The notes under the pieces: model-generated
Database searches by the model: none
The model's input: only the letters and a program-made list of their open reading frames with translations
Told to the model about the DNA's origin: nothing
Translations under genes and position numbers: made by a program
NCBI GenBank assembly: GCA_030690305.1
Contig: JAUYHB010000024.1
Location: 260-64,259 of the forward strand
DNA from: a bacterium
GTDB lineage: Bacteria; Patescibacteriota; Minisyncoccia; Phycocordibacterales; JAGLPS01
Direction of reading: 5' to 3'
DNA length: 64,000 bases
Part shown: piece after piece, positions 1-64,000 of the stretch
Layout of the letters: each line of letters starts with the position of its first letter
Numbering within the stretch: the first letter of the stretch is position 1

Positions 1-47
1 CCCGAGGTAATTCTCAAGGTGTATCGTGAGATTTTTAAATAAACATT

Positions 48-2294
48 ATGTGGATTAATTTCAAGGATTATCAAGAAAATGCTGTTGTCGATCTAAAGCG
101 CGAATCGAACAAACTACTCGACGCTGAAGGAGACAAAGTACTTATATTCAAAGCCCCTACGGGCTCCGGAAAGACGCTGATGGCGGCGGAGTTTTTGAAG
201 CGCCTCATTGATTCACGTATCGACGGCAAGAGATTCTCGTTCGTCTGGATTGCGGTAAACAAGCTCCATGACCAGAGCCGTGAGAAGCTCGCAAAATACT
301 ACGACCACTACGCTGTCGGCTTGAAGTGTTCGCGCTACGAGGATTTGGAGGACAAGAAGATCGCCGAAAACGAGATCCTGTTCCTGAACGGGGCCAGCAT
401 CAACAAGAAGGGCAACATATACGTGCGCGCCAATGAGCGCGACAACAATCTCACATCCGTTATTGCTCGTACAAAGAACGAGGGGCGCATTGTCGTGCTG
501 ATCATCGACGAAAGTCACCATACAGCTAAGAGCGAGAACTCGAAGGATTTGATCCGCGAGATTGGTCCCAAGCTCACACTCGAAGTATCGGCGACGCCTC
601 AACTTAACAACGCGAACCGTATTGTCGAGGTCGAGCTCAAGGCGGTAAAAGACGAGGGTATGATTAAGAAGGAAATCGCGATCAATCCTGGCTTCGAACA
701 CTATGTTCTCGATCCGAAAAAGAGCGATAAGACCGCAGATGAACTCGTGCTCGAGAGTGCTCTCAAGAAACGTGCGGAGCTTCAGAAAAAATACGAGGCC
801 CAGGGCTCCGGCGTGAATCCTCTCCTGCTGATTCAGATACCGGATGCGAAAGCTGGTGTTGCGGATAAGAAGGACGAGGTCGTAGCGATGCTTTCCAAGT
901 ATGGCATTACCACAAAGAACGGCCGTCTCGCGATCTATCTCTCTGAGAAGGATAACAAGATCAACCTCGCTAACATTGAGAAGAACGAGAACGAGGTGCA
1001 AGTTATGATTTTCAAACAGGCCATCGCGCTTGGATGGGACTGCCCGCGTGCGGCAATACTCGTATTGTTCCGTCAGTGGCGCGAGGAGAATATGACGTTT
1101 TCTATACAAACACTGGGTCGTATCATGCGCATGCCAGAGCTCAAGCACTATGAGGATCAGGATTTGAACATCGGCTATGTGTTTACGAGTTTGCCGGACA
1201 TCGAAGTCGCCGAGGACATATCGCGTGACTACATCACTGTGTATGAAGGCAAGCGCCGGCCGGACTATAAGTCCATCGACCTCGAATCATGGCACTCAAA
1301 ACGCTTCCGTGAGGAGACACGACTTTCATCCGATTTCGTCCCAGTATTTCTCGAAGCCGCAATCAAACTCAGCACAAAAAAGCGGATTTCAACAAAGCAC
1401 AGTATTGTAGATACAAAACTGGTCGCAAGCGGCAGAATAATTGATGTCGATAAAGTCGCAAAGAACTTAGATAAAGAAGGGACACTCGATATACCCAAGA
1501 ACGAGGTTGAGTTACAGAATGCTTTCGACCTGTTTGTGCGCAACAATCTCGCGCCTTTTGCCCCAGAGCAACGTTCAATCGCTCGCATCAAGACCTCCCT
1601 CTATAAGCTCTTCGACGTCTATCGCGACGAGGATGAGTGGCCGAAAATACAGGCGATGGTGCTGGCCAAAGAGAACCGTCAGCCGATTATCGATACCATC
1701 AACTTAGCGAAGGAGAAGTATCTAGAAGTTGTTGGGTCCGGCAAGAGAGAGCTGGTGATGAATGACAAACCATGGAATGTACCGTCGATCATAAACTACA
1801 ATCTCGACTTCAAGAAAAAGGATTACAAGAAATCCATCATTCAGCCCTACTACGGTAAGACCCGGGGCAGCCAAAGCTCGTTGCTTGACGGCTATACAGA
1901 GGAGAGTGCAATCGAGCAGGATTTTATCGAACTACTTGAGAATTCAAAGAACAAGGTCGCGTGGTGGTTCCGGAATGGCTCGCAAGATGGCTCCTACTTC
2001 GCGGTCCCTTACATCGAGAATGGACAGAGTCACGCTTTCTACGTTGACTTCATCGTACTTATGAAGGACGGCAGGGTCGGTCTTTTTGACACTAAAGCTG
2101 GCATCACTGCGGAGACAGCTGGATCGCGTGCCGAAGGCCTCGCGGATTACGTTGCCGCACAAAATAAGAAAGGCAAAAAACTGTGGGGTGGCATTGTTGT
2201 CTATGACAAGAAAAGCTGGAGGTATCACCCGGGTAAGGGATACTCATTCGACCAAAAGAACTTAAAAGGGTGGGAATTTCTCGACTTTTCCTAA
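48..2294 (+). CDS. SF2 helicase fused to a C-terminal PD-(D/E)xK nuclease, type III restriction Res-subunit-like
   Basis: Walker A 'KAPTGSGKT', motif II 'IIDESHH', motif III 'SATP', motif VI 'QTLGRIMR'. C-terminal 'YVDFIVLMKDGRVGLFDTKAG' fits the D...(D/E)xK nuclease pattern. In-frame TAA at 36-38 fixes the start at 48. GC3-rich codon usage unlike neighbouring genes. Confidence 0.7.
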   Translation: MWINFKDYQENAVVDLKRESNKLLDAEGDKVLIFKAPTGSGKTLMAAEFLKRLIDSRIDGKRFSFVWIAVNKLHDQSREKLAKYYDHYAVGLKCSRYEDLEDKKIAENEILFLNGASINKKGNIYVRANERDNNLTSVIARTKNEGRIVVLIIDESHHTAKSENSKDLIREIGPKLTLEVSATPQLNNANRIVEVELKAVKDEGMIKKEIAINPGFEHYVLDPKKSDKTADELVLESALKKRAELQKKYEAQGSGVNPLLLIQIPDAKAGVADKKDEVVAMLSKYGITTKNGRLAIYLSEKDNKINLANIEKNENEVQVMIFKQAIALGWDCPRAAILVLFRQWREENMTFSIQTLGRIMRMPELKHYEDQDLNIGYVFTSLPDIEVAEDISRDYITVYEGKRRPDYKSIDLESWHSKRFREETRLSSDFVPVFLEAAIKLSTKKRISTKHSIVDTKLVASGRIIDVDKVAKNLDKEGTLDIPKNEVELQNAFDLFVRNNLAPFAPEQRSIARIKTSLYKLFDVYRDEDEWPKIQAMVLAKENRQPIIDTINLAKEKYLEVVGSGKRELVMNDKPWNVPSIINYNLDFKKKDYKKSIIQPYYGKTRGSQSSLLDGYTEESAIEQDFIELLENSKNKVAWWFRNGSQDGSYFAVPYIENGQSHAFYVDFIVLMKDGRVGLFDTKAGITAETAGSRAEGLADYVAAQNKKGKKLWGGIVVYDKKSWRYHPGKGYSFDQKNLKGWEFLDFS

Positions 2295-2341
2295 TGAATG
2301 AGGGATGCCTTGTACCACGATCTATGTACTAAAAAAGTAAA

Positions 2342-3184
2342 ATGAAATCACGGGGGAAACATGGCACTGCCACTCAATTTAAAGGGCGCACAAAACAGAC
2401 AACCTCTCCGAAGTTCCGTGAGCGGAACCTCGATAATTTCAAACTGTTGGTTGCTTACCCCGCTTTTCAGGAGGAGGTGTGTAAAATCCAGGCGGAACTC
2501 GAAATCAAAGCCGGTGGTTTTTCCACAACCAAAGAAGCTGAGGAGTGGAATAAACGAGTCATTAAAAAGACAGACATTGTATGGAAACACTATAGTGAGC
2601 TCGTAGAAAAAATAAAAACCGATTCAAAAAACAATGGGATTGGTTACCGAATGATGCAACGCCAGCTCGAAATGTTGTACTCTGGGCTTCCCTTCAGTGG
2701 GTTAGAGAGTTATGCGAGCTATCTTATCGGGCGATTTAACTTACCCCAACACTATCAAAGCGCTTTGGTTCTCCACCTTCTATATGGGACCATATCGGCT
2801 CCGGTTCACAATTATAAAACAGAAGTGCCCTCACCGTTGCGGTCCAGGTCACAACCGAGCGGGTTTTCGGAAGTTAGAGCCACTATCTACACACGCCTAA
2901 CAAAAGACGAGCAGAGAGAGTTAATCGCATGGATCGAAAGGATCACAAATGAAAGGACACTTCCTAAATACGAGCCACTTGTCAACATTGACCGTGATCT
3001 AAAAATAAAAGAAGCATACGAGGCATATAAAGAAAATCGCACCGGTGAGCGTGGCACGATAGCCGACCTCGCCGAGGAGTATTTAGGGGATAGGAAGAAA
3101 GCTAACCAAATAAACGCCATTTTACGAGATCTCAGTAAAATTCAAAAAAGCCGATTTGAAAAAGTGAGAAAAAAGCGGTCATAG
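2342..3184 (+). CDS. hypothetical protein, 280 aa, no recognisable motif; partner gene of the helicase-nuclease
   Basis: Long ORF 47 nt downstream of the helicase on the same strand. No catalytic motifs recognised by eye. Confidence 0.5.
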   Translation: MKSRGKHGTATQFKGRTKQTTSPKFRERNLDNFKLLVAYPAFQEEVCKIQAELEIKAGGFSTTKEAEEWNKRVIKKTDIVWKHYSELVEKIKTDSKNNGIGYRMMQRQLEMLYSGLPFSGLESYASYLIGRFNLPQHYQSALVLHLLYGTISAPVHNYKTEVPSPLRSRSQPSGFSEVRATIYTRLTKDEQRELIAWIERITNERTLPKYEPLVNIDRDLKIKEAYEAYKENRTGERGTIADLAEEYLGDRKKANQINAILRDLSKIQKSRFEKVRKKRS

Positions 3185-3220
3185 TTTCTCACTCATTTTT
3201 GACGGGCACCGGACAATATA

Positions 3221-3296
3221 GTCGCAACCAAAAAGTTGCGACACTTTTGTTCACGGGGGCCGAAATCTGCTCGTACACCCCCGTGGCGAGCAGATT
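3221..3296. promoter_or_regulatory. cluster of perfect inverted repeats upstream of the recombinase gene (candidate recombination or regulatory site)
   Basis: gtcgcaac-N6-gttgcgac (3221-3242); cacggggg...cccccgtg (3252-3286); aatctgctcg...cgagcagatt (3264-3296). The last two are nested. Confidence 0.4.
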
Positions 3297-3484
3297 TTGT
3301 ATGATTTCCCCACAGTCCAAAACAGATAAAGAAAGTACCGCTCTCTCTTTTGACGATTTCAAAAAGTCGTTAGGGCCGAGGGCGGCTAAGTACACCGACG
3401 CACAGATCGAGGTGATGCGGCGTATTTGTGATGGCATTGCAGATGCCTGTTTTAATACTTGGCTTCAAGATAGAAAAGCGCATA

Positions 3485-5212
3485 ATGATGTTATACAACA
3501 TGAATCGTCAAACGCTTAGAGCAACAAAAAACTGCGTTGGCCAATGTCGTGTAAGCTCTCAGAAACAACTGCAGGAGGGTGATAGTTTAGATGTCCAAGA
3601 AGCCAGTATTCGCAGATACGCCGAAGTGAAAGGCTGGAACATTGTTCCTAATAACAATGTTTGGAAGACAGCTATCTCTGGGCGAAAAACGGAGCGCGAC
3701 GACTTTGAGGAAATACTGGCCTACATAAAATCTCACCCGGGCACTGTTGACTACTACGTCTTCCGTTCCATCGATCGCGCAACCCGAGCAGGTAGCGGCG
3801 AGTTACAACGCATGAAAATGGAACTCGCTAAGTGTGGCGTGCAGATGGTAGACACTTACGGCATCATTCAACCATCAGTAAATACACTTTCTGATCTTGA
3901 CTTCGAATACGCATGGAGCAGGTTTTCACCGAGCGAGGTAACAGAGGGTGTCTTTGCTACCACCGCCAATCAAGAAGTCACGACGATCCTCACTCGAATG
4001 ATTGGCCAGTCAATCCGTAATACCCAAAAAGGATACCGCACCCGCCGTCCAACTGACGGGTATCTTAATCAGAAAGTATTTGATGAGTTCGGTAAAAAGA
4101 AGTACATCCAAGTACCAGACCCAAAGCGTGCTAAGTTCCGCATCGATATGTTTGAGTTGCGAGCCCAAGGACTAAGTGATGAGGGGTGTGTGAGGCGGAT
4201 CAATGCAAGCGGCTATCGATCGCCAATCTACAACAAATGGAATGACGCTCACGACAAAATAATCGGGAGACGGGGCGGTAAACCGATGACTATCAAACAA
4301 TTTCAACGCGATATTCAAAACACCATTTACGCAGGGGTACTGTGCGAGAAGTGGACATATTACAAGCCAGTTCGGGCACAATACCCGGGACTGGTGAGTA
4401 TCGAGCTGTGGAACCGTGCCAACCGAGGCAAGATCGCAATTATGGAAGCTGCCGACGGTTCTCTCGAGATCGTTAAGGGTAATCGGTCAGCAACAAGCGG
4501 AACGAGATTAAAAAACAACCCTCTCTTTTCATACAAATTTATTTCCTGTCCGCACTGTGGTAAGCCAATGCTCGGGAGCTCACCACGAGGCAAGATGGGA
4601 AAGCCGCACCCAACTTACCACTGCGCACGAAAGCACAAGTACTTCGGCGTGCCGAAACAAGTATTTGAGGATGCTATAAAAAAGTATATTCGTAGCTTGA
4701 AGTTCAACCCTGACTTGTTAGTAGGACTTGAGGCAACGTTTATGGACAAATTCCGTAAACGTGAGCAAGAGATCGTTCGAGCTTCAGGGCACATCCACCA
4801 GAGCATCGCAGACCTTGAGAGTGAACAGGCCATGAAGCTAGAAGCATACACAGCGAGTAAGAGCGCAGTCATACGGGATATGCTTGAAAAGGAGATCGAA
4901 GGCCTAGAGAAGCAAATCAAGTCTGCCGGTAAGGAGCGCCTCAAAATACAAATAACTCGAGATGACATCAAGTCATTCATGCGGGAGGCAAAAATGATTA
5001 TGGAACACCCAGCACAAATACTCCTAAACCAAAAGGATATAAGGGTTCAAAGGGAATTATTCGGACTGGTATTTGAAACTATGCCGACCTACGTCGAAAT
5101 ACTTAGTGGAACACCTAAATTATCCCTAGCTTTCAGGCTTTCTTCGGACTTTGTGCCCGATAAAAACCAACTGGTGACCCCACGGGGAATCGAACCCCGA
5201 TTACTGCCTTGA
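3485..5212 (+). CDS. large serine recombinase (resolvase/invertase catalytic domain, recombinase domain and zinc ribbon)
   Basis: 'CRVSSQKQ...DSLDVQEASIRRY' with catalytic Ser; 'YVFRSIDRATRAG' (DRLxR-like); C-terminal 'CPHCGKPM...YHCARK' zinc ribbon. The exact start is uncertain (ORF opens at 3428). The last 13 codons are antisense to tRNA-Glu. Confidence 0.85.
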   Translation: MMLYNMNRQTLRATKNCVGQCRVSSQKQLQEGDSLDVQEASIRRYAEVKGWNIVPNNNVWKTAISGRKTERDDFEEILAYIKSHPGTVDYYVFRSIDRATRAGSGELQRMKMELAKCGVQMVDTYGIIQPSVNTLSDLDFEYAWSRFSPSEVTEGVFATTANQEVTTILTRMIGQSIRNTQKGYRTRRPTDGYLNQKVFDEFGKKKYIQVPDPKRAKFRIDMFELRAQGLSDEGCVRRINASGYRSPIYNKWNDAHDKIIGRRGGKPMTIKQFQRDIQNTIYAGVLCEKWTYYKPVRAQYPGLVSIELWNRANRGKIAIMEAADGSLEIVKGNRSATSGTRLKNNPLFSYKFISCPHCGKPMLGSSPRGKMGKPHPTYHCARKHKYFGVPKQVFEDAIKKYIRSLKFNPDLLVGLEATFMDKFRKREQEIVRASGHIHQSIADLESEQAMKLEAYTASKSAVIRDMLEKEIEGLEKQIKSAGKERLKIQITRDDIKSFMREAKMIMEHPAQILLNQKDIRVQRELFGLVFETMPTYVEILSGTPKLSLAFRLSSDFVPDKNQLVTPRGIEPRLLP

Positions 5213-5247
5213 GAAGGCAATGTCCTAACCGTTAGACGATAGGGCCG
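5172..5247 (-). tRNA. tRNA-Glu (anticodon CTC)
   Basis: Minus-strand sequence GGCCCTATCGTCTAACGGTTAGGACATTGCCTTCTCAAGGCAGTAATCGGGGTTCGATTCCCCGTGGGGTCACCA. Cloverleaf with T-stem CGGGG/CCCCG, loop TTCTCAA, Glu-type D-loop and encoded CCA. Confidence 0.85.
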
Positions 5248-5315
5248 TTAATACGGATAAGACTATAGGAAAATCAACCTTAAAACAACCACTATCCGTG
5301 TGCCCCTCTAGACTT

Positions 5316-5350
5316 TGTTGACTTTTTTATAAATTATGACATAATTAGCG
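5316..5350 (+). promoter_or_regulatory. sigma-70-like promoter (ttgact-N17-ataatt) for the small ORF at 5400
   Basis: 'ttgacttttttataaattatgacataatt', followed by an 'aaaggag' SD 7 nt before the ATG. Confidence 0.4.
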
Positions 5351-5399
5351 TCAGATAAATGGACTCGGCTAATTTCACAAAAAGAAAGGAGTACTTTGT

Positions 5400-5630
5400 A
5401 TGATTACTGTTAAAAGACAGGGGGAAATTGCTCTTATAGTGTTGAAAGAGATCCTTCGCAACAGAGGCATTAAGCCTGATACCGAGGAGATCAGGAAACA
5501 GGCGAAAGAGGCAGTGGAAAAATTAAATAAAAGAGGTGCCAACCTCTCTATCCCGGAAGCAACCGAATTTTACCTCACCCTCTGTGATGATCTGGTTAAA
5601 GAGATGAAAGAAGGCCTTTCTAAAAAATGA
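5400..5630 (+). CDS. hypothetical small protein (76 aa)
   Basis: Promoter, SD 'aaaggag' and a downstream terminator hairpin. Confidence 0.5.
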   Translation: MITVKRQGEIALIVLKEILRNRGIKPDTEEIRKQAKEAVEKLNKRGANLSIPEATEFYLTLCDDLVKEMKEGLSKK

Positions 5631-5644
5631 GACCTCGAAAAATA

Positions 5645-5680
5645 AGCCCTATGCGTTCTGCATAGGGCTTTCTTTTTAAC
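5645..5680. terminator. bidirectional rho-independent terminator between the small ORF and murF
   Basis: Hairpin agccctatgc-gttctg-catagggct followed by ttctttttaa. Confidence 0.6.
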
Positions 5681-6977
5681 GTTTTCTCCACTCCTCATCC
5701 TGTCTCACAAGAAGTTTTTCTTTTTGGTCGGGGTTGGCCATGATGGCTTCCACTACCCTTTCCATCCGCATGGATTGTGAACCCTTAACGAGAACGATGT
5801 CTCCCGGTTCAATAATGCTTTTTATATATTCCCCCGCTTGAATAGAATCTTCAAAATGAGCCAGTTTTCGCTTCCCCATTTTTTTCTTGAGCGCCCCCGT
5901 TTCAATGAAGTGCGAGCGCATACCCACCGTAATAAGCAGGTCCGCCACTTCGGCGGAGTATTTGCCCGCATTTCTGTGTTCTTCAATCGAGTATTTTCCC
6001 AATTCCATCATGTCTCCCAAAACTGCGATTTTTCTTCCGGAAATATCAAGGCGGGCAAGAGTCGCCAAAGCTTCATGCACGGCAACGGGAGAAGAGTTGT
6101 ACGTATCGTCAATAATAACGGTATCCGCCATTCCCGAAACGATGTGCATTCTTCCCGGAGGAAATTGTCCCGAAGAGACAGCCTGCGCGGATTTAAGAAT
6201 CGGCAAGCCTTGCGAGATTCCCACCGCAATCGCGGCAAGCACGGGATAGATATGCTGACGGCCCAAGACACCGGGAACACGGATGGGAATGCTTACTCCC
6301 CTATGGTCGACTTTAAACGTCATGCCGACTGGGATTTTTTCTTTTCCTTCTTTTTCATATATCGGTTCGTCATGAGCCCCCAACACCACGTTGCCGTCCG
6401 CAAAACCGTATGGAAGCGTGCTTCCTGCAAAAGAATGCCTCAATGAAAGAGCATGTTTATCATCTTCGCTGTACACCAAAACGCCGTCTCCTTTAAGCGC
6501 GCGCACCAGATGGCCTTTTTCTTTCGTTACATCTTCGGGAGAATCAAAAAACTCGACATGAACGGGCACGTCGCTGAAACGCGTCAGGACGACGATATCG
6601 GGATGAAGCCAATGTGATATTTTTCTTATGTCGCCCGGCCTGTCGGCGCCGACTTCAAGCACAAGCCATTTGGGATAATGGCTGGGAAACAGAATAAGCG
6701 CGAGCCCCGATATGAGATTTTTTCCCCACGTGAGCGGGTTTCGCCAGCCGTTCTCAACACCGATAATCGTCAACGGAACGCCGATTTCGCTATTGAAACT
6801 TTTTGCGCTTTTTCGAACAAAAAATGCGCCGGATAAAACGTTGTAGACGGCGTCTTTAGTCGAGGTTTTCCCCACGCTTCCCGTAACGGCAATTATCTTC
6901 GGCTTATATTTGAGAATGATGAGACGGGACTCAAGCGTAAGAAAGAATACTATGATTTTTTTGAAAATGGAAAGCAT
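5676..6977 (-). CDS. murF: UDP-N-acetylmuramoyl-tripeptide--D-alanyl-D-alanine ligase (MurF)
   Basis: 'KIIAVTGSVGKTSTK' P-loop, 'IIDDTYNSSP' and the Mur ligase C-terminal domain. Confidence 0.8.
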   Translation of the reverse strand: MLSIFKKIIVFFLTLESRLIILKYKPKIIAVTGSVGKTSTKDAVYNVLSGAFFVRKSAKSFNSEIGVPLTIIGVENGWRNPLTWGKNLISGLALILFPSHYPKWLVLEVGADRPGDIRKISHWLHPDIVVLTRFSDVPVHVEFFDSPEDVTKEKGHLVRALKGDGVLVYSEDDKHALSLRHSFAGSTLPYGFADGNVVLGAHDEPIYEKEGKEKIPVGMTFKVDHRGVSIPIRVPGVLGRQHIYPVLAAIAVGISQGLPILKSAQAVSSGQFPPGRMHIVSGMADTVIIDDTYNSSPVAVHEALATLARLDISGRKIAVLGDMMELGKYSIEEHRNAGKYSAEVADLLITVGMRSHFIETGALKKKMGKRKLAHFEDSIQAGEYIKSIIEPGDIVLVKGSQSMRMERVVEAIMANPDQKEKLLVRQDEEWRKR

Positions 6978-6982
6978 CGGTT

Positions 6983-8689
6983 TTAGCGGTCAAATGGCAC
7001 CTCATAATAATTTATCAGAAATTTCGTTATATCGATAAACGGGTGCGTCAGTGTTTCAGAAGCGTATCGTACTCCTTTCGGGTCCATTGTAAAGAGGAAA
7101 ACGAGAAATTCGGGGTCATAGGCGGGAAAGTAGCCGAAAAACGAGTGGAGGTATTTCCCTTCTTGATACCCCCCTCCTCCGGTTCCGACAACCTGCGCCG
7201 TACCCGTTTTTGCCGCGACACTATAGTGGGGCAATTTGACGGTACCACCCAAAAGGGCTTCGTCGACGACACGGACGAGCATCCGCGTAATTTCTTCCGA
7301 TGTTTCCTGTTTCAAGACGCGCTCTCCGCGGTCAATGGCGATTGTTTTGGAAAGTCCGTTTTTATAGTTTATTTTTTTTACGAGATGCGGGTTAATCAGA
7401 AGACCCCCGTTTCCGAGAGCCGAAAGGGCTCTGACGGTGGCTATGGGCGTAAAGGCGATTCCCTGTCCGTAGGCGGCGGTGGCAAGCTCGATGTCGCGTC
7501 CGCTGTCAAGGTTGTCGATGAGACCGTACGTTTCATTGGGAAGGTCGATGCCGGTTTCGTCCCCGACTTTGTACGCTTTCATATAATTTACAAATGCTTC
7601 TTTGCCCATTTTAAACATGGCGAAAGCGGCACCCGTGTTGAGAGACTGATTGAGCACCTCTTGCATATCGACAATCCCTCTTCCCTTTCCGTCAAAGTTT
7701 GAAATGCGCGCATTGTTGAGGATAAGGTAGCCTTTGTCGTCGTATGTCGTACTTGCGGTGATAGCACCCGTATCAAGAGCCGCGGCAACCGTGAGAGGTT
7801 TTATGATGGAACCCATTTCGTACACGTTCTCAACAAGCGGGTTTGAAAAGACGTGCGGGTCTTCTTCGTTTTGAAAGGTATTGAGATTAAATGTCGGGTA
7901 CGCTCCCATAGCATAGATTTCACCGGTTTTCGGATTGATAATAATCCCCCCCACTTCATCCGAATTCCACGTTTCATCGATTTTCTTGAGTTCCCGTTCC
8001 AAAAACGACTGCACCGTCGGTTCGATGGTCGCGACGATGTTTCCTTCGTGCTTCGCTTCACCTGCTATGTTTTCTTTAAGGTTTGAAAAAATTTCTGCGA
8101 AGAAATTGATGTACAATCCACCGCTTTCGCGCGCGAGCGTGTCTTCATAATACCGTTCAAGACCGTAACGGCCGGCAAGTGTATCGTCTTTGTATCCCAA
8201 AAATCCGATAAGGTGGGAAGCGAGACTTTCGGCGGGATAAAATCTCCATTTTTCCGTATAAATATTTACGCCGGAAATTTTAAGGGCTTCGATTTTTTTT
8301 GCCGTGGTTTCGTCAACGCGTTTGGCGATTTCTTCGTACGGGTCTTCTTTTTTCGCGGCTTTCGCGAGAAAAGCGTCACGGTCAAGAGCAATGGCTGAAG
8401 AAATTTGGACGTATGCGGACTGCGCGTCGGCAAGGATGCTCGGGTTTATGGCAACCGTAAAACCAGAACGAACAAATGCCATTGGTTCGGGGCCACCGTC
8501 CTTTGTTTCAAAATAAATGGTTCCTCTGTTGAAAAGGTTTACGTCCTGACGGACATATTGCTTGTCAGCCTTAAGGCGGTACTCTTCACCCGAAACCACC
8601 TGCACAAAATAGAGCCTCGAAAGAAGCAACAACGAAAAAAGCAAAAAGATGACGGAGAGAAATCTCAAACGACCGGGAAATGCCTTCAT
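6983..8689 (-). CDS. ftsI: penicillin-binding protein transpeptidase (FtsI/PBP3-like)
   Basis: N-terminal TM, SxxK 'GSIIKP', 'KTGTA'; position in the dcw cluster. Confidence 0.8.
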   Translation of the reverse strand: MKAFPGRLRFLSVIFLLFSLLLLSRLYFVQVVSGEEYRLKADKQYVRQDVNLFNRGTIYFETKDGGPEPMAFVRSGFTVAINPSILADAQSAYVQISSAIALDRDAFLAKAAKKEDPYEEIAKRVDETTAKKIEALKISGVNIYTEKWRFYPAESLASHLIGFLGYKDDTLAGRYGLERYYEDTLARESGGLYINFFAEIFSNLKENIAGEAKHEGNIVATIEPTVQSFLERELKKIDETWNSDEVGGIIINPKTGEIYAMGAYPTFNLNTFQNEEDPHVFSNPLVENVYEMGSIIKPLTVAAALDTGAITASTTYDDKGYLILNNARISNFDGKGRGIVDMQEVLNQSLNTGAAFAMFKMGKEAFVNYMKAYKVGDETGIDLPNETYGLIDNLDSGRDIELATAAYGQGIAFTPIATVRALSALGNGGLLINPHLVKKINYKNGLSKTIAIDRGERVLKQETSEEITRMLVRVVDEALLGGTVKLPHYSVAAKTGTAQVVGTGGGGYQEGKYLHSFFGYFPAYDPEFLVFLFTMDPKGVRYASETLTHPFIDITKFLINYYEVPFDR

Positions 8690-8695
8690 GAAGGC

Positions 8696-9013
8696 TTATG
8701 GCAAAACGTTAACCGATAGTCCTTTGCCGAGCTCCGCGCGCTCGATGAACTGGGTGTCGTTTACTTGTTTATAGCCTTGAGAATAGGCAAAATCCAGACT
8801 AATTGAGTTTTTCTGGGAAATATAGGAACTTTCCATTTCGGACAGCCGGGCCTGCAATGCGCTTATGTTTCCGGCCATTTTTTCCCTGTGTACGACATTA
8901 AGAACCGTGTTATTCACGAGAACCAAATAGGCGCCCCAGGAAAAAACCACCGAGGCCAAAAGTATCAAAAATATCTTTTTATCGTTGTAAATGTAAGAAA
9001 TTGTTTGTGTCAT
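8696..9013 (-). CDS. ftsL: cell division protein FtsL-like (small bitopic membrane protein)
   Basis: 105 aa with a single TM and coiled coil, between rsmH and ftsI. Confidence 0.55.
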   Translation of the reverse strand: MTQTISYIYNDKKIFLILLASVVFSWGAYLVLVNNTVLNVVHREKMAGNISALQARLSEMESSYISQKNSISLDFAYSQGYKQVNDTQFIERAELGKGLSVNVLP

Positions 9014-9906
9014 ATTGTTTTTTCAATGATTCGAAGCTTGGCGCTTCTGGCACGGGGATTGTCCTTTACTTCCTTAAAATCCGCCGTGATGACTTTTTTA
9101 TTGACTAACGAAGCCGTCTCTTCTTTTTCTCTTTCCCGAAAAAAAGTCTTTACCGTTCTGTCTTCGCCGCTGTGAAAAGATATGACTCCCATTCGCCCTT
9201 TGTCGGCAAGCCGTGCAAAACCTTTTGTTAGCCCTTCTTTCAATGCGCCGACTTCATCATTAACCGCCATTCGGAGCGCCTGAAAAGTTTTTGTGGCGGG
9301 ATGAATGCGGCGGGTTGCATACCATGACGGAGTGGCTTTCTTAATGACATCGACAAGTTCGGCGGTTGTTCCGATGGGTTTCTTGTTTCTCTGCTCCACG
9401 ATTGCCGAAGCGATGCGTCGTCCGAAACTTTCTTCTCCGTACTCGTACAGAAGCCATTCGAGGTCCTCTTTGCTCCATCCGTTTATTATTGAAAACGCGG
9501 TAGTGGTCTCGGGAGTGATTTCTTTTTCAAAGGTCATCAAAAGCGGTTCGTCTTTCTGAAAAGAAAATCCCCGACCGCTTACTTCCAGTTGTTCGGAATT
9601 AAGACCGAGGTCAAAGAGTATCGAGTGCGCTTCTTTTATGCCGGCTTCGTCAAGAACCGTATCAAGATTCCTGAAATTCGCCTGTTTTAAAATCACGCGA
9701 CACTTCGCTGTCCCAAGACTTTTTTTTGCTTCCTCAAGTCTGTCGGCGTCTCTGTCGATTCCGACATATGTCCCTTTGGAACCCAGGAGTGCCGCGACTG
9801 AGGCACCGTGCCCTCCGTTCCCTACCGTTGCATCGAGAAAGACGCTTCCTTCTTTGGGAAGAAGTCCTGCGACAACTTCTTGTAAAAGAACACTGACGTG
9901 GGACAT
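9010..9906 (-). CDS. rsmH: 16S rRNA (cytosine1402-N4)-methyltransferase RsmH/MraW
   Basis: 'VLLQEVV..L....GSVFLDATVGNGGHGASV'. Confidence 0.9.
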   Translation of the reverse strand: MSHVSVLLQEVVAGLLPKEGSVFLDATVGNGGHGASVAALLGSKGTYVGIDRDADRLEEAKKSLGTAKCRVILKQANFRNLDTVLDEAGIKEAHSILFDLGLNSEQLEVSGRGFSFQKDEPLLMTFEKEITPETTTAFSIINGWSKEDLEWLLYEYGEESFGRRIASAIVEQRNKKPIGTTAELVDVIKKATPSWYATRRIHPATKTFQALRMAVNDEVGALKEGLTKGFARLADKGRMGVISFHSGEDRTVKTFFREREKEETASLVNKKVITADFKEVKDNPRARSAKLRIIEKTI

Positions 9907-9910
9907 AGGA

Positions 9911-10345
9911 CTAAAAGGCTCCTATTTCTCCCAATTTCTCGGCGAGAAGATCGGCCTGCTTCTCGATCCGTTTCTTGTATTCCGTCCATCGTTTCTCGTC
10001 CCAGATTTCTATCCTGTTGTGAACGCCAGCAAACACTACCTTGCCCGTCAGCTGAGCGAACTCTCTCAAGAAATCCGGAATGAGAATCCTGCCGATAGAA
10101 TCGACACCCGCCTCCACCGCACCGGCGAGCATGAAGCGATTGAAGCCTCTTGCGTCCGCCTGCCCCATCGCGAGTGCTCCGAGCTTTTCGGAAATTGTTT
10201 TCCACTCACCGATAGGATACAGAAAGAGACAATTATCGAGTCCGTGGGTGATAACGACCGTTTTGCCTACTTCCTTTCGAAATTTCGAAGGAAGGGAAAC
10301 GCGGCTCTTGTCATCAATCGTGTGTGTGTATTCTCCAATTAACAT
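9911..10345 (-). CDS. mraZ: transcriptional regulator MraZ
   Basis: 'MLIGEYTHTIDDKSRVSLPSKFRK' with duplicated MraZ domain. Confidence 0.9.
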   Translation of the reverse strand: MLIGEYTHTIDDKSRVSLPSKFRKEVGKTVVITHGLDNCLFLYPIGEWKTISEKLGALAMGQADARGFNRFMLAGAVEAGVDSIGRILIPDFLREFAQLTGKVVFAGVHNRIEIWDEKRWTEYKKRIEKQADLLAEKLGEIGAF

Positions 10346-10512
10346 TTTTCCACTTTATCCCACGTGCCTACATTATATAACACACTCTCCCACCCTACTA
10401 TGTTTCTTATCCACACAATTCACTAAGTTATTGATTAAATCTTCTTTATGTTGTATAATTAGGGTTAGGTAGAAATAAGGCTCTTTTTAAAGTCACAACA
10501 AGGAGGTTTTGT

Positions 10513-10719
10513 ATGAGGGGAAGAAACAGCGATTCACAAAATGTGTGCGCACGGTTTGAGGCCAACGCACGGACATTCGGAAGAGGAGCATGTTCCCGCT
10601 CTTCCCGAGCACATGAACCGGTTTATCTTAGGAAGGAGGAACGGCCCCACGGCCAGGAAATCGTCAAAATAGTCACAGGCAGTCCTGTGACAACCCTTTT
10701 TCAGACAGGAGGCAGATAA
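10513..10719 (+). CDS. hypothetical small protein (68 aa)
   Basis: Near-consensus -10 'tgtataat' at about 10452, strong SD 'aaggagg' 7 nt before the ATG, terminator downstream. No homology recognised. Confidence 0.4.
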   Translation: MRGRNSDSQNVCARFEANARTFGRGACSRSSRAHEPVYLRKEERPHGQEIVKIVTGSPVTTLFQTGGR

Positions 10720-10736
10720 CCGTAGCAGAAATTTCA

Positions 10737-10775
10737 AAAGCCCAAGCGACACACGCTTGGGCTTTTCTTTTCAAA
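10737..10775. terminator. rho-independent terminator
   Basis: Hairpin aagcccaagcg-acacac-gcttgggctt followed by ttcttttc. Confidence 0.55.
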
Positions 10776-10785
10776 TAAAATTAAA

Positions 10786-10794
10786 TGTGGTATA
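10786..10794 (+). promoter_or_regulatory. extended -10 element (tggtataat)
   Basis: TGnTATAAT match, followed by an 'aaggagga' SD and the ATG at 10851. Confidence 0.4.
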
Positions 10795-10850
10795 ATGATG
10801 TTCAGATAAAAAGACCTTTTTAAAACGATCCCTAACCTTAAGGAGGACAT

Positions 10851-11132
10851 ATGGAACGCCAAATCAGTCAGTGGGATTTTGTATCTCTCCGACAGTCCTT
10901 CAAAACAAGTGAAGGGATTGTTCCGGAAAATACAAAAGCGCGGGTGCTCGAATTGTACGGAAAGAAGCGGTGCAAGGTGTTGTTTTTTTCGTCACGTTTT
11001 TACAAAGACGTGGTCCCACAAGAGATTCTTGCATTCGAACATTCCCACGTAGAATTTACACGTCGGATGCTTTCGCTGGAAAGACCGCCTGTCCCAATGT
11101 TTCATAACATCCCCAACATCTGTTACGCCTGA
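10851..11132 (+). CDS. hypothetical protein (93 aa)
   Basis: Extended -10, strong SD and terminator. No recognisable domain. Confidence 0.55.
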   Translation: MERQISQWDFVSLRQSFKTSEGIVPENTKARVLELYGKKRCKVLFFSSRFYKDVVPQEILAFEHSHVEFTRRMLSLERPPVPMFHNIPNICYA

Positions 11133-11146
11133 ACAAAAACATAAAA

Positions 11147-11178
11147 AACGCCTCGTTTCTTGAGGCGTTTTTTCTTTT
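11147..11178. terminator. bidirectional rho-independent terminator (shared with lysS)
   Basis: Hairpin aacgcctcg-tttctt-gaggcgtt followed by ttttctttt. Confidence 0.6.
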
Positions 11179-11181
11179 TAT

Positions 11182-12636
11182 TTAATCTTTCGGTCTCATT
11201 AGAGGAAAGATTTGAGATTCCCGAATGCTTTCACCCGACAAGAAACTGAAAAGTCTTTCTGAAAGACCGAAACCGAAAGTCGGCGGCATTCCATATTCCA
11301 TCGCCTCCACATATTCAAAATCGGCCATATGCGCCTCATTATCACCGGCGTCACGGAGTTTCTGCTGATTTTCGAAACGTTCCCGCTGGTCGATAGGGTC
11401 ATTCAGTTCATTAAACGCCTTTCCCACTTCGCTTCCGGCTAAAATAATTTGGAAACGGTCAACGACACTCGGGTCTTTAACGGATTTTTTCGCAAGAGGT
11501 TCAAGATATATCGGAAACCCGGTGAGAATAACAGGTCCTTTTATGGTCTTCCTGATTTTTTTCCAAAGAAGGTCAATGCCCCGCCCTATATCAATATTTT
11601 CTTCATATTTTATTTTTTCCTTATCCAGAAGACCGCACACAACTTTTCTATCGGCCTTTCTTGGATCAAAACCATATTGTTCCTGCATGAGCGCATTGAA
11701 ATCCTGCCAAATCCATTCATCTCCAAGGTCAATATCAAATTCGCCTATTTTGAATTTGAGCGTATTGAATGTTTCTTTTGCAACCTGCTTATACAGTTCA
11801 ATAACCATAGGAATGCCCTTGCGTGCGTCCTGGTATGCTTCGTAAAATTCAAAATGCGTATAATCTTGGGCATGTTCATACGACATTCCTTCGTTTCTAA
11901 ACACCCTCCCGATTTCAAATATTTTGGGAATACCGCCGATAATCAATTTTTTGTGCCACAACTCAGGCGAAATACGCAGATACACGTCTATATCCAGTGC
12001 GTTGTGGTGAGTAACAAAAGGTCGTGCCTCGGCACCTCCCGTTTTGGTTTCTAAAATAGGAGTTTCAACTTCGATAAAACCGCGTTTAAGCATAAAAGAA
12101 CGGACAGCGTTCCAAAATACCGAGCGTTTTTTTATGATTTCGGTCGTTTTCTGATTAAGTAAAATGTCGAGATATCGTTTTCGGTACCGCCCCTCTTCAT
12201 CTTTGATACCAAACCACTCATCAGGAATTTGATTTAAGCTCTTTGAAAGCAGTCTCCATGATTTTCCCGATAACGAATTGACTCCCCTCTTGGTGGTGAA
12301 CGCTCCTCCGGTAATTTCCACAAAATCGCCGGTATTGATGGTTTCTACAAATAACTTGAATTGTTCTTCGCCAATATCGTCTTTTTTTACCAATGCTTGC
12401 ACGCGGGCAGAACCGTCAAAGAGGTCAATAAAAATAATTCCCCCTTGGTCCCTAAACGACATAATGCGTCCGGCAAGAGTTACCTGTTCTTGCGAAGAAA
12501 AAAGCGTACTAAAAACTTCCAGAAAATTGGCATTTTCATGCGTCCGAAAAGATTCAGCGGGATGAGGGTCAATCCCGTGTTCTTTTAAAATTTCTATCTT
12601 TTTCAGCCTTTCGGACCGAGTTTCGTCAGTAGACAT
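11182..12636 (-). CDS. lysS: lysyl-tRNA synthetase, class II
   Basis: Class II motifs 'FRTHENANFLEV', 'RVFRNEGMSYEH', 'GGAEARPF'. Start placed at 'MSTDETR', 7 nt after a 'tgatataat' -10, which suggests a leaderless mRNA. Confidence 0.9.
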   Translation of the reverse strand: MSTDETRSERLKKIEILKEHGIDPHPAESFRTHENANFLEVFSTLFSSQEQVTLAGRIMSFRDQGGIIFIDLFDGSARVQALVKKDDIGEEQFKLFVETINTGDFVEITGGAFTTKRGVNSLSGKSWRLLSKSLNQIPDEWFGIKDEEGRYRKRYLDILLNQKTTEIIKKRSVFWNAVRSFMLKRGFIEVETPILETKTGGAEARPFVTHHNALDIDVYLRISPELWHKKLIIGGIPKIFEIGRVFRNEGMSYEHAQDYTHFEFYEAYQDARKGIPMVIELYKQVAKETFNTLKFKIGEFDIDLGDEWIWQDFNALMQEQYGFDPRKADRKVVCGLLDKEKIKYEENIDIGRGIDLLWKKIRKTIKGPVILTGFPIYLEPLAKKSVKDPSVVDRFQIILAGSEVGKAFNELNDPIDQRERFENQQKLRDAGDNEAHMADFEYVEAMEYGMPPTFGFGLSERLFSFLSGESIRESQIFPLMRPKD

Positions 12637-12697
12637 GGGCTCTATTATATCAATTTTTCTTTTTTTCTTCCCGCTTTCCCCAGGCCGTTTGAGTAAG

Positions 12698-12847
12698 AAC
12701 TCACTTTCCAAAAATCTTACGGGACCTCTCCCCCCAGTTGGAGCGAGCAACCCCTTTTTCAGAGACTAGCGAGTGCGACGGCACGAGCTCGAGGAATTTT
12801 CTAGTAAGAAAATATCCGTGCTCTGAAGAAGGGATTGTGAACGATTT
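12698..12847. repeat. copy R1 of a dispersed intergenic repeat family (about 150 bp) containing the palindrome gGAATTTTCTAGTAAGAAAATATCc
   Basis: About 85% identical over about 150 bp to the reverse complement of 58020-58165. Partial matches at 46156-46250, 20934-21025 and 36781-36870. Confidence 0.7.
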
Positions 12848-13315
12848 TTATTTGATTTTCAGAATTTTGTATCGAACGGCGCCTTCGGGAGTTTCAAAGG
12901 AAAAAGTTTCTCCTTTCTTTTTTCCTATAATCGCTTTGCCGAACGGAGATTTCATGGATATTTTCGCGGCGGAAATGTCTGCTTCTTCCGAGCCGACAAT
13001 TGTATACACAAGTTCCCCCTTTCCCCCTTCGCGGGAAACCGTCACAACAGAGCCTACCGAAACTACGTCACCGTGGGCGCCTGAAACAATGTGCGCGGTT
13101 TTAATGAGAGACTCAAGCCGCGTGATTCGATTCTCGGTGTTTGCCTGCATTTCACGCGCTTCATGGTACTCGGCGTTTTCAGACAGGTCTCCGAGAGATT
13201 TTGCGTATTCAAGACTTTCGGCTATTTCTTTGCGTCTGGTCTTTTTGAGGTATTCAAGTTCTTTCTTGAATTCGTCATATTTCTCCTGCGTAAGATATTC
13301 TTTTTCTTCTTTCAT
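12848..13315 (-). CDS. greA: transcription elongation factor GreA
   Basis: 'YLTQEKYDEFKKELEYL...GDLSENAEY' and the FKBP-like C-terminal domain. Confidence 0.9.
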   Translation of the reverse strand: MKEEKEYLTQEKYDEFKKELEYLKKTRRKEIAESLEYAKSLGDLSENAEYHEAREMQANTENRITRLESLIKTAHIVSGAHGDVVSVGSVVTVSREGGKGELVYTIVGSEEADISAAKISMKSPFGKAIIGKKKGETFSFETPEGAVRYKILKIK

Positions 13316-13355
13316 ATTTGTTGGAAATTCATTCTATCGTGCAACAGGGTCAAAG

Positions 13356-15068
13356 TCAATTTGCGGGTTTTGCCTCAAAATATTCTGGTGTATGCGCGTT
13401 CATCCAGTCAAGAAGCTGGCGCATAACATAGGCTCCTCCAATAAGGTTCGTAACAGGCCCGCGCTCCATAACAACCGCAAAAGCGTATCGGGGAACGTCA
13501 AACGGAAAGAAACCGACAATCCACGAGTTCACATATTGCTTTGCCACGCCGAGTTCGGCGGTTCCCGTTTTTGCGGCAACTTTGACAAACGGGACGGAGA
13601 GGCCCTGGGCCGTTCCTTCCGTCACAGCCATTCGCATTCCCTCTTTGACAATAGTGAAATATTCGGAGGGGATATTAAGCGAGGTGGATTCTATTTTTCC
13701 TTCCGACACTATTTTGGGCCGTAAGAGCATTCCTTCGTTCGCAATCGCGGCAATCGCCCGAACAATCTGGATGGGCGTTACCTGAACACTGTATTGGCCG
13801 ATAGCCGTGTTATACGTATCCCCGACTCTCCACGCCTCTCCGTTAAAAGTTTCCTCCTTCCATTGCGGTGTCGGAATCAGTCCCGTTTCTTCATGTGGAA
13901 GGTCAATGCCCGTTTCCTCTCCGAAACCGAATTTTTTCATATACTCGTCGATTCTCTGTATGCCGAGGCCTTGCTGGTCTTCAAACCCCCCTCCGATTTC
14001 GTAAAAATATACGTCCGAAGAAACCGCGAGCGCGTGTCTCATGTCAACCCAGCCATGCGCTTTCCAGTCTTTAAAAACCGAACTTTGTCCCGGTGCGTAC
14101 GGGTTTGGAATGGAAATCGAACCGGTGGAAAGAATTTGTTTTTCCGGAGAAATGATTTGTTCGTTAAGAGCGGCAAGGGCAAGAAACGGTTTTACAATCG
14201 AGCCCGGAGTGTACAGCCCCGCAACGGCACGATTGAGAAAAGGTGTGTATGGATTGTTTACATAGTTTCTAATCTGTTCCGAATCGCCTCCGGTTAAGAC
14301 CGCCGAGCTGTATTCCGGGTAACTTGCAAGTGCAAGCATTTCTCCCGTCTGCACATCCATGATGAGGCCCGAGCCCGCTCGGAAACCGACATTGCCCGCC
14401 GTCTCCCTGATAATTTCATACAGCTTGCTTTGTATTGCCGAATCAACCGACAAAGAAAGGCTTCTTCCGCGCACAGGGGGCTCGATGACACTTTCGGACT
14501 GAACCGCGCCAAGAGCGTCGGTTTCGGTAATTTTCAAGCCGTTTGCTCCTCCAAGTAAAACATCATAGGCTCGTTCGACACCCTCCCGCCCATCGAATGT
14601 TTCCTGATAGTAAAAACCGTCGCTGTCTTTTGACGGATATTTAAGGTAGCCGAGAAGATGAGAAAGTCCGGGGAGAGACGTGTATTCGCGTAAAGAAAAA
14701 TCAGGGTTGTTCGGATGGATGCTGTTCCACGCCAATTCCACCTTGTTCCGGTCATAGACAACTCCCCGCTCGGAAAAGATAAGCGTGTGCCGTAGACGGT
14801 TGTTTTCGCTCTTTTGCGCATACGTTTTTCCCTCAACAATTTGCAAAGAAAATAACCGGAATACGAATACCAATCCGACAAAAAGAAAGAATACGCCGAG
14901 ATAGAGCGGCACTGATGAAGAAATCGGTTTCTCCAGTCTCCCTTCAAACTGGTTTCGGTCAAACTTCGGCAGGTTGCTTGAGTCAAGAAAAATATCTTCC
15001 GGGGCGATGTCCGCATATCTGTCACGCGGCCGCAACGGCAATTTTAGAAAATTCCGCAATCTTTTCAT
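13356..15068 (-). CDS. mrdA: peptidoglycan D,D-transpeptidase PBP2 (MrdA)
   Basis: TM, 'GSIVKP' SxxK, 'KTGTAE'. Adjacent to mreBCD. Confidence 0.8.
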   Translation of the reverse strand: MKRLRNFLKLPLRPRDRYADIAPEDIFLDSSNLPKFDRNQFEGRLEKPISSSVPLYLGVFFLFVGLVFVFRLFSLQIVEGKTYAQKSENNRLRHTLIFSERGVVYDRNKVELAWNSIHPNNPDFSLREYTSLPGLSHLLGYLKYPSKDSDGFYYQETFDGREGVERAYDVLLGGANGLKITETDALGAVQSESVIEPPVRGRSLSLSVDSAIQSKLYEIIRETAGNVGFRAGSGLIMDVQTGEMLALASYPEYSSAVLTGGDSEQIRNYVNNPYTPFLNRAVAGLYTPGSIVKPFLALAALNEQIISPEKQILSTGSISIPNPYAPGQSSVFKDWKAHGWVDMRHALAVSSDVYFYEIGGGFEDQQGLGIQRIDEYMKKFGFGEETGIDLPHEETGLIPTPQWKEETFNGEAWRVGDTYNTAIGQYSVQVTPIQIVRAIAAIANEGMLLRPKIVSEGKIESTSLNIPSEYFTIVKEGMRMAVTEGTAQGLSVPFVKVAAKTGTAELGVAKQYVNSWIVGFFPFDVPRYAFAVVMERGPVTNLIGGAYVMRQLLDWMNAHTPEYFEAKPAN

Positions 15069-15089
15069 GTTTTTTCATTATACACTCCC

Positions 15090-15350
15090 CTATACCCGCA
15101 CATATTTCTTGGCAAAAAACGAAAGCATGAGGAGGGCGTACGCAAGCAGTATCCCGAAGGGAAAACGGGGAAAAAAGAAAAAAGGAACCGCGTGCAAAGC
15201 ATCAAAAACAAAACCGAATAAAATAATTTCGTAATAGGAAGAAAAACGGACAAGCGCCGAAAGAGCAAGAAGAAGCGTTACCCACCACGGAAAAAGCAGA
15301 GATGAAAAAAGAATGATGAAAACAAAAATTCTAAAAACAATGTTACTCAT
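15090..15350 (-). CDS. mreD: small polytopic membrane protein, MreD-like
   Basis: 86 aa, hydrophobic, directly downstream of mreC. Confidence 0.45.
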   Translation of the reverse strand: MSNIVFRIFVFIILFSSLLFPWWVTLLLALSALVRFSSYYEIILFGFVFDALHAVPFFFFPRFPFGILLAYALLMLSFFAKKYVRV

Positions 15351-16167
15351 GGTGTAAAGGTGGAAATATCATTACGCGCTGGAGATTGTTCATATTGACC
15401 GGACCCTTGAGGTATACGGCTTGAAAGGAAGATGCGGGATCCGAGTCGATATGCCCGACTTCGGCAACAATCAAATTATCAAGGGAAGAAATTTCAAGAA
15501 TATCTCCCTTTACGATATCGAACGCCTTTGGCAATAAAGCGACAAAATTTCCATTTCCCCTGCCTTCCAGACGGACGGCCTCACCCGTGCGGGCGACAAA
15601 TGTTTGCGTCGTTTCTCCAGGGGAAGACGCGAGCAACACATGAGACGTAAGAACGTCCACGCCGATAATTTTCCCGAGATATGCCCCGAGGTACGCAACA
15701 CTCGCATCTTTTTCAACGTTGTTTTTTGTTCCGGCGTCAACAATGAGCGTATCAAAAGGCGTATACGGCGGACGTGACAATACGGCGACAAGCATACCTT
15801 CGGCGGAAGGGGTTCTTCCCAAGAGTTCCCGTAAGCGCACATTTTCAAAACGGAGAACCTCATTCGCCATGCGGTCGAATTTCAGACTTTCGATTTGTTC
15901 TTTAAGGAGTCTATTTTCTTCCTCAAGTTTCACCCGCGGAACAAAAAACGCGGAAAGAAAATCCGTGCCTTCCAGAAGCGCGCCGTGCGCGATAAAAAGA
16001 GGCCGAAAACTTGTTTTAAAAATATTTGAGAAAAAGGGATGTGCAATAAGAAAAAGGGAGAAAAACAATACAGCCACGCTTGAGGCAATGAGCGCCCGCC
16101 TTTTTAAGGGCGATGGGTTTCTTCTATTCTTGAGGAGGTAGTTCATCTTCGTTAACAATAAGAACAT
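15343..16167 (-). CDS. mreC: rod shape-determining protein MreC
   Basis: N-terminal TM, coiled coil 'LKEQIESLK...ENVRLRELL', beta-rich C-terminal domain. Downstream of mreB. Confidence 0.75.
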   Translation of the reverse strand: MFLLLTKMNYLLKNRRNPSPLKRRALIASSVAVLFFSLFLIAHPFFSNIFKTSFRPLFIAHGALLEGTDFLSAFFVPRVKLEEENRLLKEQIESLKFDRMANEVLRFENVRLRELLGRTPSAEGMLVAVLSRPPYTPFDTLIVDAGTKNNVEKDASVAYLGAYLGKIIGVDVLTSHVLLASSPGETTQTFVARTGEAVRLEGRGNGNFVALLPKAFDIVKGDILEISSLDNLIVAEVGHIDSDPASSFQAVYLKGPVNMNNLQRVMIFPPLHHE

Positions 16168-17188
16168 CCTCGTATTCTTTTAAATTTTCCAAAACAATAC
16201 CGGTACCGCGCGCGACAGCCGTGAGCGGGTCATCCGCAATGTGCACGGGAATTTTTACGTATTCCTGAATCATATCTCCCAGACCCCGTAACAATGCCCC
16301 TCCGCCGACAAGATGGATTCCGCGATGCATGATGTCTCCGAGAAGTTCGGGAGGAGTGGTTTCCAGCACTTCTTTCGTCGCCTCAATCAACGTGTCGATG
16401 GACGAAGAAACGGCTTCCCGAATATCCGAGTCAGTGATAATAACCTCACGCGGAAGCCCCGTAATGAGGTCACGGCCCTTTATTGTGGACTCTAGCGGCA
16501 TATGTTCGGGAATCATGGTACCGATGGCTATTTTTACGTCTTCAGCGGTTTTCTCTCCGACAAGAATTTTAAATTCGTTTCGGATGTAAGAAATGATGTC
16601 GTTGTTAAGACGTTCACCGGCAATACGCAAATTTTTTGATTGAACCACTCCACCCAAAGAAATGACGGCGATGTCGGTCGTTCCGCCCCCGATGTCAATA
16701 ATCATATTCCCTATCGCGTCGTGAACGGGCAGACGAATTCCGATAGCGGCAGCCATTGGTTCTTCGACAATATATACTTCTCTTGCTCCCGCGTTTTTTG
16801 TCGCATCGCGAACGGCACGGGTTTCAACATTCGTAATACCGGAAGGAACGCCGACAACCACCCGCGGACCGAGAAGTTTCCTTGAACTTTCTTGAGCTTT
16901 GTTGAGAAGATAGGCAATCATCTCTTCGGTAACTTCAAAGTCCGAGATAACACCGTCAACGACGGGCTTGACCGGAATGATGTGAGGGGGCGTTCGTCCA
17001 AGCATTTGTTTTGCTTGCGCCCCGACCGCAACCACCTGCCCCGTTTTGTGGTTTACCGCAACAACGGAAGGTTCATTGATAACGATTCCCCGCCCGTGAA
17101 CATAGACAAGGGTATTGGCGGTACCTAAATCGATACCGATATCGTTTGAAAACAAGGTATACAGTTTTTCCAACTTTTTGTTAAACAC
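16124..17188 (-). CDS. mreB: rod shape-determining actin homolog MreB
   Basis: 'IGIDLGTANTLVYV...GIVINEPSVVA', actin/Hsp70 fold motifs. Confidence 0.9.
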   Translation of the reverse strand: MFNKKLEKLYTLFSNDIGIDLGTANTLVYVHGRGIVINEPSVVAVNHKTGQVVAVGAQAKQMLGRTPPHIIPVKPVVDGVISDFEVTEEMIAYLLNKAQESSRKLLGPRVVVGVPSGITNVETRAVRDATKNAGAREVYIVEEPMAAAIGIRLPVHDAIGNMIIDIGGGTTDIAVISLGGVVQSKNLRIAGERLNNDIISYIRNEFKILVGEKTAEDVKIAIGTMIPEHMPLESTIKGRDLITGLPREVIITDSDIREAVSSSIDTLIEATKEVLETTPPELLGDIMHRGIHLVGGGALLRGLGDMIQEYVKIPVHIADDPLTAVARGTGIVLENLKEYEDVLIVNEDELPPQE

Positions 17189-17211
17189 GGGGCGTATTGT
17201 TAAAGAGGGGC

Positions 17212-18474
17212 TTAAGACCGAAACTGACTTAGATATTGTGAGGACAGAGAGCTGTTGTCAATAGAGATTATTTTTCCGTCTTTACGTGACTTTACTTCGA
17301 TTTTTCCTTCCGCAACGGTCTTTTCGCTTATTACAAAACGGTACGGGATACCAATAAGGTCGGCATCGGCGAGTTTTTCTCCCGGGGAAGCGTCACGTTC
17401 GTCATAGAGCACTTCAATACCCGCGTTTCTTAATACGTTGAAGGTTTTGTCCGCGGCATCCGTCACGTCTTTCTTTTCGCCAAGACGGAGAAGGTGCACT
17501 TGAAACGGAGCAATGGAAGAAGGCCACACCATTCCCTTTCCGTCAGCCATTACTTCAACAATCACTCCCATAAGCCTTCCCGGTCCGATACCGTAACTGC
17601 CCATAATGACAGGCTGCTTCTCCCCTTTGTCGTTTACAAACGTAAGCCCAAACGCGTCCGAAAAACGGGTACCAAGACTAAAAATATTTCCCACCTCAAC
17701 CGTCTTTTTTTCAACTAAATCTTTTCGGGAAATTTTTAGGTCGGCAAGCACTTCATCCGTTAATACTTCCTTATTTATGGCAAGTTTTCTTTTTTCGTCC
17801 ACATAGATAAGGTCTTCTCCCGCCGCGGTTTCCGTTTGAAATTCATGGGAATATTTTGAGAACGTTCCGCCGGAAGCGAACGTTAAATGTGTCTTGTCCC
17901 CTATACCGAGACGGGCAAAGACCGTTTTATAGGCTTCTTTGGCCTTTTCATAAAACGCCTCGTGTTCTCCTTGGGTGCGGGAAAACGAGTATAAGTCTTT
18001 CATAATGAATTCCCGCAGCCGCATAATACCGCTTTTCGCCCGCGTTTCGTTCCTGAATTTTGTCTGGAATTGATACACGGCGCACGGAAGGTCGCGGTAC
18101 GAACGCACGTATTCGGTCATAATTTTTGTCAGCGGTTCCTCGTGAGTGAACGCAAGACCAACCTCCGTATCGTTTTTAAATTTTGTTTTAAACCAATTGT
18201 CGACTGCTCTGTCGTCCCATCGGTTTGTTTTTTCCCATACCGCTTTGTCTTGAAGGGCTGTCAAAAAAACTTCTTGCCCGCCAATGTGATTCATTTCCTC
18301 GCGGATAATGTTTGTTATTTTATTGAGAACGCGCAAACCTAAAGGCAGATACGAATACGCTCCGGCCATTTCTTTGTGTATGAATCCGGCCTGTATAAGA
18401 AGGAGGGCGTTTTTGGAAACTTCGTCTTTGGGAGTCTCTTTTCTCGTCTTTGTAAAAAGTTGGGATTGAAGCAT
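17212..18474 (-). CDS. proS: prolyl-tRNA synthetase (short form)
   Basis: 'LLIQAGFIHK...GAYSYLPLGLRV', class II motifs and a C-terminal anticodon-binding domain. About 420 aa, so no editing insertion. Confidence 0.75.
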   Translation of the reverse strand: MLQSQLFTKTRKETPKDEVSKNALLLIQAGFIHKEMAGAYSYLPLGLRVLNKITNIIREEMNHIGGQEVFLTALQDKAVWEKTNRWDDRAVDNWFKTKFKNDTEVGLAFTHEEPLTKIMTEYVRSYRDLPCAVYQFQTKFRNETRAKSGIMRLREFIMKDLYSFSRTQGEHEAFYEKAKEAYKTVFARLGIGDKTHLTFASGGTFSKYSHEFQTETAAGEDLIYVDEKRKLAINKEVLTDEVLADLKISRKDLVEKKTVEVGNIFSLGTRFSDAFGLTFVNDKGEKQPVIMGSYGIGPGRLMGVIVEVMADGKGMVWPSSIAPFQVHLLRLGEKKDVTDAADKTFNVLRNAGIEVLYDERDASPGEKLADADLIGIPYRFVISEKTVAEGKIEVKSRKDGKIISIDNSSLSSQYLSQFRS

Positions 18475-18518
18475 TGACTTCAATACTACAAGAAAAAAGG
18501 GCTTCAATCAAACGGATA

Positions 18519-19598
18519 TTAGAAAAGGCGCACGATGTCGTAAAACGTCACAATAAGCATAAGGAGGATAAGAAGCACAAAACCCGCTCCGTGAGCCGCG
18601 CGGACGAAAGACATTTTCAAAGGTGAACCCGTGACAGTTTCTATGAAAAGAAAGAGAAGGCGCCCACCGTCAAGCGCCGGAAAAGGAAGAAGGTTGATGA
18701 CTCCAAGATTGATGGAAAGAAGCGCCATAAAGGAAAGAATGTGCATTAGACCAAGTCGTGACACATCACCAACTATGGAAGCGATGCCCACTGGTCCGCT
18801 TACTTGAGAAAAATCGCCCTGCCCTTTGAAAATATTTCCGAAAAATTCGGTAAGCCCGACAAACGTTGCCTGCGAAAGTTCGAGTGTTGTTTTACCTCCT
18901 TCAAAAAGGGCTTGCAAGGCCGGCAGTCTCATCGTTCCCACAATATCCATGGAAATCCCAATCGCCTTTTTTTGCGGGATAACTCCTTCACGCGGAGATA
19001 CGACAACGGTTTGTGTTTCTCCGTTTCGTTTATACAGAATCGTCACTTCTCCCTCGGAAGAAGAAATAAAGTCTGAAACTTTTTGAGGTGTTACTTCTTG
19101 AAGAGCGCCTGATTCATTTTCAAGAAACAAAATGACATCCCCTGCCGCGAGACCGGCTTTTGATGCGGGAGAATCCGCGACAACATACGTCACCATAAGA
19201 CGTGGGTCTGTCGCCGCCGCATTGTATGAAATTGGCACTTCAAGGCCGGACATAAACGTAATGGAGAGTAAAAGCCAGGCGGAAATAAAATTAAAGGCGA
19301 CACCTGCCAAAATAACCGACATTTGTATCCATTTCGGTTTAAATATGAAACTGCGTTTTTTCTCTCCGTCCAAAGGAATGTCTGTCGGGTCTTCCCCGAA
19401 AATTTTCACAAATCCTCCGAACGGAAGAAGATTGAGCGTGTATTCCGTCTCTCCCTTTTTAAAACCAAATAGTTTCGGCGGAAAACCGAAGCCGAATTCA
19501 TCCACGCGGATTTTGGCCGCTTTGGCGGTAATAAAATGCCCGAACTCATGAACGAGAACGAGAGAGCCCAAAATAAAAATAAACAGAAGAACGGACAT
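18519..19598 (-). CDS. rseP: RIP site-2 zinc metalloprotease RseP-like with PDZ domain
   Basis: 'HEFGHFITAKAAKIRVDEFGFGFPPKLFG' HExxH, PDZ region and a C-terminal LDG motif. Confidence 0.8.
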   Translation of the reverse strand: MSVLLFIFILGSLVLVHEFGHFITAKAAKIRVDEFGFGFPPKLFGFKKGETEYTLNLLPFGGFVKIFGEDPTDIPLDGEKKRSFIFKPKWIQMSVILAGVAFNFISAWLLLSITFMSGLEVPISYNAAATDPRLMVTYVVADSPASKAGLAAGDVILFLENESGALQEVTPQKVSDFISSSEGEVTILYKRNGETQTVVVSPREGVIPQKKAIGISMDIVGTMRLPALQALFEGGKTTLELSQATFVGLTEFFGNIFKGQGDFSQVSGPVGIASIVGDVSRLGLMHILSFMALLSINLGVINLLPFPALDGGRLLFLFIETVTGSPLKMSFVRAAHGAGFVLLILLMLIVTFYDIVRLF

Positions 19599-19600
19599 GC

Positions 19601-20152
19601 CTATTGAGAAATTTCGGTTTCCTTACGAGTCGCCATTTCGTCAAACTTTTTCTGGGCGTCATCGACTATCTTCTGCATTTCGTCTTTAAAACGGAATTTT
19701 TCGTCTTCGGTGAGTGTTCCCGCTTTTTCTTTCGTCTGTATATCATTCCACACCCTGTCGCGCTCTTTCCGCATGGAGATTTTTGCTTCTTCAAGTTTCT
19801 GCCGCGCAATCTTAATGAGGGACTGCCTGCGCTCGGCGGTCAAATCGGGGAAAATTACCCGGAGACCTTTGTCGTCAACGGCAACCGAAAGACCGAGGTC
19901 GGCGAGAGTAACCGCCTTTTCCACCTCCTTTACCTGCGATGCGTCCCACGGAACAACACGAAGTGTTTTTGCATCTTCAACAGCGATACTTGCGACTTCC
20001 CGAATCGAAGCCTTGGACCCATATGAGAGAACTTCAATACCGTCAAGCAAAGAAGGGGTCGCGCGGCCTGTGCGGACGGATGCAAATTCTTTGATAAGCC
20101 AATCGTTTACTTCGGCAACTTTCAGTTTGAACGGAGAAAAATTATATGGCAT
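19601..20152 (-). CDS. frr: ribosome recycling factor
   Basis: 'VRTGRATPSLLDGIEV..YG' and the RRF family C-terminal helix bundle. Confidence 0.9.
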   Translation of the reverse strand: MPYNFSPFKLKVAEVNDWLIKEFASVRTGRATPSLLDGIEVLSYGSKASIREVASIAVEDAKTLRVVPWDASQVKEVEKAVTLADLGLSVAVDDKGLRVIFPDLTAERRQSLIKIARQKLEEAKISMRKERDRVWNDIQTKEKAGTLTEDEKFRFKDEMQKIVDDAQKKFDEMATRKETEISQ

Positions 20153-20216
20153 ATAAATTATTTATATTCTTGTTATTACCATTAACAGTAACAGAAGCGG
20201 GATAAAAATCCAGCCT

Positions 20217-20903
20217 CTAAGATGCGGTGGGAATAACAAGTGAAAGATATTCGAGGATAATTTTTACCGAGGGAGAGCGGTCATGAAGATATGAACGGCA
20301 GAGAATAATTTCTTCGAAAAGAGCCGCGTCTTTGACGGTCATGCCTGTTTTCAGATTTCGCAGTGCTTTTTCCAGGCCTGTAAGAAAAGAGATTGCGCGC
20401 GCTTTGTTCTTGTCTTCAATAATCGGTTTCAGCAGATTAATTCTTTCGGCCGGCCGCAATGAAAGAAATTGTGCAGCCAAACTGTCATCCTCTTTTTCTT
20501 TGCTTTCGAAAACGTAGTGAAGCAGACGGGAAAGAAATGTCGGAAGTAAAGATTCGGCTGAAGGCAGGATGAGAAAAAAATGGGTATGCGGGGTCGGCTC
20601 TTCAAACACTTTAAGCAGGGCATTTTGAGCCTCATGCGTAATGCCTTCGGCAGACACGATAAACACTTTAATACCTTCGGAAAAAGCCGTAAAAGATTGG
20701 CGTTCTTTAATATGCCTTCCCTCGTCAATGCCAATTGTTTCAAATGTGCCGTGCCAAAAGTCGGGATTTCCGGCAGTCTTTATTTTTACTTTTGTTTCAA
20801 AAAACTCGACAAGTTCGGGCACAATTTCCCGAGACCTGCCTTCTATAAGATATGCATGATGCAATGTGCCTGTTTTTCTATACGTGTCGACAAGGAATTT
20901 CAT
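20217..20903 (-). CDS. holB: DNA polymerase III delta'-like clamp-loader subunit
   Basis: 'HAYLIEG' box and an AAA+-like fold without an intact P-loop. Confidence 0.55.
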   Translation of the reverse strand: MKFLVDTYRKTGTLHHAYLIEGRSREIVPELVEFFETKVKIKTAGNPDFWHGTFETIGIDEGRHIKERQSFTAFSEGIKVFIVSAEGITHEAQNALLKVFEEPTPHTHFFLILPSAESLLPTFLSRLLHYVFESKEKEDDSLAAQFLSLRPAERINLLKPIIEDKNKARAISFLTGLEKALRNLKTGMTVKDAALFEEIILCRSYLHDRSPSVKIILEYLSLVIPTAS

Positions 20904-20933
20904 GTCTTTTCTTTTAGTTAAAGTGAGAATTTG

Positions 20934-21025
20934 CTTTTCAAAAATCTTGCGGAGTTCGTGGAGAACGAGCAGAGAAAAATTCAGTAGAATTTTATCGTGT
21001 TTTTGAAAAGCAAATATGAGCGGTT
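20934..21025. repeat. intergenic repeat copy A (about 90 bp), paired with 36781-36870
   Basis: About 85% identity to 36781-36870. The 5' end 'ttttcaaaaatcttgcggag' is shared with R1 at 12704. Confidence 0.65.
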
Positions 21026-21026
21026 T

Positions 21027-22040
21027 TTACCGCTTGGCTATAATTGTTTTTTTATACAAATCAAGATGGTTAAGGGCGATTCCGGTTCCTTTGGCAACGC
21101 AGAAAAATGGGTCTTTCGCGAGAATTGCCTTGACCCCGGTCCTGCGGTAGACAAGTTCGGGAAGATTGCGCAGTTGGGATGTTCCGCCCGTCATAATGAT
21201 TCCTCTGTCGATAATGTCTGAGGACAGCTCCGGTGGAGTTTCCTGCAAAACATTTTTAACGGCACGAACGATTTCTTGCAGTTCCTTGTTTATGGCCTTA
21301 ACCACTTCGTTTGTTTTCACTTCTATTGAACGGGGAAGGCCTGAAACGAAATCACGTCCTTTTATGGTAGCCGTCAGTTCCTCATCAAGAGGAAGCGCGG
21401 AACCGATTTTGATTTTTATTTCTTCCGCGGTTCGGTCACCGATAGCAAGATTGAAGGCTTTTTTGATGTAATCGGCAATGGCATGATCAATTCTATCCCC
21501 GGCAATTTTTACGGAAGTAGACGCAACGATGCCCCCCAAAGAAATGACAGCGACGTCAGTTGTTCCGCCACCGACATCCACCACCATGTGCCCCGCCGCT
21601 TCGTGAATTGGTATTCCCGCCCCTATCGCGGCAAGGATCGGTTCTTTAACAACATAGGCGTTCCGCGCGCCGGCTTTAATCGCGGCCTCAATAACCGCGC
21701 GCCGTTCCGTTGACGTTACCCCGGCGGGCACAGACACCAACACCTCGGGCTTTATAAAACTCCACCTACCGAGAACCTTGCTGATAAAATAGCGCAGCAT
21801 CGCTTCGGTGACACGATAATCGGCAATTACTCCGTCTTTCATCGGTCTGTAAGCGATAATGCTTTCCGGAGTTTTTCCTATCATTTCTTTCGCTTCCGTT
21901 CCGACGGCAAGAATTTTATTGTCTTCTTCGGATACGGCAACCACGGAGGGCTCATTTAGGACAACACCCTTCCCCGGCACATACACGAGCGTGTTCGCCG
22001 TGCCGAGGTCTATTCCGAGTTTTCGAGAAAATAGTCCCAT
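21027..22040 (-). CDS. second MreB/Mbl-like actin homolog
   Basis: 'LGIDLGTANTLVYVPGKGVVLNEPSVVAV', a paralog of the mreB at 16124. Confidence 0.85.
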   Translation of the reverse strand: MGLFSRKLGIDLGTANTLVYVPGKGVVLNEPSVVAVSEEDNKILAVGTEAKEMIGKTPESIIAYRPMKDGVIADYRVTEAMLRYFISKVLGRWSFIKPEVLVSVPAGVTSTERRAVIEAAIKAGARNAYVVKEPILAAIGAGIPIHEAAGHMVVDVGGGTTDVAVISLGGIVASTSVKIAGDRIDHAIADYIKKAFNLAIGDRTAEEIKIKIGSALPLDEELTATIKGRDFVSGLPRSIEVKTNEVVKAINKELQEIVRAVKNVLQETPPELSSDIIDRGIIMTGGTSQLRNLPELVYRRTGVKAILAKDPFFCVAKGTGIALNHLDLYKKTIIAKR

Positions 22041-22044
22041 ATTT

Positions 22045-23352
22045 TTATTTAATATTTTTGCTCTGCGGACCAACCGTACGTGTAATGTTGACGCCAATCG
22101 AAGACAGCCTCTCTTCAATGCGTTCATACCCCCTGTCTATGTAATAAACATTATTGATAACCGAAGTCCCTTTTGCAACTATGGCGGCAATGATGTAGGC
22201 GAGGCCCGCCCGGATGTCCGGACCGTACAATTCCCTGTTTTTAAGAGGGGTTTTCCCCTTAATGAGCGCACGCTGGGAATCCCACACGGTGATATGCGCT
22301 CCCATCTGCTTGAGGTCCTCCATGTAACCAAGACGCCCTTCAAAAATAGTCTCAAAAATAACGCTCTCGGTTTCCAGTTGTGTCAAAAAAACGGCAAGCG
22401 GGGCCTGAAGGTCGGTTGGGAATCCGGGATATTCGTGAGTACGAATTTGGATTTGCCCTTCGGGGATTTTTTTTACTCCCCGCACGCGGATAAAATCTTC
22501 TCCTGTTTCAAGTTTTACTCCGCATTCCGAAAGAGTTTCAATCAACGACAAAAGATGGTTCGGGTTGCAGTGTGCGATGGTCAAGTCATTTGAGGTAATC
22601 GCGCCAAGGATAAGAAAACTCCCCGCTTCAATTCGGTCGGGAATCGTGATGTAGGGTTTCTTTTGTGTAAGCAGTCCCCCTCCGATAACGGTAAGCGTCG
22701 TCGTGCCGATTCCTTCAATGTGCGCGCCGTTTTCTTTAAGAAAAAGGGCAAGACTTTCCACCTCAGGCTCCAGAGCGACGTTGCGTAAAACCGTTTTTCC
22801 CGAAGCCAAAATTGCGGCCATAAGAAATGTCTCGGTCGCCGTTACGCTTTGCACTTTAAAAAAAATTTCCGCGCCGGAAAGTCCGTTCGGTGCAACAAGC
22901 GAAAACTGGTCGTCTTTTTCGGAGACTTTTGCCCCCATTTTTTTAAATCCCTGAAGAAACAAATCAATGGGTCGTTTACCTATCACGCATCCGCCCGGAT
23001 ACGGGAAGGAAACTTTTTTAAAACGGGAAAGGAGCGGGCCGGAAAGTATGATTGACGCACGGAGACGTTTTGCTATTTCTACATTAAGAAAAGATTTTTT
23101 TACTTCGTTTCCGAAAAGCAGGAGAGTTCGTTTCACCGAATCTTGGGAATTTTTTGCACCCAAATCTTCAAGTAATTCGAGCATGCGGGAGACGTCTTCA
23201 ATATGGGGAACATTTTCGGCGGATATCGGGTGCTCAAAAAGAATGGAAGAAGCCATAATAGGAAGAATTGCGTTTTTTGAGCCTCTAATTGAAACAGTGC
23301 CGCTTAATACTCGCTTCCCACCGAGTCCGTTAATGAGAAACTGATCTTTCAT
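22045..23352 (-). CDS. murA: UDP-N-acetylglucosamine 1-carboxyvinyltransferase MurA
   Basis: 'GGKRVLSGTVSIRGSKNA', EPT fold repeats. Confidence 0.9.
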   Translation of the reverse strand: MKDQFLINGLGGKRVLSGTVSIRGSKNAILPIMASSILFEHPISAENVPHIEDVSRMLELLEDLGAKNSQDSVKRTLLLFGNEVKKSFLNVEIAKRLRASIILSGPLLSRFKKVSFPYPGGCVIGKRPIDLFLQGFKKMGAKVSEKDDQFSLVAPNGLSGAEIFFKVQSVTATETFLMAAILASGKTVLRNVALEPEVESLALFLKENGAHIEGIGTTTLTVIGGGLLTQKKPYITIPDRIEAGSFLILGAITSNDLTIAHCNPNHLLSLIETLSECGVKLETGEDFIRVRGVKKIPEGQIQIRTHEYPGFPTDLQAPLAVFLTQLETESVIFETIFEGRLGYMEDLKQMGAHITVWDSQRALIKGKTPLKNRELYGPDIRAGLAYIIAAIVAKGTSVINNVYYIDRGYERIEERLSSIGVNITRTVGPQSKNIK

Positions 23353-23429
23353 CCAACCTATACTACGACGTTTGGAAGGCTTTTACAAATATTGAGTTTT
23401 TAAGGGTTTTCTGTGATTATAGGGTCTAT

Positions 23430-24233
23430 ATGATGGCAACATTTAAGAAATCAAAATGGGCTCTTTTGTATGGAAGTATCGCGGTTGTAGTGCTCTTTGG
23501 GGCGCTTGCAGCAACGTTTTTGTTGGCCGGTTATTCCCTTGGACCGGGATTGTCGGTTCGGCATCCGGGAACAATTACGGTAATTGTTCCGCACAAAGAT
23601 ACTCATGTGTTTCTTGATGACCGCCGAGTCGGCATCAGTTCAAAGGAAAACGAAGTGTTCAAACTTTCCAACATTGCCACCGGGGCGCACACCGTTCTTG
23701 TGGCCAAAGAAACTTTTTTCCCGTGGGGTAAAAACATTGTTCTTAAAGAAAAAGACAGTATCACCGTGCGACCTTTTCTCGCGCCCGCTTCCGCGCAAGT
23801 GAGTATAATAACGGAAAACAATGACCGCTTCGCGGAATTAAAAAACAAAATTATCGGCTCTCCCCTTTCCTTGCCGCAGACAATAAAACTTTCTCCGGAC
23901 AACACCGTGGCGTTATGGACCGATGGGAAAAATGTTATTGCGGAATGGCGGGGAGGCGACATCAAACCCCGATATTTCTGCGAAAACACATGCACCAATA
24001 GAATTATTGTTTTCACGGCGGATTCGGAAATAGAAAATACGGATTTTTATGCCAACCGCTCCGACGTTATCATGATTGCAATCAAAGACGGTATATATGC
24101 GATTGAACTGGATGCAACGGGAGTTCAAAACTTTCAGCCGTTGTATGTAGGTATCGGCCCCCGATTTCTTAAAGAAAGTTCCGAGAGTTTTCTTGTTTTG
24201 GATGGCGATTCCTTAAAAGAAGTCGCCTTCTAA
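23430..24233 (+). CDS. hypothetical membrane-anchored protein
   Basis: N-terminal TM helix and a beta-rich extracytoplasmic region. Confidence 0.45.
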   Translation: MMATFKKSKWALLYGSIAVVVLFGALAATFLLAGYSLGPGLSVRHPGTITVIVPHKDTHVFLDDRRVGISSKENEVFKLSNIATGAHTVLVAKETFFPWGKNIVLKEKDSITVRPFLAPASAQVSIITENNDRFAELKNKIIGSPLSLPQTIKLSPDNTVALWTDGKNVIAEWRGGDIKPRYFCENTCTNRIIVFTADSEIENTDFYANRSDVIMIAIKDGIYAIELDATGVQNFQPLYVGIGPRFLKESSESFLVLDGDSLKEVAF

Positions 24234-24244
24234 AGGCGTTTGCC

Positions 24245-26152
24245 ATGAAAAATGAAGAAGGACAAAAAGAGGTGCACATCATCCATTGCATCCCCATTGC
24301 ACGTGGCATTTTCAGGCAACATCTTTCGTATTTCACAACAGCCGAGATTCCTCTCGGAGCGGTTGTAAAGGTTCCCGTCCGCGGCCGAAAAATGCTTGCG
24401 CTCGTCGTTAAAAAAGAAAGGGCAAGTGATTTAAAAACGGACATCAAAAGAGCGGCATATGTAATAAAAAAAATTGAAAAAATTGAAACAGTTTCTTTTT
24501 TTTCAAAAGAATTCATTGAAAGCTGCGAGGAGGCCGCGCATTACTTCGCGACAACAACCGGCCAAGTCGTAAGCGCACTTGTCCCTAAAACAATACTCGA
24601 GCACATGAGTCGTGTGTCGCGTCCTCTGCAGGAAGGCAAAACACCGATTACGGGAGAACGTTTTATTTTACAAAGCGGAGCTGAAGATCGATTTGCCAAT
24701 TATAAAAGCCTTGTTCGTGAAGAATTCGCACGCGGTTCATCTGTATTTTTTTGTCTTCCGACAATAGAAGATATAAAAAAAGCAAAAAATATTCTTGAAA
24801 AAGGCATTGAGCCGTATACCCTAAGTATTCATACATCAATGGGAACGAAAGAACTTATCAAGATGTGGAATGCGATTGTTTCGGAGCCCCATCCGGTCCT
24901 CATCATAGCAACCGGGACATTTCTTTCCATCCCGCGCGGAGACATTTCAACAATTGTAATTGAGCGGGAAAATTCCCGAAGCTATAAGACTCAGAAACGC
25001 CCGATTATGGACATTCGCGTTTTCGCCCGGCTGTTTGCAAAATTAAGCGGCAAGCGCCTTATCCTCGGAGACACGTTGCTTCGGGTGGAAACGATTTTTG
25101 ATTACAAAAACAACGAGTATCTAGAGATCGCTCACCCGAAGTTTCGCTCGGTTCTCCATGAACATACCGAGGTAATTTCGATGAAGAGCAAGGCGGTCAA
25201 GGGCAAGTTCGAAATCATAAGCGACGAGCTCGCAGAACTTATCGAGAAAACAAAAAAGAACAACGAACGGCTTTTTTTGTTTTCCGTACGCAAGGGCATC
25301 GCGCCCTCCATCGTGTGCGGGGATTGCGGAGCGACGGTTGTGTCCGAGCAATGTGGTGCGCCGATGATATTGAAACGAGGGGAACGGGAAAATGTTTTTT
25401 TCTGTCCCGTGTGCAAAGAGGAACGGAGCGCGAAAGAAATATGCAAACAATGCGGCAGTTGGAAACTTCAGGCATTGGGGGTGGGCATCGAGCGGATTGA
25501 AGAAGAAATCAAGGAACGCTTTCCCTCCGTCAAACTTTTCCGCATCGACAAGGACAAAACGAGCACGTACAAAAAAGCAAAGGAGGTTTCTGAAAAATTC
25601 GAAAATACGCCGAGCAGCATCCTTTTGGGTACGGAAATGGCGCTTCTGTATCTTTCAGGCGTTGAAAACGCAGCCGTTGTTTCGATGGATTCCCTCTTTT
25701 CCGTGCCGGACTTCAGAATAAACGAAAAGATTCTTTATATTCTCCTTACCATGCGCGACCTCGTGACAAAACAGTTTCTCATCCAGACGCGGAATCCTCA
25801 GCAACTTATTTTGGATTACGCTGTCAAAGGTAACCTTATTGATTTTTATCGTGATGAAATAACCATACGAAAACATCTCGGTTATCCCCCATTTTCGATT
25901 ATTGTCAAAATGAGCGTGCGAGGAAGAAAAAACAGCGTGGAAAGTATGATGAAAAAAATGGAGGCCATATTTGCGGACAAATCTCCCGATGTGGTTTCGG
26001 TATTTTCTCCCGCTCCGGAAAAGTCATACGGACTTAATATGATTATGAAAATCCCGCGGGATAAGTGGCCCGACGAGGACATACTTTCAAAAATCCGCTC
26101 ACTCGGTCCCGCTATCGCTGTCGAAGTTGACCCTGAAAGCATATTGAATTAA
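24245..26152 (+). CDS. priA: primosomal protein N' (PriA)-like with degenerate ATPase motifs
   Basis: Colinear with PriA (3' DNA-binding N-terminus, four CxxC zinc-binding region). Walker A is replaced by 'LQSGAEDR' and DEEH by 'IERENSRSYK'. Confidence 0.6.
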   Translation: MKNEEGQKEVHIIHCIPIARGIFRQHLSYFTTAEIPLGAVVKVPVRGRKMLALVVKKERASDLKTDIKRAAYVIKKIEKIETVSFFSKEFIESCEEAAHYFATTTGQVVSALVPKTILEHMSRVSRPLQEGKTPITGERFILQSGAEDRFANYKSLVREEFARGSSVFFCLPTIEDIKKAKNILEKGIEPYTLSIHTSMGTKELIKMWNAIVSEPHPVLIIATGTFLSIPRGDISTIVIERENSRSYKTQKRPIMDIRVFARLFAKLSGKRLILGDTLLRVETIFDYKNNEYLEIAHPKFRSVLHEHTEVISMKSKAVKGKFEIISDELAELIEKTKKNNERLFLFSVRKGIAPSIVCGDCGATVVSEQCGAPMILKRGERENVFFCPVCKEERSAKEICKQCGSWKLQALGVGIERIEEEIKERFPSVKLFRIDKDKTSTYKKAKEVSEKFENTPSSILLGTEMALLYLSGVENAAVVSMDSLFSVPDFRINEKILYILLTMRDLVTKQFLIQTRNPQQLILDYAVKGNLIDFYRDEITIRKHLGYPPFSIIVKMSVRGRKNSVESMMKKMEAIFADKSPDVVSVFSPAPEKSYGLNMIMKIPRDKWPDEDILSKIRSLGPAIAVEVDPESILN

Positions 26153-26193
26153 AAATCGTTGCAAATCCACGTACTCTGATATAATTTTGAGCA

Positions 26194-26727
26194 ATGGTAA
26201 AAATAGTCCAAAAGGAAGACCCCGTTCTGCGTCACATGGCCAATGAGGTGCCTGTTGAGGAAATCAAAAGCGCGAAAATTAAAACCGTGCTTAAAAACAT
26301 GAAAGAGGCGCTGTATTCTCAGGATGACGGAATTGCAATTGCCGCACCACAGATAGGACAGTCATTGCGTATTTTTATGGTATCGGGAAAAGTGCTCGCT
26401 ACGCTTGAAGGAAAAGAGGACGGGCATGAAGAAGACCTTACGTTCATCAATCCACGCATTATGCGAATCTCAAAAGAAAGTAAAGAAACGGATGAAGGAT
26501 GTTTGAGCGTGCGATACCTGTACGGCAAAGTAAAACGGGCAGTCAAAGCGTCAGTCACCGCCTACGACGAAGACGGCGTAGAATTCAAACGCGACGGGCA
26601 CGGACTTTTGGCACAAGTGTTTCAGCACGAAATTGACCATTTAAACGGCATACTGTTTACCGATAAAGCAAAAGACATTGAAGAGGTTTTGCCGGAACAC
26701 CCTACAATCACTCCTTCGCATGAATAA
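26194..26727 (+). CDS. def: peptide deformylase
   Basis: 'GIAIAAPQIGQS', 'EGCLSV', 'HEIDHLNG'. Confidence 0.9.
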   Translation: MVKIVQKEDPVLRHMANEVPVEEIKSAKIKTVLKNMKEALYSQDDGIAIAAPQIGQSLRIFMVSGKVLATLEGKEDGHEEDLTFINPRIMRISKESKETDEGCLSVRYLYGKVKRAVKASVTAYDEDGVEFKRDGHGLLAQVFQHEIDHLNGILFTDKAKDIEEVLPEHPTITPSHE

Positions 26728-27595
26728 GGCACCCTCTATCGTTTTTTTCGGCACATCTGATTTTTCGGTCCGTGTGCTTTCGGCGTTAAAAGAAAAGGGG
26801 ATTCTCCCCTCTCTTGTCGTTACCGCTCCCGACAAACCTGTGGGCAGGAAACAAACCGTCACCCCGCCGCCGGTAAAAGTATGGGCACAAGAACATAAGA
26901 TTTCCTTTCTTCAGCCGGAAACTCTTAAGGGAGATTTTGCAGAAAAACTGAAAGGGTCAGGAGGAGCTTCCGGTTGGGACCTTTTTATCGTTGCCTCGTA
27001 CGGAAAAATTATTCCGTCGTCGGTGCTCTCTCTGCCCCGCCACCATACGCTTAATATACATCCCTCGCTTCTTCCAAAATTCCGCGGGGCATCCCCGATT
27101 GAAACAGCAATTATCGAAGGAGAGAAAACCGGGGTAACCATAATGGAAGTTGATGAACAAATGGACCACGGCCCTGTTGTTTCTCAGAAGGAACTTGTGA
27201 TGGAATGGCCGCAGAATTACCAAACCGCATCGGACGCCCTCGCCCGTCTCGGTGGAGAACTCCTTGCGCGGGTTATTCCCGATTGGATTTCGGGAACCGT
27301 AAAAGGAATCATCCAAAATCATGACGAGGCGACATTTACAAAAAAAATTGTTACGGAGGACGGAATGGTAGACCTGTCTGAAAATGCGCTCAAAAACTGG
27401 AAGAAGTTTCTTGCTTATGCCAAATCCCCCGGTGCTTATTTTTTTACGGAACGGAACGGGAAAAAAATCCGCGTCAGGATTACAAAAGCGGAATTAAAAA
27501 ATGGGGAGTTTATCATACACCGCGTTACTCCCGAAGGAAAAAAAGAAATGGAGTACTCCGACTTTAAACGGGGAGAAAAGAAAGGAGAGATTTAG
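26720..27595 (+). CDS. fmt: methionyl-tRNA formyltransferase
   Basis: 'IVFFGTSDFSV..L', formyltransferase N- and C-domains. ATG overlaps the def stop. Confidence 0.9.
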   Translation: MNKAPSIVFFGTSDFSVRVLSALKEKGILPSLVVTAPDKPVGRKQTVTPPPVKVWAQEHKISFLQPETLKGDFAEKLKGSGGASGWDLFIVASYGKIIPSSVLSLPRHHTLNIHPSLLPKFRGASPIETAIIEGEKTGVTIMEVDEQMDHGPVVSQKELVMEWPQNYQTASDALARLGGELLARVIPDWISGTVKGIIQNHDEATFTKKIVTEDGMVDLSENALKNWKKFLAYAKSPGAYFFTERNGKKIRVRITKAELKNGEFIIHRVTPEGKKEMEYSDFKRGEKKGEI

Positions 27596-27772
27596 TCCTC
27601 GAATTCAATAATAGTCACGAGATACGGGTCAAAGAGAAGTGCAAGGTCTTGCGCCGCGGTTTCCGTTTTATAGAGAATAAAAATAAGGATTGAAAACAGG
27701 AAGCCCCAAATAAGAATTGGGACGGTGATAATATTGGGCACTTTTTGTTCAAACGCGAAAAGTTCTCTCATA

Positions 27773-28141
27773 TTAATTCCACGGCATGTGCCTTAAAAGG
27801 TTTTTTATTTTTGCGCTTCCCCTTCTTAAAAGCGTGTCTTTTTTCGTTTTGTACGCCTTGAGTGAATGACTTATTTCGTCCTTGACTTCGTCAAGGGCGG
27901 CATAAATATTGTCCTTTTCGGAAACCGCGGTAAGATATTTTCCCGCCACGTGAATGTGAAATTCGGCTTTGAAAACATCGCCGGTACGATGATGAGATGT
28001 TGTTCGTGCCACTTCAACGTCGCACATAACACTGGTATCAGAAGGGTCAATAAATTTTTCCACGCCCGCTAATTTTTTATCGATGTATTCCTGAAGCTTT
28101 TCATCAAGCACCATGTCCGTTGTTTTGATGTTTGTTTTCAT
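27773..28141 (-). CDS. hpf: ribosome hibernation promoting factor (HPF/RaiA)
   Basis: 'MKTNIKTTDMVLDEKLQEYIDKKL...HIHVAGKYLTA'. Confidence 0.85.
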   Translation of the reverse strand: MKTNIKTTDMVLDEKLQEYIDKKLAGVEKFIDPSDTSVMCDVEVARTTSHHRTGDVFKAEFHIHVAGKYLTAVSEKDNIYAALDEVKDEISHSLKAYKTKKDTLLRRGSAKIKNLLRHMPWN

Positions 28142-28174
28142 ACCTTAAATTATAGCAAAGGAACGCCCTCTTCT

Positions 28175-28396
28175 CTACGAGCTAATATGAAATATCTTTG
28201 AGGGAGAATGGTGACCCCGAATGAGACGTACGGAGGAAAGCGGCACTGAAAGGCGTTTGGCAACAATTTCCCTTACACGCCTATTCGCCATATTACGCTC
28301 CGGTTTCTCCTTAACTTCCACAGACAAAACATCGGAAGCGATGGAGGTACATCGTTCTTTTTTGGCTCCCGTTTTAACTTTGACTTTAATATGCAT
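28175..28396 (-). CDS. DUF167/YggU-like small protein
   Basis: 'KVKVKTGAKKE...LSVEVKEKPERNMANRRV' pattern. Confidence 0.5.
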   Translation of the reverse strand: MHIKVKVKTGAKKERCTSIASDVLSVEVKEKPERNMANRRVREIVAKRLSVPLSSVRLIRGHHSPSKIFHISS

Positions 28397-28992
28397 CAGT
28401 ACGCTTCCTCTTCCCGGCGGTATAAGCCCATAAGATGAGTTTCCTCTAATATGTGTCCTTCCATGCCTTTTTCAAGCGTTTCCCGCTCCGCGCCTTCGGG
28501 TAAAGAAAGTGTCGTGTCAAGCGCGTACAATTTGAAAAAATAACGATGGGCGCCGGAAGGAGGGCATGGTCCCCTATATCCCTTGGTACCGGCCGTTGTT
28601 ATTCCGGTGCTGCCTTCCGGGATGCTGTCTTCTTCGATACCGGTCGTGCCCGCAGGAATATTCCACATTATCCAATGCGTAAAAACACCTCTCGGAGCAT
28701 CCGGGTCATCGACAATAAGCGCAAGGGACTGCGTGCCTTCAGGGACTCCTTCAATTTTCAAAGGAGGATTTATATTCTCCCCGTCGCACGTATACAACGA
28801 AGGAATTTCGCTGTTATGCTCAAACGCTTCGCTTTTAAGAGTAAACGTTGACATGGTGTTTAAGTCTGAAACGAGAGAAGATGACCGCTCGTTTTGCCCG
28901 ATATCCGGCAAGACAAGTTTTTCCCACACCAAGAAAACAAACATTCCGACAAGAAACACAATCGCGACAAGCGGCATGCCATATCGTTTCAT
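28396..28992 (-). CDS. PEBP/YbhB-YbcL family protein (Raf kinase inhibitor-like), membrane-anchored
   Basis: 'LALIVDDPDAPRGVFTHW..WNIP...GYRGPCPPSGAHRYFFKLYALD'. Confidence 0.75.
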   Translation of the reverse strand: MKRYGMPLVAIVFLVGMFVFLVWEKLVLPDIGQNERSSSLVSDLNTMSTFTLKSEAFEHNSEIPSLYTCDGENINPPLKIEGVPEGTQSLALIVDDPDAPRGVFTHWIMWNIPAGTTGIEEDSIPEGSTGITTAGTKGYRGPCPPSGAHRYFFKLYALDTTLSLPEGAERETLEKGMEGHILEETHLMGLYRREEEAY

Positions 28993-29087
28993 CTTTAATA
29001 ATTATAGCACTCCGTCAAAAAGCAAAGAGGTCTGTTGCCAAAAACGTGTGGGTACGACAAACAACACCGGAGGAACCTCCTTAGACC

Positions 29088-29543
29088 TTAATCAGAATTT
29101 TTCTTTAAAGAGGACAGTTTTTTGAAAATACCCTCAAGACCCATTACTCTTCCTGAATGAAAAGCGGCAAGAATAAATAGACCGAGCATAAAGACAATAT
29201 GCTGGTCAACGATATAGGCTGTGGCGCTTGGGTGAGGAAAACCGAGCGGGATATAGTATAGAAGCATGAGAATGATTCCAAGCGTTGCGCTCATGCGTAC
29301 GAAAATCCCGAGAATCAAGGACACCCCAAGAAGCGTGAGCCCCCATTCGTTAACAAAATTGATGACGGGAAGAATGCTCGGTTGTAAAAATATCTGGTAC
29401 AAACCCGTAAATGCTTTGGCTCCTTTGAGATACCCTTCCGCAGACCATGCGGGATTAAGCACTTTTGTTATCCCTGCGTAAAAATACATCCACCCGAGAC
29501 CGACTCGGAGAAGAAAAAGAGAGATTTTTTGATACTTTGACAT
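29088..29543 (-). CDS. DoxX family membrane protein
   Basis: 'LRVGLGWMYFYAGITKVLNP' and four TM helices. Confidence 0.65.
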   Translation of the reverse strand: MSKYQKISLFLLRVGLGWMYFYAGITKVLNPAWSAEGYLKGAKAFTGLYQIFLQPSILPVINFVNEWGLTLLGVSLILGIFVRMSATLGIILMLLYYIPLGFPHPSATAYIVDQHIVFMLGLFILAAFHSGRVMGLEGIFKKLSSLKKNSD

Positions 29544-29560
29544 GGTTTTATTTTATCACG

Positions 29561-31705
29561 TTATCGGGACAGTAAAGATTCTTTATTTTTCATAAGAAGA
29601 GCGTTTACGGCAACAATCACCGTAGAAAGGGACATGAATACTGCAGCAAACGCAGGTTGCAAAATGATTCCTTTGGATGCGAGCGCTCCCGCCGCAATTG
29701 GCAATGCGATAAGGTTATATCCCGTCGCCCAAAAAAGATTTTGAATCATCTTGTCGTAGGTAATTTTTGAGAGACGGATAATTTTGACTATGTCCCGAGG
29801 GTCGTTTTTTACAAGAATGATTCCGGCCGACTCGACAGCAACGTTGGTTCCCGCCCCTATGGCAATACCAATATCGGCGGCAGTCAAAGCGGGTGCGTCA
29901 TTGACACCATCGCCCACCATTGCCACTTTCATGCCCCGGGCCTGCAAAAGCCTTACTTTGTCGGCTTTTTCATGGGGGAGCACTTCGGAAAAATATTGGT
30001 CCAGATCAAGCTTCCCCGCCACCCACGAGGCAACATCTTTTGAATCTCCCGTAATCATTGCGACTTTTACACCAAGCTTTTTAAGGCTGTTAACCGCTTC
30101 TTTCGATTCCTCTCTTACGACATCAACAAGAGCAATGCTGCCCAAAAGTTTATGGTCCAATACGACATGAATCACCGTTTTTCCCTCTTTTGCAAGAGAA
30201 GAAATCGTCGCCTCATGCATTTCCGACAAATCGATTTTTTCCTCGGAAAGAAGTTGGTCATTCCCCACGAGAACAAGTTTCCCCGCGACAAGTGCCTGGG
30301 CGCCCTTCCCCGGAAGACGTTTGAAATCCGTGACCGTCTCAAGATTTACATTGCGATGCTGCGCCTCCATGCCTATTGCTTTTGCAAGCGGGTGTTCGGA
30401 TTGACTATTTACGGCCGCGGCCAAACGCAATACGTCTTCTTCCGAAAATCCTTCGGCAGAAACAACAGCGTCAACACCAAATTCGCCGCGGGTTAATGTT
30501 CCCGTTTTGTCGAAAAGAACAATGTCTATGTTGCGTGCGGCTTCCAATGCGATTCGTTGCCGTACCAGGAGTCCGTTCCGTGCCGCCATCGTTGTCGATA
30601 TGGAAGCGACAAGGGGCACGGCAAGACCTAAGGCGTGAGGACACGCAATAACGAGCACGGCCACGAGACGTTCTGTCGCAAACACGACTCCCGCTTTCGC
30701 AACAATCCAAAGTAAGAATGTAAGACCTCCGGCGGCAATCGCAAGAACGGTAAGATAAAACGCGGCTCTGTCGGAAAGAATTTGCAAACGCGACTTGCTT
30801 GCTTGGGCATCCGCGACCAGACGCATCACTCCGGCAAGAAACGTGTGCTCCCCTATTTTTGTGACTTCAATAATAAGACTTCCGTCACCATTTAACGCTC
30901 CCGCAATCACTTCGTCGCCTTCTTTTTTTAAAACAGGTTTTGATTCCCCGGTAATAATCGCCTCGTTGAGTTCCGATTTTCCTTCAAGGATTTTCCCGTC
31001 AGCGGGGATTTTCGCTCCCGGTTTGACACGAACGTTATCTCCGACGGCAAGTTCGGAAAGCGGTATGGTTTTGGTTGCCCCCCCTCGGATTACTTCGGCA
31101 GTATCAGGAAGAAGTTTTGCCAGTTCTTTAAGGGCCCCCTGAGTGCTTTGGACCGATTTCATTTCAATCCAATGTCCGAGCAGCATAACGGCAATCAATG
31201 TCCCCAGTTCCCAGAATAACGTATGCTCAGAGCCCCGCAGCACCTCAAAGATACTGAAAGAGTAGGCTGCGGTTATTGCCAAAGCGATAAGCGTCATCAT
31301 TCCCGGCAACCGGGCGGAAAGTTCCCGATATGCCCCTGCAATAAACACCCATCCGCCGTAAAAGAAAATTACCGAACCGAGAGCCGCAACTGAAAAGTCC
31401 TGCAACGGAAAAGACGGCAGTGCGAATCCGAATGCTTTTTCAAAAAGTTCGGAGTAGAGAAGAATCGGAATAGTCAGAACAAGAACAGCCCAGAATTTCT
31501 TGAGAAAAGATTCCGTTTTGTGTCCTTTGTGTTTGTCATGATTTTTTTCGGACTTGTCCGTCGTAGCTTTAGTGGAGACGGGAACAAGGCGCATGCCGCA
31601 TTCGGAACACATGCCTTCCTTTGCTTGTTTGATCTCAGGATGCATCGGACAGGTATATATTGTCTGTGATTCGCTATTTTGATTGTTATGGTTGTGGTGA
31701 TTCAT
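29561..31705 (-). CDS. copB: heavy-metal (copper) translocating P1B-type ATPase, CopB-like with CPH motif
   Basis: 'DKTGTLT', 'GDGVNDAPAL', TM 'CPH'. His-rich N-terminus 'NHHNHNN' plus 'CPMHPEI...CSECGM' metal-binding zinc ribbon. Confidence 0.85.
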   Translation of the reverse strand: MNHHNHNNQNSESQTIYTCPMHPEIKQAKEGMCSECGMRLVPVSTKATTDKSEKNHDKHKGHKTESFLKKFWAVLVLTIPILLYSELFEKAFGFALPSFPLQDFSVAALGSVIFFYGGWVFIAGAYRELSARLPGMMTLIALAITAAYSFSIFEVLRGSEHTLFWELGTLIAVMLLGHWIEMKSVQSTQGALKELAKLLPDTAEVIRGGATKTIPLSELAVGDNVRVKPGAKIPADGKILEGKSELNEAIITGESKPVLKKEGDEVIAGALNGDGSLIIEVTKIGEHTFLAGVMRLVADAQASKSRLQILSDRAAFYLTVLAIAAGGLTFLLWIVAKAGVVFATERLVAVLVIACPHALGLAVPLVASISTTMAARNGLLVRQRIALEAARNIDIVLFDKTGTLTRGEFGVDAVVSAEGFSEEDVLRLAAAVNSQSEHPLAKAIGMEAQHRNVNLETVTDFKRLPGKGAQALVAGKLVLVGNDQLLSEEKIDLSEMHEATISSLAKEGKTVIHVVLDHKLLGSIALVDVVREESKEAVNSLKKLGVKVAMITGDSKDVASWVAGKLDLDQYFSEVLPHEKADKVRLLQARGMKVAMVGDGVNDAPALTAADIGIAIGAGTNVAVESAGIILVKNDPRDIVKIIRLSKITYDKMIQNLFWATGYNLIALPIAAGALASKGIILQPAFAAVFMSLSTVIVAVNALLMKNKESLLSR

Positions 31706-31780
31706 AATCTTTATTCTACGCCGCATTCAAATAAACGTTTAACACCGTCGCTGACATTTATATTTTTAATTCAGTATGTT

Positions 31781-32794
31781 TTATATCCCGCACCCGCTTT
31801 GCTGGCGTGGCTGTGCCGCTGGTGCTCCTGTGTCTACCCCACATCCATTTCCACTCCTCTGTCCTTGGGGTTGAACAACCTGCGAAGCAATCCTTTGGTA
31901 TCCCTGCGCGCTTGAGAAATTAATACCAAGTATTTCTTGCGGGTTCACGTCTTTCCAATCAACGCTTTTATTTTTCATATAGGTTGCTATGGTCATATAC
32001 GTGTCCGGGAACCAGTAAGAATTAACTGCCAAAGCGGCTGCCCACATATCTTCCTCGCTAACGCCCTGTGAAGCCATGAGTTCAAGAAGCCCAAGCATCG
32101 CCATACCGTGATTGCAATCGGGAAAATGCGTCGAATTACCACAACAAGGGCGGTAGATTCCTTTCGATACTTTATCCACTAAAGCCTGCTGTTCGGAGGT
32201 CAAATCGAAAAATTTATGCCGACTATAGTGATCCATTGCATTTCCTTCGGCAATTGTCCAACCGCCCGTCGAGGCAAAATTACCCGCGCCTCCATATTTC
32301 GCATTTGCCATTTCGCCTTTTTCCAAGATTTCATTTTTACTCGCAAGACCTAAAGCCCAGAACAGATTGAGCAGATATCCGGCGTTGTTTTTTGTAATTT
32401 TTAGCTTGCCATCGTTTTGTCCGAGAAGCAGATTTTTGTACTCATTGGTAAATGCACTACGGTCTTCGTATATGGCTTTAAATTTTTCGGCATCAATTGC
32501 CCCTACACTTGCAAGTTTCACACCGAGGTCGCCCCATGTAACGGGAAGATCAACCCCTTGAGACGACAATACTTTTTCTTCCAGCTCGGAAATCTTGGTT
32601 TGCTCGTGGTTTGTTCCAAGACCCGATGTTTGCTTTTCAACGGTTCCAGGCCCGCTTGTATACATCCATGCACCGGAAAGAACAAGCGCGGAAATAAGAA
32701 TGCTTGCGGAGAGCACGTAGTCTTTTTTGACTGGCTTAACTTCAGGAGAGTCCTCCGTGATTTGATTTTGTGTTTCGTTTTTGTTGTTTTCCAT
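31781..32794 (-). CDS. exported/membrane-anchored hypothetical protein with 'CCGNSTHFPDCNHGM' motif
   Basis: TM anchor, Cys/His cluster and a C-terminal 'GNGCG...SGCGI'. Lies between the copper ATPase and the Trx-like gene. Confidence 0.45.
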   Translation of the reverse strand: MENNKNETQNQITEDSPEVKPVKKDYVLSASILISALVLSGAWMYTSGPGTVEKQTSGLGTNHEQTKISELEEKVLSSQGVDLPVTWGDLGVKLASVGAIDAEKFKAIYEDRSAFTNEYKNLLLGQNDGKLKITKNNAGYLLNLFWALGLASKNEILEKGEMANAKYGGAGNFASTGGWTIAEGNAMDHYSRHKFFDLTSEQQALVDKVSKGIYRPCCGNSTHFPDCNHGMAMLGLLELMASQGVSEEDMWAAALAVNSYWFPDTYMTIATYMKNKSVDWKDVNPQEILGINFSSAQGYQRIASQVVQPQGQRSGNGCGVDTGAPAAQPRQQSGCGI

Positions 32795-32833
32795 AGATAT
32801 GTGATTTATTTTCCATTGTTAAGGATAGTTATG

Positions 32834-33205
32834 TTAACGTGTTTCCGTAACCGGACATCCACTTAATTCGGAAAGTTGCGCGGGGCTCAATTCTCCTTCA
32901 ACTCTGGTTCCGTCGGGAAATACCCATGTCGGGTAAGCTTTTATACCGGCGGCAATACATACCTGCGGATTATCGGGACATTCCACATATGGAACGAAAG
33001 AAAATACTTCTCCGAATGCCCTCTTCTGGCTTTGACAGTGCGAACACCACGCGGCGCCGTACATTGTCACGTTTTTTTCCGCAAGACACTGCGTAAGAAA
33101 AGTGAAATCTTCCTTCGGGCGGCTTGTACACAAAAAAACGACAACCAATCCTATGGCCAAAATAAGTGCACCGATAACAAGAAAGAAAGTATTTTCTTTA
33201 TTCAT
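32834..33205 (-). CDS. membrane-anchored thioredoxin-like protein (CxxC 'WCSHCQ'), resembling the Trx domain fused to bacterial VKOR
   Basis: 'MYGAAWCSHCQSQKRAFG' Trx fold with an N-terminal TM helix. Confidence 0.7.
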   Translation of the reverse strand: MNKENTFFLVIGALILAIGLVVVFLCTSRPKEDFTFLTQCLAEKNVTMYGAAWCSHCQSQKRAFGEVFSFVPYVECPDNPQVCIAAGIKAYPTWVFPDGTRVEGELSPAQLSELSGCPVTETR

Positions 33206-33695
33206 TGCAGCAGTCCACGAGTTTGTTGACAATGTCTTGCGCTGACCATGGTTTTTCTTCCGAAGCAACCACTTTTATATCTTCAAGATTGAGAAGTTTG
33301 AGCCGTAAAGCCCAAAACATCGAGTACATTGAGTAGGCGCGCTCGAACATTTCTTTGGCGTCTTCTTTTTTACCGTCTCCGTGAAATTTCGTTCCGACTT
33401 CCATAAGGCGCATCGTCGTCGCCAAGAGATGCTTGCTAATACACCACGTTTCCCCTTCGTGCTTTTGCACAAGGCGGGACATAAGAGCTTTCCGATTTTC
33501 CCTTACTTCGGCCAAAAAGTCGAAGTATTCATCTTTTTTTGTCTTTGAGCCCGTGAAAAAGAAATGTTCCTCAAGGCTCAAAAGGTTCATCACAGCAATA
33601 CTTAAGTCTTCGTCCGAAGAAAGGTCGATTTTCCCGGAGCGGCGTAATTCTTCGACTTTTAGAAGCACTTCATTCATTGTTTGTTTTCCATCCAT
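33198..33695 (-). CDS. hypothetical soluble protein ending in ...DCCNE
   Basis: ORF between ccdA and the Trx-like gene. No recognised domain. Confidence 0.45.
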   Translation of the reverse strand: MDGKQTMNEVLLKVEELRRSGKIDLSSDEDLSIAVMNLLSLEEHFFFTGSKTKKDEYFDFLAEVRENRKALMSRLVQKHEGETWCISKHLLATTMRLMEVGTKFHGDGKKEDAKEMFERAYSMYSMFWALRLKLLNLEDIKVVASEEKPWSAQDIVNKLVDCCNE

Positions 33696-33700
33696 GATAA

Positions 33701-34483
33701 TTACAACATAAAGATAATAATTCCTAAGATAACCATCGCGACCCCGCCCCATATTCGCATATGAGTATTCTCTCCCTTTTTCCACTCGCGTACTTTTTCT
33801 ATAAGCGCTTTATCGCTTGAAAGAATAAGAATGATGACGAGCGGAAGGACAAAGATGAGGTTGTAGAAGAAGAGATATCCAAGACCTGTAATATATGTTG
33901 TTGAGTCATGGAGAAGTCCGAGAACCATAAGGTATGGACCTCCTGTGCACGGAAATTCGCACAAAGCGACAAATACTCCCAGAATGAAAGCGGTGGGAAG
34001 AGTTGCTTTCTCCATTAGGAAAGCCATTGTTTTGTGGGATACAGTCGGTATGCGCAACTTGATGGGAAACGACGGGAAAAATTCATTGATAAGATTCAGC
34101 GCTCCCCATCCTATAAGAAGGAAAGCACCGAGTTTCGCCATAAAGTGCGGAGTATTGAAGAAATGAAGCGCCTGAAGAATACCAAGACCGATAAGCATGT
34201 AGGAGATGTAAATTCCGAGAATATAGAATGCACCGATAGTAAGGATGCTACCTCGCACTTTTCCAAGATTTATCAGGAAGGCTATGGTAAGAAGAAGAAT
34301 GGAAAATGCACATGGATTGATACTGTCAATGAGCGCGGCTATGCCCACGAGCGGCAAGAGCCATGTTCCCTCATTGCTTATGTTCCACAACATGACAGAA
34401 CCGAAAGAAGTCATTTTGAGAAACAGAATTGTCCCCAAAAGCAGAGCGGCAGAAATTACAAGAATGATAAATTTTTTATTCAT
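33701..34483 (-). CDS. ccdA: cytochrome c biogenesis/thiol-disulfide transporter CcdA (DsbD core)
   Basis: Six TM helices with 'INPCAF' and 'CEFPCTGGPY' conserved cysteines. Confidence 0.8.
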   Translation of the reverse strand: MNKKFIILVISAALLLGTILFLKMTSFGSVMLWNISNEGTWLLPLVGIAALIDSINPCAFSILLLTIAFLINLGKVRGSILTIGAFYILGIYISYMLIGLGILQALHFFNTPHFMAKLGAFLLIGWGALNLINEFFPSFPIKLRIPTVSHKTMAFLMEKATLPTAFILGVFVALCEFPCTGGPYLMVLGLLHDSTTYITGLGYLFFYNLIFVLPLVIILILSSDKALIEKVREWKKGENTHMRIWGGVAMVILGIIIFML

Positions 34484-34489
34484 GGGAGT

Positions 34490-34996
34490 TTAAGGAGTTA
34501 CGTTCGCGGTAAAACGAAGCTCAACAGGTGCTCCGCTGTCATTTTCCAGGATAATTGATCGTCCAATTTTCCCCACGCCGGCCGGACCGTGAGCCGCGGG
34601 ATCAAAAGTAACGATAACGCGAGATTGTTCTTGAGGATTGATTGCGGCATTGATAGCCGGAATAAAACCGTGGCCCGGCATACCAAAGGGACCGAATGTA
34701 CCCTCTGCCGTTTGCAGTGCCGCTTGTGTGCACATGCAAGAGGTATATAGGGTACGCACCAAGGTTGCTCGCCCGCCTGTATTGGTAATAACGTATTCGT
34801 GTGTCACCGGGCCCTTCGCCATAGAAATGGTTCCAAAATCGAAGGTTTTCTCTTGAGCAACGAGGAAGCTTTCGGATAATTTGTTTTCTTGATTTTCTTG
34901 GGATTTTTTATTCTGAGAAATATTATTCGTTACAATAAGCGCCCCCAGAGCGACAATACTAATGAACAATGCAATGAGTATATCTTTCGTTTTCAT
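34490..34996 (-). CDS. DUF1573 domain protein (membrane-anchored, 'SCMCT' motif)
   Basis: 'FDFGTISMAKGPVTHEYVITNTGG..L.....YTSCMCT'. Confidence 0.6.
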   Translation of the reverse strand: MKTKDILIALFISIVALGALIVTNNISQNKKSQENQENKLSESFLVAQEKTFDFGTISMAKGPVTHEYVITNTGGRATLVRTLYTSCMCTQAALQTAEGTFGPFGMPGHGFIPAINAAINPQEQSRVIVTFDPAAHGPAGVGKIGRSIILENDSGAPVELRFTANVTP

Positions 34997-35088
34997 ACTT
35001 TACATATAACGGGATTAGAAACGGGTAAAATGAAAAACCCGCTTTTAAAACCAAAGGCAACTTGACTAAAGAGCCTGAGGAGAGCGGG

Positions 35089-35496
35089 CTAGAAAGAAGA
35101 CGAAGGGTCGCGCTTTTCACGCAAAGAGAGCCAGTGTGAAAATTTCTGCGTCGCACTAGTCTCATGGAGAGAATACGTTACAGGCCGAATGACAAGAAAA
35201 GTTTTTTGAGAAATTACAACAATCGCGTATAGAAACGCCGACACGGAAGTCAGCAGCAACGAGACGAGCAAAACAGACATGGACACGCTATCAAAAGTGG
35301 CGGTTGAGAATCCACGCAATGCGTTGGTATAAAATGCCGCCCCATCAAGGGCCGTACTTGTGTCCGGACACACCGTCCGCTGGAAAAGAGATGCAATGCA
35401 ACCTGCTCCATAGTTGTGTCCCATGCCAAGAAAACCGAAAACGGCAATACCCACAATGGCGACAAAAAGTATTGAGGATGTAAGGCGCGCTAACAT
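35089..35496 (-). CDS. hypothetical membrane protein
   Basis: Three predicted TM helices. No motif. Confidence 0.4.
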   Translation of the reverse strand: MLARLTSSILFVAIVGIAVFGFLGMGHNYGAGCIASLFQRTVCPDTSTALDGAAFYTNALRGFSTATFDSVSMSVLLVSLLLTSVSAFLYAIVVISQKTFLVIRPVTYSLHETSATQKFSHWLSLREKRDPSSSF

Positions 35497-35536
35497 ATTT
35501 GGATTATATCACAATTTTTAGGTTATGTCTTCCCTG

Positions 35537-35929
35537 CTACTCCGTGGTCCTGCCATCGAAGTGTTCTTCATTTGACAGAGCCTCGGCCTTCGTCTTGCGG
35601 ACAGTACCGTCTTGATGTTCCGGGGGTGAATAAAGAGTATACAGTTTCATATCCGCACTGCCCGCATTTATGACATTGTGTTTTACACCCGCAGGCACAA
35701 CAACCGCACTCCCGTCGGCAATTACATGTTCCACACCATTAAGCACAGCTTTCCCCTCTCCCGCTTCAACTCTGATAAATTGGTCAAGGGTGTGAACTTC
35801 TTCTCCGATATCTTCGCCTGGTTTAAGATTCATCAAAACCAACTGACTGTTTTTTGCCGTATACAGCACACGTCGGAAATCGGAATTTTCAAGAGATTCC
35901 TTTTCAATGTTTGAAACATAACCTTTCAT
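35537..35929 (-). CDS. cupin 2 domain protein
   Basis: 'GEDIGEEVH...VEAGEG...VVVPAGVKHNVIN' cupin motifs. Confidence 0.7.
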   Translation of the reverse strand: MKGYVSNIEKESLENSDFRRVLYTAKNSQLVLMNLKPGEDIGEEVHTLDQFIRVEAGEGKAVLNGVEHVIADGSAVVVPAGVKHNVINAGSADMKLYTLYSPPEHQDGTVRKTKAEALSNEEHFDGRTTE

Positions 35930-35981
35930 ACCGTTGATTATACACCCAAAAGAAAACCGTCAGCCTTGGGCTGACGGTTTT

Positions 35982-36641
35982 TTATAAAGGAACAATTTTT
36001 TCCATGTTTTTTCCGAAAGAAACCGCGCGGACCTTCACTTGCGCTTCTTTTTCTAGAAGCGTAATACCCTCAATAAATTCTTTGGGTAGGTCTTTGGAGG
36101 AAGAGACGGCGTCCGTTTCGCATTTCCATCCGGGAAACCTTTTGTAAAATGCCTGGCATTTTTCCAGAACTCCGTTTGACGGAATTGCGGTATAAAACTC
36201 GCTTTGCATTGAGAGTGTTTCCTTACCCCGGCGTTTTCCCGTGTAATACGGCTCCGTCCCTTCGTAACGATATCCGACACATAATCGTATTTCAGGACAA
36301 CCGTTTAACACTTCGGCCCGAGCAAGGATAATTTCCCTTCGCTCGTTTCTCAAAGCGTGACGTAACAAGGCAAGGTCGAGCCAGCCTATTCTCAAAGGCC
36401 TTCCAAGAGCATCATACTCATCCGCCTTTATACGAATAGCCGCGCCCAGTTCAAATTCATCCTTACTTTCAAGGCTTGCCGTGGGAAACTCTTTGAGATC
36501 CCGCTCTCTGTCGACAAGACCTGCACACCATCGTGCAGATTTCCGGCCTCCCATTTCCGTGGGAATACATTGCCGCAAATTGGAATTAGCCATATAAAAC
36601 GCTTTGACGACAAAACATCTATCCGTAAAAAAGCGGTTCAT
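35982..36641 (-). CDS. stand-alone adenylosuccinate synthetase C-terminal-domain homolog (no GTP-binding N-domain)
   Basis: 'GRPLRIGWLDLALLRHA', 'IRLCVGYRY', 'FPGWKCETDA', 'LPKEFIEGITLLEKEAQVKV' are colinear with the PurA C-terminal half. Strong SD 'aaaggagg' and a 'tatataat' -10. Confidence 0.6.
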   Translation of the reverse strand: MNRFFTDRCFVVKAFYMANSNLRQCIPTEMGGRKSARWCAGLVDRERDLKEFPTASLESKDEFELGAAIRIKADEYDALGRPLRIGWLDLALLRHALRNERREIILARAEVLNGCPEIRLCVGYRYEGTEPYYTGKRRGKETLSMQSEFYTAIPSNGVLEKCQAFYKRFPGWKCETDAVSSSKDLPKEFIEGITLLEKEAQVKVRAVSFGKNMEKIVPL

Positions 36642-36780
36642 ATAAACCTCCTTTCGTGGAAGTTACGATTTTAAAGAAGAATCATTTTCTTGCCACACAT
36701 TATATAAAAAGACCAAAAGACGCAAGAAAGGGATAGCTTTTCAAAAATATTTCCCTCAAGCCGTTTGAGCGAAAATTTAC

Positions 36781-36870
36781 TTTTCCAAAATCTTACGGAG
36801 CTCGTTGAGGGCGAGTAGAGAAAAATTCAGAAGAATTTTATCGTGTTTTGGAAAAGTGAATTTGAGCGGG
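36781..36870. repeat. intergenic repeat copy B (about 90 bp), paired with 20934-21025
   Basis: About 85% identity to copy A. Overlaps the spurious 63-aa ORF 36777..36968. Confidence 0.65.
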
Positions 36871-36873
36871 TCT

Positions 36874-37371
36874 TTAAGGCTGGAACAATTCTTCGGGCAA
36901 AAAACGGACGGAGGATACCTCGGGAAATTGTTTTGCCGTAGCTTCAATTTGAAACCACAAAATCCCAACCCGGCATGAGCCGCCCCCTGTTTTGTTTTCG
37001 GTATCGGAAAAAGTAAGTGTGAGAAGACCGTTTTTAAGTTCGGTACTTTTCAATTCCAGACCGGGTAAGGGATATTCGGTCATGAGGCCTTGCTTCTTTT
37101 CTGCTTCAGTCAGCTCACCTTTCAAAAGCAGGTTGATGGTGTCTTCTATCGGCATCGTACTGTTCTCAATCTTCCGTTCAACGCTTTGCAAACCGTTTTG
37201 AGAACATAATATGTTTCCCGTTTCGTCTTTATCCGCTTTCGGATTGTAATAAAAAAGTTGGACAGCACGGCCGACATCTTCTTTGTGCAGCAATAATGGC
37301 ACGAAATACAACGATGATACGACAAGAAAAGAGAGAATAACAAAAAAGATAAGAGATTGTTTACTCATGCC
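36874..37371 (-). CDS. GerMN domain-containing exported protein
   Basis: TM/signal anchor plus GerM-like beta-rich domain ('LTLTFSDTENKTGGGSCRVGILWFQIEAT'). Confidence 0.55.
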   Translation of the reverse strand, partial: GMSKQSLIFFVILSFLVVSSLYFVPLLLHKEDVGRAVQLFYYNPKADKDETGNILCSQNGLQSVERKIENSTMPIEDTINLLLKGELTEAEKKQGLMTEYPLPGLELKSTELKNGLLTLTFSDTENKTGGGSCRVGILWFQIEATAKQFPEVSSVRFLPEELFQP

Positions 37372-37434
37372 CCCAGTATACACCCTCAAAAAATAACGAA
37401 AAAGACCCGCCTTTACAAAACGCGGTGGGTCTTT

Positions 37435-37647
37435 CTAACAGGAAATGGCTTCTATCCAGCCTATTTTCTTGAAAAAACAAAAAAGTTCTTCCGAGTTCAT
37501 AAAGAGCGTTGGTAAAACACAGAGCCCACACAACTCCCGTACGTTCTCAATCTTCCTTTTCCCTTCCCCGCATTCAAGCACGTCCCCCGCTTTAACGAAA
37601 CCAAAACAAGCGGAAAGTTTTGCACGGCAAAGATAGCAACGTCTCAT
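37435..37647 (-). CDS. small Cys-rich (CxxC...CxxC) zinc-ribbon-like protein, 70 aa
   Basis: Strong SD 'aaaggagg' 7 nt upstream of the ATG at 37647. 'CYLC...CGEG...CGLC'. Confidence 0.45.
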   Translation of the reverse strand: MRRCYLCRAKLSACFGFVKAGDVLECGEGKRKIENVRELCGLCVLPTLFMNSEELFCFFKKIGWIEAISC

Positions 37648-37726
37648 TATTTCCTCCTTTGTCTGTAATGAACCGGCTAGCACTTCCTCAGCAATAATAA
37701 CAAATAGGTGCCGAATATGCTGTAGA

Positions 37727-37987
37727 ATGGACTGCATGGACACTTGGGAGGAAAAAGGTAATTTTTTGCATAAGACCTTTATTTTCAAAGACTTTAAAGA
37801 GGCGCTTGCATTTGTTAACCAAGTGGGAGAAATTGCGGAACGATTACAGCATCACCCTGATATTTCCATTAGTAATTACAAGGAGGTTTCTATTTCAACA
37901 ACTACCCACAGCGAGAATAATAAAGTAACAGAAAAAGATTATGCTCTTGCAAAAGAAATCAACAGTTTAGAGCACTTGCACAAATAA
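37727..37987 (+). CDS. phhB: pterin-4a-carbinolamine dehydratase (PCD/DCoH)
   Basis: 'W......L.KTFIFKDFKEALAFVNQVGEIAERLQHHPDI' signature and 'TTHSENNKVTEKDYALAKEI'. Confidence 0.8.
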   Translation: MDCMDTWEEKGNFLHKTFIFKDFKEALAFVNQVGEIAERLQHHPDISISNYKEVSISTTTHSENNKVTEKDYALAKEINSLEHLHK

Positions 37988-38042
37988 TTTGTGTACAAAT
38001 GTTCTATAATGAATATGAATTTTATTAGCTCAATTAAAAACT

Positions 38043-38543
38043 ATGAAGGACAATAATATTATCCTCTATGTGCTCGGCCTAGTCATTGTCGCGAGCATTG
38101 CATTTGGTGTTTGGGTAAATTCAAAACCCAAACCGGCGGTAGTCGAAGATACGAACTCCCCCGTTTCTTCAAATTCGTCTACCCCCTCTAGCTCCTCCGC
38201 CGCCTCACAGACGGGAGGTGCGGTTATAAAAGAAACTCCCGTAACACAGACGCAAACAAACCCGAACGTCAAAACCGTCTTGTATCGGGGTACTTTGTTT
38301 GAACCAGCGATTATCGAGATTAACCACGGTCAAGAAATATTGTTTATAAACAAAAGCAGCAGCGCAATGCGCCTTGTGTTTTCTGTTCCCGGTACCACAG
38401 CCCAAAGCTATACATCATTTGACCAGGTGAAAACCGTAGGCAAGGATGGAACATATCAGCTTATCTTCAATCAACCCGGCATATGGAATTTCTACAACCT
38501 TAACGGCAACAAAGCCGTTATCGGCACCGTTAACGTAAAATAA
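38043..38543 (+). CDS. membrane-anchored hypothetical protein with Ser/Thr-rich linker and beta-sandwich-like domain
   Basis: TM helix, low-complexity 'SSNSSTPSSSSAAS' and a C-terminal beta-rich domain. Confidence 0.45.
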   Translation: MKDNNIILYVLGLVIVASIAFGVWVNSKPKPAVVEDTNSPVSSNSSTPSSSSAASQTGGAVIKETPVTQTQTNPNVKTVLYRGTLFEPAIIEINHGQEILFINKSSSAMRLVFSVPGTTAQSYTSFDQVKTVGKDGTYQLIFNQPGIWNFYNLNGNKAVIGTVNVK

Positions 38544-38605
38544 AGAGTGCTTTGAACAAAACCCCCGCCAAGTTCGCTTGGCGGGGGTTTTTCAAATCTC
38601 GCGAT

Positions 38606-39511
38606 CTAATCGAAAAGGTTGATGAGATATTTATCTATTTCGCGCTGGTCGAGGTCGTAAAAATATTTATTTTCATCATGAAGTTTCGTCGCAAGTGTTA
38701 CACCCACAAACCGCCAGTGCCACGGTTCAAATTGGTAATACAAATTATTTTCGGAGTATGAAAGTACGAAACCGTATTTGTAAGCGTTTTGGGTCAGCCA
38801 TATATATGCGGCAGTATTTTTGAACGTATTAAAACTTGCCCCTAAATCAGGAGTTGTGAAATCAACCGTTGTTCCAAGTTGATGCTCCGAATATCCTTGG
38901 TCGGCGGAAAACTGATTCGCTCCGGACCCGTACGTCACTTTGTAATTAGACTTAAGAGAAGATTGTTCCGCAAAAGACCGATATCCCGAAATGATTTGAA
39001 GCGGGACGGAGTTTGCTTTGGCATCATTTAAAAGTTTCGCAAGATAGAGCCATACGCTTGTCTGAATTGAAATCGTTTTTCCGTTGCGATACGCGTATTC
39101 CGAATTCGTAATGTCAGTGAGGGTAGCGGGGATATAGTTTTCGTTAAGAAAGTAAACTTTTGAATATTTTTTTAGAAGTTCCGGGTCGGTCATGCTCAGC
39201 TTTTGAAGTGTGCCGACAGTACCCGTAATACTTTTAAGCTGAAAATCGAAGTAGTCGTTTTTCCCCTGCTCGACCCTAAGCGCTTCAGCCAAGTTCGTAT
39301 TTTCATTTTGCGCTTGGGCAAAACTCTCCTGCAGTTCGGAAATTTGTGCTTTAAATGCGGCGGTATCCGAAACCAGCTGGCTTTTTGTAGCCGTTAGTTG
39401 TTTTGCCATTGAAAAATAGACGTATACGCTTCCTCCAAGCAAGATAAGCAGAATTGCGACAGTGGCCTGAAGTGGTGTAAAAGGTTTGGATTGGAAGAAG
39501 ACGGCTTTCAT
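38606..39511 (-). CDS. D-alanyl-D-alanine carboxypeptidase, peptidase M15B (VanY-like)
   Basis: 'ISGYRS...SEHQLGTTVDF...EPWHWRFVG'. Confidence 0.75.
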   Translation of the reverse strand: MKAVFFQSKPFTPLQATVAILLILLGGSVYVYFSMAKQLTATKSQLVSDTAAFKAQISELQESFAQAQNENTNLAEALRVEQGKNDYFDFQLKSITGTVGTLQKLSMTDPELLKKYSKVYFLNENYIPATLTDITNSEYAYRNGKTISIQTSVWLYLAKLLNDAKANSVPLQIISGYRSFAEQSSLKSNYKVTYGSGANQFSADQGYSEHQLGTTVDFTTPDLGASFNTFKNTAAYIWLTQNAYKYGFVLSYSENNLYYQFEPWHWRFVGVTLATKLHDENKYFYDLDQREIDKYLINLFD

Positions 39512-39533
39512 AGGAAAAAATTGTACCACAACA

Positions 39534-39566
39534 AAAACCCGTCCGCTTGAAGCGGACGGGTTTGTT
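39534..39566. terminator. bidirectional rho-independent terminator
   Basis: Hairpin aaaacccgtccgcttgaagcggacgggtttgtt. Confidence 0.6.
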
Positions 39567-39796
39567 AAAAATCTTTCAAATTATCCTTCACAATCACATT
39601 CGGAGCATTTCTCCCCCGCTTTGTGCTCGTGTTCGCACATTGCACATTTTACTTCTTCCATTGCGTTAAGTCTTAATGCCTTGTAAATCGACTTTCTCCC
39701 CTATTTTATCATGTCTTTAAAAACAGCAAAATATAAATAAAAAAAAGCCCGTCAAATTTTATTTTGAACGGACTTTTCAGTTTCTCAGAGAAGCAA

Positions 39797-40069
39797 TTAC
39801 GAATCAAAAACAGCGGGAGACGCGAGAGCACCTAAAGTTTCCTGGTCTTCAAGAGGATTAAAAATGCGGTCATCCTCCTTTCGAATATCTTTTTTGTAGG
39901 ACTCGAGATGTTCTTGGTATCCTTGTATGGAGGCGGAACATTCCGCCTTATGAAACACTCTCCACCACGAAAGCGACATTCTGTATTTTTCTAGCACATC
40001 AATACGCTTTTCGATTTCCCGTACCACGGCTTGGTCCAAAGTTACATGTTCCGAAGTTGTTTTTTGCAT
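39797..40069 (-). CDS. hypothetical protein (90 aa)
   Basis: ORF only, inside the ORF-poor tRNA-Asn locus. Confidence 0.35.
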   Translation of the reverse strand: MQKTTSEHVTLDQAVVREIEKRIDVLEKYRMSLSWWRVFHKAECSASIQGYQEHLESYKKDIRKEDDRIFNPLEDQETLGALASPAVFDS

Positions 40070-40185
40070 CGGACACCTCCCAAAAAAATGGTTAAGAACA
40101 GCAACAATTCCTCAATTTCTAGTAAGAAAGATAGCACAAAAAAACTGAGAAGTCAAGCATCCTCCGAAAGGCTGCGAGGAGAAAC

Positions 40186-40312
40186 TTTATTTTGATTTTT
40201 TGCGGGAAGCTCTTTCCGCAAGCATCAGTCTCTTTATCGCAAGACGCTTCTTTGTCTTGGGGGAATGTTTTGATTTTCTTTTCGGACTAAGGAATCCGCC
40301 TCTTTTTGCCAT
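40186..40312 (-). CDS. 41-aa highly basic small protein (possible ribosomal or nucleic-acid-binding)
   Basis: 'MAKRGGFLSPKRKSKHSPKTKKRLAIKRLMLAERASRKKSK'. Below the ORF-track length cut-off. Confidence 0.3.
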
Positions 40313-40504
40313 ATAAATAAGTAGTTAATGAATAGTCGACTAATTCTACACCGATAAGAAAATTAAACAACCTTGAATATTCCTCCCCTTCTGGTATGAA
40401 GTGAGAACTACATTAAGAGATTTAAAATGTAAAAATTAAATTGTATATAAAAGAAAACCACCTGCAAATTTAAGGTGATTTCCTTACATTCGAGGTGGTT
40501 TAGG

Positions 40505-40672
40505 CTAGAACGCAAAACTTAATGTGCAAAGTCTGAGACCGCGGCGAGCAAGCGCTCGGTCAACAATGCCACAAATTCTTGTTTGTACACTTTTTTTCTT
40601 GAGTTGTTCACTTGTTAAAACACGTGAACATCTTTGAAGAACTTTTTTCAGAACACCATTCACCTGATTCAT
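40505..40672 (-). CDS. 55-aa small protein with sigma region-4-like HTH resemblance
   Basis: 'LTSEQLKKKSVQTRICGIVDRALARRGLR'. Terminator hairpin aaccacct...aggtggtt lies just downstream. Confidence 0.3.
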   Translation of the reverse strand: MNQVNGVLKKVLQRCSRVLTSEQLKKKSVQTRICGIVDRALARRGLRLCTLSFAF

Positions 40673-40760
40673 GGCTGCATCTCCAGTAAAGGGTTAGGGT
40701 TTCTGGTTCAACCAGTCTAAGCCTTATTGTACACCGTAATACAATATTTGTCAATATCTA

Positions 40761-40779
40761 GCTCCCCCGGGAGGATTCG
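40761..40779 (-). repeat. partial copy 2 of the tRNA-Asn 3' end (T-loop to discriminator), att-site-like
   Basis: 19/19 identical to 41125-41143. Its copy of the 41122-40943 unit spans 40921-40761 and is closed by a terminator hairpin at about 40880-40905. Confidence 0.7.
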
Positions 40780-40921
40780 GTCACAGGTTCTTGCTTCGCA
40801 GACCTGCGACCCCGACTCGGCGCTTCATCCTGCCCCGCAGGCGCGCCTCCGTCTTTCGAACCCCCTAACCGTGGAAGTTGGAAATACAAAAACGCCCGTG
40901 AAGGGCGTCTTGATTTTCAAA

Positions 40922-40940
40922 GCTCCCCCGGGAGGATTCG
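40922..40940 (-). repeat. partial copy 1 of the tRNA-Asn 3' end, att-site-like
   Basis: 19/19 identical to the tRNA 3' end. Both copies also share two further flanking nt (agctcccccgggaggattcgg). Confidence 0.7.
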
Positions 40941-41122
40941 GCTACACGTCTTATCTCGCCGTCGCTCGGTAAACTCGCAGCCCGCCCCTCGCGGTTTTGT
41001 CTGCTGACAAAACATCGCTGCGGTCTTCGAATCCTCACGAACGCACAACAATGTGCGTTCTCCGTTTGGAAAACCTAAACGATAAAAAAGACCCTGCGTG
41101 GAGCAAGGTCTTTTTTATTCGT

Positions 41123-41197
41123 TGGCTCCCCCGGGAGGATTCGAACCTCCGACCAATCGATTAACAGTCGATTGCTCTACCGCTGAGCTACAGGGGA
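41123..41197 (-). tRNA. tRNA-Asn (anticodon GTT)
   Basis: TCCCCTGTAGCTCAGCGGTAGAGCAATCGACTGTTAATCGATTGGTCGGAGGTTCGAATCCTCCCGGGGGAGCCA. Terminator hairpin immediately 3' (41089-41120). Confidence 0.9.
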
Positions 41198-41289
41198 ATG
41201 TAGTTATATTATTCCGCTCTGTTCTATGATTGCAAATTTTTATTCTTAGCAATCTCCTTACAGTGCGATCTCCTTACAGGAGCTGCACA

Positions 41290-41367
41290 CCCTTTGAGAT
41301 ATTTTACTTCGTTCCTCATAAAATATCTCAAAGGGTCTTGCGAAGCTCCAAGTCTTCACTTCTCACT
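41290..41367. repeat. perfect 17-bp-stem hairpin plus a 34-bp module (copy R4) shared with 46156-46189
   Basis: ccctttgagatatttta...taaaatatctcaaaggg. 'ggtcttgcgaagctccaagtcttcacttctcact' is the reverse complement of 46156-46189 with one mismatch. Confidence 0.6.
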
Positions 41368-41429
41368 CCACCGCCAAGCTACAGGGGAATAATAAAGACT
41401 ATACTAGCAAAAAATCGCTATCCTGCAAT

Positions 41430-42191
41430 CTACTCTCTTATTCTCCAGCCCTTGGCAAAAAGACGTTCTACAAGCACGGAAAGACCGATAATCAGAAAAA
41501 GGGTCATGAGCATGCCGAACGTCTGATTGGCTTCGCTGATACCAACCATTGAAAACCGGATACCATCCGCAAAATAGAAAAACGGATTCCATAAAGCAAT
41601 AACGTGCAAATTTTGCGGAAGCATTGAGATTGAGTAGAAAACACCTCCGAGAAAAGAAAGGGGCGTGATAATGAATGTGTTCCATACGCTTAACTGTTCG
41701 AATCCGCCCGCCTGAAGACCAGCAAGAATTCCCAATAGCGAGAAAATTGCAGACACACCGATAAGGTAGAAAAGGAAAAAGCCAAAATGTTCCATCTGTG
41801 CCACACCAAACAAAACGGCAATGAAAAGCACCCCCACACCAACCAAAATGCCGCGAACGACTCCGCTTAAAGTAAACCCAATTACCATTTCAAGATGGGA
41901 AAGAGGAGCAACAAGTATTTCTTGGATATTGCGCGTCCAACGGCCGAAATAAACTGCGGAAGAAGTGCTTCCAAAAGCGGCCGCGACAACATTCATCATC
42001 AGAATCCCCGGCAACACAAAGGAAATGTAAGAAACACCGCCGATAAGGTCTATCTTCCCGCCAACTATCGAACCGAAAATGAAAATGTAGAGGAAGGCGG
42101 AAATCAGAGGGGTAACAATCGTTTGTGTGATGACCCTAAACGTTCGCTCAACCTCTCTGCGTATCAATGTGTAAAATCCTACCCAGTTCAT
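41430..42191 (-). CDS. ABC-2 type transporter permease
   Basis: Six TM helices, ABC-2 family pattern. Confidence 0.8.
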   Translation of the reverse strand: MNWVGFYTLIRREVERTFRVITQTIVTPLISAFLYIFIFGSIVGGKIDLIGGVSYISFVLPGILMMNVVAAAFGSTSSAVYFGRWTRNIQEILVAPLSHLEMVIGFTLSGVVRGILVGVGVLFIAVLFGVAQMEHFGFFLFYLIGVSAIFSLLGILAGLQAGGFEQLSVWNTFIITPLSFLGGVFYSISMLPQNLHVIALWNPFFYFADGIRFSMVGISEANQTFGMLMTLFLIIGLSVLVERLFAKGWRIRE

Positions 42192-42345
42192 CCCGTTAGA
42201 AATTTATTTATAAAGATATCCTGCGCAGTGCGTCTGCCGAATAGGCAGTTCCCGTTATGAGCGAAGCGCTGCGCCGACAAGAAGGACGTGGCTATTTGCC
42301 ACTCGCGCTTCGCGTGGTTATGTAAAGATAAATTTCGTACGGGAC

Positions 42346-43080
42346 TCATGATGTTTTGGGTTTTTCTTCTTTGGTTAACTCTAAAAATCGCTCCTCGAGT
42401 TTTTTGCCCCCTTCAAGGAATACTTCCTTTTTATCAAGTGCGATAATTTTCCCTTTGTGAATAATGGCAATGCGGTCGCACAGCCGCTCAACTTCTTCAA
42501 GATAGTGCGAGGTAAGAAGGATGGTTTTTCCTTTTTTGTTCAAATCTTGGAGGTACTCCCACAAGTCATGTCTCATTTCGACATCAACACCCGCAGTCGG
42601 TTCGTCGAGAATCAAAACTTCAGGGTCATGCATCAAGGCTCGTGCGAGCATCACACGACGCTTAAGCCCGCCGGAAAGCCATTGAAATGGTTTAGTGGCA
42701 TGCGGAAGAAGATCAAATTGAACCAAAAGTTCATTGATGCGTTTTTTCCGTTCCGCGCTCCTCATGCCATAATATCCCCCCATATAATCGAGAATCTTTC
42801 GGGTAGTCGAAAAAATATCAACATTGAATTCCTGGGGAGACAGTCCCACTTTTTTTCGCGCCTCGCGGTAGTTGTTTTTTACATCAGCTCCACCGACAAG
42901 AATTGAGCCCTCGGCATACGTTGCGATTCCCGTAATACAATGGATTGTTGTCGTTTTCCCCGCTCCGTTCACTCCCAAAAATCCGAAAAACTCTCCTTTC
43001 TCTATACGAAAAGAAATGTCGTCGACAGCGACGGCATTTTTATATTTCTTTTTCAGATGTGTAATTTCTAGCGCACTCAC
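42346..43080 (-). CDS. ABC transporter ATP-binding protein
   Basis: 'GFLGVNGAGKTT', 'LSGGLKRR', 'ILDEPTAGVD'. Confidence 0.9.
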   Translation of the reverse strand: MSALEITHLKKKYKNAVAVDDISFRIEKGEFFGFLGVNGAGKTTTIHCITGIATYAEGSILVGGADVKNNYREARKKVGLSPQEFNVDIFSTTRKILDYMGGYYGMRSAERKKRINELLVQFDLLPHATKPFQWLSGGLKRRVMLARALMHDPEVLILDEPTAGVDVEMRHDLWEYLQDLNKKGKTILLTSHYLEEVERLCDRIAIIHKGKIIALDKKEVFLEGGKKLEERFLELTKEEKPKTS

Positions 43081-43157
43081 GGCTCCCCATTATAACAAAT
43101 AAAATCTTTTGGCAAAATTCCCAATGCACTTCTGTGTAACGTAGTATAATTGGGCAT

Positions 43158-43652
43158 ATGCATCTTTCTCGCGCTTCCTTCCTTTCATATATGCGCAATT
43201 TTATTTTTGGCGCGGAAGACAGTCTTGTGTCTACGGTGGGTTTGCTTGCAGGTATTGCCGCGGCAGGAACTGAAAAACGAGAGATTGTCATTGCCGGTCT
43301 TGTCCTGATTACCGTGGAAGCCTTTTCCATGGGCATTGGGAGCTACCTTTCGGAACGCAGCCTCAGCGATTCCGAGAGCAAAGACGGGGAAAGAAAAACC
43401 ATTGTGGGAGCCCTGATTATGCTTCTTTCTTATGCCCTGGCCGGCTTTATTCCCCTTTCCCCATATTTGTTTCTTCCAATAGATATTGCCTCGAATACAT
43501 CCATCGGAGCCACTTTGGCGTCTTTGTTCCTGCTCGGAATAATCAGCGCGCGAGCGTTAAAAACAAATGTGCTGAAAAATGCTTTTCGTCTATTGTTTTT
43601 TGGCGGAATTGCTTCCCTGTTGGGAATCGCCGTCGGTATTGCGCTTAAATAG
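43158..43652 (+). CDS. VIT1/CCC1 family (DUF125) membrane protein, short form
   Basis: 'GAEDSLVSTVGLLAGIAAA......IAGLVLITVEAFSMGIGSYLSERS'. Confidence 0.65.
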   Translation: MHLSRASFLSYMRNFIFGAEDSLVSTVGLLAGIAAAGTEKREIVIAGLVLITVEAFSMGIGSYLSERSLSDSESKDGERKTIVGALIMLLSYALAGFIPLSPYLFLPIDIASNTSIGATLASLFLLGIISARALKTNVLKNAFRLLFFGGIASLLGIAVGIALK

Positions 43653-43688
43653 AAGCGCGGTACTATAACAAATAGAAAGGAGGTGCGT

Positions 43689-43985
43689 ATGGACGAAAAC
43701 GACCATTTGTCTCTGGAGATGCAAGGTGGTAGTGGATTCGTCAAAGAGCAGAGATGGAGACGGACATTGTGTGGTGCAGTGCTCCTTGAACTTCCTGAAC
43801 ATTTGAAAAAGGCTTTTTTCAGGTATGAAAAATCATTTCCGAAAAAGTCTTTGCGTACATCGGGACTCATTACACCCAAGAGCCGCTGTTGCGGTGCGAG
43901 ACTCCACTTAAGCAAGGGAGGAATCCGCAAAGAAATCTGCAACAAGTGTGGAAAACCGAATCCACCACCTGTCCGTTATTGCTAA
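43689..43985 (+). CDS. hypothetical protein with C-terminal Cys cluster (CC...CNKCG)
   Basis: SD 'aaaggagg' 6 nt before the ATG and a terminator downstream. Confidence 0.5.
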   Translation: MDENDHLSLEMQGGSGFVKEQRWRRTLCGAVLLELPEHLKKAFFRYEKSFPKKSLRTSGLITPKSRCCGARLHLSKGGIRKEICNKCGKPNPPPVRYC

Positions 43986-44105
43986 AGACCGCTATCAACC
44001 CTATGTAGCGGTCTTTTTTTAGGGGTTGCCTAAATTTATTGACACGGTATAATGGGTGCTTGGTTGAACATTATCAGTCGTAATTTTGTTTTTGACTGAA
44101 GTAAT

Positions 44106-44213
44106 ATGGACGAAATGAACAACTCCATGGAAAACATGGACGAGCAGAAGAAGCCGGAAGAAACAACTGAAGGCACAGAAGAAAGCACAGAAACTTCTTC
44201 TGAAGAAGAATAG
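44106..44213 (+). CDS. 35-aa highly acidic peptide (or the coding-looking part of a small RNA)
   Basis: 'ttgaca'/'ggtataat' promoter-like elements at about 44040-44056, no SD, strong terminator at 44225-44258. Confidence 0.25.
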   Translation: MDEMNNSMENMDEQKKPEETTEGTEESTETSSEEE

Positions 44214-44224
44214 ACAGAAATCGA

Positions 44225-44258
44225 AAACCCCTCCGCCTTAAGCGGAGGGGTTTTGTTT
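44225..44258. terminator. rho-independent terminator (bidirectional, also serves yvcK)
   Basis: aaaacccctccgcttaagcggaggggttttgtttt. Confidence 0.65.
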
Positions 44259-44264
44259 TAGAGT

Positions 44265-45236
44265 CTAAAGTTTCCCTATAATGGCCGCTATTTTATGAGA
44301 ATCGTGACGTAGGACGGATGTGTCGTCATAAATATCGTCTATCACTATTTTCCCCCCGTATTGCGAAAGCGCGCCATCTATAATAACCGGATATTTCTTT
44401 TCCGCTTCGTAACCCTTTAACAGGGGCGAGGGCACAACTTTCGAGTTCCCGACAATAACATCAAAATGTTTCATCCCAAGATACAACAGTACTTCGCGGG
44501 CGAAGTCGGATGCGCAAAATCCGTGAGTTTCGCCCCACTTTGTCATCAAATTAAGTATATAAACTTTTTTTGCGCGACTTTCCCGAATCGCTTCCGAAAC
44601 CCCTTTTACCAGAAGATTCGGAATTATCGATGTATATAAATCTCCTGGACCGATAATAATCATATCCGCCTGCGTAATGGCTTCCCGGGTTTTTTCGTAC
44701 ACATGTGCTTCGGGCTTAAGAAAAACTTTCTCTATGCGTTTTGAGCCGTCATGTTTGGGAATATCGATGTTGGTTTCTCCCTCAATTATGCTCCCATCTT
44801 CAAGTTCCGCGCATAACTGCGATTTGTGCACGCTTACGGGCAAGACGGTGCCTTTAATATTGAGAAGCTTCCCCGCTTCCGCTATCGCCTCCGCATCGTC
44901 AGACTTGATGTGTGCAAGAGCCGTTAAAAATAAATTGCCGAAATTGTGCCCGTGAAGGGTGCTCCCCGGATTATTGAAACGAAAATTAAAAAGACTTCGC
45001 AGTGTTTCTTCCCGCTCCCCTCCCGACAAAGCGACGAGACACCGGCGCGCATCGCCCGGCGGTAAAACTCCGAATTCGTCTCGGAGAATTCCGCTTGAAC
45101 CACCCGAATCAAACATCGTGACCACGGCGGTGATGTCAAACGGATATTCCTTCAGACCACGGAGCATAACAAAGCTTCCGGTGCCGCCCCCGATGACGAC
45201 TACTTTCTTTTTCCTTGTCGGGCTAAGAAAGCGCAT
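44265..45236 (-). CDS. yvcK: YvcK/UPF0052 (CofD-like) gluconeogenesis-factor family protein
   Basis: 'VVVIGGGTGSFVMLRGLKEY...TAVVTMFDSGGSSG'. Confidence 0.8.
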   Translation of the reverse strand: MRFLSPTRKKKVVVIGGGTGSFVMLRGLKEYPFDITAVVTMFDSGGSSGILRDEFGVLPPGDARRCLVALSGGEREETLRSLFNFRFNNPGSTLHGHNFGNLFLTALAHIKSDDAEAIAEAGKLLNIKGTVLPVSVHKSQLCAELEDGSIIEGETNIDIPKHDGSKRIEKVFLKPEAHVYEKTREAITQADMIIIGPGDLYTSIIPNLLVKGVSEAIRESRAKKVYILNLMTKWGETHGFCASDFAREVLLYLGMKHFDVIVGNSKVVPSPLLKGYEAEKKYPVIIDGALSQYGGKIVIDDIYDDTSVLRHDSHKIAAIIGKL

Positions 45237-45241
45237 ACGTT

Positions 45242-46093
45242 TTACTCGGACGGTTTCTTATGAAGTATGAGAGAGGCTATTTCGTCAAACCGCCGTGGCA
45301 GTGTTTCTCGAAAGAAAATTTCTCTTTCGGAAGGTTCGTAGGCCCCGACTTCCTGCCACAAGGCGCGCCCGGCAAGAAATCCCTTTGCTCCGGCTTCAAC
45401 GGCCGTCTGGAGTTGCTCTTTGAAAGCGTCGAAAGATACTCCGCGGGTCAGAAGAATCCACGGGACATTGCCTGCTTTTGTGTTCATTTCCTTACATACA
45501 TACGGGTCACCTTCGGGGAATTCAAGTTTCCACACGTCGGGAATAATATCCTTTGCAATAAGCGCATCCATGGAAGAAAGAATCAGTTCTCCGCGCGATT
45601 TCGGGGCCCCTTCCACTTCGTATGTCACGATCTCAAGGAACAAAGGCATTTGTGCGGAGTGAGCGTCGGCGAGCACTTCTTTGGCCGTTTGAAGTTGCTT
45701 TTCCGCTGATTTGGAAAACGGGTTGAAGTAAAGAAGCAGTTTGACTCCCTGCGCTCCTTTTTCTTTTAAATCTTTAGCTGTGTAGATAATTTTCGTGTAT
45801 CGTTCGTCGGTTCCTCCTTCGTAGCTGGATTCCTCAACACGCAAAAGATAGGGCGGCTGATGAAGAGTTTTCTTTGTCGCTCCCTCGTATGCGGGCAAAC
45901 CATATTCCGAATCAATGAGAACCCCGCTCATCCGGGAAAGCAAAGAAGCGATAATACCCCGTTTGAGTTCAATGATATCCGAAGGGTACACCCCTGCGGG
46001 ATTGCGCGGATTGATAATTTTCCTGAAACTGTCTTCGTGGTCAAGAGCAAGCATCAAAAACGCACCTCTTTTCGTAAATATATCGGCGTTCAT
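45242..46093 (-). CDS. class I aldolase-like protein (LacD/DhnA tagatose/fructose-bisphosphate aldolase family)
   Basis: 'FLMLALDHEDSFRK' N-terminal pattern and TIM-barrel-like composition. Assignment tentative. Confidence 0.5.
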   Translation of the reverse strand: MNADIFTKRGAFLMLALDHEDSFRKIINPRNPAGVYPSDIIELKRGIIASLLSRMSGVLIDSEYGLPAYEGATKKTLHQPPYLLRVEESSYEGGTDERYTKIIYTAKDLKEKGAQGVKLLLYFNPFSKSAEKQLQTAKEVLADAHSAQMPLFLEIVTYEVEGAPKSRGELILSSMDALIAKDIIPDVWKLEFPEGDPYVCKEMNTKAGNVPWILLTRGVSFDAFKEQLQTAVEAGAKGFLAGRALWQEVGAYEPSEREIFFRETLPRRFDEIASLILHKKPSE

Positions 46094-46155
46094 AAAAATT
46101 GTTTGTTTAAGTACAGAAAATTATATCACAGGGAAACCGTAAAAAAGAAAAAGAG

Positions 46156-46250
46156 AGTGAGAAGCGAAGACTTGGAGCTTCGCAAGACCGGAGGAGCGCT
46201 TCCGCTCCGAGGTGGGGTCGCGAAATTTTCTAGTAAGAAAATATTCGTGA
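46156..46250. repeat. repeat copy R3: 34-bp module, GC hairpin and the family palindrome gaaattttctagtaagaaaatatt
   Basis: Shares the palindrome with R1 and R2 and the 34-bp module with 41334-41367. Sits upstream of a 'tgtgatataat' -10 for the aldolase gene. Confidence 0.6.
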
Positions 46251-46290
46251 CAGGATAAAAACCAGAGCAAAAAGCCCCTTCAGGGGGCTT

Positions 46291-46461
46291 TTACTTTTTC
46301 TCTTTGTACACCGTATGCTTCCGGGCTATTGGGTTGTATTTTTTAATTGAAAGTTTCGCCGGAGTATTTTTTTTGTTTTTGGACGTAAAATACACATGGC
46401 CCTTACCTACGCCTTTTGCGTCCCCTTCCGAAACGATTCTTATGAGTTTATCTTGAGACAT
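46291..46461 (-). CDS. rpmG: 50S ribosomal protein L33
   Basis: '[56 protein letters not shown]' matches the bL33 pattern. Terminator hairpin at 46268-46295. Too short for the ORF track. Confidence 0.8.
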
Positions 46462-46603
46462 AACGAGAAAAAGTATAACAGAAAAAAAAGAAAGCGCAAT
46501 GTCCGTGAATGAGGGTCATTGCGTCTTCCGGGAACATGCTATCATGAAATGCATAAGACCTTTTCGGGGTCGAATTTTATATAACTCCTTTACAAACCAA
46601 ACA

Positions 46604-46801
46604 ATGAATAAAATTGCATGGTGGCTTGTCATCATCGGGGCTCTTAACTGGGGACTCGTAGGGATAGGCGAACTCGTCGGAGGAAATTGGAACATGGTCA
46701 ATTTGCTTCTCGGAAGCATTTCTTCACTTGAAGCCATAGTATACGTGCTCGTTGGCGCTTCGGCAGTCGTTCTCCTCCTTGATAAGAAGAAAATGATGTA
46801 G
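46604..46801 (+). CDS. DUF378 family small membrane protein
   Basis: 'MNKIAWWLVIIGALNWGLVG...'. Confidence 0.7.
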   Translation: MNKIAWWLVIIGALNWGLVGIGELVGGNWNMVNLLLGSISSLEAIVYVLVGASAVVLLLDKKKMM

Positions 46802-46874
46802 TGTCTATTTAGGCATTTACAGCAAGAAAACAAATAATAAAAATACCGTCAGCCCAAGGCTGACGGTATTTTTA

Positions 46875-47270
46875 TTAGAATTTGAGTTGACGAACAAAGG
46901 AACCGAGTATGTTGTGAATTTTCCCGAAATAAATTTTGAAATAAAGCGGTCTTTCTTCTATGCCTCTGGCTCCCGAGAAAATACGTCCCCCATTTTCAAG
47001 TTCTTGATATTTTACGTGCGGGTTTGTAACGGTCATGTGGCTTCCCATTTTTTTTGCTGTCCGGTATTTTCCGTCGCTGCAAAAGACTTTTTCACTTAAC
47101 ACGAAATCAACGTTGATCTCATTGAGCCGCGCAAGCTCTTCCGACTCATGTTTTTCTTCCTCAATGATGAAATCACGCAGATCTTCAAGCAGACGATTCA
47201 CATCCTCCTGAAGTCTCGTCGCCGGAAGATCTTTTTTGTGCTGTTTTCTTAAAAATGATACTGCGTTCAT
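46875..47270 (-). CDS. hypothetical protein
   Basis: ORF with a terminator-like hairpin downstream. No motif recognised. Confidence 0.4.
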   Translation of the reverse strand: MNAVSFLRKQHKKDLPATRLQEDVNRLLEDLRDFIIEEEKHESEELARLNEINVDFVLSEKVFCSDGKYRTAKKMGSHMTVTNPHVKYQELENGGRIFSGARGIEERPLYFKIYFGKIHNILGSFVRQLKF

Positions 47271-47422
47271 AGTTTTTGTGTTTAGTTATAAGCACTATTT
47301 GCTTACTCTCAATAGTATCATTCTTTTGACATAATGTCAATGTATTTATATGATAAATGGCTTAGAATATAAGAAAAAGCGCGTCAGCCTAAGGCTGACG
47401 CGCTTTTATTGTTTTGTTTGCC

Positions 47423-48139
47423 TTAAACAGAAACTGATGCCGGTACAGGACCGACAAAATTACGAATTCTTCCCTTTCCGTTTTTTGTATGCCGGGGGAG
47501 AGCGAGTAATTGACGGGCTCTTTTGAACACCGACTCAATTGTTGACAAATTGGTTTGGGTGATACGGAGGTTTCGAATAATGTTTTTTTCCTGTAACTGG
47601 AGGTACTTGATCATGGGTACGGTTTTGCCCTTGAATTCTTTCCACCGTTTCTCGAAAGTGGACGTCGAGTCGTCTTTCCTGTCACCTCTGGTTTTGCCGG
47701 CACGAAGCAGTCTCTCGAGGAAAATTTCCTTTTCCCCGTCAAGAAAGAGATGTGTGACGCCAAAATGTGACCAATAACGTATGAAACTTGCGCGTTGGCC
47801 GTTTGTCCGGGGATAACCGCAAACAATTATCGGTATGCTCTTTGGCGCATAATCACCATTTCTTTCACGAATAATGCGCGTAACTTCTTTTTGGAAGCAC
47901 GTGTCAATAATTTCGTCGGGAAGCAAATGACCCGAATTCATTGCCGTTTTCAGCGCCTCCTGAAGGTGGGGTTCTTTCAAAACGTTCGAAAAACTCGGGT
48001 CGTTTTGAATCGTTTTGCGAAGATAATCGCCCATGTCGATGAAACCAAAACCATATTCGCGGGCGAGCCCTTCCGCAAGGGTGTTTTTGCCCGAACACGG
48101 TCCACCGGTAACCAGGATAAAACGAACGCTTTTCTGCAT
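47423..48139 (-). CDS. adenylate kinase-like NMP kinase (divergent)
   Basis: 'ILVTGGPCSGKNT', 'IDMGDYLRK', 'IVCGYPRT', LID-like 'RGDRKDD..FEKR'. Confidence 0.55.
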   Translation of the reverse strand: MQKSVRFILVTGGPCSGKNTLAEGLAREYGFGFIDMGDYLRKTIQNDPSFSNVLKEPHLQEALKTAMNSGHLLPDEIIDTCFQKEVTRIIRERNGDYAPKSIPIIVCGYPRTNGQRASFIRYWSHFGVTHLFLDGEKEIFLERLLRAGKTRGDRKDDSTSTFEKRWKEFKGKTVPMIKYLQLQEKNIIRNLRITQTNLSTIESVFKRARQLLALPRHTKNGKGRIRNFVGPVPASVSV

Positions 48140-48220
48140 TAACTACCTCCTCTGTTTAATAGGTTATAACGAACTTATCCTGGGCGAAAGAGTACCCCAA
48201 AAAACTACAAAGGTCAATAT

Positions 48221-49519
48221 TTAGGGGGCGACAGGAAAAGTCTTTTTGCCTGCATATACGGCCTCATTCCCCAATTCTTCCTCAATTCTTAATAGCCGAT
48301 TGTATTTTGCCACCCGCTCACTTCGGGAAAGAGAGCCTGTTTTAATCTGCCCTGTCCCAAGACCTACCGCAAAATCGGCTATGGTCGTGTCCTCGGTTTC
48401 TCCTGAACGGTGGGAAATGATTGATGTATATCGAGCTTTCCGCGCGATTTCGATAGTGTGTATCGTTTCGGTGACAGTCCCTATTTGATTTAGTTTCACA
48501 AGGATTGAATTTCCAACTCCTTCCGTAATTCCTTTTTCGAGGCGTACGGGATTTGTTACAAACAAGTCGTCACCGACAATCTGCATTTTCCCACCAAGAA
48601 TATCGGTAAGTTTTTTGTATCCATCCCAGTCATCTTCGTACAGGCCATCTTCAAGAGAAATAAGAGGATATTTTTTCTGCCAGTCCACGTACATGGCAAT
48701 CATTTCATCCGTCGTAAGATTTTTCCCTTCGGTTTTGAGGTTATATTTTCCATCGGCATAAAGTTCGTTCGACGCGGCGTCTATGGCAAGAGAGACATCT
48801 TTTCCGGCAACATAACCGGCGCGGTCAATTGATTTTAAAATCACTTCAATGGCAGCCTCGTTTGAAGGCAGAGCGGGCGCGTATCCTCCCTCGTCCCCAA
48901 CCATGACATTGCAATTCATTTCTTCGAGTACTTTCTTCAGTGTATGAAAAATTTCCGAACCGTATCGCAATGCTTCTTTAAACGTCTGCGCCCCGTGCGG
49001 TACTATCATGAATTCTTGAAGATCGGTGGAATTAAGAGCATGTTTTCCGCCGTTTAAAATGTTCATGAGAGGAACGGGAAGAATCATCTTGCCTTTTCCG
49101 CTTATGTCATTGAAATAGCGGTAGAGCGGTTTCTTCTCGCTCTGGGCTGCCGCGTGAGAAAATCCGAGTGATACTCCTAAAATCGCGTTTGCCCCAAGAT
49201 TACTTTTGTTTTCTGTGCCGTCAATTTCAAGCATTGTCTTGTCGAGATTTTCTTGACCAAACTCTTTTCCGACAAGCGAATTACTCAAGGTTGTGTTTAC
49301 GTGCGTAACCGCGTTGGATACCCCTTTACCTTGATACCGTTTTTTGTCTCCATCGCGGAGTTCAACGGCCTCGTGCGTGCCTGTGGAAGCGCCGGAAGGA
49401 ATGGCCGCACGGCCAAATGCGCCGTCTTCAAGAGTAACGTCAACTTCAACAGTAGGATTCCCGCGGGAGTCGAGAACTTCTCTTGCAAAAATGTTTCGTA
49501 TTTTCTTTATCGTTTCCAT
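48221..49519 (-). CDS. eno: enolase
   Basis: '[17 protein letters not shown]', 'SGASTG..EA', '[11 protein letters not shown]'. Confidence 0.95.
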
Positions 49520-49715
49520 TTGATGAGGACAGTATAGCAAAAACCCGCTCTAATTTCCTTTTGCAAAACACGATAAAATCCTACTGGATTTTTCTCTGCT
49601 CGCCTTCTTCAGGCTCCGCAAGATTTTTTAAAAGGAAATTCTCGCTCAAACGTCCTGAAGGAAAAGCTAAAGAAAAACAAAAAACCCCGCTTGCGCGGGG
49701 TGTTTTTGTTTATGC

Positions 49716-49973
49716 TTAGCGAGGCTGCATAGGTCGCGCCTCGTTAACCGTGATGGTTCTACCATCCATGTCCTTGCCATTGAGCATGTCAATAGCTTTC
49801 TGTCCGTCTTCGTCGTTTGTCATAGTGACAAATCCGAATCCGCGGGACTTTCCGGTCATACGGTCCATAATGACGTTTGCTGACTCAACTGCTCCGGCCT
49901 GTGAGAAAACTTCTGAAAGTCTCTCATCGGTCGTAGTGTAAGGCAAACCGCCAATATATAACTTCTTCGCCAT
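49716..49973 (-). CDS. RRM-type RNA-binding protein
   Basis: RNP2 'KLYIGGL' and RNP1 'RGFGFVTM'. Confidence 0.85.
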   Translation of the reverse strand: MAKKLYIGGLPYTTTDERLSEVFSQAGAVESANVIMDRMTGKSRGFGFVTMTNDEDGQKAIDMLNGKDMDGRTITVNEARPMQPR

Positions 49974-50106
49974 TTGTTTCCGATGTACGTTAACTGAATA
50001 ATTGCATCGCACACGAACCCCTACCAATGGCGAGTTAAAACCCTAGACCCACTGGAGATTTACGATACAAGAAGGGATTATACAAGAAATGAAGAAAAAA
50101 GCAAGC

Positions 50107-50880
50107 CTACAAGAGCGCATTGTCGATAGCGTATTCTCCGACACGCGTCCGAGTAAGAGAAAGAATAGTGCCCCCACAAGCCAGATTTTGGCCAAGTAAG
50201 TGAACAAGTCCGCGTATATACGTGCCCGAAGTGACTGAAAAAAAGACCGATGTTGTCCTGAATGTCTCCCCTTCTTTTCCCGCAAGTGTTTTGCGCCACT
50301 CCCGCACAATATCGTCCTGGCGAAAATTACCTGAAATTTTGGAAATTTTTTCTTCAATGGCCGAAAGAAGAACCTTACCGTGCATCGCGTTGTGAGAAAC
50401 CACGTATGCGTTTTCCACGTGAATATCTTTGAGAGGAATTTCAATTTCGTTTATTTTTCCTTCACGGGCCCATTGAAACAGTGGTTTACCGAGAACCGGC
50501 TTGGAAGAGTAGGCTGGAAAGTGCTGGTGAGTTTCGTCGTGAAGTTTTTTCACTTCTTCTTCGACAAGAACATCAAATGTTTCGGGAAAGGAAAACGGCG
50601 TGCTGCGCATTATTCCGAGAATGTCGTATGTGTCGGTTGAAAAACCCCACAGGATTTCACATACATAGTCTTTGGTAAAAGAAAGATATTGCGCACGTTT
50701 TTTATTTTCTTCATCAACAAGCACGAGAAGCACCCCCTCGGCCATTGGGTCAAGACGTCCCGCATAACTCAATGTCGCATCCGCATACAGCGGATTTTCT
50801 TTTTTAAAACGCTCAAGACGTTCTTTGGGCGTTTCCCCAATACGTTTGTATAGATTGATGATTCCTTGTTTCTCCTTCAT
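50107..50880 (-). CDS. truB: tRNA pseudouridine(55) synthase TruB-like
   Basis: 'GRLDPMAEGVLLV', 'KDYVCEILWGFSTDTYD'. Confidence 0.7.
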   Translation of the reverse strand: MKEKQGIINLYKRIGETPKERLERFKKENPLYADATLSYAGRLDPMAEGVLLVLVDEENKKRAQYLSFTKDYVCEILWGFSTDTYDILGIMRSTPFSFPETFDVLVEEEVKKLHDETHQHFPAYSSKPVLGKPLFQWAREGKINEIEIPLKDIHVENAYVVSHNAMHGKVLLSAIEEKISKISGNFRQDDIVREWRKTLAGKEGETFRTTSVFFSVTSGTYIRGLVHLLGQNLACGGTILSLTRTRVGEYAIDNALL

Positions 50881-50904
50881 CTTTTGGCTACAATAGTACC
50901 TATC

Positions 50905-51891
50905 ATGGAAGAAAAGGCAAAGAAGCTTTCAACTGAGAGCTACAAAGGTGTGCGGGATTTTTATCCCGAAGACATGGCTGTTCAAAATTATATTTTCTCG
51001 ACATGGAGAAAAATAGTTGAGGAAGCCGGGTATCAAGAGTATGAAGCATCCATACTTGAATATGCCGACCTCTATCGAAGTAAAGGAAACGACGAAATTG
51101 TTAATGACCAGATGTATCTGTTCAAGGATAAAGGCGACCGTGAAGTTGCCCTTCGTCCAGAAATGACACCTTCGCTTGCCCGCATGATTGCGGCAAAGCG
51201 CAGAGGTCTCAAGCTCCCCCTCCGTTGGTATTCAATCCCAAACGTTTTTCGTTACGAACGTCCTCAACGCGGACGCAAGCGCGAACACTGGCAGCTCAAC
51301 TGTGACCTTATAGGTGTTCCTGGAATTGAGGGAGATGTAGAGATTATTTCTCTTGCTCATAAAACTATGCGAGAGTTCGGAGCAAAAGATGAAGATTTCA
51401 TTATACGAGTGAATGACCGGAAACTCTTTGACGAAATTTTTGAAGAGATTGGCGGTTGTTCATCGAGTACGAGAAAAGAAGTTATACGCCTTGTGGATGC
51501 TCAAGAAAAAATTGATAACTTTAAAGACGAACTTACCCGTAACTTGGGAGAAGAGAAAAAAGAAAGATTTCTAGAACTTTTGAATGGGAAGAAAACAACA
51601 AAAAATCTTGATAACTTAAAAAACGAGCTCAATTCAAGAGGGATTAATAATGTGGTTATTGATACAAACATTGCTCGGGGTTTTGATTACTACACGGGTA
51701 TTGTCTTTGAAGCTTTTGACACAAACACGGAAAATCGTCGTTCTCTTTTTGGTGGTGGACGATATGATAATTTGCTTGAGATGTTCGGTGTAGAACCTGT
51801 AGCAATCGTTGGTTTCGGTATAGGAGATGTTACTGTTCGCGATTTTCTGGAAAGCCACAACCTCCCGCTTACTATTTCTAAAAAGTTATAA
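50905..51891 (+). CDS. hisS: histidyl-tRNA synthetase catalytic domain without anticodon-binding domain (HisRS/HisZ-like)
   Basis: 'GVRDFYPED', 'LRPEMTPSLARM', motif 3 'GGGRYDNL'. The ORF stops right after the catalytic core. Confidence 0.7.
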   Translation: MEEKAKKLSTESYKGVRDFYPEDMAVQNYIFSTWRKIVEEAGYQEYEASILEYADLYRSKGNDEIVNDQMYLFKDKGDREVALRPEMTPSLARMIAAKRRGLKLPLRWYSIPNVFRYERPQRGRKREHWQLNCDLIGVPGIEGDVEIISLAHKTMREFGAKDEDFIIRVNDRKLFDEIFEEIGGCSSSTRKEVIRLVDAQEKIDNFKDELTRNLGEEKKERFLELLNGKKTTKNLDNLKNELNSRGINNVVIDTNIARGFDYYTGIVFEAFDTNTENRRSLFGGGRYDNLLEMFGVEPVAIVGFGIGDVTVRDFLESHNLPLTISKKL

Positions 51892-51908
51892 TTTCTAGAA
51901 ACTCCAGT

Positions 51909-52481
51909 ATGCGAAAAATAGTTTTTGATGTTGAAACCGCGAATCTCTTTCAAGACGTGGGTACGAATAATCCTGCCGATTTGACCATTTCTCTTCTTGC
52001 CATTTACGACTACACGGAAGACAAGTATTCATCATTTTTGGAAAACGAACTTTCGCAGTTGTGGCCTATTCTCTCAAAAGCTGACATTCTTATCGGCTAT
52101 AACTCGGACCACTTCGACATCCCCCTTCTCAATAAATATTACCCCGGCAATCTGGCAAAAATTAAAAGTGTTGATTTGCTGAGAGAGATTAAAAACAGTA
52201 TTGGCAAGCGCGTACGCCTTGACCAGGTGGCGCAAGGAACTCTCGGTGTTTCTAAATCCGGACACGGCCTCCAGGCCCTTGAATGGTGGAAAAAGGGCGA
52301 GATAGAAAAAGTGAAAGCATATTGCATCGATGACGTAAAGATCACAAAAGATCTGTACGAGTATGCGCTTAAAAATAGCAAACTTTTCTATAAAGAAGGC
52401 CCTGCCAAACTTGAAATAAAACTTGATACCAGGCTTTGGGAAGAAGTCAAAGAAACCGCTTTCACCCAATCACTTTTCTAA
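51909..52481 (+). CDS. DEDD-family 3'-5' exonuclease (DnaQ-like)
   Basis: 'IVFDVETAN' Exo I, 'YNSDHFDIPLL' Exo II, 'YCIDDV' Exo III. Confidence 0.65.
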   Translation: MRKIVFDVETANLFQDVGTNNPADLTISLLAIYDYTEDKYSSFLENELSQLWPILSKADILIGYNSDHFDIPLLNKYYPGNLAKIKSVDLLREIKNSIGKRVRLDQVAQGTLGVSKSGHGLQALEWWKKGEIEKVKAYCIDDVKITKDLYEYALKNSKLFYKEGPAKLEIKLDTRLWEEVKETAFTQSLF

Positions 52482-52497
52482 AGAAAGTGGCGGCCTG

Positions 52498-53265
52498 TCA
52501 AAAAATAATAAACCAAAAAAGAAGCGCTACCAAAATGCGGTATATGCCGAATGGGACAAAGTCGTGTTTTTGAACAAATCCGAGGAAAAATTTGATACTT
52601 GCCATGGCAACCAAAAATGCCGAGAAAAAACCCACGGCAAGTATCCCCGCCTCGTTTAAGGAAAAAGTGGAAGCATTTTTGTACAGATCAAGCCCGCTTG
52701 CGGCAAGCATCGTGGGCACGGCAAGCAGGAAGGAAAACTCAACGATTGTTTTTCTTTTGAGCCCCAAAAGCAATCCTCCCAGAATTGTCGCAGCCGAACG
52801 CGAGACTCCGGGAATAAGCGCCACGGACTGGAACAGCCCGACAAAAAACGACTGGGAATAAGAGATGGAATGCACGTCTTCGGTTGCGGTGTCTTTTTCC
52901 TTATGGAGAAGTTCAAAAACAATAAGAACAATACCACCGATAAAAAGCGCCCAAAGAACAATGGCGTTATTCCCCAAGAAATATGTTTTCACAACGCGGT
53001 ACAGGGTAAATCCAACAAGCGCCGTCGGGAGAAACGCGACAACAAGTTTCTTTATGATGGTAAGGTTAAGAAACGATTTCCAATAGAGAACGATAACCGA
53101 AGCGATGGCCCCGAGTTGAATGATTATTTCAAAACTTTTAAGGAAATCCGTTTGGGCCAAATGTGAAATTTGACTCACGAGGATTAAATGCCCCGTCGAG
53201 GATACCGGTAAAAATTCGGTAATGCCCTCAACTATGCCGAGCAAAATCGCTTGGATAACGGTCAT
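52498..53265 (-). CDS. uppP: undecaprenyl-diphosphatase UppP/BacA
   Basis: 'GIVEGITEFLPVSSTGHL' and polytopic TM. Confidence 0.9.
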   Translation of the reverse strand: MTVIQAILLGIVEGITEFLPVSSTGHLILVSQISHLAQTDFLKSFEIIIQLGAIASVIVLYWKSFLNLTIIKKLVVAFLPTALVGFTLYRVVKTYFLGNNAIVLWALFIGGIVLIVFELLHKEKDTATEDVHSISYSQSFFVGLFQSVALIPGVSRSAATILGGLLLGLKRKTIVEFSFLLAVPTMLAASGLDLYKNASTFSLNEAGILAVGFFSAFLVAMASIKFFLGFVQKHDFVPFGIYRILVALLFWFIIF

Positions 53266-53330
53266 TACAGTATTATCACAGAAAATCTGCGCTTCCGTAA
53301 GTCCTGCTAATTTGGAATGGCTGTGGTAAA

Positions 53331-54164
53331 ATGAGGCTCATTAACAAATCACAGTCTATTACCATGGATACTACGCAGAACAAATGGACAGTCCCCTTTG
53401 CTATTGTCGTTGCCGGAGCCCTTATCGCGGGAGCGATTTATTTTTCAAATAAAAGTACTTCCCAAACACAACAGCAGCCACAAACGGGCACTCCACAGAA
53501 AGTGACAATTACTCTTGAGCCCGTAAGCGCAACCGAGCATATTTTAGGCAATCCTGCTGCCGCAATTACCGTGGTTGAATTCTCCGACACCGAATGCCCG
53601 TTCTGCAAGCAATTTCACACAACAATGCACCAAGTAGTCGATGAATATGGGAAGGACGGTTCCCTTGCCTGGGTATATCGACATTTCCCCATTCCCGAGC
53701 TTCACCCGAAGGCCGCCAAAGAATCGGAAGCGCTTGAGTGCGCGGCTGAACTGGGCGGAAATGAGAAGTTTTGGGCATATACCGATAGAATTTATGAGAT
53801 CACCCCTTCAAACAACCAGCTTGATGCCGCGCAACTTCCCATTATCGCAAAAGAGGTAGGTCTTGATGTAACCGCGTTCAATAATTGCCTTTCAAGCGGG
53901 AAATACGCCGCAACGGTTGAAGCCGACAAACAGGAAGCGGTGAAAGCGGGAGGCCGTGGCACCCCGTTCTCCGTTATCATATTAAAGAAAAAACTAACCG
54001 ACGATGCCGAGGGGGTCATAGGCCAACTTGCGGCGCAACTGCGGGCGCAGACGGGAACGGACGCAATATTGATTTCTCAGGACAAAACAAAAGTTGCCAT
54101 AAGTGGAGCATTTCCTTACAGCTTCCTCAAGGGTATTTTTGATCTCATTCTCGGACGTCCCTAG
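53331..54164 (+). CDS. DsbA-like thiol:disulfide oxidoreductase (membrane-anchored)
   Basis: 'VVEFSDTECPFCKQFH' CxxC in a Trx fold. Confidence 0.75.
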   Translation: MRLINKSQSITMDTTQNKWTVPFAIVVAGALIAGAIYFSNKSTSQTQQQPQTGTPQKVTITLEPVSATEHILGNPAAAITVVEFSDTECPFCKQFHTTMHQVVDEYGKDGSLAWVYRHFPIPELHPKAAKESEALECAAELGGNEKFWAYTDRIYEITPSNNQLDAAQLPIIAKEVGLDVTAFNNCLSSGKYAATVEADKQEAVKAGGRGTPFSVIILKKKLTDDAEGVIGQLAAQLRAQTGTDAILISQDKTKVAISGAFPYSFLKGIFDLILGRP

Positions 54165-57100
54165 ATATTCCCTTTCAAAATATCATCCTCAAACGCGATA
54201 ATTCCGGAAAGATTTTTTTCGTATTTTTCAACAGATGGAAACTCCAGGGCCAGAATTTTTTTGTATACGGCAACAATAAGGGCGACCATCCGCGACGTTT
54301 CTTTTTCCGAAAGAGACAAAGAAAGGCTTGCGAGCTTTCCCCCTTTTGGTTCAATAAATTGGAGTATTCCTTCGGTGACTTCAAAGTCACTGAAATCTTT
54401 TGAGTGTTCCAGGAGAATCTTGTAAAAAATAAGCTGCTCGGCATACTGGTGCAGTTTGACTTTATCGTACACTCCGGAAGCTTTCCACGAAAAACAAGGA
54501 GCGCCTGTTTTCCAGTCATAGACCTTCATGCGTCCGTGAGCAAGTTTTTCCAACTTGTCGATTTTTCCGGAAAGCGGCACGCCCGAAATGACAACGTTTT
54601 GGCGCGAAAAATTGACTTCGACAAGCTGCTCGGCACTCCAGTTTTTTTTCTGCGACTCGTAAAATGCCGTAAGGCTTTTGATTCCTCTCTTGAGTTCACG
54701 CGCGTAATCCGCTTGGCTAAGACGCTCTTCCTGAAGAGACGTTTCAAAAAAACCAAGAGCCCTTGTGCGCGTGGGGAGCGTCCCCGTTTTTTTCAGCGCC
54801 CGGTGGGACAATTCAAGCGCTTTGTGCACTGCCGACCCGAATGACGCACTTGCCGATTTTGCCCGGGGAAAACGAAGAAGGTTTTGCTCAAGGAACAGCT
54901 GAGGGCCACCGTGAATAACATTTAGGTAATTGTTGAGATGGGTCACGCTCATCTTATAATCGTCCAGGAGAGGCAGAAGTAGGGCCTTTTCATCGGATAC
55001 AAAAGGGGGAGCATAGAATGGAAGCGTAATGGGTACAACGTCTTTCTCCCCTCTTCCCGCTTCCGGATTAACAGAAAATTGCGCGGAAAGAATGTCGGAT
55101 ATTTTTTTGTTTAAATGTGTTTTGTCGGAAACAAGAAAAGAAAGCTTTGACATCGCCCTTCCGTTTTCTCCGACAGCGTGGCAAGAAAGGTAGAGTGTGT
55201 GTTTTGCCCGGGTAATCGCCACAAAAAAGAGCCTCATGTGGTCGTCTTTTGTGTCGTTGCCCGGCGCAATGGGAAGGTTGGCGGGAAAAGAAATTTTGCT
55301 TATTGTTCCACGCCCGGTCCACACTTCGTTTTGGCAGTGGAGAACAAACACTACCGGAAATTCCAATCCTTTCGCTTTGTGCGCGGTAAGTAAGGACACT
55401 GCGGGACGTCCGGTCAAAAACGCCCCCTCGTCGGCAAGGATAATTTCATTTTTCTCATGAGTGTCAACAAAGTCGATAAGATCGTCAATGCGCAACATTC
55501 TCCCCTGTTTATATTCTCGGAGCGCTTGAACAAAAACCCGCAGCGCCGAGAGAAAGACAAGGTATTCCGCGCGCGCGGTATTAAATTTTGTCTTCCCGAA
55601 ATAATATTCTTTGAAGGGACTGACAAATACCCTCTTTGAAGGAAGGGCGGCTGTCTCATTTTCGGAAAGCATCTCCAAAGACACGTGCGTACCAATAATG
55701 TCGTCGAGAATGTATTCAAGCGGCTCGTTGAGGGAACGGATTGAGAGGGAGACGAGAAAAGAAGCAAGTATCTTTATACGCCGATTTTTTGATTTTTCCA
55801 TTATTGCGAGCCATGGTTTTCTCGTACGTGAAGCTTCCAAAGAAATTTCCCAAATCGCCCTTCTTTCAATACCCCAAAACGGGTAGCTGAGAATTTCCGG
55901 CAGTAAGTTGTCCGCCTCTTCCCTGTCTTTCCTTCCGAGGGTGACAAGAAACCGGGCGATGCCGATAATTTCCACGATATGTTTATCGCGCAATACATTT
56001 TGCTGACGCTCGTAATTTACGGCAATTTTTTTGCGGTACAAGTACGGCACGATTTTTTCAAGAAACTGGTGCTTCCTGCCGATAACAGCTATGGACGAGG
56101 GGGCCGTACCGTTTTTTATCAATCGTTCGATTTCATCGGCAACAAACGCATATTCATCGTCACTACGGATAAAATTCCGAAACACCACATCCCCCTTTTT
56201 TTCTTTGCCTACGGAAATAAGAGTCTTTTTGATTTCAGGAAAGCGGTGTTCAAGTCTGTTTTCCCCCTTTTTTGCGACATGGAGCGCTAGGTCAACAACA
56301 TCTTTTGTTGAGCGATAATTAGACGCAAGCGTGACAATTTTTGGCTTAATATAGCGTTCTTTAAAAGTGAGGATATTCCCGACTTCCGCCCCTTGAAATT
56401 TGTATATGGCCTGGTCGTCATCACCGACAACCATAAGATTGGGACGACCTTCGTTGACAGGATGATTCGTCAGAACTTCAAGGAGACTCATCTGAGCGTC
56501 ATTCGTGTCCTGGAACTCATCAACAAGAACATAGTGATACCGTTCCTGAAAATCAAGACGGACAGATGTTTTCCCTTTAAGAAGAGCAATAACCTGAAGA
56601 AGCATGTCGTCAAAATCATAAAATCCCTGCGTATGCATCTTACTTTCATACGCCTCATATATTGAAGCGAGAGAAAAAAGTTTTGGAAGAGAAAGCGAGT
56701 CTTTGAGGGCGGGATTCCCCTTCTCGTCTTTTGAAAACCATTTTTCCTTCCATGCGGTAAGCGATTTTGTGCTGCCGGTTTCTTTGGCATCGTTAATAGC
56801 CAAGGAGAGCGCCTCAAACAGGAAAAAAGAGACAGGCCGGACAGGTGTTTTCAAATCAATATTTTTTTTGATGTGGGCACAGATTTTTTCCAAAGACCGG
56901 ATTTCTTTTTTATGCATGCGCTTTGAAAACGCGGGAGAAAGAATTTTTGAAAGAGAGGTAAGTTCCTTTTCGTTTCGTTTCAGTAATGAACGGAAGTCCG
57001 CCGGGGATAGCCCGGCTTTTTTGAGTTGTCCGATGGCTGTATGGACATCCTTAAGGTACACGTATCCCTGTTCGGGATGAGTTTTTCTTAACGGGTCATC

Positions 57101-57505
57101 GTGAGACAGTTCGGAAAAAATAGTCTCAAGAATTTCAAGTTGGGTGACGGTGTCGGCAGGACGAAAATTCGCTCCGTCATAAAAATATTCTGGGAAACGT
57201 TCTATGACATCAACGCTAAAACTATGGAACGTATAGATTCCTACCCGATATGCTTCACCTCCAATAAGACCTTGGAGTCTTTGGCGCATCGTTGACGCGG
57301 CGGAATCCGTAAAAGTAAGGCACAGAATATTCGATGGTGAGGTGTCCGTTTTATGAAGAATATTTGCTATTCTAAGGCTTAAAATCTCGGTTTTTCCGCT
57401 TCCCGGACCCGCGAGAACCAGAACCGGCCCTTCAATCGCATCAACCGCCTGTTTTTGCCTTTCATCAAGGGCTTTGTATCTTTTTTGGAATTCGGAATCC
57501 GTCAT
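54161..57505 (-). CDS. UvrD/PcrA/AddA-like helicase fused to a C-terminal RecB-family PD-(D/E)xK nuclease
   Basis: 'VLAGPGSGKT', UvrD motifs, C-terminal 'KVYDWKTG'. 1114 aa. Confidence 0.8.
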   Translation of the reverse strand: MTDSEFQKRYKALDERQKQAVDAIEGPVLVLAGPGSGKTEILSLRIANILHKTDTSPSNILCLTFTDSAASTMRQRLQGLIGGEAYRVGIYTFHSFSVDVIERFPEYFYDGANFRPADTVTQLEILETIFSELSHDDPLRKTHPEQGYVYLKDVHTAIGQLKKAGLSPADFRSLLKRNEKELTSLSKILSPAFSKRMHKKEIRSLEKICAHIKKNIDLKTPVRPVSFFLFEALSLAINDAKETGSTKSLTAWKEKWFSKDEKGNPALKDSLSLPKLFSLASIYEAYESKMHTQGFYDFDDMLLQVIALLKGKTSVRLDFQERYHYVLVDEFQDTNDAQMSLLEVLTNHPVNEGRPNLMVVGDDDQAIYKFQGAEVGNILTFKERYIKPKIVTLASNYRSTKDVVDLALHVAKKGENRLEHRFPEIKKTLISVGKEKKGDVVFRNFIRSDDEYAFVADEIERLIKNGTAPSSIAVIGRKHQFLEKIVPYLYRKKIAVNYERQQNVLRDKHIVEIIGIARFLVTLGRKDREEADNLLPEILSYPFWGIERRAIWEISLEASRTRKPWLAIMEKSKNRRIKILASFLVSLSIRSLNEPLEYILDDIIGTHVSLEMLSENETAALPSKRVFVSPFKEYYFGKTKFNTARAEYLVFLSALRVFVQALREYKQGRMLRIDDLIDFVDTHEKNEIILADEGAFLTGRPAVSLLTAHKAKGLEFPVVFVLHCQNEVWTGRGTISKISFPANLPIAPGNDTKDDHMRLFFVAITRAKHTLYLSCHAVGENGRAMSKLSFLVSDKTHLNKKISDILSAQFSVNPEAGRGEKDVVPITLPFYAPPFVSDEKALLLPLLDDYKMSVTHLNNYLNVIHGGPQLFLEQNLLRFPRAKSASASFGSAVHKALELSHRALKKTGTLPTRTRALGFFETSLQEERLSQADYARELKRGIKSLTAFYESQKKNWSAEQLVEVNFSRQNVVISGVPLSGKIDKLEKLAHGRMKVYDWKTGAPCFSWKASGVYDKVKLHQYAEQLIFYKILLEHSKDFSDFEVTEGILQFIEPKGGKLASLSLSLSEKETSRMVALIVAVYKKILALEFPSVEKYEKNLSGIIAFEDDILKGNI

Positions 57506-57588
57506 GTCAAGGCTGATTATACCATTGCATAATGGTATACTCCGAAGTGAATCCCAGAGTTATTTGAAAACGCGGAAAGGAGGCATAT

Positions 57589-58017
57589 ATGCGCGTGAAA
57601 ATTGATGTTGAAGAAATGTCAAAAGCAACATGCATACCTGCCGAGACAATCAGGCGGGCACTGACCCTGAGAAGACCGACATTGGAAATAGGGGAAAAGC
57701 GGTATCCTGAATCTTTATTTGATTATATGGTTATCGCTTTTGAAAAGTCACCTTCCCCAAATTCTCTTCGGAAGATAATTTGTCAGTACTTTCTTGCAGT
57801 TAAATTTCAGCGGAAATACCCGACCCAAGCGGAGTTTAAAATGATGGAAAGATTTTTCGAAACAGTAGTTAAAGACGAAAATCCTTCCGAAGCGTTGCGT
57901 ATATGGAAACGCATGCCAATGAGATTCCGAAACGGGGTACATGAGATTTTTATCGCGTATTTCTATTCCCAACGCAATAAATTTGTACGCGAGCATGCAT
58001 ATCGTTTTCGCAAATGA
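57589..58017 (+). CDS. hypothetical protein
   Basis: ORF only. Confidence 0.4.
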   Translation: MRVKIDVEEMSKATCIPAETIRRALTLRRPTLEIGEKRYPESLFDYMVIAFEKSPSPNSLRKIICQYFLAVKFQRKYPTQAEFKMMERFFETVVKDENPSEALRIWKRMPMRFRNGVHEIFIAYFYSQRNKFVREHAYRFRK

Positions 58018-58019
58018 AA

Positions 58020-58165
58020 ACTGTTCGCAATCTCTTTTTCAAAGTACGGATATTTTCTTACTAGAAAATTCCTCGAGTTCGCGCCAGTCGCGCTCACTAG
58101 TCTCTGAAAAAAAGATTGTTCACTTCAACGACCCGAGGGGAAAGGGGTCTGAAGAAAAAAGCCCT
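58020..58165. repeat. repeat copy R2 (inverted relative to R1), between convergent genes
   Basis: Reverse complement is about 85% identical to 12698-12847, including the palindrome. Confidence 0.7.
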
Positions 58166-58190
58166 TCGCATAAAGCGAAGGGCTTTTCTT
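58157..58190. terminator. rho-independent terminator of rpoD
   Basis: aagcccttcgc-ataa-agcgaagggctt followed by ttctttttt. Confidence 0.6.
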
Positions 58191-58192
58191 TT

Positions 58193-59398
58193 TTAATGAT
58201 AGTTGCGCAGACGGTTAATCTTTTTATGCTGACGCATCTTTTCGTGCGCTTTTGCCTCAATCTGACGGATACGCTCTCGGGTTACCCCGAACTCTTTTCC
58301 GACTTCTTCAAGAGTGTGCGTTACCCCATCGACAAGACCATGACGCATTTCAAGAATTTTTCTTTCTTTCGGCGGAAGACTGTCGAGAATTTCTTTGACT
58401 TGGTCGGCAACGATACGACGAGAAGTGTCTTCTTCGGGTGAAAGGATTTTGTCGTCGGGAACAAAGTCCCCGAGTACCGATTTTCCGTCGTCTCCGTCAT
58501 CCCCCACCGGACTTTCAAGCGACACCGTATTTTGGTCGATTTTTTCTATTTGGTAAATTTTTTCGACTTCCATATTCATTTCTGTGGCAATTTCCTCCGG
58601 TAACGGGTCACGGCCAAGGTCCTGGGAAAGACGACGCACCACCTGTTTGTATTTCGCAATTGTTTCAACCATATGCACCGGCACACGGATGGTGCGGGAC
58701 TGGTCGGCCAACGCACGCGTGATTGCCTGTCTGATCCACCATGTCGCGTAAGTTGAGAACTTAAAACCTTTTGTCCAGTCAAACTTATCTACCGCTTTGA
58801 AAAGGCCCAGGTTCCCTTCTTGAATAAGGTCGAGAAGCGTGAGGTCCGGACTGCGACCAACATATTTTTTGGCGATTGAAACAACAAGACGAAGGTTTGA
58901 CCGGGCAAGGAGATTTTTTGCTTCATCATCTCCGGCGAGAATTCGTTTCGCAAGTTCCTTTTCTTGTGCCCCGTTAATCAAAGGATATTGTCCGATTTCC
59001 TTAAGATACATCTGAATCGAATCGTATGATTCTCCAGAAGTCGAGTCGTCTTTATATCCGAGCTTTTTGAGAGCAACATCGTCATCGATTGGGGTATCCA
59101 AAAGATTGCCTCCTTCCAAAACGTCAATGCCCCTGGTGGTCAAACGTTCATACAGTTCATCAAGAAAGGAAACGTTGTCTTCAATAGTCGGGAACTCTTT
59201 GAGGATTTCGTCATATGTTACAAAACCCCGCTGTTTCCCTTTCCCAAGCAAAATTTCCACCTTCATTTCAAAGTTTTCCTTTTTTGTCCCCTTATGCTCG
59301 GTGACAGCCGCTTTCTTTACGGGTTTTTTTGTCGGGCGTTTCTTTTGGTGGGAGCGGGATTTTCCGGCTTGTTTTTTTGTTTTCTTTTTCTTAATCAT
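58193..59398 (-). CDS. rpoD: RNA polymerase sigma-70 factor RpoD
   Basis: Regions 1.2-4: '[11 protein letters not shown]', '[13 protein letters not shown]', '[20 protein letters not shown]'. Confidence 0.9.
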
Positions 59399-59447
59399 GT
59401 AAATAAACGTGATAGATAATAAAATAAAGAACCTACGGGCGTACGGG

Positions 59448-61148
59448 TCATGTGATCCCCGAGAGCCGGTCGATTTTTTGATTAATATCGGCCTGTTTTT
59501 TCAAAAGATTACCGAGTAGAGTTTCATTTTTATCTTCTTCGGCAATTTTTATTTCCTGTTGTATGATATTCGCCTCTTCCCGCAAAAGCGTCCGTGCGTA
59601 GTTTTCCGCGACTTCCCGCACCTTTTTTTCGGTAACCGGCCGTTGTCCGTACAATTCGGTAACGTGAATGGTGAAAATTTCTTTCATTCCTTCGGTTCCG
59701 TGCAAAAGGGTGTCAACTGCTTCTTTCCCGAGATACTCTTCAACAATTGCGGTAATACGATCCGCAGAGACGGCAGGTTCAGGAAGGCCGCTTTGCCAAT
59801 ATACTATTCCCACCAATTCGTCACGTGGAGAAAGGCGCGGTTGGTACGGGGTAGATGTCGTGTTCTTTTCCGTGGTTTTGCCTGCCGCCGTTTTCCCGAG
59901 GTCCTGCCACAATGCCTCTTCTCGAATATTTGTTTTGTTGGAAATATTTTTCACAAAATGCGCTTGCTCAATGGAACTCGAAAGACCCCGCACATAGGGC
60001 AACACTTTTTCCTTGATGTTCTTGCCAAGAGAACGTGTGTTGCCTTTGTTTTCGGAAATCACTTTATCAAGATAAAAGTCAATAAGATGTTTGGAAGATT
60101 TTATGATTTCCTTCCAGTCTTCCGTGTTCTCCCCTAACACATCGGCAGGATCTTTTCCTTGGGGGCATGTGGCAACCTTTACTTCCATCCCGAGCGGAAG
60201 GGCGATATCGGCGGCGCGTAATGAAGCATTGCGTCCTGCCTCGTCCGAGTCATATGCCATAACCACGCGGTTTGAAATCTTCTTTAGCATGGTGAGATGC
60301 CCTTCGGTAAGCGCCGTTCCCGATGACGCGACGGTATGGGTAAAACCACCCTGATGGGACAATACGATATCCATTTGCCCTTCAACCAAAATCGCATAAT
60401 CATGTTTCCGTATCGCCGTTTTCGCGCGGTGAAGTCCGTACAGAGCCTGCGATTTGTTGAAAAACACCGTATCCGGGCTGTTGAGGTATTTGGGAGCATC
60501 GGGGGTGTCGTGCAAGATTCTTCCCGAAAACGCTATGATACGGCCCACCGTGTCAAAAATCGGGAAAATAATTCGGTCGCGGAATGTGTCGTACGGATTG
60601 CCCTCTTCCCCCTTTTTAAGCAGCCCCACCTTTTCCATATCAACCTTATTGAATCCCTGCGAAATCATGGCTTCGTATAACGCCCGCCATTCATTGGGTG
60701 CGTATCCGATCCGCCACGTGGCAATTGTTTGAGAAAGCAATTTTCTTTTAAGAAGATAGTCCGTCGCCTCTTTGTTTTTCTTTAGATTTTCTTCAAAAAA
60801 TTGCGTGGCCTTTTCGAGCAAGTCGTAGAGACGGTCGCGTTCTTCCTGTTTTTCTTTCGGCTCAAAAACAAGTTGCACGCCCGCTTTGTCGGCAAGCATT
60901 TTAAGCGCACCCTGAAAATCAACTCCTTCAACTTCTTGGATGAAAGAGAACATGTCGCCTCCTTTTCCCGAAGAAAAACAGTAGTAGAGTCCCTTCTCCG
61001 AGGACACGAAAAAAGAAGGAGTTTTTTCGTTGGTGAAAGGTGACAGACCTTTGTAGTGCTTACCTGCCTTCGTCAGTTTTACATAGGACCCTATAACATC
61101 AACGATATCGAGTTTTTCTTTTATTGTGGAAACGTTTGAAGAAGACAT
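59448..61148 (-). CDS. dnaG: DNA primase DnaG
   Basis: Zinc-binding '[11 protein letters not shown]', TOPRIM 'ILVEGQMD...DSDEAG'. Confidence 0.9.
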
Positions 61149-61207
61149 TAGATAGAGTTTTACTGGGGTTCAACTTCTGGCGCCCTGCGGCTTCCCCGCA
61201 GGGTTCT

Positions 61208-64000
61208 TTATGCTTCGCCTTCCTCTTCTGTCGTATTTTCGTACTGCCTTTGAAGCTTGTCGATTAATTCTTTTTTGGGACTTCCTTCATAACTGGTACC
61301 GGCGGGGATGAGACGCCCGATAATGACATTTTCCATGAGGCCGGAAAGGTGGTCTTCCTTACCGCGTATGGAAGCGTCTATAAGGACGCGGGTCGTGTGC
61401 TGGAATGAAGCGGCTGAAAGGAAGCTTTTCTTTGAAAGAGATACTTCGGTGATACCCATGATGACGGATTCGGTTTTCGCTTCCTCCCCGCCTCTTTCTT
61501 TGGCGGCAGCATTTTCTTTGGCAAGCGTTACATCATCTACCACGTCACCGACCGTAAGGGGCGTATCGCCCTGGTCTTTGATGCGGCGACGGGAAAACAT
61601 CTGCTTCATGATAACTTCAATGTGTTTTCGCGATACCGTTTCTCCCTGCAATTCATACGGCTTCGTGATTTCTTTGATGATGTATTCTTGAGTTTTTTCC
61701 TTGCCTGCGAAACGGAACAATTCGTCGAGGTCGGCCGAACCGTCGGTAAGCATTTCTCCCTTGAGAACCTTGTCGCCCACTTTGACAAGAATCATGCGAG
61801 CCCGGCTGACGACATACTCAACCGAATCTTTCGATTTTCCTTTACTTCCTCCTTCCGGCAACATGGTAATGACCATGTCTTTGGCGGACGGCTGAATGTC
61901 GGAAATGACACCGTCAACATGACTTATGACAGCGGGGTTTTTGGGTCTCCGTTTTTCAAACACTTCTTCGACACGAGGAAGACCTGCGGTAATGTCACCG
62001 CCGACTGAAGCTGTGCCTCCGGCATGGAACGTTCTCATTGTCAGCTGCGTACCGGGTTCACCGATAGCTTGGGCCGCGACAGTTCCAACCGCTTCCCCGA
62101 TGTTAATCATTTTATTATTTCCAAGGTCGGCACCATAACATTTCACGCATACACCGAGACTTGATTTACAGGTCAAAGACGAACGCACGCGAACGGCGGA
62201 AATTCCCGCGGCTTCAATTTTTTGCGCTTCTTCTTTTGTGAGGTAGTGGTTGCGTTCGAAAATCATTTTTCCCTTATCATCCTTCACGTCTTCAGCCAAG
62301 AACCGTCCTTTGATTTTTGAGACGATGGAAAGGTCGATACCCGAAGCCGTTTCTTTTTTGATGATGATTCCTTCTTTGGTACCGCAATCTTCTTCGGAAA
62401 CAACAACGTCTTGGGCAACGACAAACAATTTTCTTGTAAGATATCCGGCTTTGGCGGTGTTGAGCGCGGTATCGGTCAAGCCTTTACGGGAACCGTGCGT
62501 GGTAATGAAGTACTCGATTGAAGTCAGACCTTCCTTGATTGAGGATATGATTGGAAAGTCGATGGTTTCTCCGGCGGTATTTTGGATAAGACCCTTCATG
62601 CCGGCCATCTGAGTGAGGTTTCCGAGAGAACCGCGGGCACCCGACTTCAACATGTCGTAGACGGGACCGTTTTTCTCCAATGTATCCGGAATAAGAGCCT
62701 CAACTTCGTTTTTAGCGGCATGCCATATTTCAATGTTTTTTCTGAAACGTTCTTCGCCTGAAATAAGTCCCGCGTTGTATTGCTCAAGCACCGTTTGGGT
62801 TTTCTTTTCCGCTTCTTCAATGATACGAGATTTTCCAGCGGGAACTTTGACATCTTCCAATCCCCATGTAATACCGGCAACGGTTGTGTATTTGAATCCG
62901 AATCGCTTGATTTTGTCCATTATTTTAGGCACGTTTTCAATACCGTATCGTTCAATAAGGTCATCAACAAGCGCGGACATTTTCTTTCTCTCGATTTCTT
63001 CGTTTAAGAAGGGGTAGTCGGACGGCAACACGCTGTTGAAAAGCAGACGTCCTACCGTTGTTTCAAATAATTTTCCCTGAAACGGAGTGTATTTCGGTTT
63101 ATCCGTCGGAAGTACCTTGATGGGCGCGCGGAAATCCAATTCTCCGAATTCGTATGCCGTGATGGCGCTGTTGGGACTCGAGAAGAATTTGTTTTCTCCC
63201 TTTGAGCCCGGAACGATTTTTGTCATCCAGTAACAGCCCAAAACGATATCAAGCATCTTTGCACTGATAATCGGATTGCCGCTTCCCGGTTTTAGAATGT
63301 TTTTGTCCGCGGCCATAATCATCTTCGCCTCAAGCTGAGCTTCTTCCGATAATGGAACGTGAACAGCCATCTGGTCACCGTCGAAGTCCGCGTTAAACGC
63401 GGTACAGACAAGCGGGTGAATTTGAATGGCGTTTCCTTCAATAAGAACGGGTCTGAATGCCTGGATAGAAAGGCGATGCAAGGTCGGAGCGCGGTTTAAG
63501 AGTACGTATTTGCCTTTGATAACATCTTCAAGAATTGCCCAGACTTCGGGAATTCCCTCTTCTATAAGACGGCTCGCGCCGCGGATGTTAAAGGCAAGTT
63601 CCTGTTTCAAAAGTTCGGAAATAACGAATGGTTTGAAGAGTTCAAGAGCCATGTGCTTCGGCAATCCGCATTCATCCATCGCAAGGTCCGGACCGATAAC
63701 GATAACGGAACGTCCCGAATAGTCGACGCGTTTTCCAAGCAAGTTCTGGCGGAACAAGCCGCGCTTCCCTTTCAGGTTATCGGCAAGAGACTTAAGCGGG
63801 CGGCGTTGGGACTGGTTAATGGCCGAAGTTAGGTTGTTCCCGTGGCGAATCGTGTTATCGATAAGCGCATCAACGGCTTCCTGTAAAATTCTTTTTTCGT
63901 TTCGCAAAATAACGTCGGGAGCGTTGATTTCCTTCAATTTCTTTAGACGATTGTTTCTGTTGATGACGCGCCGGTACAGGTCGTTAACGTCGGAGGTCGC
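61208..64000 (-). CDS. rpoC: DNA-directed RNA polymerase subunit beta' (3' portion; N-terminus lies beyond the window end)
   Basis: '[12 protein letters not shown]', '[12 protein letters not shown]'. The reading frame is open to position 64000. Confidence 0.95.

Follow-up and report, generated by a model that had tools for sequence, protein, structure and literature searches.

Type III restriction-modification (R-M) enzymes cleave DNA in an ATP-dependent manner and require two inversely oriented unmethylated sites to do so; their Mod subunit hemimethylates DNA. The locus described here lies at one end of a 64,000-nt stretch of DNA (the window, by which we mean the whole stretch analysed) and resembles EcoP15I and EcoP1I in three respects: (i) mod is followed by res after a gap of 4-5 nt; (ii) the Mods of its relatives are PF01555 beta-class methyltransferases of the MTase_III type; and (iii) Res joins a ResIII ATPase to a candidate PD-(D/E)xK motif at its C-terminus. 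Unlike in the classical systems, a small HTH_17 gene precedes mod in two relatives, L002 and L093.

The recombinase next to this cassette has its own well-known kin. Like the large serine integrases (phiC31, Bxb1, A118, CcrB, XisF), it combines Resolvase, Recombinase and zinc-ribbon domains with a coiled coil and sits at the element edge by an att junction. However, while the characterised enzymes hit protein-coding or intergenic sites, the T-arm of a tRNA or tmRNA serves as target here, with the end of the integrase ORF lying within it. Archaeal integrases of the SSV type, which are tyrosine recombinases, carry attP inside the int gene, and int is split in two on integration; here, too, the att site would overlap the integrase coding sequence and recombination would alter the int ORF, but the exchange would be confined to the last few codons. 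Islands of the Islander type, built by tyrosine integrases and grouped into sublocation classes (Williams, 2002), are alike in four ways: insertion in the 3' part of a t(m)RNA gene, restoration of the displaced 3' segment by the element, an int gene adjoining the rebuilt tRNA, and a hotspot that arises as a single tRNA is used repeatedly. They differ in that the integrase here belongs to the unrelated serine family and in that the other end yielded no long direct repeat. Among 297 serine integrases, 14 have been assigned t(m)RNA targets, which were termed not previously reported and needing proof (PMC7192596).

Positions 1-5246 of the window are very probably the integrase-proximal end of a mobile island in tRNA-Glu(CTC), whose predicted cargo is a conventional Type III R-M system with mod cut by the window edge (Table 1). 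The part captured is the right-hand end of the island, and the host is a Patescibacteria genome of Paceibacteria-like character. The source contig measures 65,772 nt, of which at most ~1.8 kb in total lies beyond the window; a near-identical copy of the island, L002, covers at least 11.7 kb. No phage structural genes were seen in these 11.7 kb of L002, and the island may be either a prophage or a non-phage element.

Table 1. Features at the integrase-proximal end of the island (window coordinates)
Feature	Position	Strand	Remarks
mod 3' end, predicted Type III methyltransferase	1..42	+	last 13 codons and TAA; clipped by window edge
res (ORF1), predicted Type III restriction subunit, 748 aa, full length	48..2294	+	N-terminal SF2 ATPase/translocase, putative C-terminal PD-(D/E)xK nuclease
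ORF2, 280 aa	2342..3184	+	member of a ~270-aa all-helical family without annotation
Conserved non-coding spacer, two hairpins	3185..3308	+	hairpins 3221-3242 (terminator-like) and 3262-3298
Predicted large serine recombinase (integrase), 575 aa	3485..5212	+	last 13 codons and stop are antisense of the tRNA-Glu 3' half
Interval with inferred recombination breakpoint	5172..5194	.	CCA end through T-loop, antisense
tRNA-Glu(CTC), integration target, attR-type junction	5172..5246	-	intact, CCA encoded

One element at two tRNA-Glu genes

What marks this DNA as mobile? A preliminary description of the locus read it as an integrated element adjoining tRNA-Glu, and a second copy bears this out: in L002 the same element (93-95% nt identity) lies at a different gene, tRNA-Glu(TTC), next to tRNA-Ser and between unrelated flanks. 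Identity between the window and L002 spans the acceptor and the 3' half of the T-arm, breaks in the anticodon stem and is gone past the tRNA 5' end. Judged by these alignments, the same element occupies a defined target in different backgrounds, with a sharp boundary. The tRNA-Glu(CTC) itself is called by ARAGORN and matches Rfam RF00005 (59 bits). Independent assemblies branch at the same place: host-side and element-side contigs break within or at the end of this tRNA, and the host contigs L008 and L009 end in or at it. In L079 and L042, this murF-tRNA-Glu(CTC) site likewise has recombinase genes or their remnants. In more distant relatives murF-tRNA-Glu(CTC) is followed by unrelated genes.

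A further argument for insertion had been drawn from the dcw cluster. The gene order given there (mraZ-rsmH-ftsL-ftsI-murF, with its end at 5676) is confirmed, but the claim that the cluster was stopped abruptly by the insertion fails, because in at least 13 relatives a tRNA-Glu(CTC) of the same orientation natively follows murF; among the six post-tRNA ORFs scanned in five of these, none is mraY, murD or ftsW.

Could the copies at tRNA-Glu(CTC) in the window and at tRNA-Glu(TTC) in L002 be the two faces of an inversion between convergent tRNA-Glu genes, and not two integrations? A suitable arrangement exists in L029, where tRNA-Glu(CTC) follows murF at 4.4 kb from a convergent tRNA-Glu(TTC)-tRNA-Ser(CGA) pair; L002 is flanked by exactly this pair, and the two tRNAs have in common the 3' half that contains the breakpoint. 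We nevertheless consider an inversion unlikely: the copies come from different samples and are ~6% apart, L002 has neither murF nor tRNA-Glu(CTC) within its 11.7 kb, and no link joins the two host backgrounds.

ORF2 and the spacer behind it

The protein encoded downstream of res had been described as lacking a recognisable domain, and it does: ORF2 has no significant match in Pfam, PADLOC, NCBIfam, PHROGs or PDB sequences. It nonetheless belongs to a family of ~270-aa helical proteins (285 clusters) that is confidently foldable. Members show HTH-like and sigma-region-4-like local structural matches, ORF2 has no significant global fold match, and the models suggest a probable C-terminal HTH. 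Membership of the sigma-70 family was considered and rejected: a comparison with sigma regions 2-4, by profile and by structure, was negative, and ORF2 shows neither sequence nor profile resemblance to sigma-70.

RinA and ArpU-like proteins are DNA-binding regulators of phage late operons, encoded close to terminase genes. Genes of the ORF2 family resemble them in immediately preceding MTase, small-terminase and large-terminase genes and in their local HTH matches; unlike them, ORF2 resembles no annotated family in sequence or profile and is not followed by a terminase in the window. Genes of the family sit by recombinases or head MTase-terminase-recombinase operons, and homologs that lack res adjoin recombinase or terminase genes. 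ORF2 is therefore best placed as a mobile-element gene rather than an R-M subunit, most likely one whose product binds DNA and serves the element as a regulator or accessory, and its unannotated family is a marker of phage-like mobile elements in this little-understood group of bacteria. Proteins of this independent family, which are helical and probably bind DNA by an HTH, travel with the recombinases and packaging operons of such elements.

If ORF2 belongs to the element, why does it appear to share a transcript with the R-M genes? The gap between res and ORF2 is 47 nt, with no terminator in between, and ORF2 appears to be co-transcribed with mod-res because the hairpin terminators come only after it, in a spacer that is probably the end of a mod-res-ORF2 transcription unit. 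This spacer has 0 substitutions relative to L002 over 124 nt, while the flanking genes differ by ~6%, and its predicted fold is stable (MFE -46.9 kcal/mol, z=-5.3). A terminator-like match coincides with the first hairpin, and a promoter-like site follows at 3459-3486.

ORF2 might then be a true third R-M component, a controller or a specificity/anti-restriction accessory, and not a housekeeping gene of the element. Besides the apparent transcription unit closed by conserved hairpins, in L093, too, an ORF2 homolog is the immediate neighbour of an HTH_17-mod-res cassette, stand-alone PF01555 methyltransferases adjoin homologs in L010, L093 and L094, and an HTH-like fold would suit a regulator. 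Three observations make such a role improbable, however. Homologs in L006, L007 and L011 have neither res nor mod nearby. Res homologs, conversely, overwhelmingly do without ORF2: neither L003 nor L004 has it next to res, and its close homologs number 7, whereas Res has >7,000 hits. Finally, the L093 homolog is transcribed divergently from mod-res and heads an MTase-terminase-recombinase operon. The idea that ORF2 is a known R-M accessory fares no better: it hits zero PADLOC families of defence-system models at E<=0.1, and its position next to res is not conserved. A mobile-element gene is thus the assignment we retain.

The integrase and its overlap with t(m)RNA genes

The recombinase is a predicted large serine recombinase: it matches Resolvase PF00239 (E=2e-13, 50.9 bits; cut-off 23.3 bits), PF07508 Recombinase and PF13408 Zn_ribbon_recom follow just under cut-off in the correct order, and PHROG 95 integrase matches over aa 6-499 (E=1e-40). 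The RVSS motif is present, in the catalytic-serine context CRVSSQKQ, as is a coiled-coil region. The ATG at 3485 is a plausible start; GTG 3428 and ATG 3500 are alternatives.

As first described, the gene reads 41 nt into the antisense of tRNA-Glu(CTC) (overlap 5172-5212), and its stop TGA falls in the antisense anticodon loop. L002, L079 and L042 share the frame in which the tail, ending in DKNQLVTPRGIEPRLLP and a stop, terminates; reading from the sequence, the other two frames would overlap the tRNA by ~6 or ~64 nt. The 41-nt same-frame overlap is kept in recombinases that are 20-42% identical, and a 24%-identical recombinase reads into tmRNA with the GIEP frame kept. In L042 an older recombinase remnant retains GTGACCCTACGGGGAATCGAA and then diverges, with an intact tRNA 177 nt further on. 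This remnant and the assemblies that break in or at the end of the tRNA support the breakpoint interval inferred at 5172-5194.

These features suggest how the tRNA could survive insertion. The serine recombinase would direct integration to the T-loop/acceptor region of tRNA-Glu; the element would bring a replacement tRNA 3' segment, which also codes for the recombinase C-terminal residues LVT(P/L)RGIE, and this element-supplied segment would keep the tRNA intact.

Might the island instead be an immobile relic whose recombinase reads into the tRNA by chance and to no effect? The window, L002 and L003 yielded no further copy of the tRNA 3' segment (an att repeat), as might be expected of a relic, and the left end of the element lies beyond the recovered contigs; but attL and attR of serine recombinases share little sequence, so the missing repeat is uninformative either way. 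Everything else makes a relic very unlikely: the recombinase is full length and its substitutions relative to L002, 15/13/78 by codon position, indicate purifying selection; one element sits in two different tRNA-Glu genes; the overlap and its frame persist at 20-42% identity and the GIEP frame at tmRNA; and assemblies branch at the tRNA.

We tentatively extend this picture, as a possibility less likely than not, to a deep clade of Patescibacteria large serine recombinases that would target the T-loop/acceptor of tRNA-Glu and tmRNA, with attP in the last integrase codons. The C-terminal tail would be swapped on integration and excision, giving an isoform that depends on the integration state, and the ORF2 family would supply a dedicated DNA-binding partner, e.g., a directionality or late-operon factor. 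Comparative evidence supports the use of tRNA-Glu and tmRNA as attachment sites by large serine integrases of the Candidate Phyla Radiation, with att overlapping the integrase 3' end. If true, these would be well-supported natural cases of serine integrases that target t(m)RNA genes, a behaviour that is rare and experimentally unverified in the literature (PMC7192596). Serine integrases are prized for genome engineering, and a highly conserved tRNA target would be portable to hosts now without genetic tools.

Across the wider set, recombinases down to 20% identity stop in one frame within tRNA-Glu or tmRNA T-arms.

The mod-res cassette

Where is the methyltransferase of this R-M system? The preliminary description reported no Mod in the window, which holds for a complete mod gene, but bases 1-42 encode a mod C-terminus: frame 1 reads PEVILKVYREIFK and a stop, a conserved Mod C-terminus that ends 5 nt before the res ATG and aligns codon for codon with the PF01555 mod gene ends of L002, L003 and L004. 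The first alternative offered in that description, an R-M partner located before position 1, was well founded, since a Type III methyltransferase gene directly precedes res in all four relatives examined. The gap is 4 nt in three of these (Res identity 97%, 88% and 78%), and the two genes overlap by 11 nt in L093 (Res identity 36%). The Mods of L002, L003 and L004, the three scanned, match PADLOC MTase_III (E=5e-78 to 5e-96), and the beta-class Mods of the relatives have catalytic motifs split around a central variable region; annotated plasmid homologs likewise adjoin 'site-specific DNA-methyltransferase' genes. Taken together, the 13 codons in the window and the full genes of relatives identify a predicted Mod subunit.

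The 748-aa Res-like protein is present as first described. It matches ResIII PF04851 (E=6e-20, 72 bits; cut-off 22.5 bits) and PADLOC REase_III (E=3e-18), and its family (>7,000 homologs of ~745 aa, many named 'type III restriction enzyme') has invariant helicase motifs, PTGSGKT (aa 37-43), DESH (154-157), SATP (181-184) and QTxGRIMR (354-361), as expected of a predicted SF2 helicase-like ATPase. At the C-terminus, an invariant D667...D681-T-K683 in a conserved block suggests a PD-(D/E)xK-type motif, and this end locally resembles the C-terminal region of the NF046055 restriction endonuclease (E=4e-6, below cut-off). Substitutions relative to L002 (28/5/123 by codon position) again indicate purifying selection.

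A Mod-less two-gene defence, in which the helicase-nuclease acts with ORF2 and without methylation, is scarcely credible: the window has no complete mod gene and ORF2 begins 47 nt after res with no intervening terminator, but the window starts within the mod 3' end, a Type III mod lies directly 5' of res in four of four relatives, ORF2 is missing by res in L003 and L004, and its family is far smaller than that of Res. The locus is not a new defence system; with this false lead removed it is filed as a standard Type III R-M on a mobile island, an arrangement typical of defence islands. The flagged finding itself is of little importance; the integrase target sites and the ORF2 family could prove of greater consequence.

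By analogy with characterised Type III enzymes, the cargo, in the operon order (HTH_17)-mod-res, would work as follows: Mod would add a methyl group to one strand at a short asymmetric site; in a Mod2Res complex, the SF2 ATPase of Res would communicate between two inversely oriented unmethylated sites; and the PD-(D/E)xK domain of Res would cut incoming phage DNA. Res, whose activity is predicted, differs from EcoP15I Res in length, ~745 aa against ~970 aa. Searched by sequence against solved Type III Res structures, it gave no match beyond the Walker A region; this and the ~220-aa difference in length place it in a divergent Type III branch. That branch is very large, Patescibacteria-centred and tightly conserved (~70% identity).

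Near the relatives' copies lie further genes of the kind found on elements: HTH_17, an Ltp lipoprotein and an ImmA/Xre pair.

The mod-res locus and its restriction subunit

Does the helicase-nuclease encoded at the end of the element work without a methyltransferase? The preliminary description raised two options, an R-M partner lying upstream of position 1 or a Mod-less two-gene system, and the first bases of the window decide between them. Frame 1 is open across bases 1-42, closes with a TAA 5 nt ahead of the ORF1 ATG, and encodes a tail ending in PEVILKVYREIFK; these 42 nt match the 3' ends of the relatives' PF01555 mod genes codon for codon. The neighborhoods of ORF1 homologs at 97%, 88%, and 78% identity (L002, a near-identical copy of the element, and loci L003 and L004/L005) were compared, and in all of them a PF01555 methyltransferase gene (551-583 aa) stops 4 nt before the res start. 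By PADLOC, the relatives' Mod proteins are clearly of the Type III kind (MTase_III, E=5e-78 to 5e-96), with catalytic motifs on either side of a central region. The mod-res order is likewise found in L093, a phage-like element with a Res 36% identical to that of the window over its full length (E=5e-124), and annotated homologs on Staphylococcus and Enterococcus plasmids adjoin "site-specific DNA-methyltransferase" genes. Because mod sits directly upstream of res, the locus is a Type III R-M of the conventional mod-res kind, its mod truncated at the window edge; the partner expected upstream of position 1 is there, the Mod-less system falls, and a candidate new defense system becomes an ordinary one, a further Type III R-M carried by an integrative island.

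Features of the element end and its flank (window coordinates)
Feature	Position	Strand	Properties
mod 3' end	1-42	+	frame 1 open
ORF1 (res)	48-2294	+	748 aa; Pfam ResIII PF04851, E=6e-20; PADLOC Type III REase models, E=3e-18
ORF2	2342-3184	+	280 aa; locus tag Q8O71_03055
Spacer	3185-3308		124 nt
Spacer hairpins	3221-3242; 3262-3298		z=-5.3
Small ORF	3189-3437	-	82 aa; antisense; gene-finder call in L001 and L002
Small ORF	3199/3301-3519	+	72-106 aa
Recombinase ORF	3485-5212	+	Resolvase, Recombinase, zinc-ribbon domains; PHROG integrase family, E=1e-40
tRNA-Glu(CTC)	5172-5246	-	ARAGORN; Rfam tRNA, 59 bits
Promoter-like site	5318-5345		good; at the 76-aa ORF
Small ORF	5400-5630		76 aa; between tRNA-Glu and murF
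Terminator	5644-5670		strong, bidirectional
Class B PBPs	6983-8689; 13356-15068		two genes
MreB paralogs	16124-17188; 21027-22127		full-length; E ~1e-135 each

ORF1 is indeed the Res-like protein that it was taken for. Its family is large (>7,000 homologs found, several of them bearing the source name "type III restriction enzyme"); the best 120 of these are all ~745 aa long, 68-97% identical, and spread over many Patescibacteria lineages. Walker A PTGSGKT, DESH, SATP, and QTxGRIMR are invariant across 19 members, as is the C-terminal D667...D681-T-K683 motif, and the C-terminus gives a sub-threshold local match to a restriction-endonuclease family. Substitutions relative to the L002 copy are distributed 28/5/123 over the three codon positions; res is therefore under purifying selection. 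Neither the Res sequence nor its family profile matches solved Type III Res structures, the only matches being those of the Walker A region to Dicer-related helicases; Res thus belongs to a divergent, shorter branch of the family. Its sequence suggests that Res would act as the restriction subunit. As in the established family, Mod would methylate one strand of an asymmetric site, Mod2Res would use ATP to communicate between unmodified sites in inverse orientation, and Res would cut.

ORF2 and the spacer that follows it

If the partner of res is mod, what is ORF2? It is no conserved partner of res: it is absent beside res in L004 and also in L003, where a 228-aa gene occupies its position; this gene was considered as a counterpart and rejected, being unrelated to ORF2. 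Elsewhere, ORF2 homologs keep varied company. In L007, the homolog is followed by a ~115-aa ORF and a serine recombinase; in L011, it is likewise followed by a ~114-aa ORF, with a truncated third ORF after that; in L006, it adjoins an AAA_15 ATPase and a GemA-like gene; and in L010, L093, and L094, it heads an operon that continues with a (ParB-)N6/N4 methyltransferase, a small terminase (assigned by PHROG in L010 only, L093 and L094 having 155-aa ORFs at that position), and a large terminase (and a serine recombinase). In L093, the ORF2-headed operon is divergent from an HTH_17-mod-res cassette; thus, the same parts recur, differently arranged, in phage-like elements. The L093 element as a whole (1-16855) combines HTH_17-mod-res, HEPN_AbiU2, and the divergent operon with its ParB-N6/N4 methyltransferase, ending in the 155-aa ORF, the large terminase, and a 441-aa serine recombinase, possibly the architecture of a satellite or minimal prophage in Patescibacteria.

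The ORF2 protein was described as having no recognisable domain, and it finds no match in Pfam, PADLOC, NCBIfam, or PHROGs. Only seven close relatives are present in a 5.8-billion-protein set, and none was detected by pattern scans of GTDB representatives and IMG/VR or among deposited phages; the deep family alignment is too divergent to yield a scan pattern. A profile search of cluster representatives gathers a family of ~270-aa proteins in 285 clusters, with E<1e-30 for 44 clusters. AlphaFold, given 63 sequences, returns a confident model that is all-helical apart from one small hairpin (pLDDT 89, pTM 0.75). The recurrent local matches of this model (~50 residues) are HTH DNA-binding domains (LuxR/DesR, Myb, DeoR/SorC, sigma region 4, and the small-terminase N-domain), and the most strongly conserved block, ADLAEEYLG at residues 241-249 followed by a long helix, would fit an HTH. 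Kinship with sigma factors, hinted at by weak matches, was rejected (hhalign probability 0.1%). Between res and ORF2 the window has no terminator, and a hairpin-forming spacer follows ORF2; ORF2 is therefore probably co-transcribed with mod-res. That ORF2, a likely operon mate of mod-res here and a stranger to res in L003 and L004, is an R-M controller is nevertheless unlikely; it is best read as serving the mobile element, as a DNA-binding regulator or an accessory protein, and its unannotated family merits modest follow-up.

The spacer carries zero substitutions relative to L002, in a setting where the flanking genes differ by ~6%, and folds into two strong hairpins; a promoter-like site lies between it and the recombinase gene. 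The hairpins may serve as terminators in tandem, as a regulatory element, or as a site of protein binding. Two small ORFs overlap this region. The plus-strand ORF was weighed as a homolog of the ~115-aa ORFs of L007 and L011 and set aside after an unconvincing alignment (22-23%, forced), its substitution pattern being uninformative; the antisense ORF is equally unsupported. Both ORFs lack homologs and a clear codon-position signal and are probably not genes.

The tRNA-Glu junction and its surroundings

The recombinase ORF runs 41 nt into the 3' end of tRNA-Glu(CTC), in agreement with the preliminary description, and its TGA stop falls in the antisense of the anticodon loop. That this reflects integration at the tRNA is supported by L002, which carries the same element (nucleotide identity 93.1% for res, 94.2% for ORF2, and 93.9% for the recombinase) next to tRNA-Glu(TTC) and then tRNA-Ser(CGA), not tRNA-Glu(CTC) and murF. 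The two copies are near-identical across the recombinase 3' end and the acceptor/T-arm 3' half of the tRNA, diverge at the anticodon stem-loop, and show unrelated sequence past the tRNA 5' end: the element/host boundary inside the tRNA is genuine, and two tRNA-Glu genes are occupied. Host-side contigs with an identical MurF end inside the tRNA or exactly at its 3' end, and an element-side contig from the same sample ends in the T-arm; such breaks are what a population-variable insertion does to assemblies.

The copies at the CTC and TTC sites could go back to two separate insertions; alternatively, an inversion could have occurred between convergent tRNA genes with a common att segment. In L029, a relative's murF locus, tRNA-Glu(CTC) and a convergent tRNA-Glu(TTC)-tRNA-Ser(CGA) pair lie 4.4 kb apart (murF +36 to +4784; compare L002 11689-12078). 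The acceptor stem of the window tRNA has a T6-G67 wobble (5177-5181), a Watson-Crick T-A pair in L002, L042, and L079, compatible with a chimera in which the host contributed the 5' part of the tRNA and the element the 3' part. An extra tRNA-Glu 5' half (D-arm and acceptor, 22 nt, 91% identical) sits in L002 at 11856-11877, 114 nt past the tRNA, between tRNA-Glu(TTC) and tRNA-Ser, perhaps left over from an earlier rearrangement.

Did the insertion also truncate the dcw cluster, whose abrupt end after murF had been attributed to it? The murF gene is followed by a co-oriented tRNA-Glu(CTC) within 30-360 nt in 13 relatives (L013, L015, L020, L021, L023, L029, L030, L031, L033, L042, L054, L079, and L080). 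The genes past this tRNA vary by genome (Ddl and a glycosyltransferase, a tRNA synthetase, a ParB_N protein, an IS1595 transposase, a Laminin_G protein, or serine recombinases), and mraY, murD, and ftsW are absent both from the post-tRNA ORFs scanned in the relatives and from the twelve larger window ORFs scanned. Since the murF-tRNA-Glu ending is native to the clade, the cluster was not cut short by the insertion; tRNA-Glu(CTC) is a recurrent insertion hotspot. The 76-aa ORF between tRNA-Glu and murF also occurs in the host-side contigs L008 and L009 and has no family match. Farther into the host side, two MreB paralogs and two class B PBPs are encoded within 15 kb in a small Patescibacteria genome.

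Recombinase reading frames and their probable tRNA or tmRNA targets

Among the 80 murF loci of relatives surveyed, L079 has a complete serine recombinase 20% identical to that of the window (Resolvase and Recombinase domains), L042 a remnant at the same murF-tRNA-Glu(CTC) site, and L054 a fragment ~1.8 kb past its tRNA-Glu. The L079 and L042 ORFs share the 41-nt tRNA overlap and its frame and end in ...LVTLRGIEPRF(E/K)A and a stop. The integrated form of the window recombinase ends in ...RGIEPRLLP. The L003 recombinase (13228-14964, 24% identical) runs 209 nt into the 3' end of a tmRNA (14756-15143, minus strand; Rfam RF00023, 108 bits; missed by ARAGORN), reading GGA-ATC-GAA-CCC as GIEP. In the other two frames, a stop would be reached ~6 or ~64 nt into the antisense tRNA; the persistence of this one frame among recombinases so divergent speaks for an att/ORF overlap that is old and has been maintained. 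The L003 recombinase island, which bears the same mod-res cargo, targets the tmRNA beside smpB.

An older junction in L042 narrows down the breakpoint. The recombinase remnant closes with GTGACCCTACGGGGAATCGAA, past which similarity is lost, and the intact tRNA has the same 21-mer, followed by CCCCG, 177 nt farther on (8719-8739 and 8542-8562). The breakpoint is thereby confined to the T-loop or the sequence 3' of it, which corresponds to window 5172-5194. The final six codons of the window recombinase, and its stop, would then come from the host. The remnant is one of the tandem decayed recombinase C-terminal fragments that L042 holds beside murF-tRNA-Glu(CTC), the second lying at 10245-10511, an arrangement that indicates repeated insertions at the site.

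By analogy with characterized families, the serine recombinase would synapse attP with the tRNA attB, make staggered double-strand cuts at the central dinucleotide, rotate subunits, and religate; the element would bring along a tRNA 3' segment that makes the gene whole again. Mageeney et al. (PMC7192596) assigned t(m)RNA targets to only 14 of 297 large serine integrases, a use that they described as unreported until then and in need of experimental proof; the literature on CPR bacteria yielded nothing more specific on such targeting. The comparative evidence points to a candidate serine-integrase clade that would target tRNA-Glu/tmRNA, with the att site inside the integrase 3' end, and merits modest follow-up.

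No longer copy of the element was found in searchable collections by ORF1, ORF2, and recombinase look-ups or a 40-nt metagenome probe: the probe returned the L002 contig only, the exact-protein look-up of ORF1 nothing, and that of ORF2 only a 3-kb contig; the window recombinase is absent from IMG/VR. A search for the tRNA 3' segment (<=3 mismatches), combined with a direct-repeat search, revealed no second copy in the window or L002 (11.7 kb), nor a right-oriented one in L003. Two 39-nt direct repeats in L003 (3369-3407 and 4063-4101, 90% identical), with a T-arm-like GTTCGATTCCCCC motif in the orientation opposite to the tmRNA, bracket ~700 bp with a small membrane-protein-like ORF.

What the first reader, a model, noticed from the sequence alone, without database searches (positions are those of the whole stretch)
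12698..12847. Dispersed ~150-bp intergenic repeat (R1/R2) with conserved 25-bp palindrome GGAATTTTCTAGTAAGAAAATATCC
12698-12847 and the reverse complement of 58020-58165 align over about 150 bp at about 85% identity. Both contain the palindrome (half-sites GAATTTTCTA / TAGAAAATTC-like) and a GC-rich hairpin (gacccctttcccctcgggtc in R2). R1 sits between the greA stop and the lysS -10 element. R2 sits between convergent genes next to the rpoD terminator. Candidates: a REP/MITE-like element, an operator array for a global dimeric regulator, or a structured ncRNA family.
Basis: seen in the sequence. Interest (0 to 1): 0.6.

Follow-up and report, generated by a model that had tools for sequence, protein, structure and literature searches.

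The report
Structured intergenic repeat family of Patescibacteria
The two repeats are copies of a previously uncatalogued, multi-copy non-coding element of Patescibacteria (CPR bacteria) that folds into a long hairpin capped by a conserved three-way junction; its biochemical role is still unknown.

Summary
R1 (12735-12852 +) and R2 (58013-58131 -) are two of five full copies in the window. The others are 20915-21031 +, 36761-36877 + and 49537-49653 -. There are also two fragments (12675-12722, 46196-48).

All copies share one architecture. P1 is a 16-45 bp stem with no conserved sequence. It closes a three-way junction made of P2 and P3. P2 is a GC hairpin with a tandem G.A internal loop.

A covariance model found 23 more copies in 14 genomes, from Saccharibacteria to Paceibacteria, and 78 in metagenome contigs. 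In those, 93% of cells are paired and 35 of 38 pairs show compensatory changes. No Rfam 15 family matches.

The element is non-coding and intergenic. It has no target-site duplication, no conserved terminal repeats and no linked transposase. It has no promoter or U-tract signal. Its distribution is patchy: none in 69 kb from four relatives. Yet it recurs at the same sites (after greA, after dnaK, before prfA) in distant lineages.

Best reading: a structure-constrained repeat with a REP/REPIN-like lifestyle that most likely acts as RNA within neighbouring transcripts. The operator-array reading is rejected. The function is inferred, not shown.

The parts
12735..12852 (+). R1, full element (subtype A). 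Basal GAGCGAG/GAACG flanks, P1, three-way junction. The 3' T-run overlaps the greA stop codon (TTA at 12848-12850).
   Evidence: cmsearch 112.9-117.4 bits; fold
12748..12764 (+). R1 P1 5' arm (CAACCCCTTTTTCAGAG). It pairs with 12821-12837.
   Evidence: compensatory C-G/T-A change versus R2
12768..12789 (+). R1 P2: AGC-GA-GTGC-GACG-GCAC-GA-GCT, a hairpin with a tandem G.A internal loop.
   Evidence: GTGC/GCAC in R1 versus GCGC/GCGC in R2 is compensatory
12793..12817 (+). GGA-AUUUUCU / AGUA loop / AGAAAAU-(A bulge)-UCC.
12821..12837 (+). R1 P1 3' arm (CTCTGAAGAAGGGATTG).
12675..12722 (+). Truncated 5' half of a subtype-B element (flank + P1 5' arm + TCTTACGG), abutting R1.
   Evidence: the repeat finder family D2, 79% identical to 36751-36798
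58013..58131 (-). R2, full element (subtype A). P1 58118-58102 / 58044-58028; P2 58098-58076; P3 58072-58048. The 3' flank contains the stop codon of converging ORF 57589-58017.
   Evidence: cmsearch 110.5-113.1 bits
20915..21031 (+). Full element, subtype B, between the mreB-like stop (TTA 21027-21029, inside the element's T-run) and the holB-like start.
36761..36877 (+). Full element, subtype B. The stop codon of gene 36874-37389 (-) lies in its 3' flank.
49537..49653 (-). Full element, subtype B, sense-oriented between the truB terminator and the eno start.
46196..46248 (+). Partial copy (P2-like hairpin + extended P3, no P1), embedded in a possible about 170-nt terminator-ended RNA (46128-46297).
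   Evidence: 17 bits; 33 bits

Best explanation
R1 and R2 belong to a Patescibacteria-wide family of 90-190 nt non-coding elements. One defined strand folds into a long stem of free sequence (P1; median 24 bp). P1 is capped by a conserved three-way junction of about 60 nt: C-U / P2 (WGC-GA-hairpin-GA-GCW) / CGA / P3 (GGA-stem-AGYA-stem-A-UCC) / GUG. In 'class I' copies, which include all five in this window, P1 is 17-19 bp and is closed by a second GC-GA/GA-GC motif (GAGCGA...GAGCG). What is shown: the family exists, it is not coding, and its fold is under selection on one strand. It is old and is kept at particular intergenic sites. It occasionally duplicates and decays. What is inferred: it behaves like REP/REPIN elements. 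It is a slowly copying intergenic repeat that the host retains because, once transcribed within neighbouring mRNAs, it forms a very stable intercistronic or 3'-end hairpin. That hairpin would act as an exonuclease barrier and an RNase III-size duplex. The conserved cap and the tandem-G.A motifs would be the docking site for a conserved but unidentified protein.
For: Window copies: five full copies and one partial copy in 64 kb share one fold; in A3, 17 of 35 pairs show compensatory change among five sequences. Other genomes and metagenomes: 23 copies in 14 genomes from Saccharibacteria, Wildermuthbacteria, Taylorbacteria and Paceibacteria, and 78 in metagenome loci. Fold statistics: 89-93% of cells paired versus about 50% when partners are slid; 34-35 of 38 pairs with double changes; 0 of 500 shuffles reach the observed values. 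Strand asymmetry: the modelled strand is more stable in 25 of 28 copies. Purine-purine tandem loops are conserved in P2. G.U versus A.C is 26:11 in the core and 117:56 in P1 (p=4e-6). Not coding: P2 loops have 1-nt indels and P1 is free. Conserved sites: right after the greA stop in the window and in L148, whose GreA is 72% identical; the subtype differs but the stop-codon geometry is the same. Also between dnaK and dnaJ in three lineages with DnaK 60-66% identical, and between rpmE and prfA in L013, L020 and L103. REP-like dynamics: young pairs; fragments; a contig break inside the element; empty orthologous sites in L149 and L013; and 0 copies in 69 kb from four relatives. When a gene converges on the 3' end, its stop codon lies a median 6 nt away. 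Rfam gives no match.
Against: The orientation of the asymmetric cap relative to flanking genes is mixed: O/O 29, S/S 22, S/O 20, O/S 13; with strict gene criteria 13/6/4/1. In many copies the abundant mRNA would therefore carry the reverse complement of the cap, which cannot form the G.A motifs. In antisense (O/O) copies the P1 G.U:A.C ratio is 18:21. No expression data exist. No partner protein was found. Only 8% of copies have a U-tract, so termination is not the general role. A cap conserved across classes is unusual for REP-type elements.
Confidence: 0.5

Rival explanations
1. It is a non-autonomous mobile DNA element. The element, or just its about 60-nt cap, is copied through a single-stranded DNA intermediate by an unlinked enzyme (HUH/Y1-type or other) that recognises the folded cap. 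P1 arms are either target hairpins or are created and extended by template switching.
For: On single contigs, caps are near-identical while P1 arms are unrelated or only partly shared: L067 has 96% core identity and unrelated P1; L087 has unique but self-complementary outer arms. P1 is almost pure Watson-Crick and up to 45-67 bp. One copy sits in the loop of a terminator that is plain in a syntenic genome. Distribution is patchy. There are nested and truncated copies and assembly breaks. Orientation is mixed.
Against: There is no TSD beyond the structural GAGCG motif. No transposase-like family recurs among about 1046 flanking ORFs. No viral copies were found. Copies within a contig are usually divergent subtypes rather than recent copies. 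Orthologous copies have diverged in place. The G.U excess over A.C points to RNA.
Confidence: 0.25
2. Each copy is a functional RNA in its own right. It could be a trans-acting sRNA, a self-cleaving ribozyme, or a ligand- or protein-sensing cap that controls the hairpin below it.
For: The junction is conserved at about riboswitch level, with roughly 35 near-invariant nucleotides across classes. It tolerates an inserted extra hairpin domain at J2/3 in L002 and L087. Class I copies have a fixed 17-19 bp spacing between two tandem-G.A motifs. The partial copy at 46128-46297 has its own terminator.
Against: There is no positional promoter signal and no terminator on either strand. Orientation relative to genes is not fixed. 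No known ribozyme or riboswitch model matches, even at E<=10.
Confidence: 0.13
3. It is an intrinsic (bidirectional) transcription terminator carrying an ornamental loop.
For: Some copies have A/T tracts flanking P1: L013, L020:2777 and L020:4501. Window copies have GAGCGG-TTTTT on the modelled strand. The CM also picks up plain terminators weakly.
Against: Only 8% of 97 copies have >=7 T in the 12 nt after P1, on either strand. Many copies lie between cistrons 5-20 nt from the next start codon. In the window, the T-run is on the strand antisense to greA, mreB and the 36874-37389 gene.
Confidence: 0.07
4. It is a double-stranded DNA operator bound by a dimeric regulator at the 25-bp palindrome.
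For: The palindrome is imperfect, with 10-bp arms and a 4-bp spacer, and is repeated in intergenic DNA.
Against: Both arms change together, and different arm sequences coexist in one genome: AATTTTCT/AGAAAAT and AAAAATTC/GAATTTT in the window. Pairs 131-148 and 132-147 split CG/UA 22:51 and 40:35. There is an asymmetric bulged A, the loop is conserved rather than the half-sites, and the site is always embedded in a larger asymmetric fold. Positions fall after stop codons rather than at promoters.
Confidence: 0.03

Closest known systems
REP/BIME elements and REPINs (RAYT-associated repetitive extragenic palindromes; PMC3116915, PMC3333891, PMC3733652)
   Same: High-copy, non-coding, strictly intergenic hairpin-forming repeats. 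They often lie between cistrons or just after stop codons. They duplicate slowly and persist for a long time. Several classes coexist in each genome.
   Different: REPs are 20-40 nt units with a GTAG/CGTC tag whose sequence is conserved within a genome and differs between species. Here the stem sequence is free, and a 60-nt three-way-junction cap is conserved across classes of a phylum. No RAYT was found near any copy.
MITEs / foldback elements (e.g. Correia/NEMIS, RUP, BOX)
   Same: About 100-200 nt repeats with inverted-repeat arms. Subfamilies, truncated and mosaic copies occur, such as R1 next to half of a B-type copy.
   Different: There are no family-wide terminal inverted repeats and no target-site duplication. 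The arms co-vary rather than being conserved, and the centre is the conserved part.
Multi-copy 'orphan' structured RNA motifs in Rfam (e.g. HEARO/IscB omega-RNA, IS605-orfB reRNAs, STAXI)
   Same: Covariation-supported folds present many times per genome.
   Different: No sequence or structure match was found (Rfam 15). There is no associated IscB, TnpB or other gene.
Integron attC sites
   Same: Structure-conserved, sequence-variable hairpins of 57-141 nt that function on one strand.
   Different: attC sites have inverse core sites (RYYYAAC...GTTRRRY) and occur in same-orientation cassette arrays. Here the flanks are direct (GAGCGA...GAGCG), copies are dispersed in both orientations among housekeeping genes, and the apex is a conserved junction.

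Membership tests
Any Rfam 15 family | Covariance-model match at or near the gathering score | tested here: not met
   The whole window at gathering threshold gave only 2 tRNAs. Region 12500-13000 at E<=10 gave only chance hits outside the element. Ten further loci carrying elements, at E<=1, gave no hit on the elements.
REP / BIME | 20-40 nt imperfect palindrome with a conserved GTAG or CGTC tag at one end, with sequence conserved among copies in a genome | tested here: not met
   The unit is 90-190 nt with a three-way junction. The stem sequence is not conserved among copies. No terminal GTAG/CGTC tag was seen by inspection.
REP / REPIN | A cognate RAYT (Y1 transposase) gene, typically flanked by the repeats | tested here: inconclusive
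   No recurrent non-housekeeping protein family was found among about 1046 ORFs flanking 106 elements. Whole genomes could not be searched.
MITE | Terminal inverted repeats with sequence conserved across the family | tested here: not met
   P1 arms are unrelated between copies, even on one contig (L067). All 19 modelled P1 pairs show compensatory changes in A4 and A6, and 18 of 19 in A7.
MITE | Target-site duplication flanking each copy | tested here: not met
   32 of 102 copies have no flanking direct repeat and most have <=3 nt. The excess at >=5 nt (12 observed versus 3.4 expected) comes mostly from the recurrent structural motif GAGCGA...GAGCG, which accounts for 9 of the 12.
Intrinsic terminator | Hairpin immediately followed by a U-tract | tested here: not met
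   8% of 97 copies have >=7 T of 12 after P1, and the fraction is the same on both strands.
Independent sRNA gene | Own promoter at a fixed distance and own terminator | tested here: not met
   There is no positional enrichment of -10-like hexamers upstream on either strand. Sigma-70-type motifs were the only kind tested.
Structured RNA (generic) | Compensatory base-pair changes exceeding controls, with G.U > A.C on the modelled strand | tested here: met
   (0 of 500 shuffles reach the observed values; slid controls give about 50% paired). (G.U:A.C 26:11 in the core and 117:56 in P1, p=4e-6). Caveat: the ratio is 18:21 in copies antisense to both neighbours.
Palindromic transcription-factor operator | Conserved half-site sequence on duplex DNA, positioned at promoters | tested here: not met
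   Half-sites co-vary and differ between copies within one genome. Copies sit after stop codons or between cistrons.
Integron attC | Inverse core sites R''/R' and arrangement in cassette arrays | tested here: not met
   The flanks are direct repeats of a GA motif. Copies are dispersed, 8-16 kb apart, in both orientations among housekeeping genes.

The most novel reading that the evidence does not exclude
The about 60-nt cap is a new class of functional RNA or single-strand module specific to Patescibacteria. It could be a ribozyme or a protein- or ligand-sensing junction that governs the long helix beneath it. Alternatively it could be a minimal mobile unit that colonises hairpin loops, which would explain identical caps on unrelated, perfectly paired stems. 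Either way it would be a global, dozens-of-copies-per-genome layer of post-transcriptional control or genome parasitism in organisms with about 1-Mb genomes.
Probability: 0.2. Interest if true: 0.85.

Novelty: new variant of a known kind. Interest (0 to 1): 0.66.

Why it matters
Patescibacteria (CPR) have tiny, streamlined genomes and almost no characterised non-coding RNA biology. In this window the structured element occurs about once per 13 kb. It is conserved from Saccharibacteria to Paceibacteria and sits next to core housekeeping genes (greA, lysS, rpoD, mreB, eno, dnaK/dnaJ, rpmE/prfA, ftsK). It is one of the strongest covariation-supported folds that is absent from Rfam. It offers a handle on several questions: how these organisms punctuate and stabilise operon transcripts; whether repeat-host symbiosis of the REP kind exists in CPR; and how very long, perfect stems are generated around a conserved centre. 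It also matters practically, because the element breaks metagenome assemblies (a contig ends inside it) and would be mis-annotated as ORFs.

Tried and rejected
Tried without result:
- Rfam at gathering and permissive thresholds gave no family.
- Literature searches found no description in CPR.
- A viral-contig scan gave 0 hits.
- Neighbour-gene clustering for a transposase or partner returned only housekeeping families.
- Promoter and U-tract position scans showed no signal.
- The TSD test found only the structural GAGCG motif.
- A GC-skew/replication-orientation explanation showed no switch matching the element orientations.

Rejected readings:
- Coding or tmRNA-like tag reading of the UAG-UAA in the P3 loop: rejected because of 1-nt indels in P2 between R1 and R2 and variable P2 and P1 lengths.
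- Hammerhead and other ribozyme cores: the junction strands do not fit by inspection, and there are no Rfam hits.
- Strong antisense orientation rule: this appeared in the first 28 copies but weakened to non-significance with 106 copies.
- Concerted evolution of caps within genomes: not general.

One run_python call was an empty no-op.

Full report
**1. Checking the observation.** The sequence at 12698-12847 and the reverse complement of 58020-58165 are clearly related. The repeat finder reports inverted-repeat arms 12780-12854/58011-58085 (75 nt, 87%) and 12737-12779/58087-58129 (43 nt, 81%). The 25-mer GGAATTTTCTAGTAAGAAAATATCC is exact at 12793-12817 (+) and 58048-58072 (-). It recurs with two mismatches at 46222-46246 (+). 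Dinucleotide shuffles expect 0.00 such matches.

greA is 12848-13315 (-), and lysS starts at 12636 (-) behind a TATAAT box. rpoD is 58193-59398 (-) with its own terminator, and an ORF at 57589-58017 (+) converges on R2. The window comes from a Patescibacteria MAG: GCA_034375565.1 is identical across this region.

The same repeat search found a second family at 20905-21028 (+), 36750-36875 (+) and 49539-49664 (-). The 48 nt just upstream of R1 (12675-12722) resemble the 5' part of that family.

Aligning all five copies shows one architecture with shared flanks: CGTTKGAGCGA ... TGAGCGG-TTTT. RNAalifold predicts a long stem enclosing two hairpins, and 17 of 35 pairs are compensatory among only five sequences.

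A covariance model scores all five at 110-122 bits. It also recovers a partial copy at 46196-46248, and otherwise picks up only plain terminator hairpins at 17 bits or less. The window therefore holds five full copies (two of subtype A = R1/R2, three of subtype B), one 5' fragment and one cap-only fragment.

**3. Anatomy, using R1 coordinates.**
- P1 is 12748-12764 paired with 12821-12837.
- After A-C-U comes P2 (12768-12789). It reads AGC-GA-GUGC-[GACG]-GCAC-GA-GCU: a helix interrupted by two tandem G.A mismatches.
It is a 10-bp AU-rich stem with an AGUA loop and a bulged A in the 3' arm.
- GUG then leads back into P1.

R1 and R2 differ by compensatory changes in P1 (C-G versus U-A) and in P2 (GUGC/GCAC versus GCGC/GCGC). 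They also differ by a 1-nt indel in the P2 loop, which excludes a conserved reading frame.

In subtype B the P3 arms are GAAAAAUUC/GAAUUUU-A-UC. The arm sequence differs, but the hairpin, loop and bulge are the same.

In all five window copies, and in copies from at least seven other sources, P1 is 17-19 bp. It is closed by GAGCGA...GAGCG(R), a second copy of the GC-GA/GA-GC motif found in P2.

**4. Relatives elsewhere.** An exact 22-mer from P3 occurs in 20 places in 14 GTDB species genomes. These are Patescibacteria wherever the record names a group: Saccharibacteria, Wildermuthbacteria, Taylorbacteria, Paceibacterota and 'Parcubacteria'. None occurs in viral contigs.

The model finds complete elements at 19 of these places, plus four additional, more divergent copies nearby. 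The twentieth (L002) is a variant with an about 80-nt extra hairpin domain inserted between P2 and P3.

The 80 listed loci yielded 78 model hits, at 35-111 bits, from groundwater, sediment, peat and soil.

**5. Fold statistics.**

| Alignment | Sequences | Cells paired | Paired when partners slid | Pairs with changes on both sides |
|---|---|---|---|---|
| A6 (window + genomes) | 28 | 89% | 39-52% | 34 of 38 |
| A7 (metagenomes) | 77 distinct | 93% | 44-55% | 35 of 38 |

No shuffle out of 500 reaches any observed measure. All 19 modelled P1 pairs vary on both sides in A6, and 18 of 19 in A7. P3 is 99.7% paired, and its apical pairs switch between C-G and U-A.

About 35 junction and loop nucleotides are near-invariant. 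One caveat is that these alignments were fitted to the model. The structure-blind MAFFT/RNAalifold result on the window copies shows the same helices.

**6. Which strand folds?** The modelled strand (R1 +, R2 -) is thermodynamically favoured in 25 of 28 copies, by 4.6 kcal/mol on average. The internal loops of P2, and of the P1 base, are purine-purine on this strand. They would be pyrimidine-pyrimidine on the other.

| Region | G.U | A.C | Source |
|---|---|---|---|
| Cap (P2, P3, junction pair) | 26 | 11 | |
| P1, symmetric alignment-free stem walk over 103 non-redundant copies | 117 | 56 | (p=4e-6) |
| P1, copies antisense to both neighbours | 18 | 21 | |
| P1, S/O copies (upstream neighbour co-oriented, downstream converging) | 13 | 1 | |

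This pattern points to selection on a single-stranded form, most simply RNA. The near-even ratio in antisense copies suggests that the stem is also constrained in whichever transcript runs through it.

**7. Genomic behaviour.** The copies are intergenic and flanked by unrelated housekeeping genes. No non-housekeeping protein family recurs among about 1046 flanking ORFs, so no linked transposase, reverse transcriptase or nuclease was found.

There is no target-site duplication. The small excess of flanking direct repeats comes mostly from the structural GAGCG motif. There is no positional -10 signal, and only 8% of copies have a U-tract, equally on both strands.

Orientation relative to neighbours is mixed. 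The first 28 copies looked strongly antisense. With 106 copies the counts are O/O 29, S/S 22, S/O 20 and O/S 13, or 13/6/4/1 under strict gene criteria.

One geometric regularity holds. When a gene converges on the element's 3' end, its stop codon lies a median 6 nt away. In four of the five window copies the stop codon is formed by the element's own T-run (TTTTTA, or TTTTCA in R2).

P1 ranges from 13 to 45 bp (5th-95th percentile; median 24, maximum 67) and is about 89% Watson-Crick.

**8. Evolutionary dynamics: evidence for duplication and turnover.**
- Young pairs exist. B1-B3 are about 80% identical and R1/R2 about 85%. L106 has identical caps with compensatory changes in P1.
- There are truncated and juxtaposed copies (12675-12722 next to R1; 46196-46248).
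- A Logan contig ends inside the element.
- Four relatives with LysS 73-85% identical show no copy in 69 kb, even with filters off.
- L020 carries a copy inside the loop of the bL25 terminator, whereas the syntenic L013 has a plain terminator.

**9. Evolutionary dynamics: evidence for long residence.**
- Directly after the greA stop, in the same antisense geometry (TAA-A-R-R-N-CG-Y-TC...), the syntenic relative L148 (GreA 72% identical) carries a bona fide member of another subtype. It scores 63 bits and has a GC-rich P3 apex, the same GACG and AGCA loops and the bulged A.
- L149 has an empty 48-nt greA-lysS spacer.
- L147 has a long hairpin with the same AGCGA/GAGCG flanks but a different apical domain.
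- The dnaK-dnaJ spacer is occupied in three lineages whose DnaK proteins are only 60-66% identical.
- The rpmE-prfA spacer is occupied in L013, L020 and L103, and the proteins of L013 and L020 are 41-75% identical.
- Copies on one contig are usually different subtypes.

One pattern is unexplained. On some contigs the caps are nearly identical while the stems are unrelated yet self-complementary, from the first base pair (L067) or beyond a shared inner segment (L087). Possible causes are insertion of the cap into existing hairpins, outward extension of arms by replication template switching (a general mechanism described in PMC8794818), or gene conversion of caps. My data do not discriminate between these.

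**10. Interpretation.** Shown: this is a real, non-coding, structure-constrained element family specific to Patescibacteria. It is multi-copy, old and absent from Rfam 15.

Inferred: its lifestyle resembles that of REP/REPIN elements (PMC3116915, PMC3333891). It copies rarely, persists for a long time and sits in intercistronic or post-stop-codon positions. The most economical functional reading is a stable RNA hairpin within neighbouring transcripts. From general knowledge, hairpins of this kind block 3' exonucleases, and duplexes of about 20 bp or more are RNase III substrates. The conserved junction and the paired tandem-G.A motifs would act as a protein-docking cap.

The weak point is the mixed orientation of an asymmetric cap. 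This keeps alive the rival that the cap serves the element's own propagation through a single-stranded DNA intermediate. It also keeps alive the more exciting possibility of an autonomous RNA activity.

The operator-array idea is rejected, because the palindrome's arms co-vary and several versions coexist in one genome. The terminator idea fails for most copies.

**11. Novelty and score.** By lifestyle this is a new variant of a known kind (dispersed structured intergenic repeats). By architecture and conservation pattern it is unlike described REP, MITE, attC or Rfam families. I found no description in the searchable literature. Interest is 0.66. I put about 20% on its being a genuinely new functional RNA class or a cap-only mobile unit, which would merit about 0.85.

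Noticed in passing
window 40750-41400 (- strand): Unexplained tRNA-like pieces surround tRNA-Asn (41123-41197). A copy of its 5' acceptor/D-arm lies at 41366-41390. Two GC-rich segments of about 120-140 nt (41060-40921 and 40880-40760) each end in the tRNA's T-arm/3'-acceptor sequence and are bounded by terminator hairpins. ARAGORN and Rfam call only the tRNA.
   Followed up: partly
window 46128-46297 (+) and 41334-41368: The cap-only fragment sits in a possible about 170-nt RNA with three hairpins and its own terminator. Its 5' 35 nt are 97% identical to the reverse complement of 41334-41368, next to the tRNA-like 5' piece. There is no Rfam match and no copy in the 146 fetched loci.
   Followed up: partly
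window 35982-36641 (-): This 219-aa ORF next to a subtype-B copy matches only the C-terminal third (positions 273-415 of 416) of adenylosuccinate synthetase. It may be a truncated or split purA.
   Followed up: no
L022 (Logan contig SRR26726065_19114), end of contig: An independent assembly of the same organism breaks inside R1. This is consistent with the repeat collapsing or breaking short-read assemblies.
   Followed up: no
L072 687-805 and 821-1169: An element lies 16 nt upstream of a tmRNA gene, in the same orientation.
   Followed up: no
L035 2283-3738; L091; L081 2964-3218; L102 8957-9473: Local crowding. L035 has three elements in three consecutive intergenic spacers within 1.5 kb. L091 has five in 13 kb. 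L081 and L091 have back-to-back inverted pairs.
   Followed up: partly
L147 2505-2655: At the orthologous post-greA site, a relative carries a long hairpin with the same AGCGA/GAGCG flanks but a different apical two-hairpin domain. That domain folds better on the greA-sense strand. It may be a distant subtype or a replaced cap.
   Followed up: partly
L002 2900-3075 (-); L087 1324-1473 and 7663-7812: Variants with large insertions (extra hairpins) between P2 and P3, or within P2, while P1, P3 and the junction are kept.
   Followed up: partly
window 12738-13724 (+): A 328-aa ORF starting inside R1 and running antisense through greA is almost certainly spurious. Elements of this family can seed false gene calls.
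   Followed up: no

Follow-up and report, generated by a model that had tools for sequence, protein, structure and literature searches.

Adenylosuccinate synthetase (PurA or AdSS; EC 6.3.4.4; PF00709; E. coli 1ADE, H. pylori 6ZXQ/9F17) makes adenylosuccinate from IMP, aspartate and GTP. In the H. pylori enzyme, IMP is contacted by V264 (V273 in E. coli) and R294, the aspartate loop comprises residues 289–294, and GDP is held by K322, D324 and S400–402 (PMC11276676). The N-terminus of PurA lies close to the dimerisation interface, where Arg135/143 makes a cross-subunit contact (PMC11276676). Patescibacteria and Paceibacterota carry a longer type of PurA, of about 500 aa, which is full length with intact motifs; its genes lie directly after guaB, with purB, purC, purE, purH or purD nearby, and these guaB-purA clusters indicate that it is a genuine PurA. 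Two divergent members of the superfamily, the phage N6-succino-2-amino-2'-deoxyadenylate synthase PurZ and the short archaeal PurA of P. horikoshii, have altered specificity and are full-length catalytic enzymes, unlike the protein described here. HisZ is a paralogue of HisRS that lacks the anticodon-binding domain and regulates HisG. A literature search found no description of a stand-alone PurA C-terminal domain.

Our analysis concerns a 219-aa protein encoded in a 64-kb stretch of DNA, hereafter the window (Table 1). It shares sequence and predicted fold with the last ~165 residues of PurA, corresponding to E. coli residues ~267–431 plus two lineage-typical insertions, and keeps the fold core. 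The retained segment is presumably the 'domain 3' of structural classifications. The protein starts at about the equivalent of K267 and, in comparison with PurA, lacks residues 1 to ~265, including the P-loop (GDEGKGK), the catalytic Asp13 and His41, and Asn38, Thr129, Arg143, Gln224 and Thr239; its gene is not adjacent to purine genes. Residues 53–216 match positions 273–415/416 of PF00709 (E 1.9e-24) with 86.6 bits against a cutoff of 27, which places the protein in the family. The NCBIfam PurA equivalog models (TIGR00184 / PRK01117 and related) match the same C-terminal part with 49–73 bits against cutoffs of 395–700, far from the score of a full-length enzyme, and PDB PurA chains match with E-values down to 4.5e-12. 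A preliminary description of this DNA had aligned the C-terminal 140 aa colinearly with PurA and had made that homology depend on a profile search; the homology holds in both the Pfam and the NCBIfam searches, but its extent was underestimated, about 210 aa being PurA-derived. The motif strings it quoted were those of the PurA consensus and are absent from the protein, in which the real motifs read GRPLRIGW (80–87), IRLCVGY (118–124), FPGW (169–172) and LPKEFIEGITLLE (185–197). The protein is deposited at NCBI under the automatic name 'MAG: adenylosuccinate synthetase [Patescibacteria group bacterium]', and the enzyme name is misleading.

Table 1. Features of the PurA-fragment gene and its flanks, in window coordinates. 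Residue numbers are those of the 219-aa protein; substituted positions carry E. coli PurA numbering.
Feature	Coordinates	Strand	Basis or detail
CDS, 219 aa, stand-alone PurA C-terminal domain	35982..36641	-	ATG start; ORF call
Residues 1–9, MNRFFTDRC, only part without a clear PurA counterpart	36615..36641	-	Alignment
Residues 18–29, ANSNLRQCIPTE, degraded TRVGxGPFPTE (IMP-ribose contact region)	36555..36590	-	R272 and V273 lost; PTE kept
Residues 40–71, ~40-aa helical insertion absent in E. coli PurA, typical of ~500-aa Patescibacteria-type PurA	36429..36524	-	Alignment
Residues 76–87, YDALGRPLRIGW, degraded aspartate-binding loop, consensus YGATTGRPRRTGW	36381..36416	-	Alignment; conservation table
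Residues 106–110, LARAE, degraded guanine-specificity motif (L)TKLD	36312..36326	-	K331 to R, D333 to E
Residues 126–143, second insertion relative to E. coli PurA (Y.G..Y..G...L)	36213..36266	-	Alignment
Residues 208–212, SFGKN, remnant of S(T/V)GPDR	36006..36020	-	S414 and G416 kept; P and D lost
Shine-Dalgarno site AAAGGAGG	36647-36654	-	Sequence; 5-nt spacer TTTAT, then ATG
-10-like element TATATAAT	36699-36706	-	Sequence; hexamer TATAAT at 36699-36704
Intrinsic-terminator-like hairpin, 13-bp stem (7 GC pairs) and T-rich tail	35943..35981	-	Begins 1 nt past the stop codon

The N-terminal 80 aa, which the preliminary description had taken to be unique, are homologous over residues 10–80 to the ~500-aa Patescibacteria-type PurA. 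Against E. coli PurA, homology begins at K267, FVVKAFYM of the window protein corresponding to ILKAY/IVKAFYM. With the window protein as query, an exhaustive HMMER search over 1.84 billion cluster representatives listed numerous ~500-aa PurA-like proteins below the close orthologues; residues 10–217 of the query align to their residues ~295–505. The nearest of these (P0011, P0013, P0014 and P0018; 35–40% identity over residues 10–217) share both insertions with the truncated proteins, and one ~500-aa relative is named 'Candidatus Paceibacterota'. The pattern of the first insertion, PTE-GG..S..WC...EF..G.A.R, is characteristic of the long PurA subfamily, and the PTEMGG..S..WC of the window protein has its counterpart there; the insertion marks the ancestry of the fragment. 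The ~500-aa family has the second insertion as well, in a form 4 aa shorter than that of the window clade. In a neighbour-joining tree of the PurA domain, the four truncated proteins form one clade on a long stem, nested in the ~500-aa group beside P0014 and P0018. The window protein and its most divergent orthologue, P0007, are separated by a distance of 0.84; among 40 full-length members the 5th percentile of distances is 0.89, a similar value. The single clade on its long stem, together with this distance, indicates that truncation happened once and was followed by rapid change and then by long preservation. Judged by alignment and tree, the 219-aa gene descends from an insertion-bearing ~500-aa PurA of Patescibacteria/Paceibacterota.

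The truncated gene, with an identical start and Shine-Dalgarno site, occurs in four independent assemblies: the window (219 aa), L002 (P0001, 219 aa, 95% identity to the window protein), L001 (P0002, 219 aa, 83%) and L004 (P0007, 216 aa, 46–49%). The distribution in related genomes, which the preliminary description had left to be examined, is that of one truncation shared by all four. The motif M(E)N[RQ]FF[TS]D at the N-terminus is common to the four proteins. In L001 and L002 the gene order of the window is preserved over GerM, the PurA fragment, cupin, a 135-aa protein, DUF1573 and a membrane protein. In L004 the PurA fragment is followed by YggU-HPF-x-fmt-def, and a YggU-HPF-fmt-def block lies in the window at 26.2–28.4 kb, ~7.6 kb downstream of the gene, beyond a segment encoding PEBP, DoxX, a heavy-metal P-type ATPase, thioredoxin-like proteins, DUF1573 and cupin. 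The proximity of this block in both contigs makes the L004 locus probably orthologous to that of the window. A contig scan of GTDB species representatives with the family alignment found no truncated member and returned only ordinary full-length PurAs (Bacteroidales, Lachnospiraceae and others) through a K.F.GWKC motif; two scans of metagenome contigs, with protein patterns and with a degenerate DNA pattern for CVGYRY.xTExY, found no further truncated members. Some sequences were set aside. P0008, P0156 and P0004 have adjacent N-terminal pieces and intact catalytic motifs and come from assemblies of one project in which purA, IMPDH and aconitase are all fragmented; they are assembly errors or ordinary pseudogenes. 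P0009, P0017, P0024 and P0030 are contig-end fragments. Only four or five truncated sequences are known, and family-specific conservation statistics are correspondingly thin.

The missing half of the enzyme is not encoded nearby. By tblastn with five full-length relatives, only the C-terminal ~200 PurA residues were found in the window, L001, L002 and L004, and residues 1–290 were unmatched in any frame. These searches bear out the earlier observations that the GTP-binding half is missing and that the window holds no full-length purA, and they found in the window no out-of-frame N-terminal half, which would have pointed to a frameshifted gene. Upstream of the ORF, 232 nt of non-coding DNA separate it from a GerM-like gene. 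Elsewhere the window encodes envelope and division functions (mraZ-rsmH-PBP-mur, mreB, murA, undecaprenyl-diphosphatase), translation and RNA functions (a LysRS/AsnRS-type synthetase, a HisRS-like protein, def, fmt, HPF, TruB), replication and transcription functions (priA, sigma-70, primase, greA) and enolase. An adenylate-kinase-like protein is its only purine gene product, and purA, purB and guaB are absent from the 64 kb. No neighbour conserved across the window, L001, L002 and L004 points to a partner, and PADLOC matched neither the gene nor its neighbours to a defence system.

The retained part has kept the residues of the fold core and lost many of those that contact ligands. Taking 96 full-length PurAs as the conservation reference, 33 positions in this part are at least 85% conserved, and 17 of the 33 are unchanged in every truncated protein: K267, Y269, T280, E281, E296, R306, G308, D311, C344, Y347, G377, W378, P392, S414, G416 and two positions without an identical residue in E. 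coli PurA. Six (R272, V273, G298, T301, K331 and D333) are replaced throughout the family, and ten (T271, G274, G276, F278, G294, R303, R305, T330, P370 and Y372) in some members only, with R303 changed to K in P0007 and R305 to L or I in the window clade. The preliminary description had asked whether IMP- or aspartate-binding residues survive; the six universal replacements, all at near-universal contact or loop residues, give the answer. The lost positions correspond to the IMP, aspartate-loop and guanine contacts of H. pylori AdSS (PMC11276676). In place of the IMP-contact segment TRVG with its V273, the family has ANSN or THDG. The aspartate loop, G-x-T-T-G-R-x-R-R in the enzyme, reads DA-LGRPLR in the window clade and ESEIGKPRR in P0007; in the window protein G298 has become D, T301 L and R305 L, while R303, R306, G308 and W309 are kept. 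The guanine-specificity motif (T)KLD, whose K is 90% and D 99% conserved in the 96 full-length proteins, is ARAE, SRAE or, in P0007, TSLG. Since the replacements differ between sub-clades (ARAE and TSLG; LGRPLR and IGKPRR), lost constraint fits them better than a new specificity. With these residues and the N-terminal half lost, conversion of IMP, aspartate and GTP to adenylosuccinate by the fragment is predicted to be absent.

Our data demonstrate strong purifying selection on what remains. Pairwise dN/dS (Nei-Gojobori) is 0.052 between the window and L001, 0.082 between the window and L002 and 0.042 between L001 and L002, with pS of ~0.70 and synonymous sites near saturation in the deeper pairs; the values fall within the range of eight neighbouring genes (0.03–0.14). 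In every sub-segment pN is far below pS, including codons 1–25 (window against L001: pN 0.065, pS 0.36). The ORFs of the window and L001 differ at 154 of 660 nucleotides (23%) and show no indel and no stop, and none of the four orthologues contains a frameshift or a stop, as a decaying pseudogene would; in 20,000 random-substitution replicates the frame stayed open in 0.19%.

The domain is also predicted to keep its fold. AlphaFold2, run with a 41-sequence alignment, gave a model of mean pLDDT 90.9 and pTM 0.87, a confidence that may be inherited from an alignment consisting mostly of fragments of full-length PurA and that does not by itself imply stability of the isolated domain. The insertion at residues 126–143 is the least confident part (pLDDT 65 in block 131–140), and helices 45–51 and 62–73 lie in or near the insertion at residues 40–71. 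Foldseek against the PDB matched only PurA chains (E down to 2.7e-14, query-normalised TM 0.55–0.68), and a search of BFVD with the model only viral PurA-like proteins. The P. horikoshii PurA matched poorly (E ~4e-3), and PurZ showed no structural similarity to the model (7odx, E 1.6, TM 0.24; phage PurZ in BFVD, E 1.3). The 219-aa domain may fold independently. The window clade is basic (pI 8.9–9.1) and P0007 acidic (pI 6.1); with no consistent charge signature, a nucleic-acid-binding role was dropped.

The preliminary description had remarked on a -10 element and on a strong Shine-Dalgarno site, the latter unusual in the window, and both are present (Table 1). A Shine-Dalgarno site of at least six bases precedes only three of the 55 called genes in the window: the PurA fragment, the adenylate-kinase-like gene at 47423-48139(-) and a 142-aa gene at 57589-58017(+). 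The stretch AAAGGAGGTT followed by ATG is invariant in the window, L001, L002 and L004, the other upstream DNA not being alignable. In eleven window genes a TATAAT-like box lies 4–10 nt before the start codon, a spacing that indicates leaderless mRNAs. The -10-like box of the PurA fragment lies ~58 nt upstream of its start, which would give a leader of ~50 nt, unlike those leaderless neighbours; TATAGT and TGTAGT align at the same position in L001 and L002. A consensus promoter scan did not score this element as a full -35/-10 pair and gave instead a weaker GTGGCA-17-TAAAAT at 36696-36668. At both gathering and E-value cut-offs, Rfam gave no riboswitch or leader for the locus, its sub-threshold matches being caused by the terminator hairpin. 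The hairpin directly past the stop codon makes the gene look monocistronic, and the cupin gene downstream is preceded by a TGTGTATAAT of its own, 7 nt from the ATG. Promoter, Shine-Dalgarno site and terminator together suggest expression as a monocistronic mRNA.

We consider it likely that this gene encodes a lineage-specific, non-catalytic pseudoenzyme maintained by selection and derived from PurA domain 3 (E. coli ~267–431). The combination of residue loss, purifying selection and a conserved predicted fold is that of a pseudoenzyme. One lineage lost the first ~290 codons of purA, and with them the P-loop, Asp13/His41, the dimer contact Arg143 and most of the IMP contacts, and gained a new start codon with a strong Shine-Dalgarno site. 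A burst of change then replaced the remaining ligand-contact residues and spared the fold core, before strong purifying selection set in. The gene would now be transcribed as a single-gene unit with its own promoter, ~50-nt leader and terminator. Because the protein is predicted not to make adenylosuccinate, it is most likely a binding module: a partner protein or a small ligand might be bound by the face formerly in contact with domains 1 and 2 or by the remodelled aspartate-loop/guanine pocket, in a regulatory or scaffolding role comparable to that of other enzyme-derived pseudoenzymes. The protein is, on this evidence, probably a former enzyme domain in a non-enzymatic role, binding or regulatory. 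The preliminary description had called it expressed and repurposed rather than decaying; its maintenance stands on the dN/dS of 0.05–0.08 and the four assemblies, while repurposing we infer from selection together with active-site loss, and expression from the signals above. A more specific proposal, which we put forward tentatively, is that an isolated domain 3 was exapted in a Patescibacteria lineage into a new non-enzymatic family with its own function, for example a sensor of, or adaptor for, nucleotides or a partner protein, in an organism that depends on its host for purines, and that it is translated by a Shine-Dalgarno mechanism in a genome mostly of leaderless genes or genes without such a site.

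Three other explanations deserve consideration. The fragment could regulate a full-length PurA paralogue or another purine-salvage enzyme encoded elsewhere, as HisZ does for HisG. This would be a special case of the pseudoenzyme explanation, to which the evidence for selection and against catalysis applies equally, and regulatory paralogues derived from enzymes are established, HisZ among them. However, the window contains no purA, purB or guaB, no neighbour is conserved, and the canonical PurA dimer interface is absent, since the N-terminus and Arg135/143 belong to the missing part (PMC11276676); we regard such a role as rather unlikely. A split enzyme, in which the 219-aa protein is the C-terminal subunit, its N-terminal half (P-loop, Asp13, His41) is encoded elsewhere and the altered motifs are those of an enzyme that, like PurZ, uses a different nucleotide or amino acid, seems to us less plausible still. 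Purifying selection, the intact predicted fold and the retention of S414, G416, R306, the GW..D motif and either R303 (window clade) or R305 (P0007) are compatible with it. Yet no N-terminal half was found within the 64 kb or in the three related contigs, the model does not resemble PurZ, and the motif losses disfavour this reading: no member of the family retains R272, V273, G298, T301, K331 or D333, and the residues in their place differ between sub-clades and point to lost constraint rather than to a new specificity.

A pseudogene remnant, the 3' part of purA left by a deletion and open by chance, would account for a truncated enzyme with degraded active-site residues, and fragmented purA genes do occur in the assemblies L003, L005 and L070. 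Those copies, however, keep their catalytic motifs and adjacent N-terminal pieces, unlike the truncated family. The tests we ran contradict this explanation, which we consider very improbable indeed: dN/dS is 0.05–0.08 at a pS of ~0.7, no indel has arisen over 23% nucleotide divergence, the chance of an open frame is ~0.002, and start, N-terminal motif and Shine-Dalgarno site are kept at 46–49% protein identity. The saturated synonymous divergence likewise opposes recent transfer of one sequence among the assemblies.

The selection-maintained pseudoenzyme that we favour would resemble HisZ in concept: each is a shortened paralogue of a housekeeping enzyme, stripped of catalytic residues yet retained by selection. 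HisZ comes from a different parent enzyme family and has a known partner, HisG, unlike the PurA fragment. The PurA fragment adds a narrow variant, known from four or five sequences, to an established family; as a system it is not of a new kind. On the exaptation proposal, it would be the first stand-alone pseudoenzyme derived from PurA. If our main reading is correct, the strong Shine-Dalgarno site would make the gene a useful marker of how translation initiation is partitioned in a genome with many leaderless first genes. Under the name 'adenylosuccinate synthetase', metabolic reconstructions of these MAGs would then wrongly assign them the IMP-to-AMP branch. More broadly, the gene would be a clean, dated case of how a core metabolic enzyme can shrink to a single structural domain and persist as a pseudoenzyme where the genome itself is reduced and host-dependent.

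The truncated purA gene, encoding the 219-aa stand-alone PurA C-terminal domain, is closer at the DNA level to its orthologue on the related contig L002 than its flanking genes are to theirs. The two copies (window 35982–36641 and L002 706–1365) share 91.3% DNA identity with a pS of 0.29; for the genes on either side, the window and L002 share 76–82% with pS values of 0.46–0.82. These data suggest either recent recombination of truncated purA between lineages or constraint on its synonymous sites. The surroundings of the gene also differ between relatives. In L004, a contig with a more distant orthologue, YggU-HPF-fmt-def adjoins truncated purA directly; in the window, a block of ~7.6 kb on the reverse strand (28396–35929) intervenes. 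This block encodes PEBP, DoxX, a heavy-metal P-type ATPase with an HMBD domain, a 337-aa unknown protein, a thioredoxin-like protein, a CcdA/SfLAP-like membrane protein, DUF1573 and a cupin. It resembles a metal/redox island that one lineage acquired or another lost. At the start of the window, the run of genes that includes a large serine recombinase and ends at a tRNA gene could be an integrated mobile element (see table).

Short "PurA C-terminal" proteins are also encoded in three assemblies of a single project (L003, L005 and L070; ENA ERZ25039482, ERZ25039480 and ERZ25039472, respectively). Many genes are split in these assemblies, with purA, IMPDH and aconitase each in two pieces. We rejected these proteins as stand-alone domains and excluded them from the count because they are artefacts or ordinary pseudogenes. 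At three loci with full-length PurA of the long Patescibacteria type (L074, L076 and L077), the gene consistently lies directly 3′ of guaB, with gaps of 7–25 nt, and this conserved pair unites both branch-point enzymes drawing on IMP.

Across the whole window, 47 of 55 genes lack a Shine-Dalgarno (SD) site, and a TATAAT-like box lies merely 4–10 nt upstream of the start codon in 11 genes. Judged from this spacing, translation of many first genes in the window seems to start on leaderless mRNAs. Besides truncated purA, strong SD sites (at least six bases) precede only the genes for an adenylate-kinase-like protein and for a 142-aa protein without a match in Pfam or PADLOC; the SD and spacer of the latter are a near copy of those of truncated purA (AAAGGAGGtttatATG).

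Features of the window, with positions and strands
Feature	Position	Strand	Remarks
Candidate mobile element	48–5212	+	ResIII/DEAD helicase-like gene, 280-aa unknown gene, large serine recombinase
Large serine recombinase	within 48–5212	+	Called at 594 aa; has a Resolvase N-terminal domain
tRNA gene	5175–5246	-	End point of the helicase/280-aa/recombinase run
TATAAT-like box/start codon, example	28142–28160	-	
TATAAT-like box/start codon, example	35497–35510	-	
TATAAT-like box/start codon, example	35930–35945	-	
TATAAT-like box/start codon, example	57506–57525	-	
Adenylate-kinase-like protein gene	47423–48139	-	Strong SD AGAGGAGG; Pfam ADK, E 4e-15
Histidyl-tRNA-synthetase-like protein gene	50866–51891	+	341 aa only; PF13393, PF00587
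142-aa protein gene	57589–58017	+	Strong SD and spacer AAAGGAGGcatatATG

The Pfam matches of the histidyl-tRNA-synthetase-like protein, whose gene is followed by one for an RNase H-like exonuclease, are confined to the catalytic core, none of them being to an anticodon-binding-domain family. This protein may be a further domain-truncated enzyme in the same genome, or a HisZ-like protein.

Follow-up and report, generated by a model that had tools for sequence, protein, structure and literature searches.

In a Patescibacteria (CPR) genome, an intact tRNA-Asn gene is followed by two short units, U1 and U2, whose ends repeat the 3' end of the tRNA exactly. We interpret this locus as scars of site-specific recombination that are stacked at the tRNA-Asn 3' end, with U1 and U2 as gene-less, microCIME-like elements, and give this reading a probability of roughly 55%. 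What we observe directly is that the 19-nt repeats are exact and share one orientation, that each proximal copy has a terminator after it, that genes are lacking, and that the bodies of the two units are unrelated.

The tRNA-Asn locus and the copies of its 3' end

The window, that is, the whole stretch of DNA that was analyzed, comprises 64 kb of a Patescibacteria MAG, has a GC content of 45.4%, and carries core chromosome genes (rpoC, dnaG, sigma-70, enolase, penicillin-binding proteins, and a class II aminoacyl-tRNA synthetase). The locus is flanked by an ABC permease gene and a VanY gene, and no conserved genes were found between these two. The NCBI annotation is empty between a 90-aa protein and the permease, the accessions of which are consecutive (MDP2705383 and MDP2705384). 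The stretch without conserved genes measures approximately 1.4 to 1.6 kb (39797/40070 to 41429); an earlier note on this DNA had rightly described the surroundings as ORF-poor, but gave their length as 1.9 kb. Read on the minus strand, the order of the elements is tRNA, terminator 1, body 1, core, terminator 2, body 2, core, promoter, and a 55-aa ORF. The features of the locus and its flanks are listed below (positions refer to the window, and "core" to the repeated 19-nt sequence).

41430-42191: ABC permease gene, flank of the locus
41366-41390, minus strand (41390 to 41366): partial copy of the tRNA-Asn 5' end, start of the segment U0; 22/25 identical (88%)
41334-41368, minus strand: 35-nt patch, 34/35 identical to 46155-46189, inverted
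41289-41336: perfect 18-bp inverted repeat with a 12-nt loop, in U0; no T run after it on either strand
41123-41197, minus strand (41197 to 41123): tRNA-Asn(GTT), intact, with encoded CCA; found by ARAGORN and Rfam (RF00005, 73.1 bits)
41125-41143, minus strand: core copy 0, inside the tRNA, CGAATCCTCCCGGGGGAGC; chromosomal junction GGAGGTT-(core)-CAACGAAT
40921-41122, minus strand: U1 (terminator 1, body, core copy 1), 202 nt, 203 bp core to core; GC content of the body 54.6%
41082-41118, minus strand: intrinsic terminator 1, 16-bp stem with T run and A run, 5 nt after the tRNA
41028-41039, minus strand: U1 segment that repeats the 5' part of the core in inverted orientation (CGTGAGGATTCG versus CGAATCCTCCCG), 87 nt from core copy 1
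40922-40940, minus strand: core copy 1, a displaced tRNA 3' end in which the next base is T instead of CA; chromosomal junction GTGTAGC-(core)-TTTGAAAA
40760-40920, minus strand: U2 (terminator 2, body, core copy 2), 161 nt; GC content of the body 61.5%
40889-40911, minus strand: intrinsic terminator 2, 9-bp stem followed by TTTTTGTATTT
40761-40779, minus strand: core copy 2, the most distal displaced tRNA 3' end, followed by T and, 6 nt later, by a promoter; chromosomal junction CTGTGAC-(core)-TAGATATT
40726-40754, minus strand (40754 to 40726): sigma-70-type promoter, near-consensus TTGACA-17-TACAAT (11/12 matches), directly after U2
40505-40672: 55-aa ORF downstream of the TTGACA-17-TACAAT promoter, with no known relatives
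38606-39529: VanY gene, flank of the locus

The core, GCTCCCCCGGGAGGATTCG, occurs in exactly three identical copies in the 64-kb window (40761, 40922, and 41125), all in one orientation, which confirms the earlier report of three co-oriented copies of the tRNA-Asn 3' end, two of them downstream of the gene. In the minus-strand sense it reads CGAATCCTCCCGGGGGAGC and spans the tRNA from T-loop C56 to the first C of CCA (C74). Shuffled sequences would be expected to contain 0.04 copies by chance versus the 3 observed. No further copies with up to 3 mismatches were present in the window, and a scan for older, degenerate copies with up to 6 mismatches returned nothing resembling the core. The core-to-core spacing is 161 and 203 bp, in agreement with units of about 160 to 200 bp that end in a copy of the tRNA 3' end. 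Copies 1 and 2 are identical to each other over 21 nt (AGCTCCCCCGGGAGGATTCGG; C-core-T in the minus sense), rather than over the 22 nt given before, and match the tRNA over 19 nt; with 3 mismatches allowed, their likeness reaches 29 nt. These 3'-end copies are positioned solely on the 3' side of the intact gene. The block of tRNA identity (C56-C74) covers the 3' part of the gene, which is itself intact (73 bits), as in an attL/attR pair that restores its gene. A segment from the T-loop to the 3' end is also what integrases that target tRNA genes typically use. This suggests that tRNA-Asn(GTT) is the integration target, equivalent to the attL side.

Repeats of this kind could in principle be produced by the assembly, if a repeat was collapsed or joined chimerically. 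Separately assembled contigs from two samples match at 100% identity over U2, the junction of U1 with U2, U1 from its 3' end to 41019, and U0 together with the 5' part of the tRNA, so that independent support covers everything except positions 41020-41151, a segment found in one assembly only. U1 and U2 differ from each other, and a collapse cannot have made them. What speaks for an artefact is that the short-read contigs of this organism are all interrupted within these 500 bp (at 40867, 41019, 41152, and 41377). One of them, JAXMJZ010000025.1, ends at 41377, the last base of a 14-nt block common to the tRNA and the partial copy of its 5' end, and another contig ends at 36819, inside a dispersed repeat; contig breaks in these assemblies therefore track repeats. 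Altogether, we consider an artefact extremely improbable. The breaks are also compatible with presence/absence variation in the population, and repeats alone would explain them too. An invertible segment between the inverted repeats of U1 was considered as well and rejected, since contig L003 covers the interior and the right repeat and shows no branching there. The structure of the locus thus explains why short-read assemblies break here, and it supplies diagnostic junction k-mers for the mobility of minimal units.

Anatomy and folding of the units

The bodies of U1 and U2 are palindrome-rich and GC-rich (54.6% and 61.5% versus 45.4% in the window). The DNA between the core repeats amounts to 142 to 184 bp and is gene-less; the ORFs that overlap the units are short and none has a family match. 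Each unit contains an intrinsic terminator, as had been noted before: both are consensus matches on the minus strand, at 41118-41082 and 40911-40889. Because terminator 1 has an A run as well as a T run, it is bidirectional. An intrinsic terminator follows the core within 5 to 12 nt at the tRNA copy and at the U1 copy, and the most distal copy has none. Random duplication does not predict this placement, which therefore favors integration: proximal copies would have a terminator of their own because an incoming attP must supply one to restore the gene.

Since no homologous units or syntenic relatives were found, the comparison of U1 with U2 was the only one that could be used. Outside the terminal 21 to 29 nt, the two units resemble each other no better than shuffled sequences do (local score 17 versus a shuffle mean of 16.8; global z of 1.9 with dinucleotide shuffles), and no significant similarity was found between their terminators. 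A T-loop-like motif, GGNTTCGAA(A)GACNG, is indeed present in both units, as proposed earlier, but with a 1-nt indel, and as a feature shared by U1 and U2 it does not rise above chance. Hence, the bodies are unrelated, which points to separate acquisitions rather than diverged duplicates and disfavors the duplicated mini-element that the earlier note had offered as an alternative. In its most elaborate form, this alternative states that one old att remnant was duplicated in tandem and diverged, while its 21-nt end was held identical by gene conversion from the tRNA. The common orientation of the units, their similar size, and their identical order of parts (terminator, body, core) agree with such a history, and so does the fact that the U1-U2 identity runs 1 nt past the tRNA homology on each side. 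However, bodies and terminators lack significant similarity, and conversion from the tRNA would not keep the flanking C and T, which are absent in the tRNA. We therefore regard a diverged tandem duplication as very unlikely. In the integration reading, the likeness between U1 and U2 beside the core, which is confined to approximately 10 nt, would mark the place where a shared recombinase binds.

The units do not resemble known RNA genes. ARAGORN detected tRNA-Asn alone, both at default and at 85% thresholds, and therefore no tRNA or tmRNA in the units, and an Rfam search at E<=10 over positions 40760-41122 returned no tRNA, tmRNA, ribozyme, or other credible match. The check for tRNA-like or tmRNA-like folds that had been proposed for the units was thus negative with both programs. 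Nevertheless, the units could be structured RNAs that are co-transcribed with tRNA-Asn by read-through and whose 3' ends mimic the T stem and acceptor strand of the tRNA; such RNAs might be substrates of, or decoys for, RNase P, RNase Z, the CCA-adding enzyme, or another factor that binds tRNAs. The bodies are GC-rich (55% to 62% versus 45%) and fold better than shuffled sequences, and in the minus-strand minimum-free-energy folds of both units the core lies in a long helix that closes a two-hairpin junction, with the 5' UUCC..CGG segment pairing with CCG..GGGAG. In addition, the 21-nt end is perfectly kept and the remainder is not, and the G-C-U with which the units end resembles CCA-less tRNA precursors. 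Against this, no promoter precedes U1 or U2, and each unit starts with a strong terminator. The acceptor-like pairing between the core and the 5' UUCC..CGG segment does not exceed chance (p = 0.32 in U1 and 0.09 in U2). The helix formed by the core is significant in U1 only: its inverted core copy provides 9 contiguous Watson-Crick pairs with 11/12 positions matching, which was reached by 2/1000 shuffles, whereas the one in U2 needs two G-U pairs and was reached by 392/1000 shuffles. Furthermore, the folding excess over shuffles on the plus strand (z of -4.9 and -2.8) is equal to or stronger than that on the minus strand (z of -3.4 and -2.1), which indicates Watson-Crick palindromes in the DNA and not a strand-specific RNA fold. 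Because there is also no tRNA, tmRNA, or Rfam match at relaxed thresholds and no homologue in any collection scanned, we consider a function as RNA distinctly unlikely.

Several more specific RNA candidates were rejected. By eye, the units can be taken for decayed tRNA-Asn genes in which 80 nt were inserted into the T-loop, with 'CGAA' on either side, together with a D-like CGG(T)AGA and, in U1, a hairpin that resembles an anticodon arm. We rejected this resemblance as pareidolia: when the 5' parts are aligned to the tRNA, their scores do not exceed the mean of the shuffles, and the non-significant acceptor-like pairing and the negative ARAGORN and Rfam results speak against it as well. Readings of the plus strand as a guide RNA, as a PBS-like sequence, or as antisense to the tRNA find neither a promoter nor effector genes, and the complementarity ends before the CCA. 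Hammerhead and other ribozymes, an SRP-like RNA, and group II intron domain V gave no Rfam match at E<=10. Finally, a TnpB/IscB guide RNA or a guide-plus-scaffold RNA was dismissed because there is no such gene in the window, no Rfam match, and no promoter.

Proposed serial integration and its alternatives

The sequence of events that best fits this anatomy would start with a circular element that brings an attP composed of a P arm, the tRNA block CGAATCCTCCCGGGGGAGC, and a terminator. Most likely with the help of a tyrosine integrase, this attP would recombine with the chromosomal gene at its identical block. The tRNA would retain its own 5' two-thirds and gain the 3' end and the terminator of the element, and the original 3' end of the tRNA would be displaced to the far side of the element. 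At least two rounds would be needed, with U2 arriving first and U1 then entering the re-formed gene. The present 161 to 203 bp would correspond approximately to an attP with its arms, the interior between the arms having been deleted. Such a piece may be the smallest that still recombines, and this would explain why the units are similar in size. Alternatively, the units may have been cargo-less hitchhikers that depended for their mobilization, in trans or in cis, on an integrase gene located elsewhere. From the arrangement of the repeats and terminators we infer the recombinase, the order of events, and any remaining mobility of the units.

The earlier proposal of serial integration and deletion at a tRNA hot spot thus remains the one that fits the anatomy best, but the search for an integrase, a parent element, and an empty or occupied site yielded none of them. 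Neither an integrase or excisionase nor a pseudogene of either was found in or near U1 and U2, and no cognate integrase gene lies within the units or up to 5 kb from them. Between 36 and 46 kb of the window, there are no recombinase or conjugation genes, and U1 directly adjoins the tRNA. No transposase, TnpB, or Cas gene is present near the locus. None of the three small ORFs nearby (55, 41, and 90 aa), which the earlier note had taken for possible remnants of degraded cargo, matched a Pfam family; the only match among them was a weak one of the 90-aa ORF to a PHROG without assigned function (E of 6e-4). Against 5.8 billion proteins, the 90-aa ORF matched itself alone and the 55-aa ORF had no homologue. 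Elsewhere in the same window, a gene for a 594-aa large serine recombinase (3428-5212) lies directly against tRNA-Glu and overlaps its 3' end, which shows that elements do integrate at tRNA genes in this genome.

We also looked for relatives of the units in sequence collections, using the end of a unit, that is, the core not preceded by T, as the query. In 185,579 species genomes, the 5 matches corresponded to 2 variant tRNAs and 3 chance coding matches, with nothing unit-like among them. The only match in IMG/VR (2.9 M viral contigs) was a phage tRNA-Gln, and no more appeared when the 'not T' condition was lifted. In the JGI metagenomes (241 M records), one degenerate tRNA-Asn-like fragment and one chance match were found, and again nothing unit-like. 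A blastn search of U1 and U2 against phage and plasmid collections produced no match. In these collections of phages, plasmids, viral contigs, species genomes, and metagenomes, no parent element or attP-like sequence was found. A spurious 81-aa ORF that runs across U2 was compared with 1.84 billion protein representatives; its single match was an unrelated repetitive protein, in which no counterpart of the core motif was found. The lineage is poorly sampled: the closest homologue of the permease is 76% identical and the next ones are at most 65% identical. In the relatives that were fetched (76%, 64%, and 63% identity), no tRNA-Asn was present downstream of the permease.

Partial copies of the tRNA are not restricted to its 3' side. 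A copy of its 5' end, which the earlier note did not mention, is located at 41366-41390, 191 bp upstream of the true 5' end of the tRNA. It is made up of 2 leader nucleotides, the 5' acceptor strand, and the D arm; its likeness to the tRNA was reached by 0/500 shuffles (p<0.002). Through a 3-nt overlap ('GAG') this fragment is fused to the 35-nt patch at 41334-41368, the source of which lies 4.8 kb away and is a terminator-like hairpin (46155-46189) between rpmG and a DeoC-like gene. U0, which extends from the 5' fragment to the tRNA, also holds the likely promoter of the tRNA. A putative haplotype without U0 would read ...TTATTATTCCCCTGTAGCT-CAGCGGTAGAGC. The genome as a whole is rich in short dispersed intergenic repeats.

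This side of the locus gives weight to another explanation, namely that the locus is a patchwork of short segmental copies. These would have arisen where a tRNA locus is fragile, by template switching or illegitimate recombination and without any site-specific recombinase. The 5' fragment, the 35-nt piece from 46.2 kb, and both 3' fragments would then be filler copies of repair or replication. Such an origin accounts for partial self-copies on both sides of the tRNA, for the joining of the 5' fragment through three nucleotides to a 34/35 inverted copy of distant sequence, and for the failure to find an integrase and a parent element, and it suits a genome in which short intergenic repeats abound. 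However, both 3' fragments begin at C56 and end at C74; such shared boundaries are expected from a site-specific process but not from random switching. In addition, a terminator directly follows each proximal copy, neither body has a source copy in the 64-kb window, and the size and architecture of the units match known att-flanked mini-elements. We therefore judge a patchwork of this type possible, if unlikely.

Some observations fit serial integration less well. If the most distal copy is the ancestral one, the gene in its ancestral form lacked a terminator and did not encode CCA (GAGC-T), whereas CCA is encoded in both tRNAs of the window. A GC content of 55% to 62% in the bodies, in a genome of 45%, is uncommon for att arms and for decaying DNA. 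Insertion at the 3' end does not explain the 5' fragment with its 35-nt patch, and other duplication processes must act here.

The units may also be more than scars. They may be live integrative elements in their smallest self-contained form, made of attP arms and a terminator and free of cargo, that excise and re-insert or serve as landing pads through an integrase encoded elsewhere. In that case, the GC-rich palindromes would be binding sites for the recombinase or for architectural proteins, or a folded single-stranded site that mimics the tRNA duplex. We consider live units quite unlikely, and a variant in which RNAs that mimic the tRNA 3' end are freed from read-through transcripts is more remote. 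If true, live minimal units would be the first such system in Patescibacteria.

Comparison with known systems

Patescibacteria have tiny genomes and few described mobile elements. The att scars that we propose at tRNA-Asn and the serine-recombinase element at tRNA-Glu suggest that integration targeted to tRNA genes and a rapid erosion of the inserts take place in this lineage. Sublocations of integrase sites within tRNA genes, in the T-loop and at the 3' end, were reportedly distinguished by Williams in 2002.

The folding potential of the units invites a comparison with recombination sites that act as folded single strands, such as the forked-hairpin attP of the CTX-phi type and the attC sites of integrons. 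As in these sites, a strand of U1 could fold back and rebuild 11/12 bp of the duplex target by means of the inverted core 87 nt away, and like cassettes with their attC sites, the units are of about the same size and form a tandem array. Unlike CTX-phi or attC sites, they carry no XerCD/dif or IntI signatures and no R''/R' GTTRRRY boxes, and the inverted repeat of U2 is not significant. By inspection, the integron boxes R''(RYYYAAC)...R'(GTTRRRY) are absent from the units, in which the inverted repeat is GAGGATTCG/CGAATCCTC and not AAC...GTT, and no integron integrase (IntI) is encoded in the window. The likeness to CTX-phi attP and attC would thus seem to be a resemblance only.

Partial tRNA genes are a recognized product of the integration of elements, and the reported cases enclose 9 to 23 kb of element DNA (van der Gulik et al. 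2023, PMC9897764). The present locus resembles those cases in that a complete and a partial copy of the tRNA lie in direct orientation, and it differs from them in that its fragments, with 19 nt, are too short to be miscalled as tRNA genes. Tyrosine integrases insert genomic islands and prophages into asn and other tRNA genes. The islands at asn tRNA genes, such as GIE492, ICEKp1, and the HPI family, are flanked by direct repeats of 17 to 20 bp that include the 3' portion of the tRNA, and tandem accretion has been documented for them (PMC4891358). Here too, the repeat is the 3' portion of the tRNA (19 bp), with the intact gene at one end and a fragment at the other. Unlike these islands and prophages, which measure 10 to 200 kb and carry their own integrase, the repeats of our locus enclose 142 to 184 bp and no gene.

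The closest parallel is found in the microCIMEs of Streptococcus salivarius, which are the smallest cis-mobilizable elements and decayed derivatives of ICEs or IMEs (PMC7563491). They are gene-less, measure 130 to 220 bp, are bounded by att direct repeats that derive from the 3' end of the target gene, and occur in tandem, including two in a row (PMC7563491). Their targets are the protein genes rpmG, rpsI, fda, and rplL, and they are positioned distal to an ICE, a dICE, or an IME (PMC7563491). In contrast, the target in our locus is a tRNA gene of Patescibacteria, no integrase-bearing element, ICE, or IME adjoins the units, which weighs against the integration reading, and no sequence relation of U1 and U2 to any full element was found. 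Like microCIMEs, however, U1 and U2 are gene-less, span 161 and 203 bp, are bounded by repeats of 19 to 21 nt, and are stacked 3' of their target gene. Most likely, the locus is therefore an ordinary scar of a known kind, which matches known att-site biology and the published microCIMEs and involves no new mechanism.

Sequences flanking tRNA-Asn

Several short repeats and small ORFs surround tRNA-Asn(GTT), an intact minus-strand gene with a 25-nt partial copy of its 5' part upstream (41366-41390) and the tandem units U1 and U2 on its 3' side:
40187-40312, minus strand: very basic small ORF, 41 aa
40505-40672, minus strand: very basic small ORF, 55 aa
41249-41279: two 15-nt direct repeats containing AAGGAG, after the 18-bp inverted repeat
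41289-41336: inverted repeat with perfect 18-bp arms around a 12-nt loop
41334-41368, minus strand, and 46155-46189, plus strand: 35-nt shared segment, 34/35 identical, in inverted relative orientation

The stretch that separates the 5' fragment from the tRNA promoter contains both the inverted repeat and the direct repeats; the inverted repeat does not constitute a terminator, whichever strand is read. One copy of the 35-nt segment is located just 3' of the 5' fragment and the other in the rpmG/DeoC intergenic region, where its minus strand reads as a hairpin plus a T run and it is followed by a cluster of GC-rich hairpins (46190-46225). Both small ORFs are found downstream of U2. The 55-aa ORF is preceded by a near-consensus promoter and followed by a hairpin (40450-40500), and no homologue of it was detected among 5.8 billion proteins; searches against Pfam and PHROG gave no confident family match for either ORF.

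A dispersed intergenic repeat family

An intergenic repeat of approximately 105 to 126 nt (82-85% identity) is present in 5 copies dispersed over the 64 kb, together with a partial copy:
12737-12854: repeat copy
20922-21028: repeat copy
36750-36875: repeat copy
46218-46249: partial copy
49539-49664: repeat copy
58011-58129: repeat copy

The copies terminate in the SD-like GAGGGAAAAG, and start codons, among them those of enolase and an Asp/Asn-type tRNA synthetase, are found directly 3' of them. The repeat contains an internal hairpin, AAAATCC-TACT-GGATTTT, which in a second subfamily is replaced by ATTTTCT-TAC-TAGAAAAT, an exchange that looks like covariation. No Rfam family matched at gathering score. 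Candidate identities for the repeat are a shared promoter/5'-UTR module and a MITE-like element.

A serine recombinase at tRNA-Glu

3428-5212, plus strand: large serine recombinase, 594 aa (Resolvase, Recombinase and Zn_ribbon_recom domains)
5172-5246, minus strand: tRNA-Glu(CTC)

The convergent recombinase gene overlaps the tRNA-Glu 3' end by 41 nt and is preceded by genes for a ResIII/DEAD helicase (48-2294) and for a protein of 280 aa (2342-3184) whose match to Arm-DNA-binding is weak. This arrangement looks like an integrated element with its recombinase gene across the att junction; only one end of the putative element falls within the window, the other lying beyond it.

Loci outside the window

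In the closest relative (JGI Ga0620839_007384), a convergent ORF (1787-2077) with an internal tandem repeat of approximately 96 bp lies downstream of the 76%-identical permease gene and occupies the place of the tRNA-Asn region. A metagenome contig recovered in the unit-end scan (JGI Ga0272448_1068262) carries at its end a degenerate copy of a variant tRNA-Asn, not called by ARAGORN, with the T-loop TCCGAAT, an anticodon loop shortened by a 2-nt deletion, and a GAGC-T 3' end without CCA. In this other uncultured bacterium, the copy is possibly a pseudogene or a fragment of tRNA-Asn that has been displaced.
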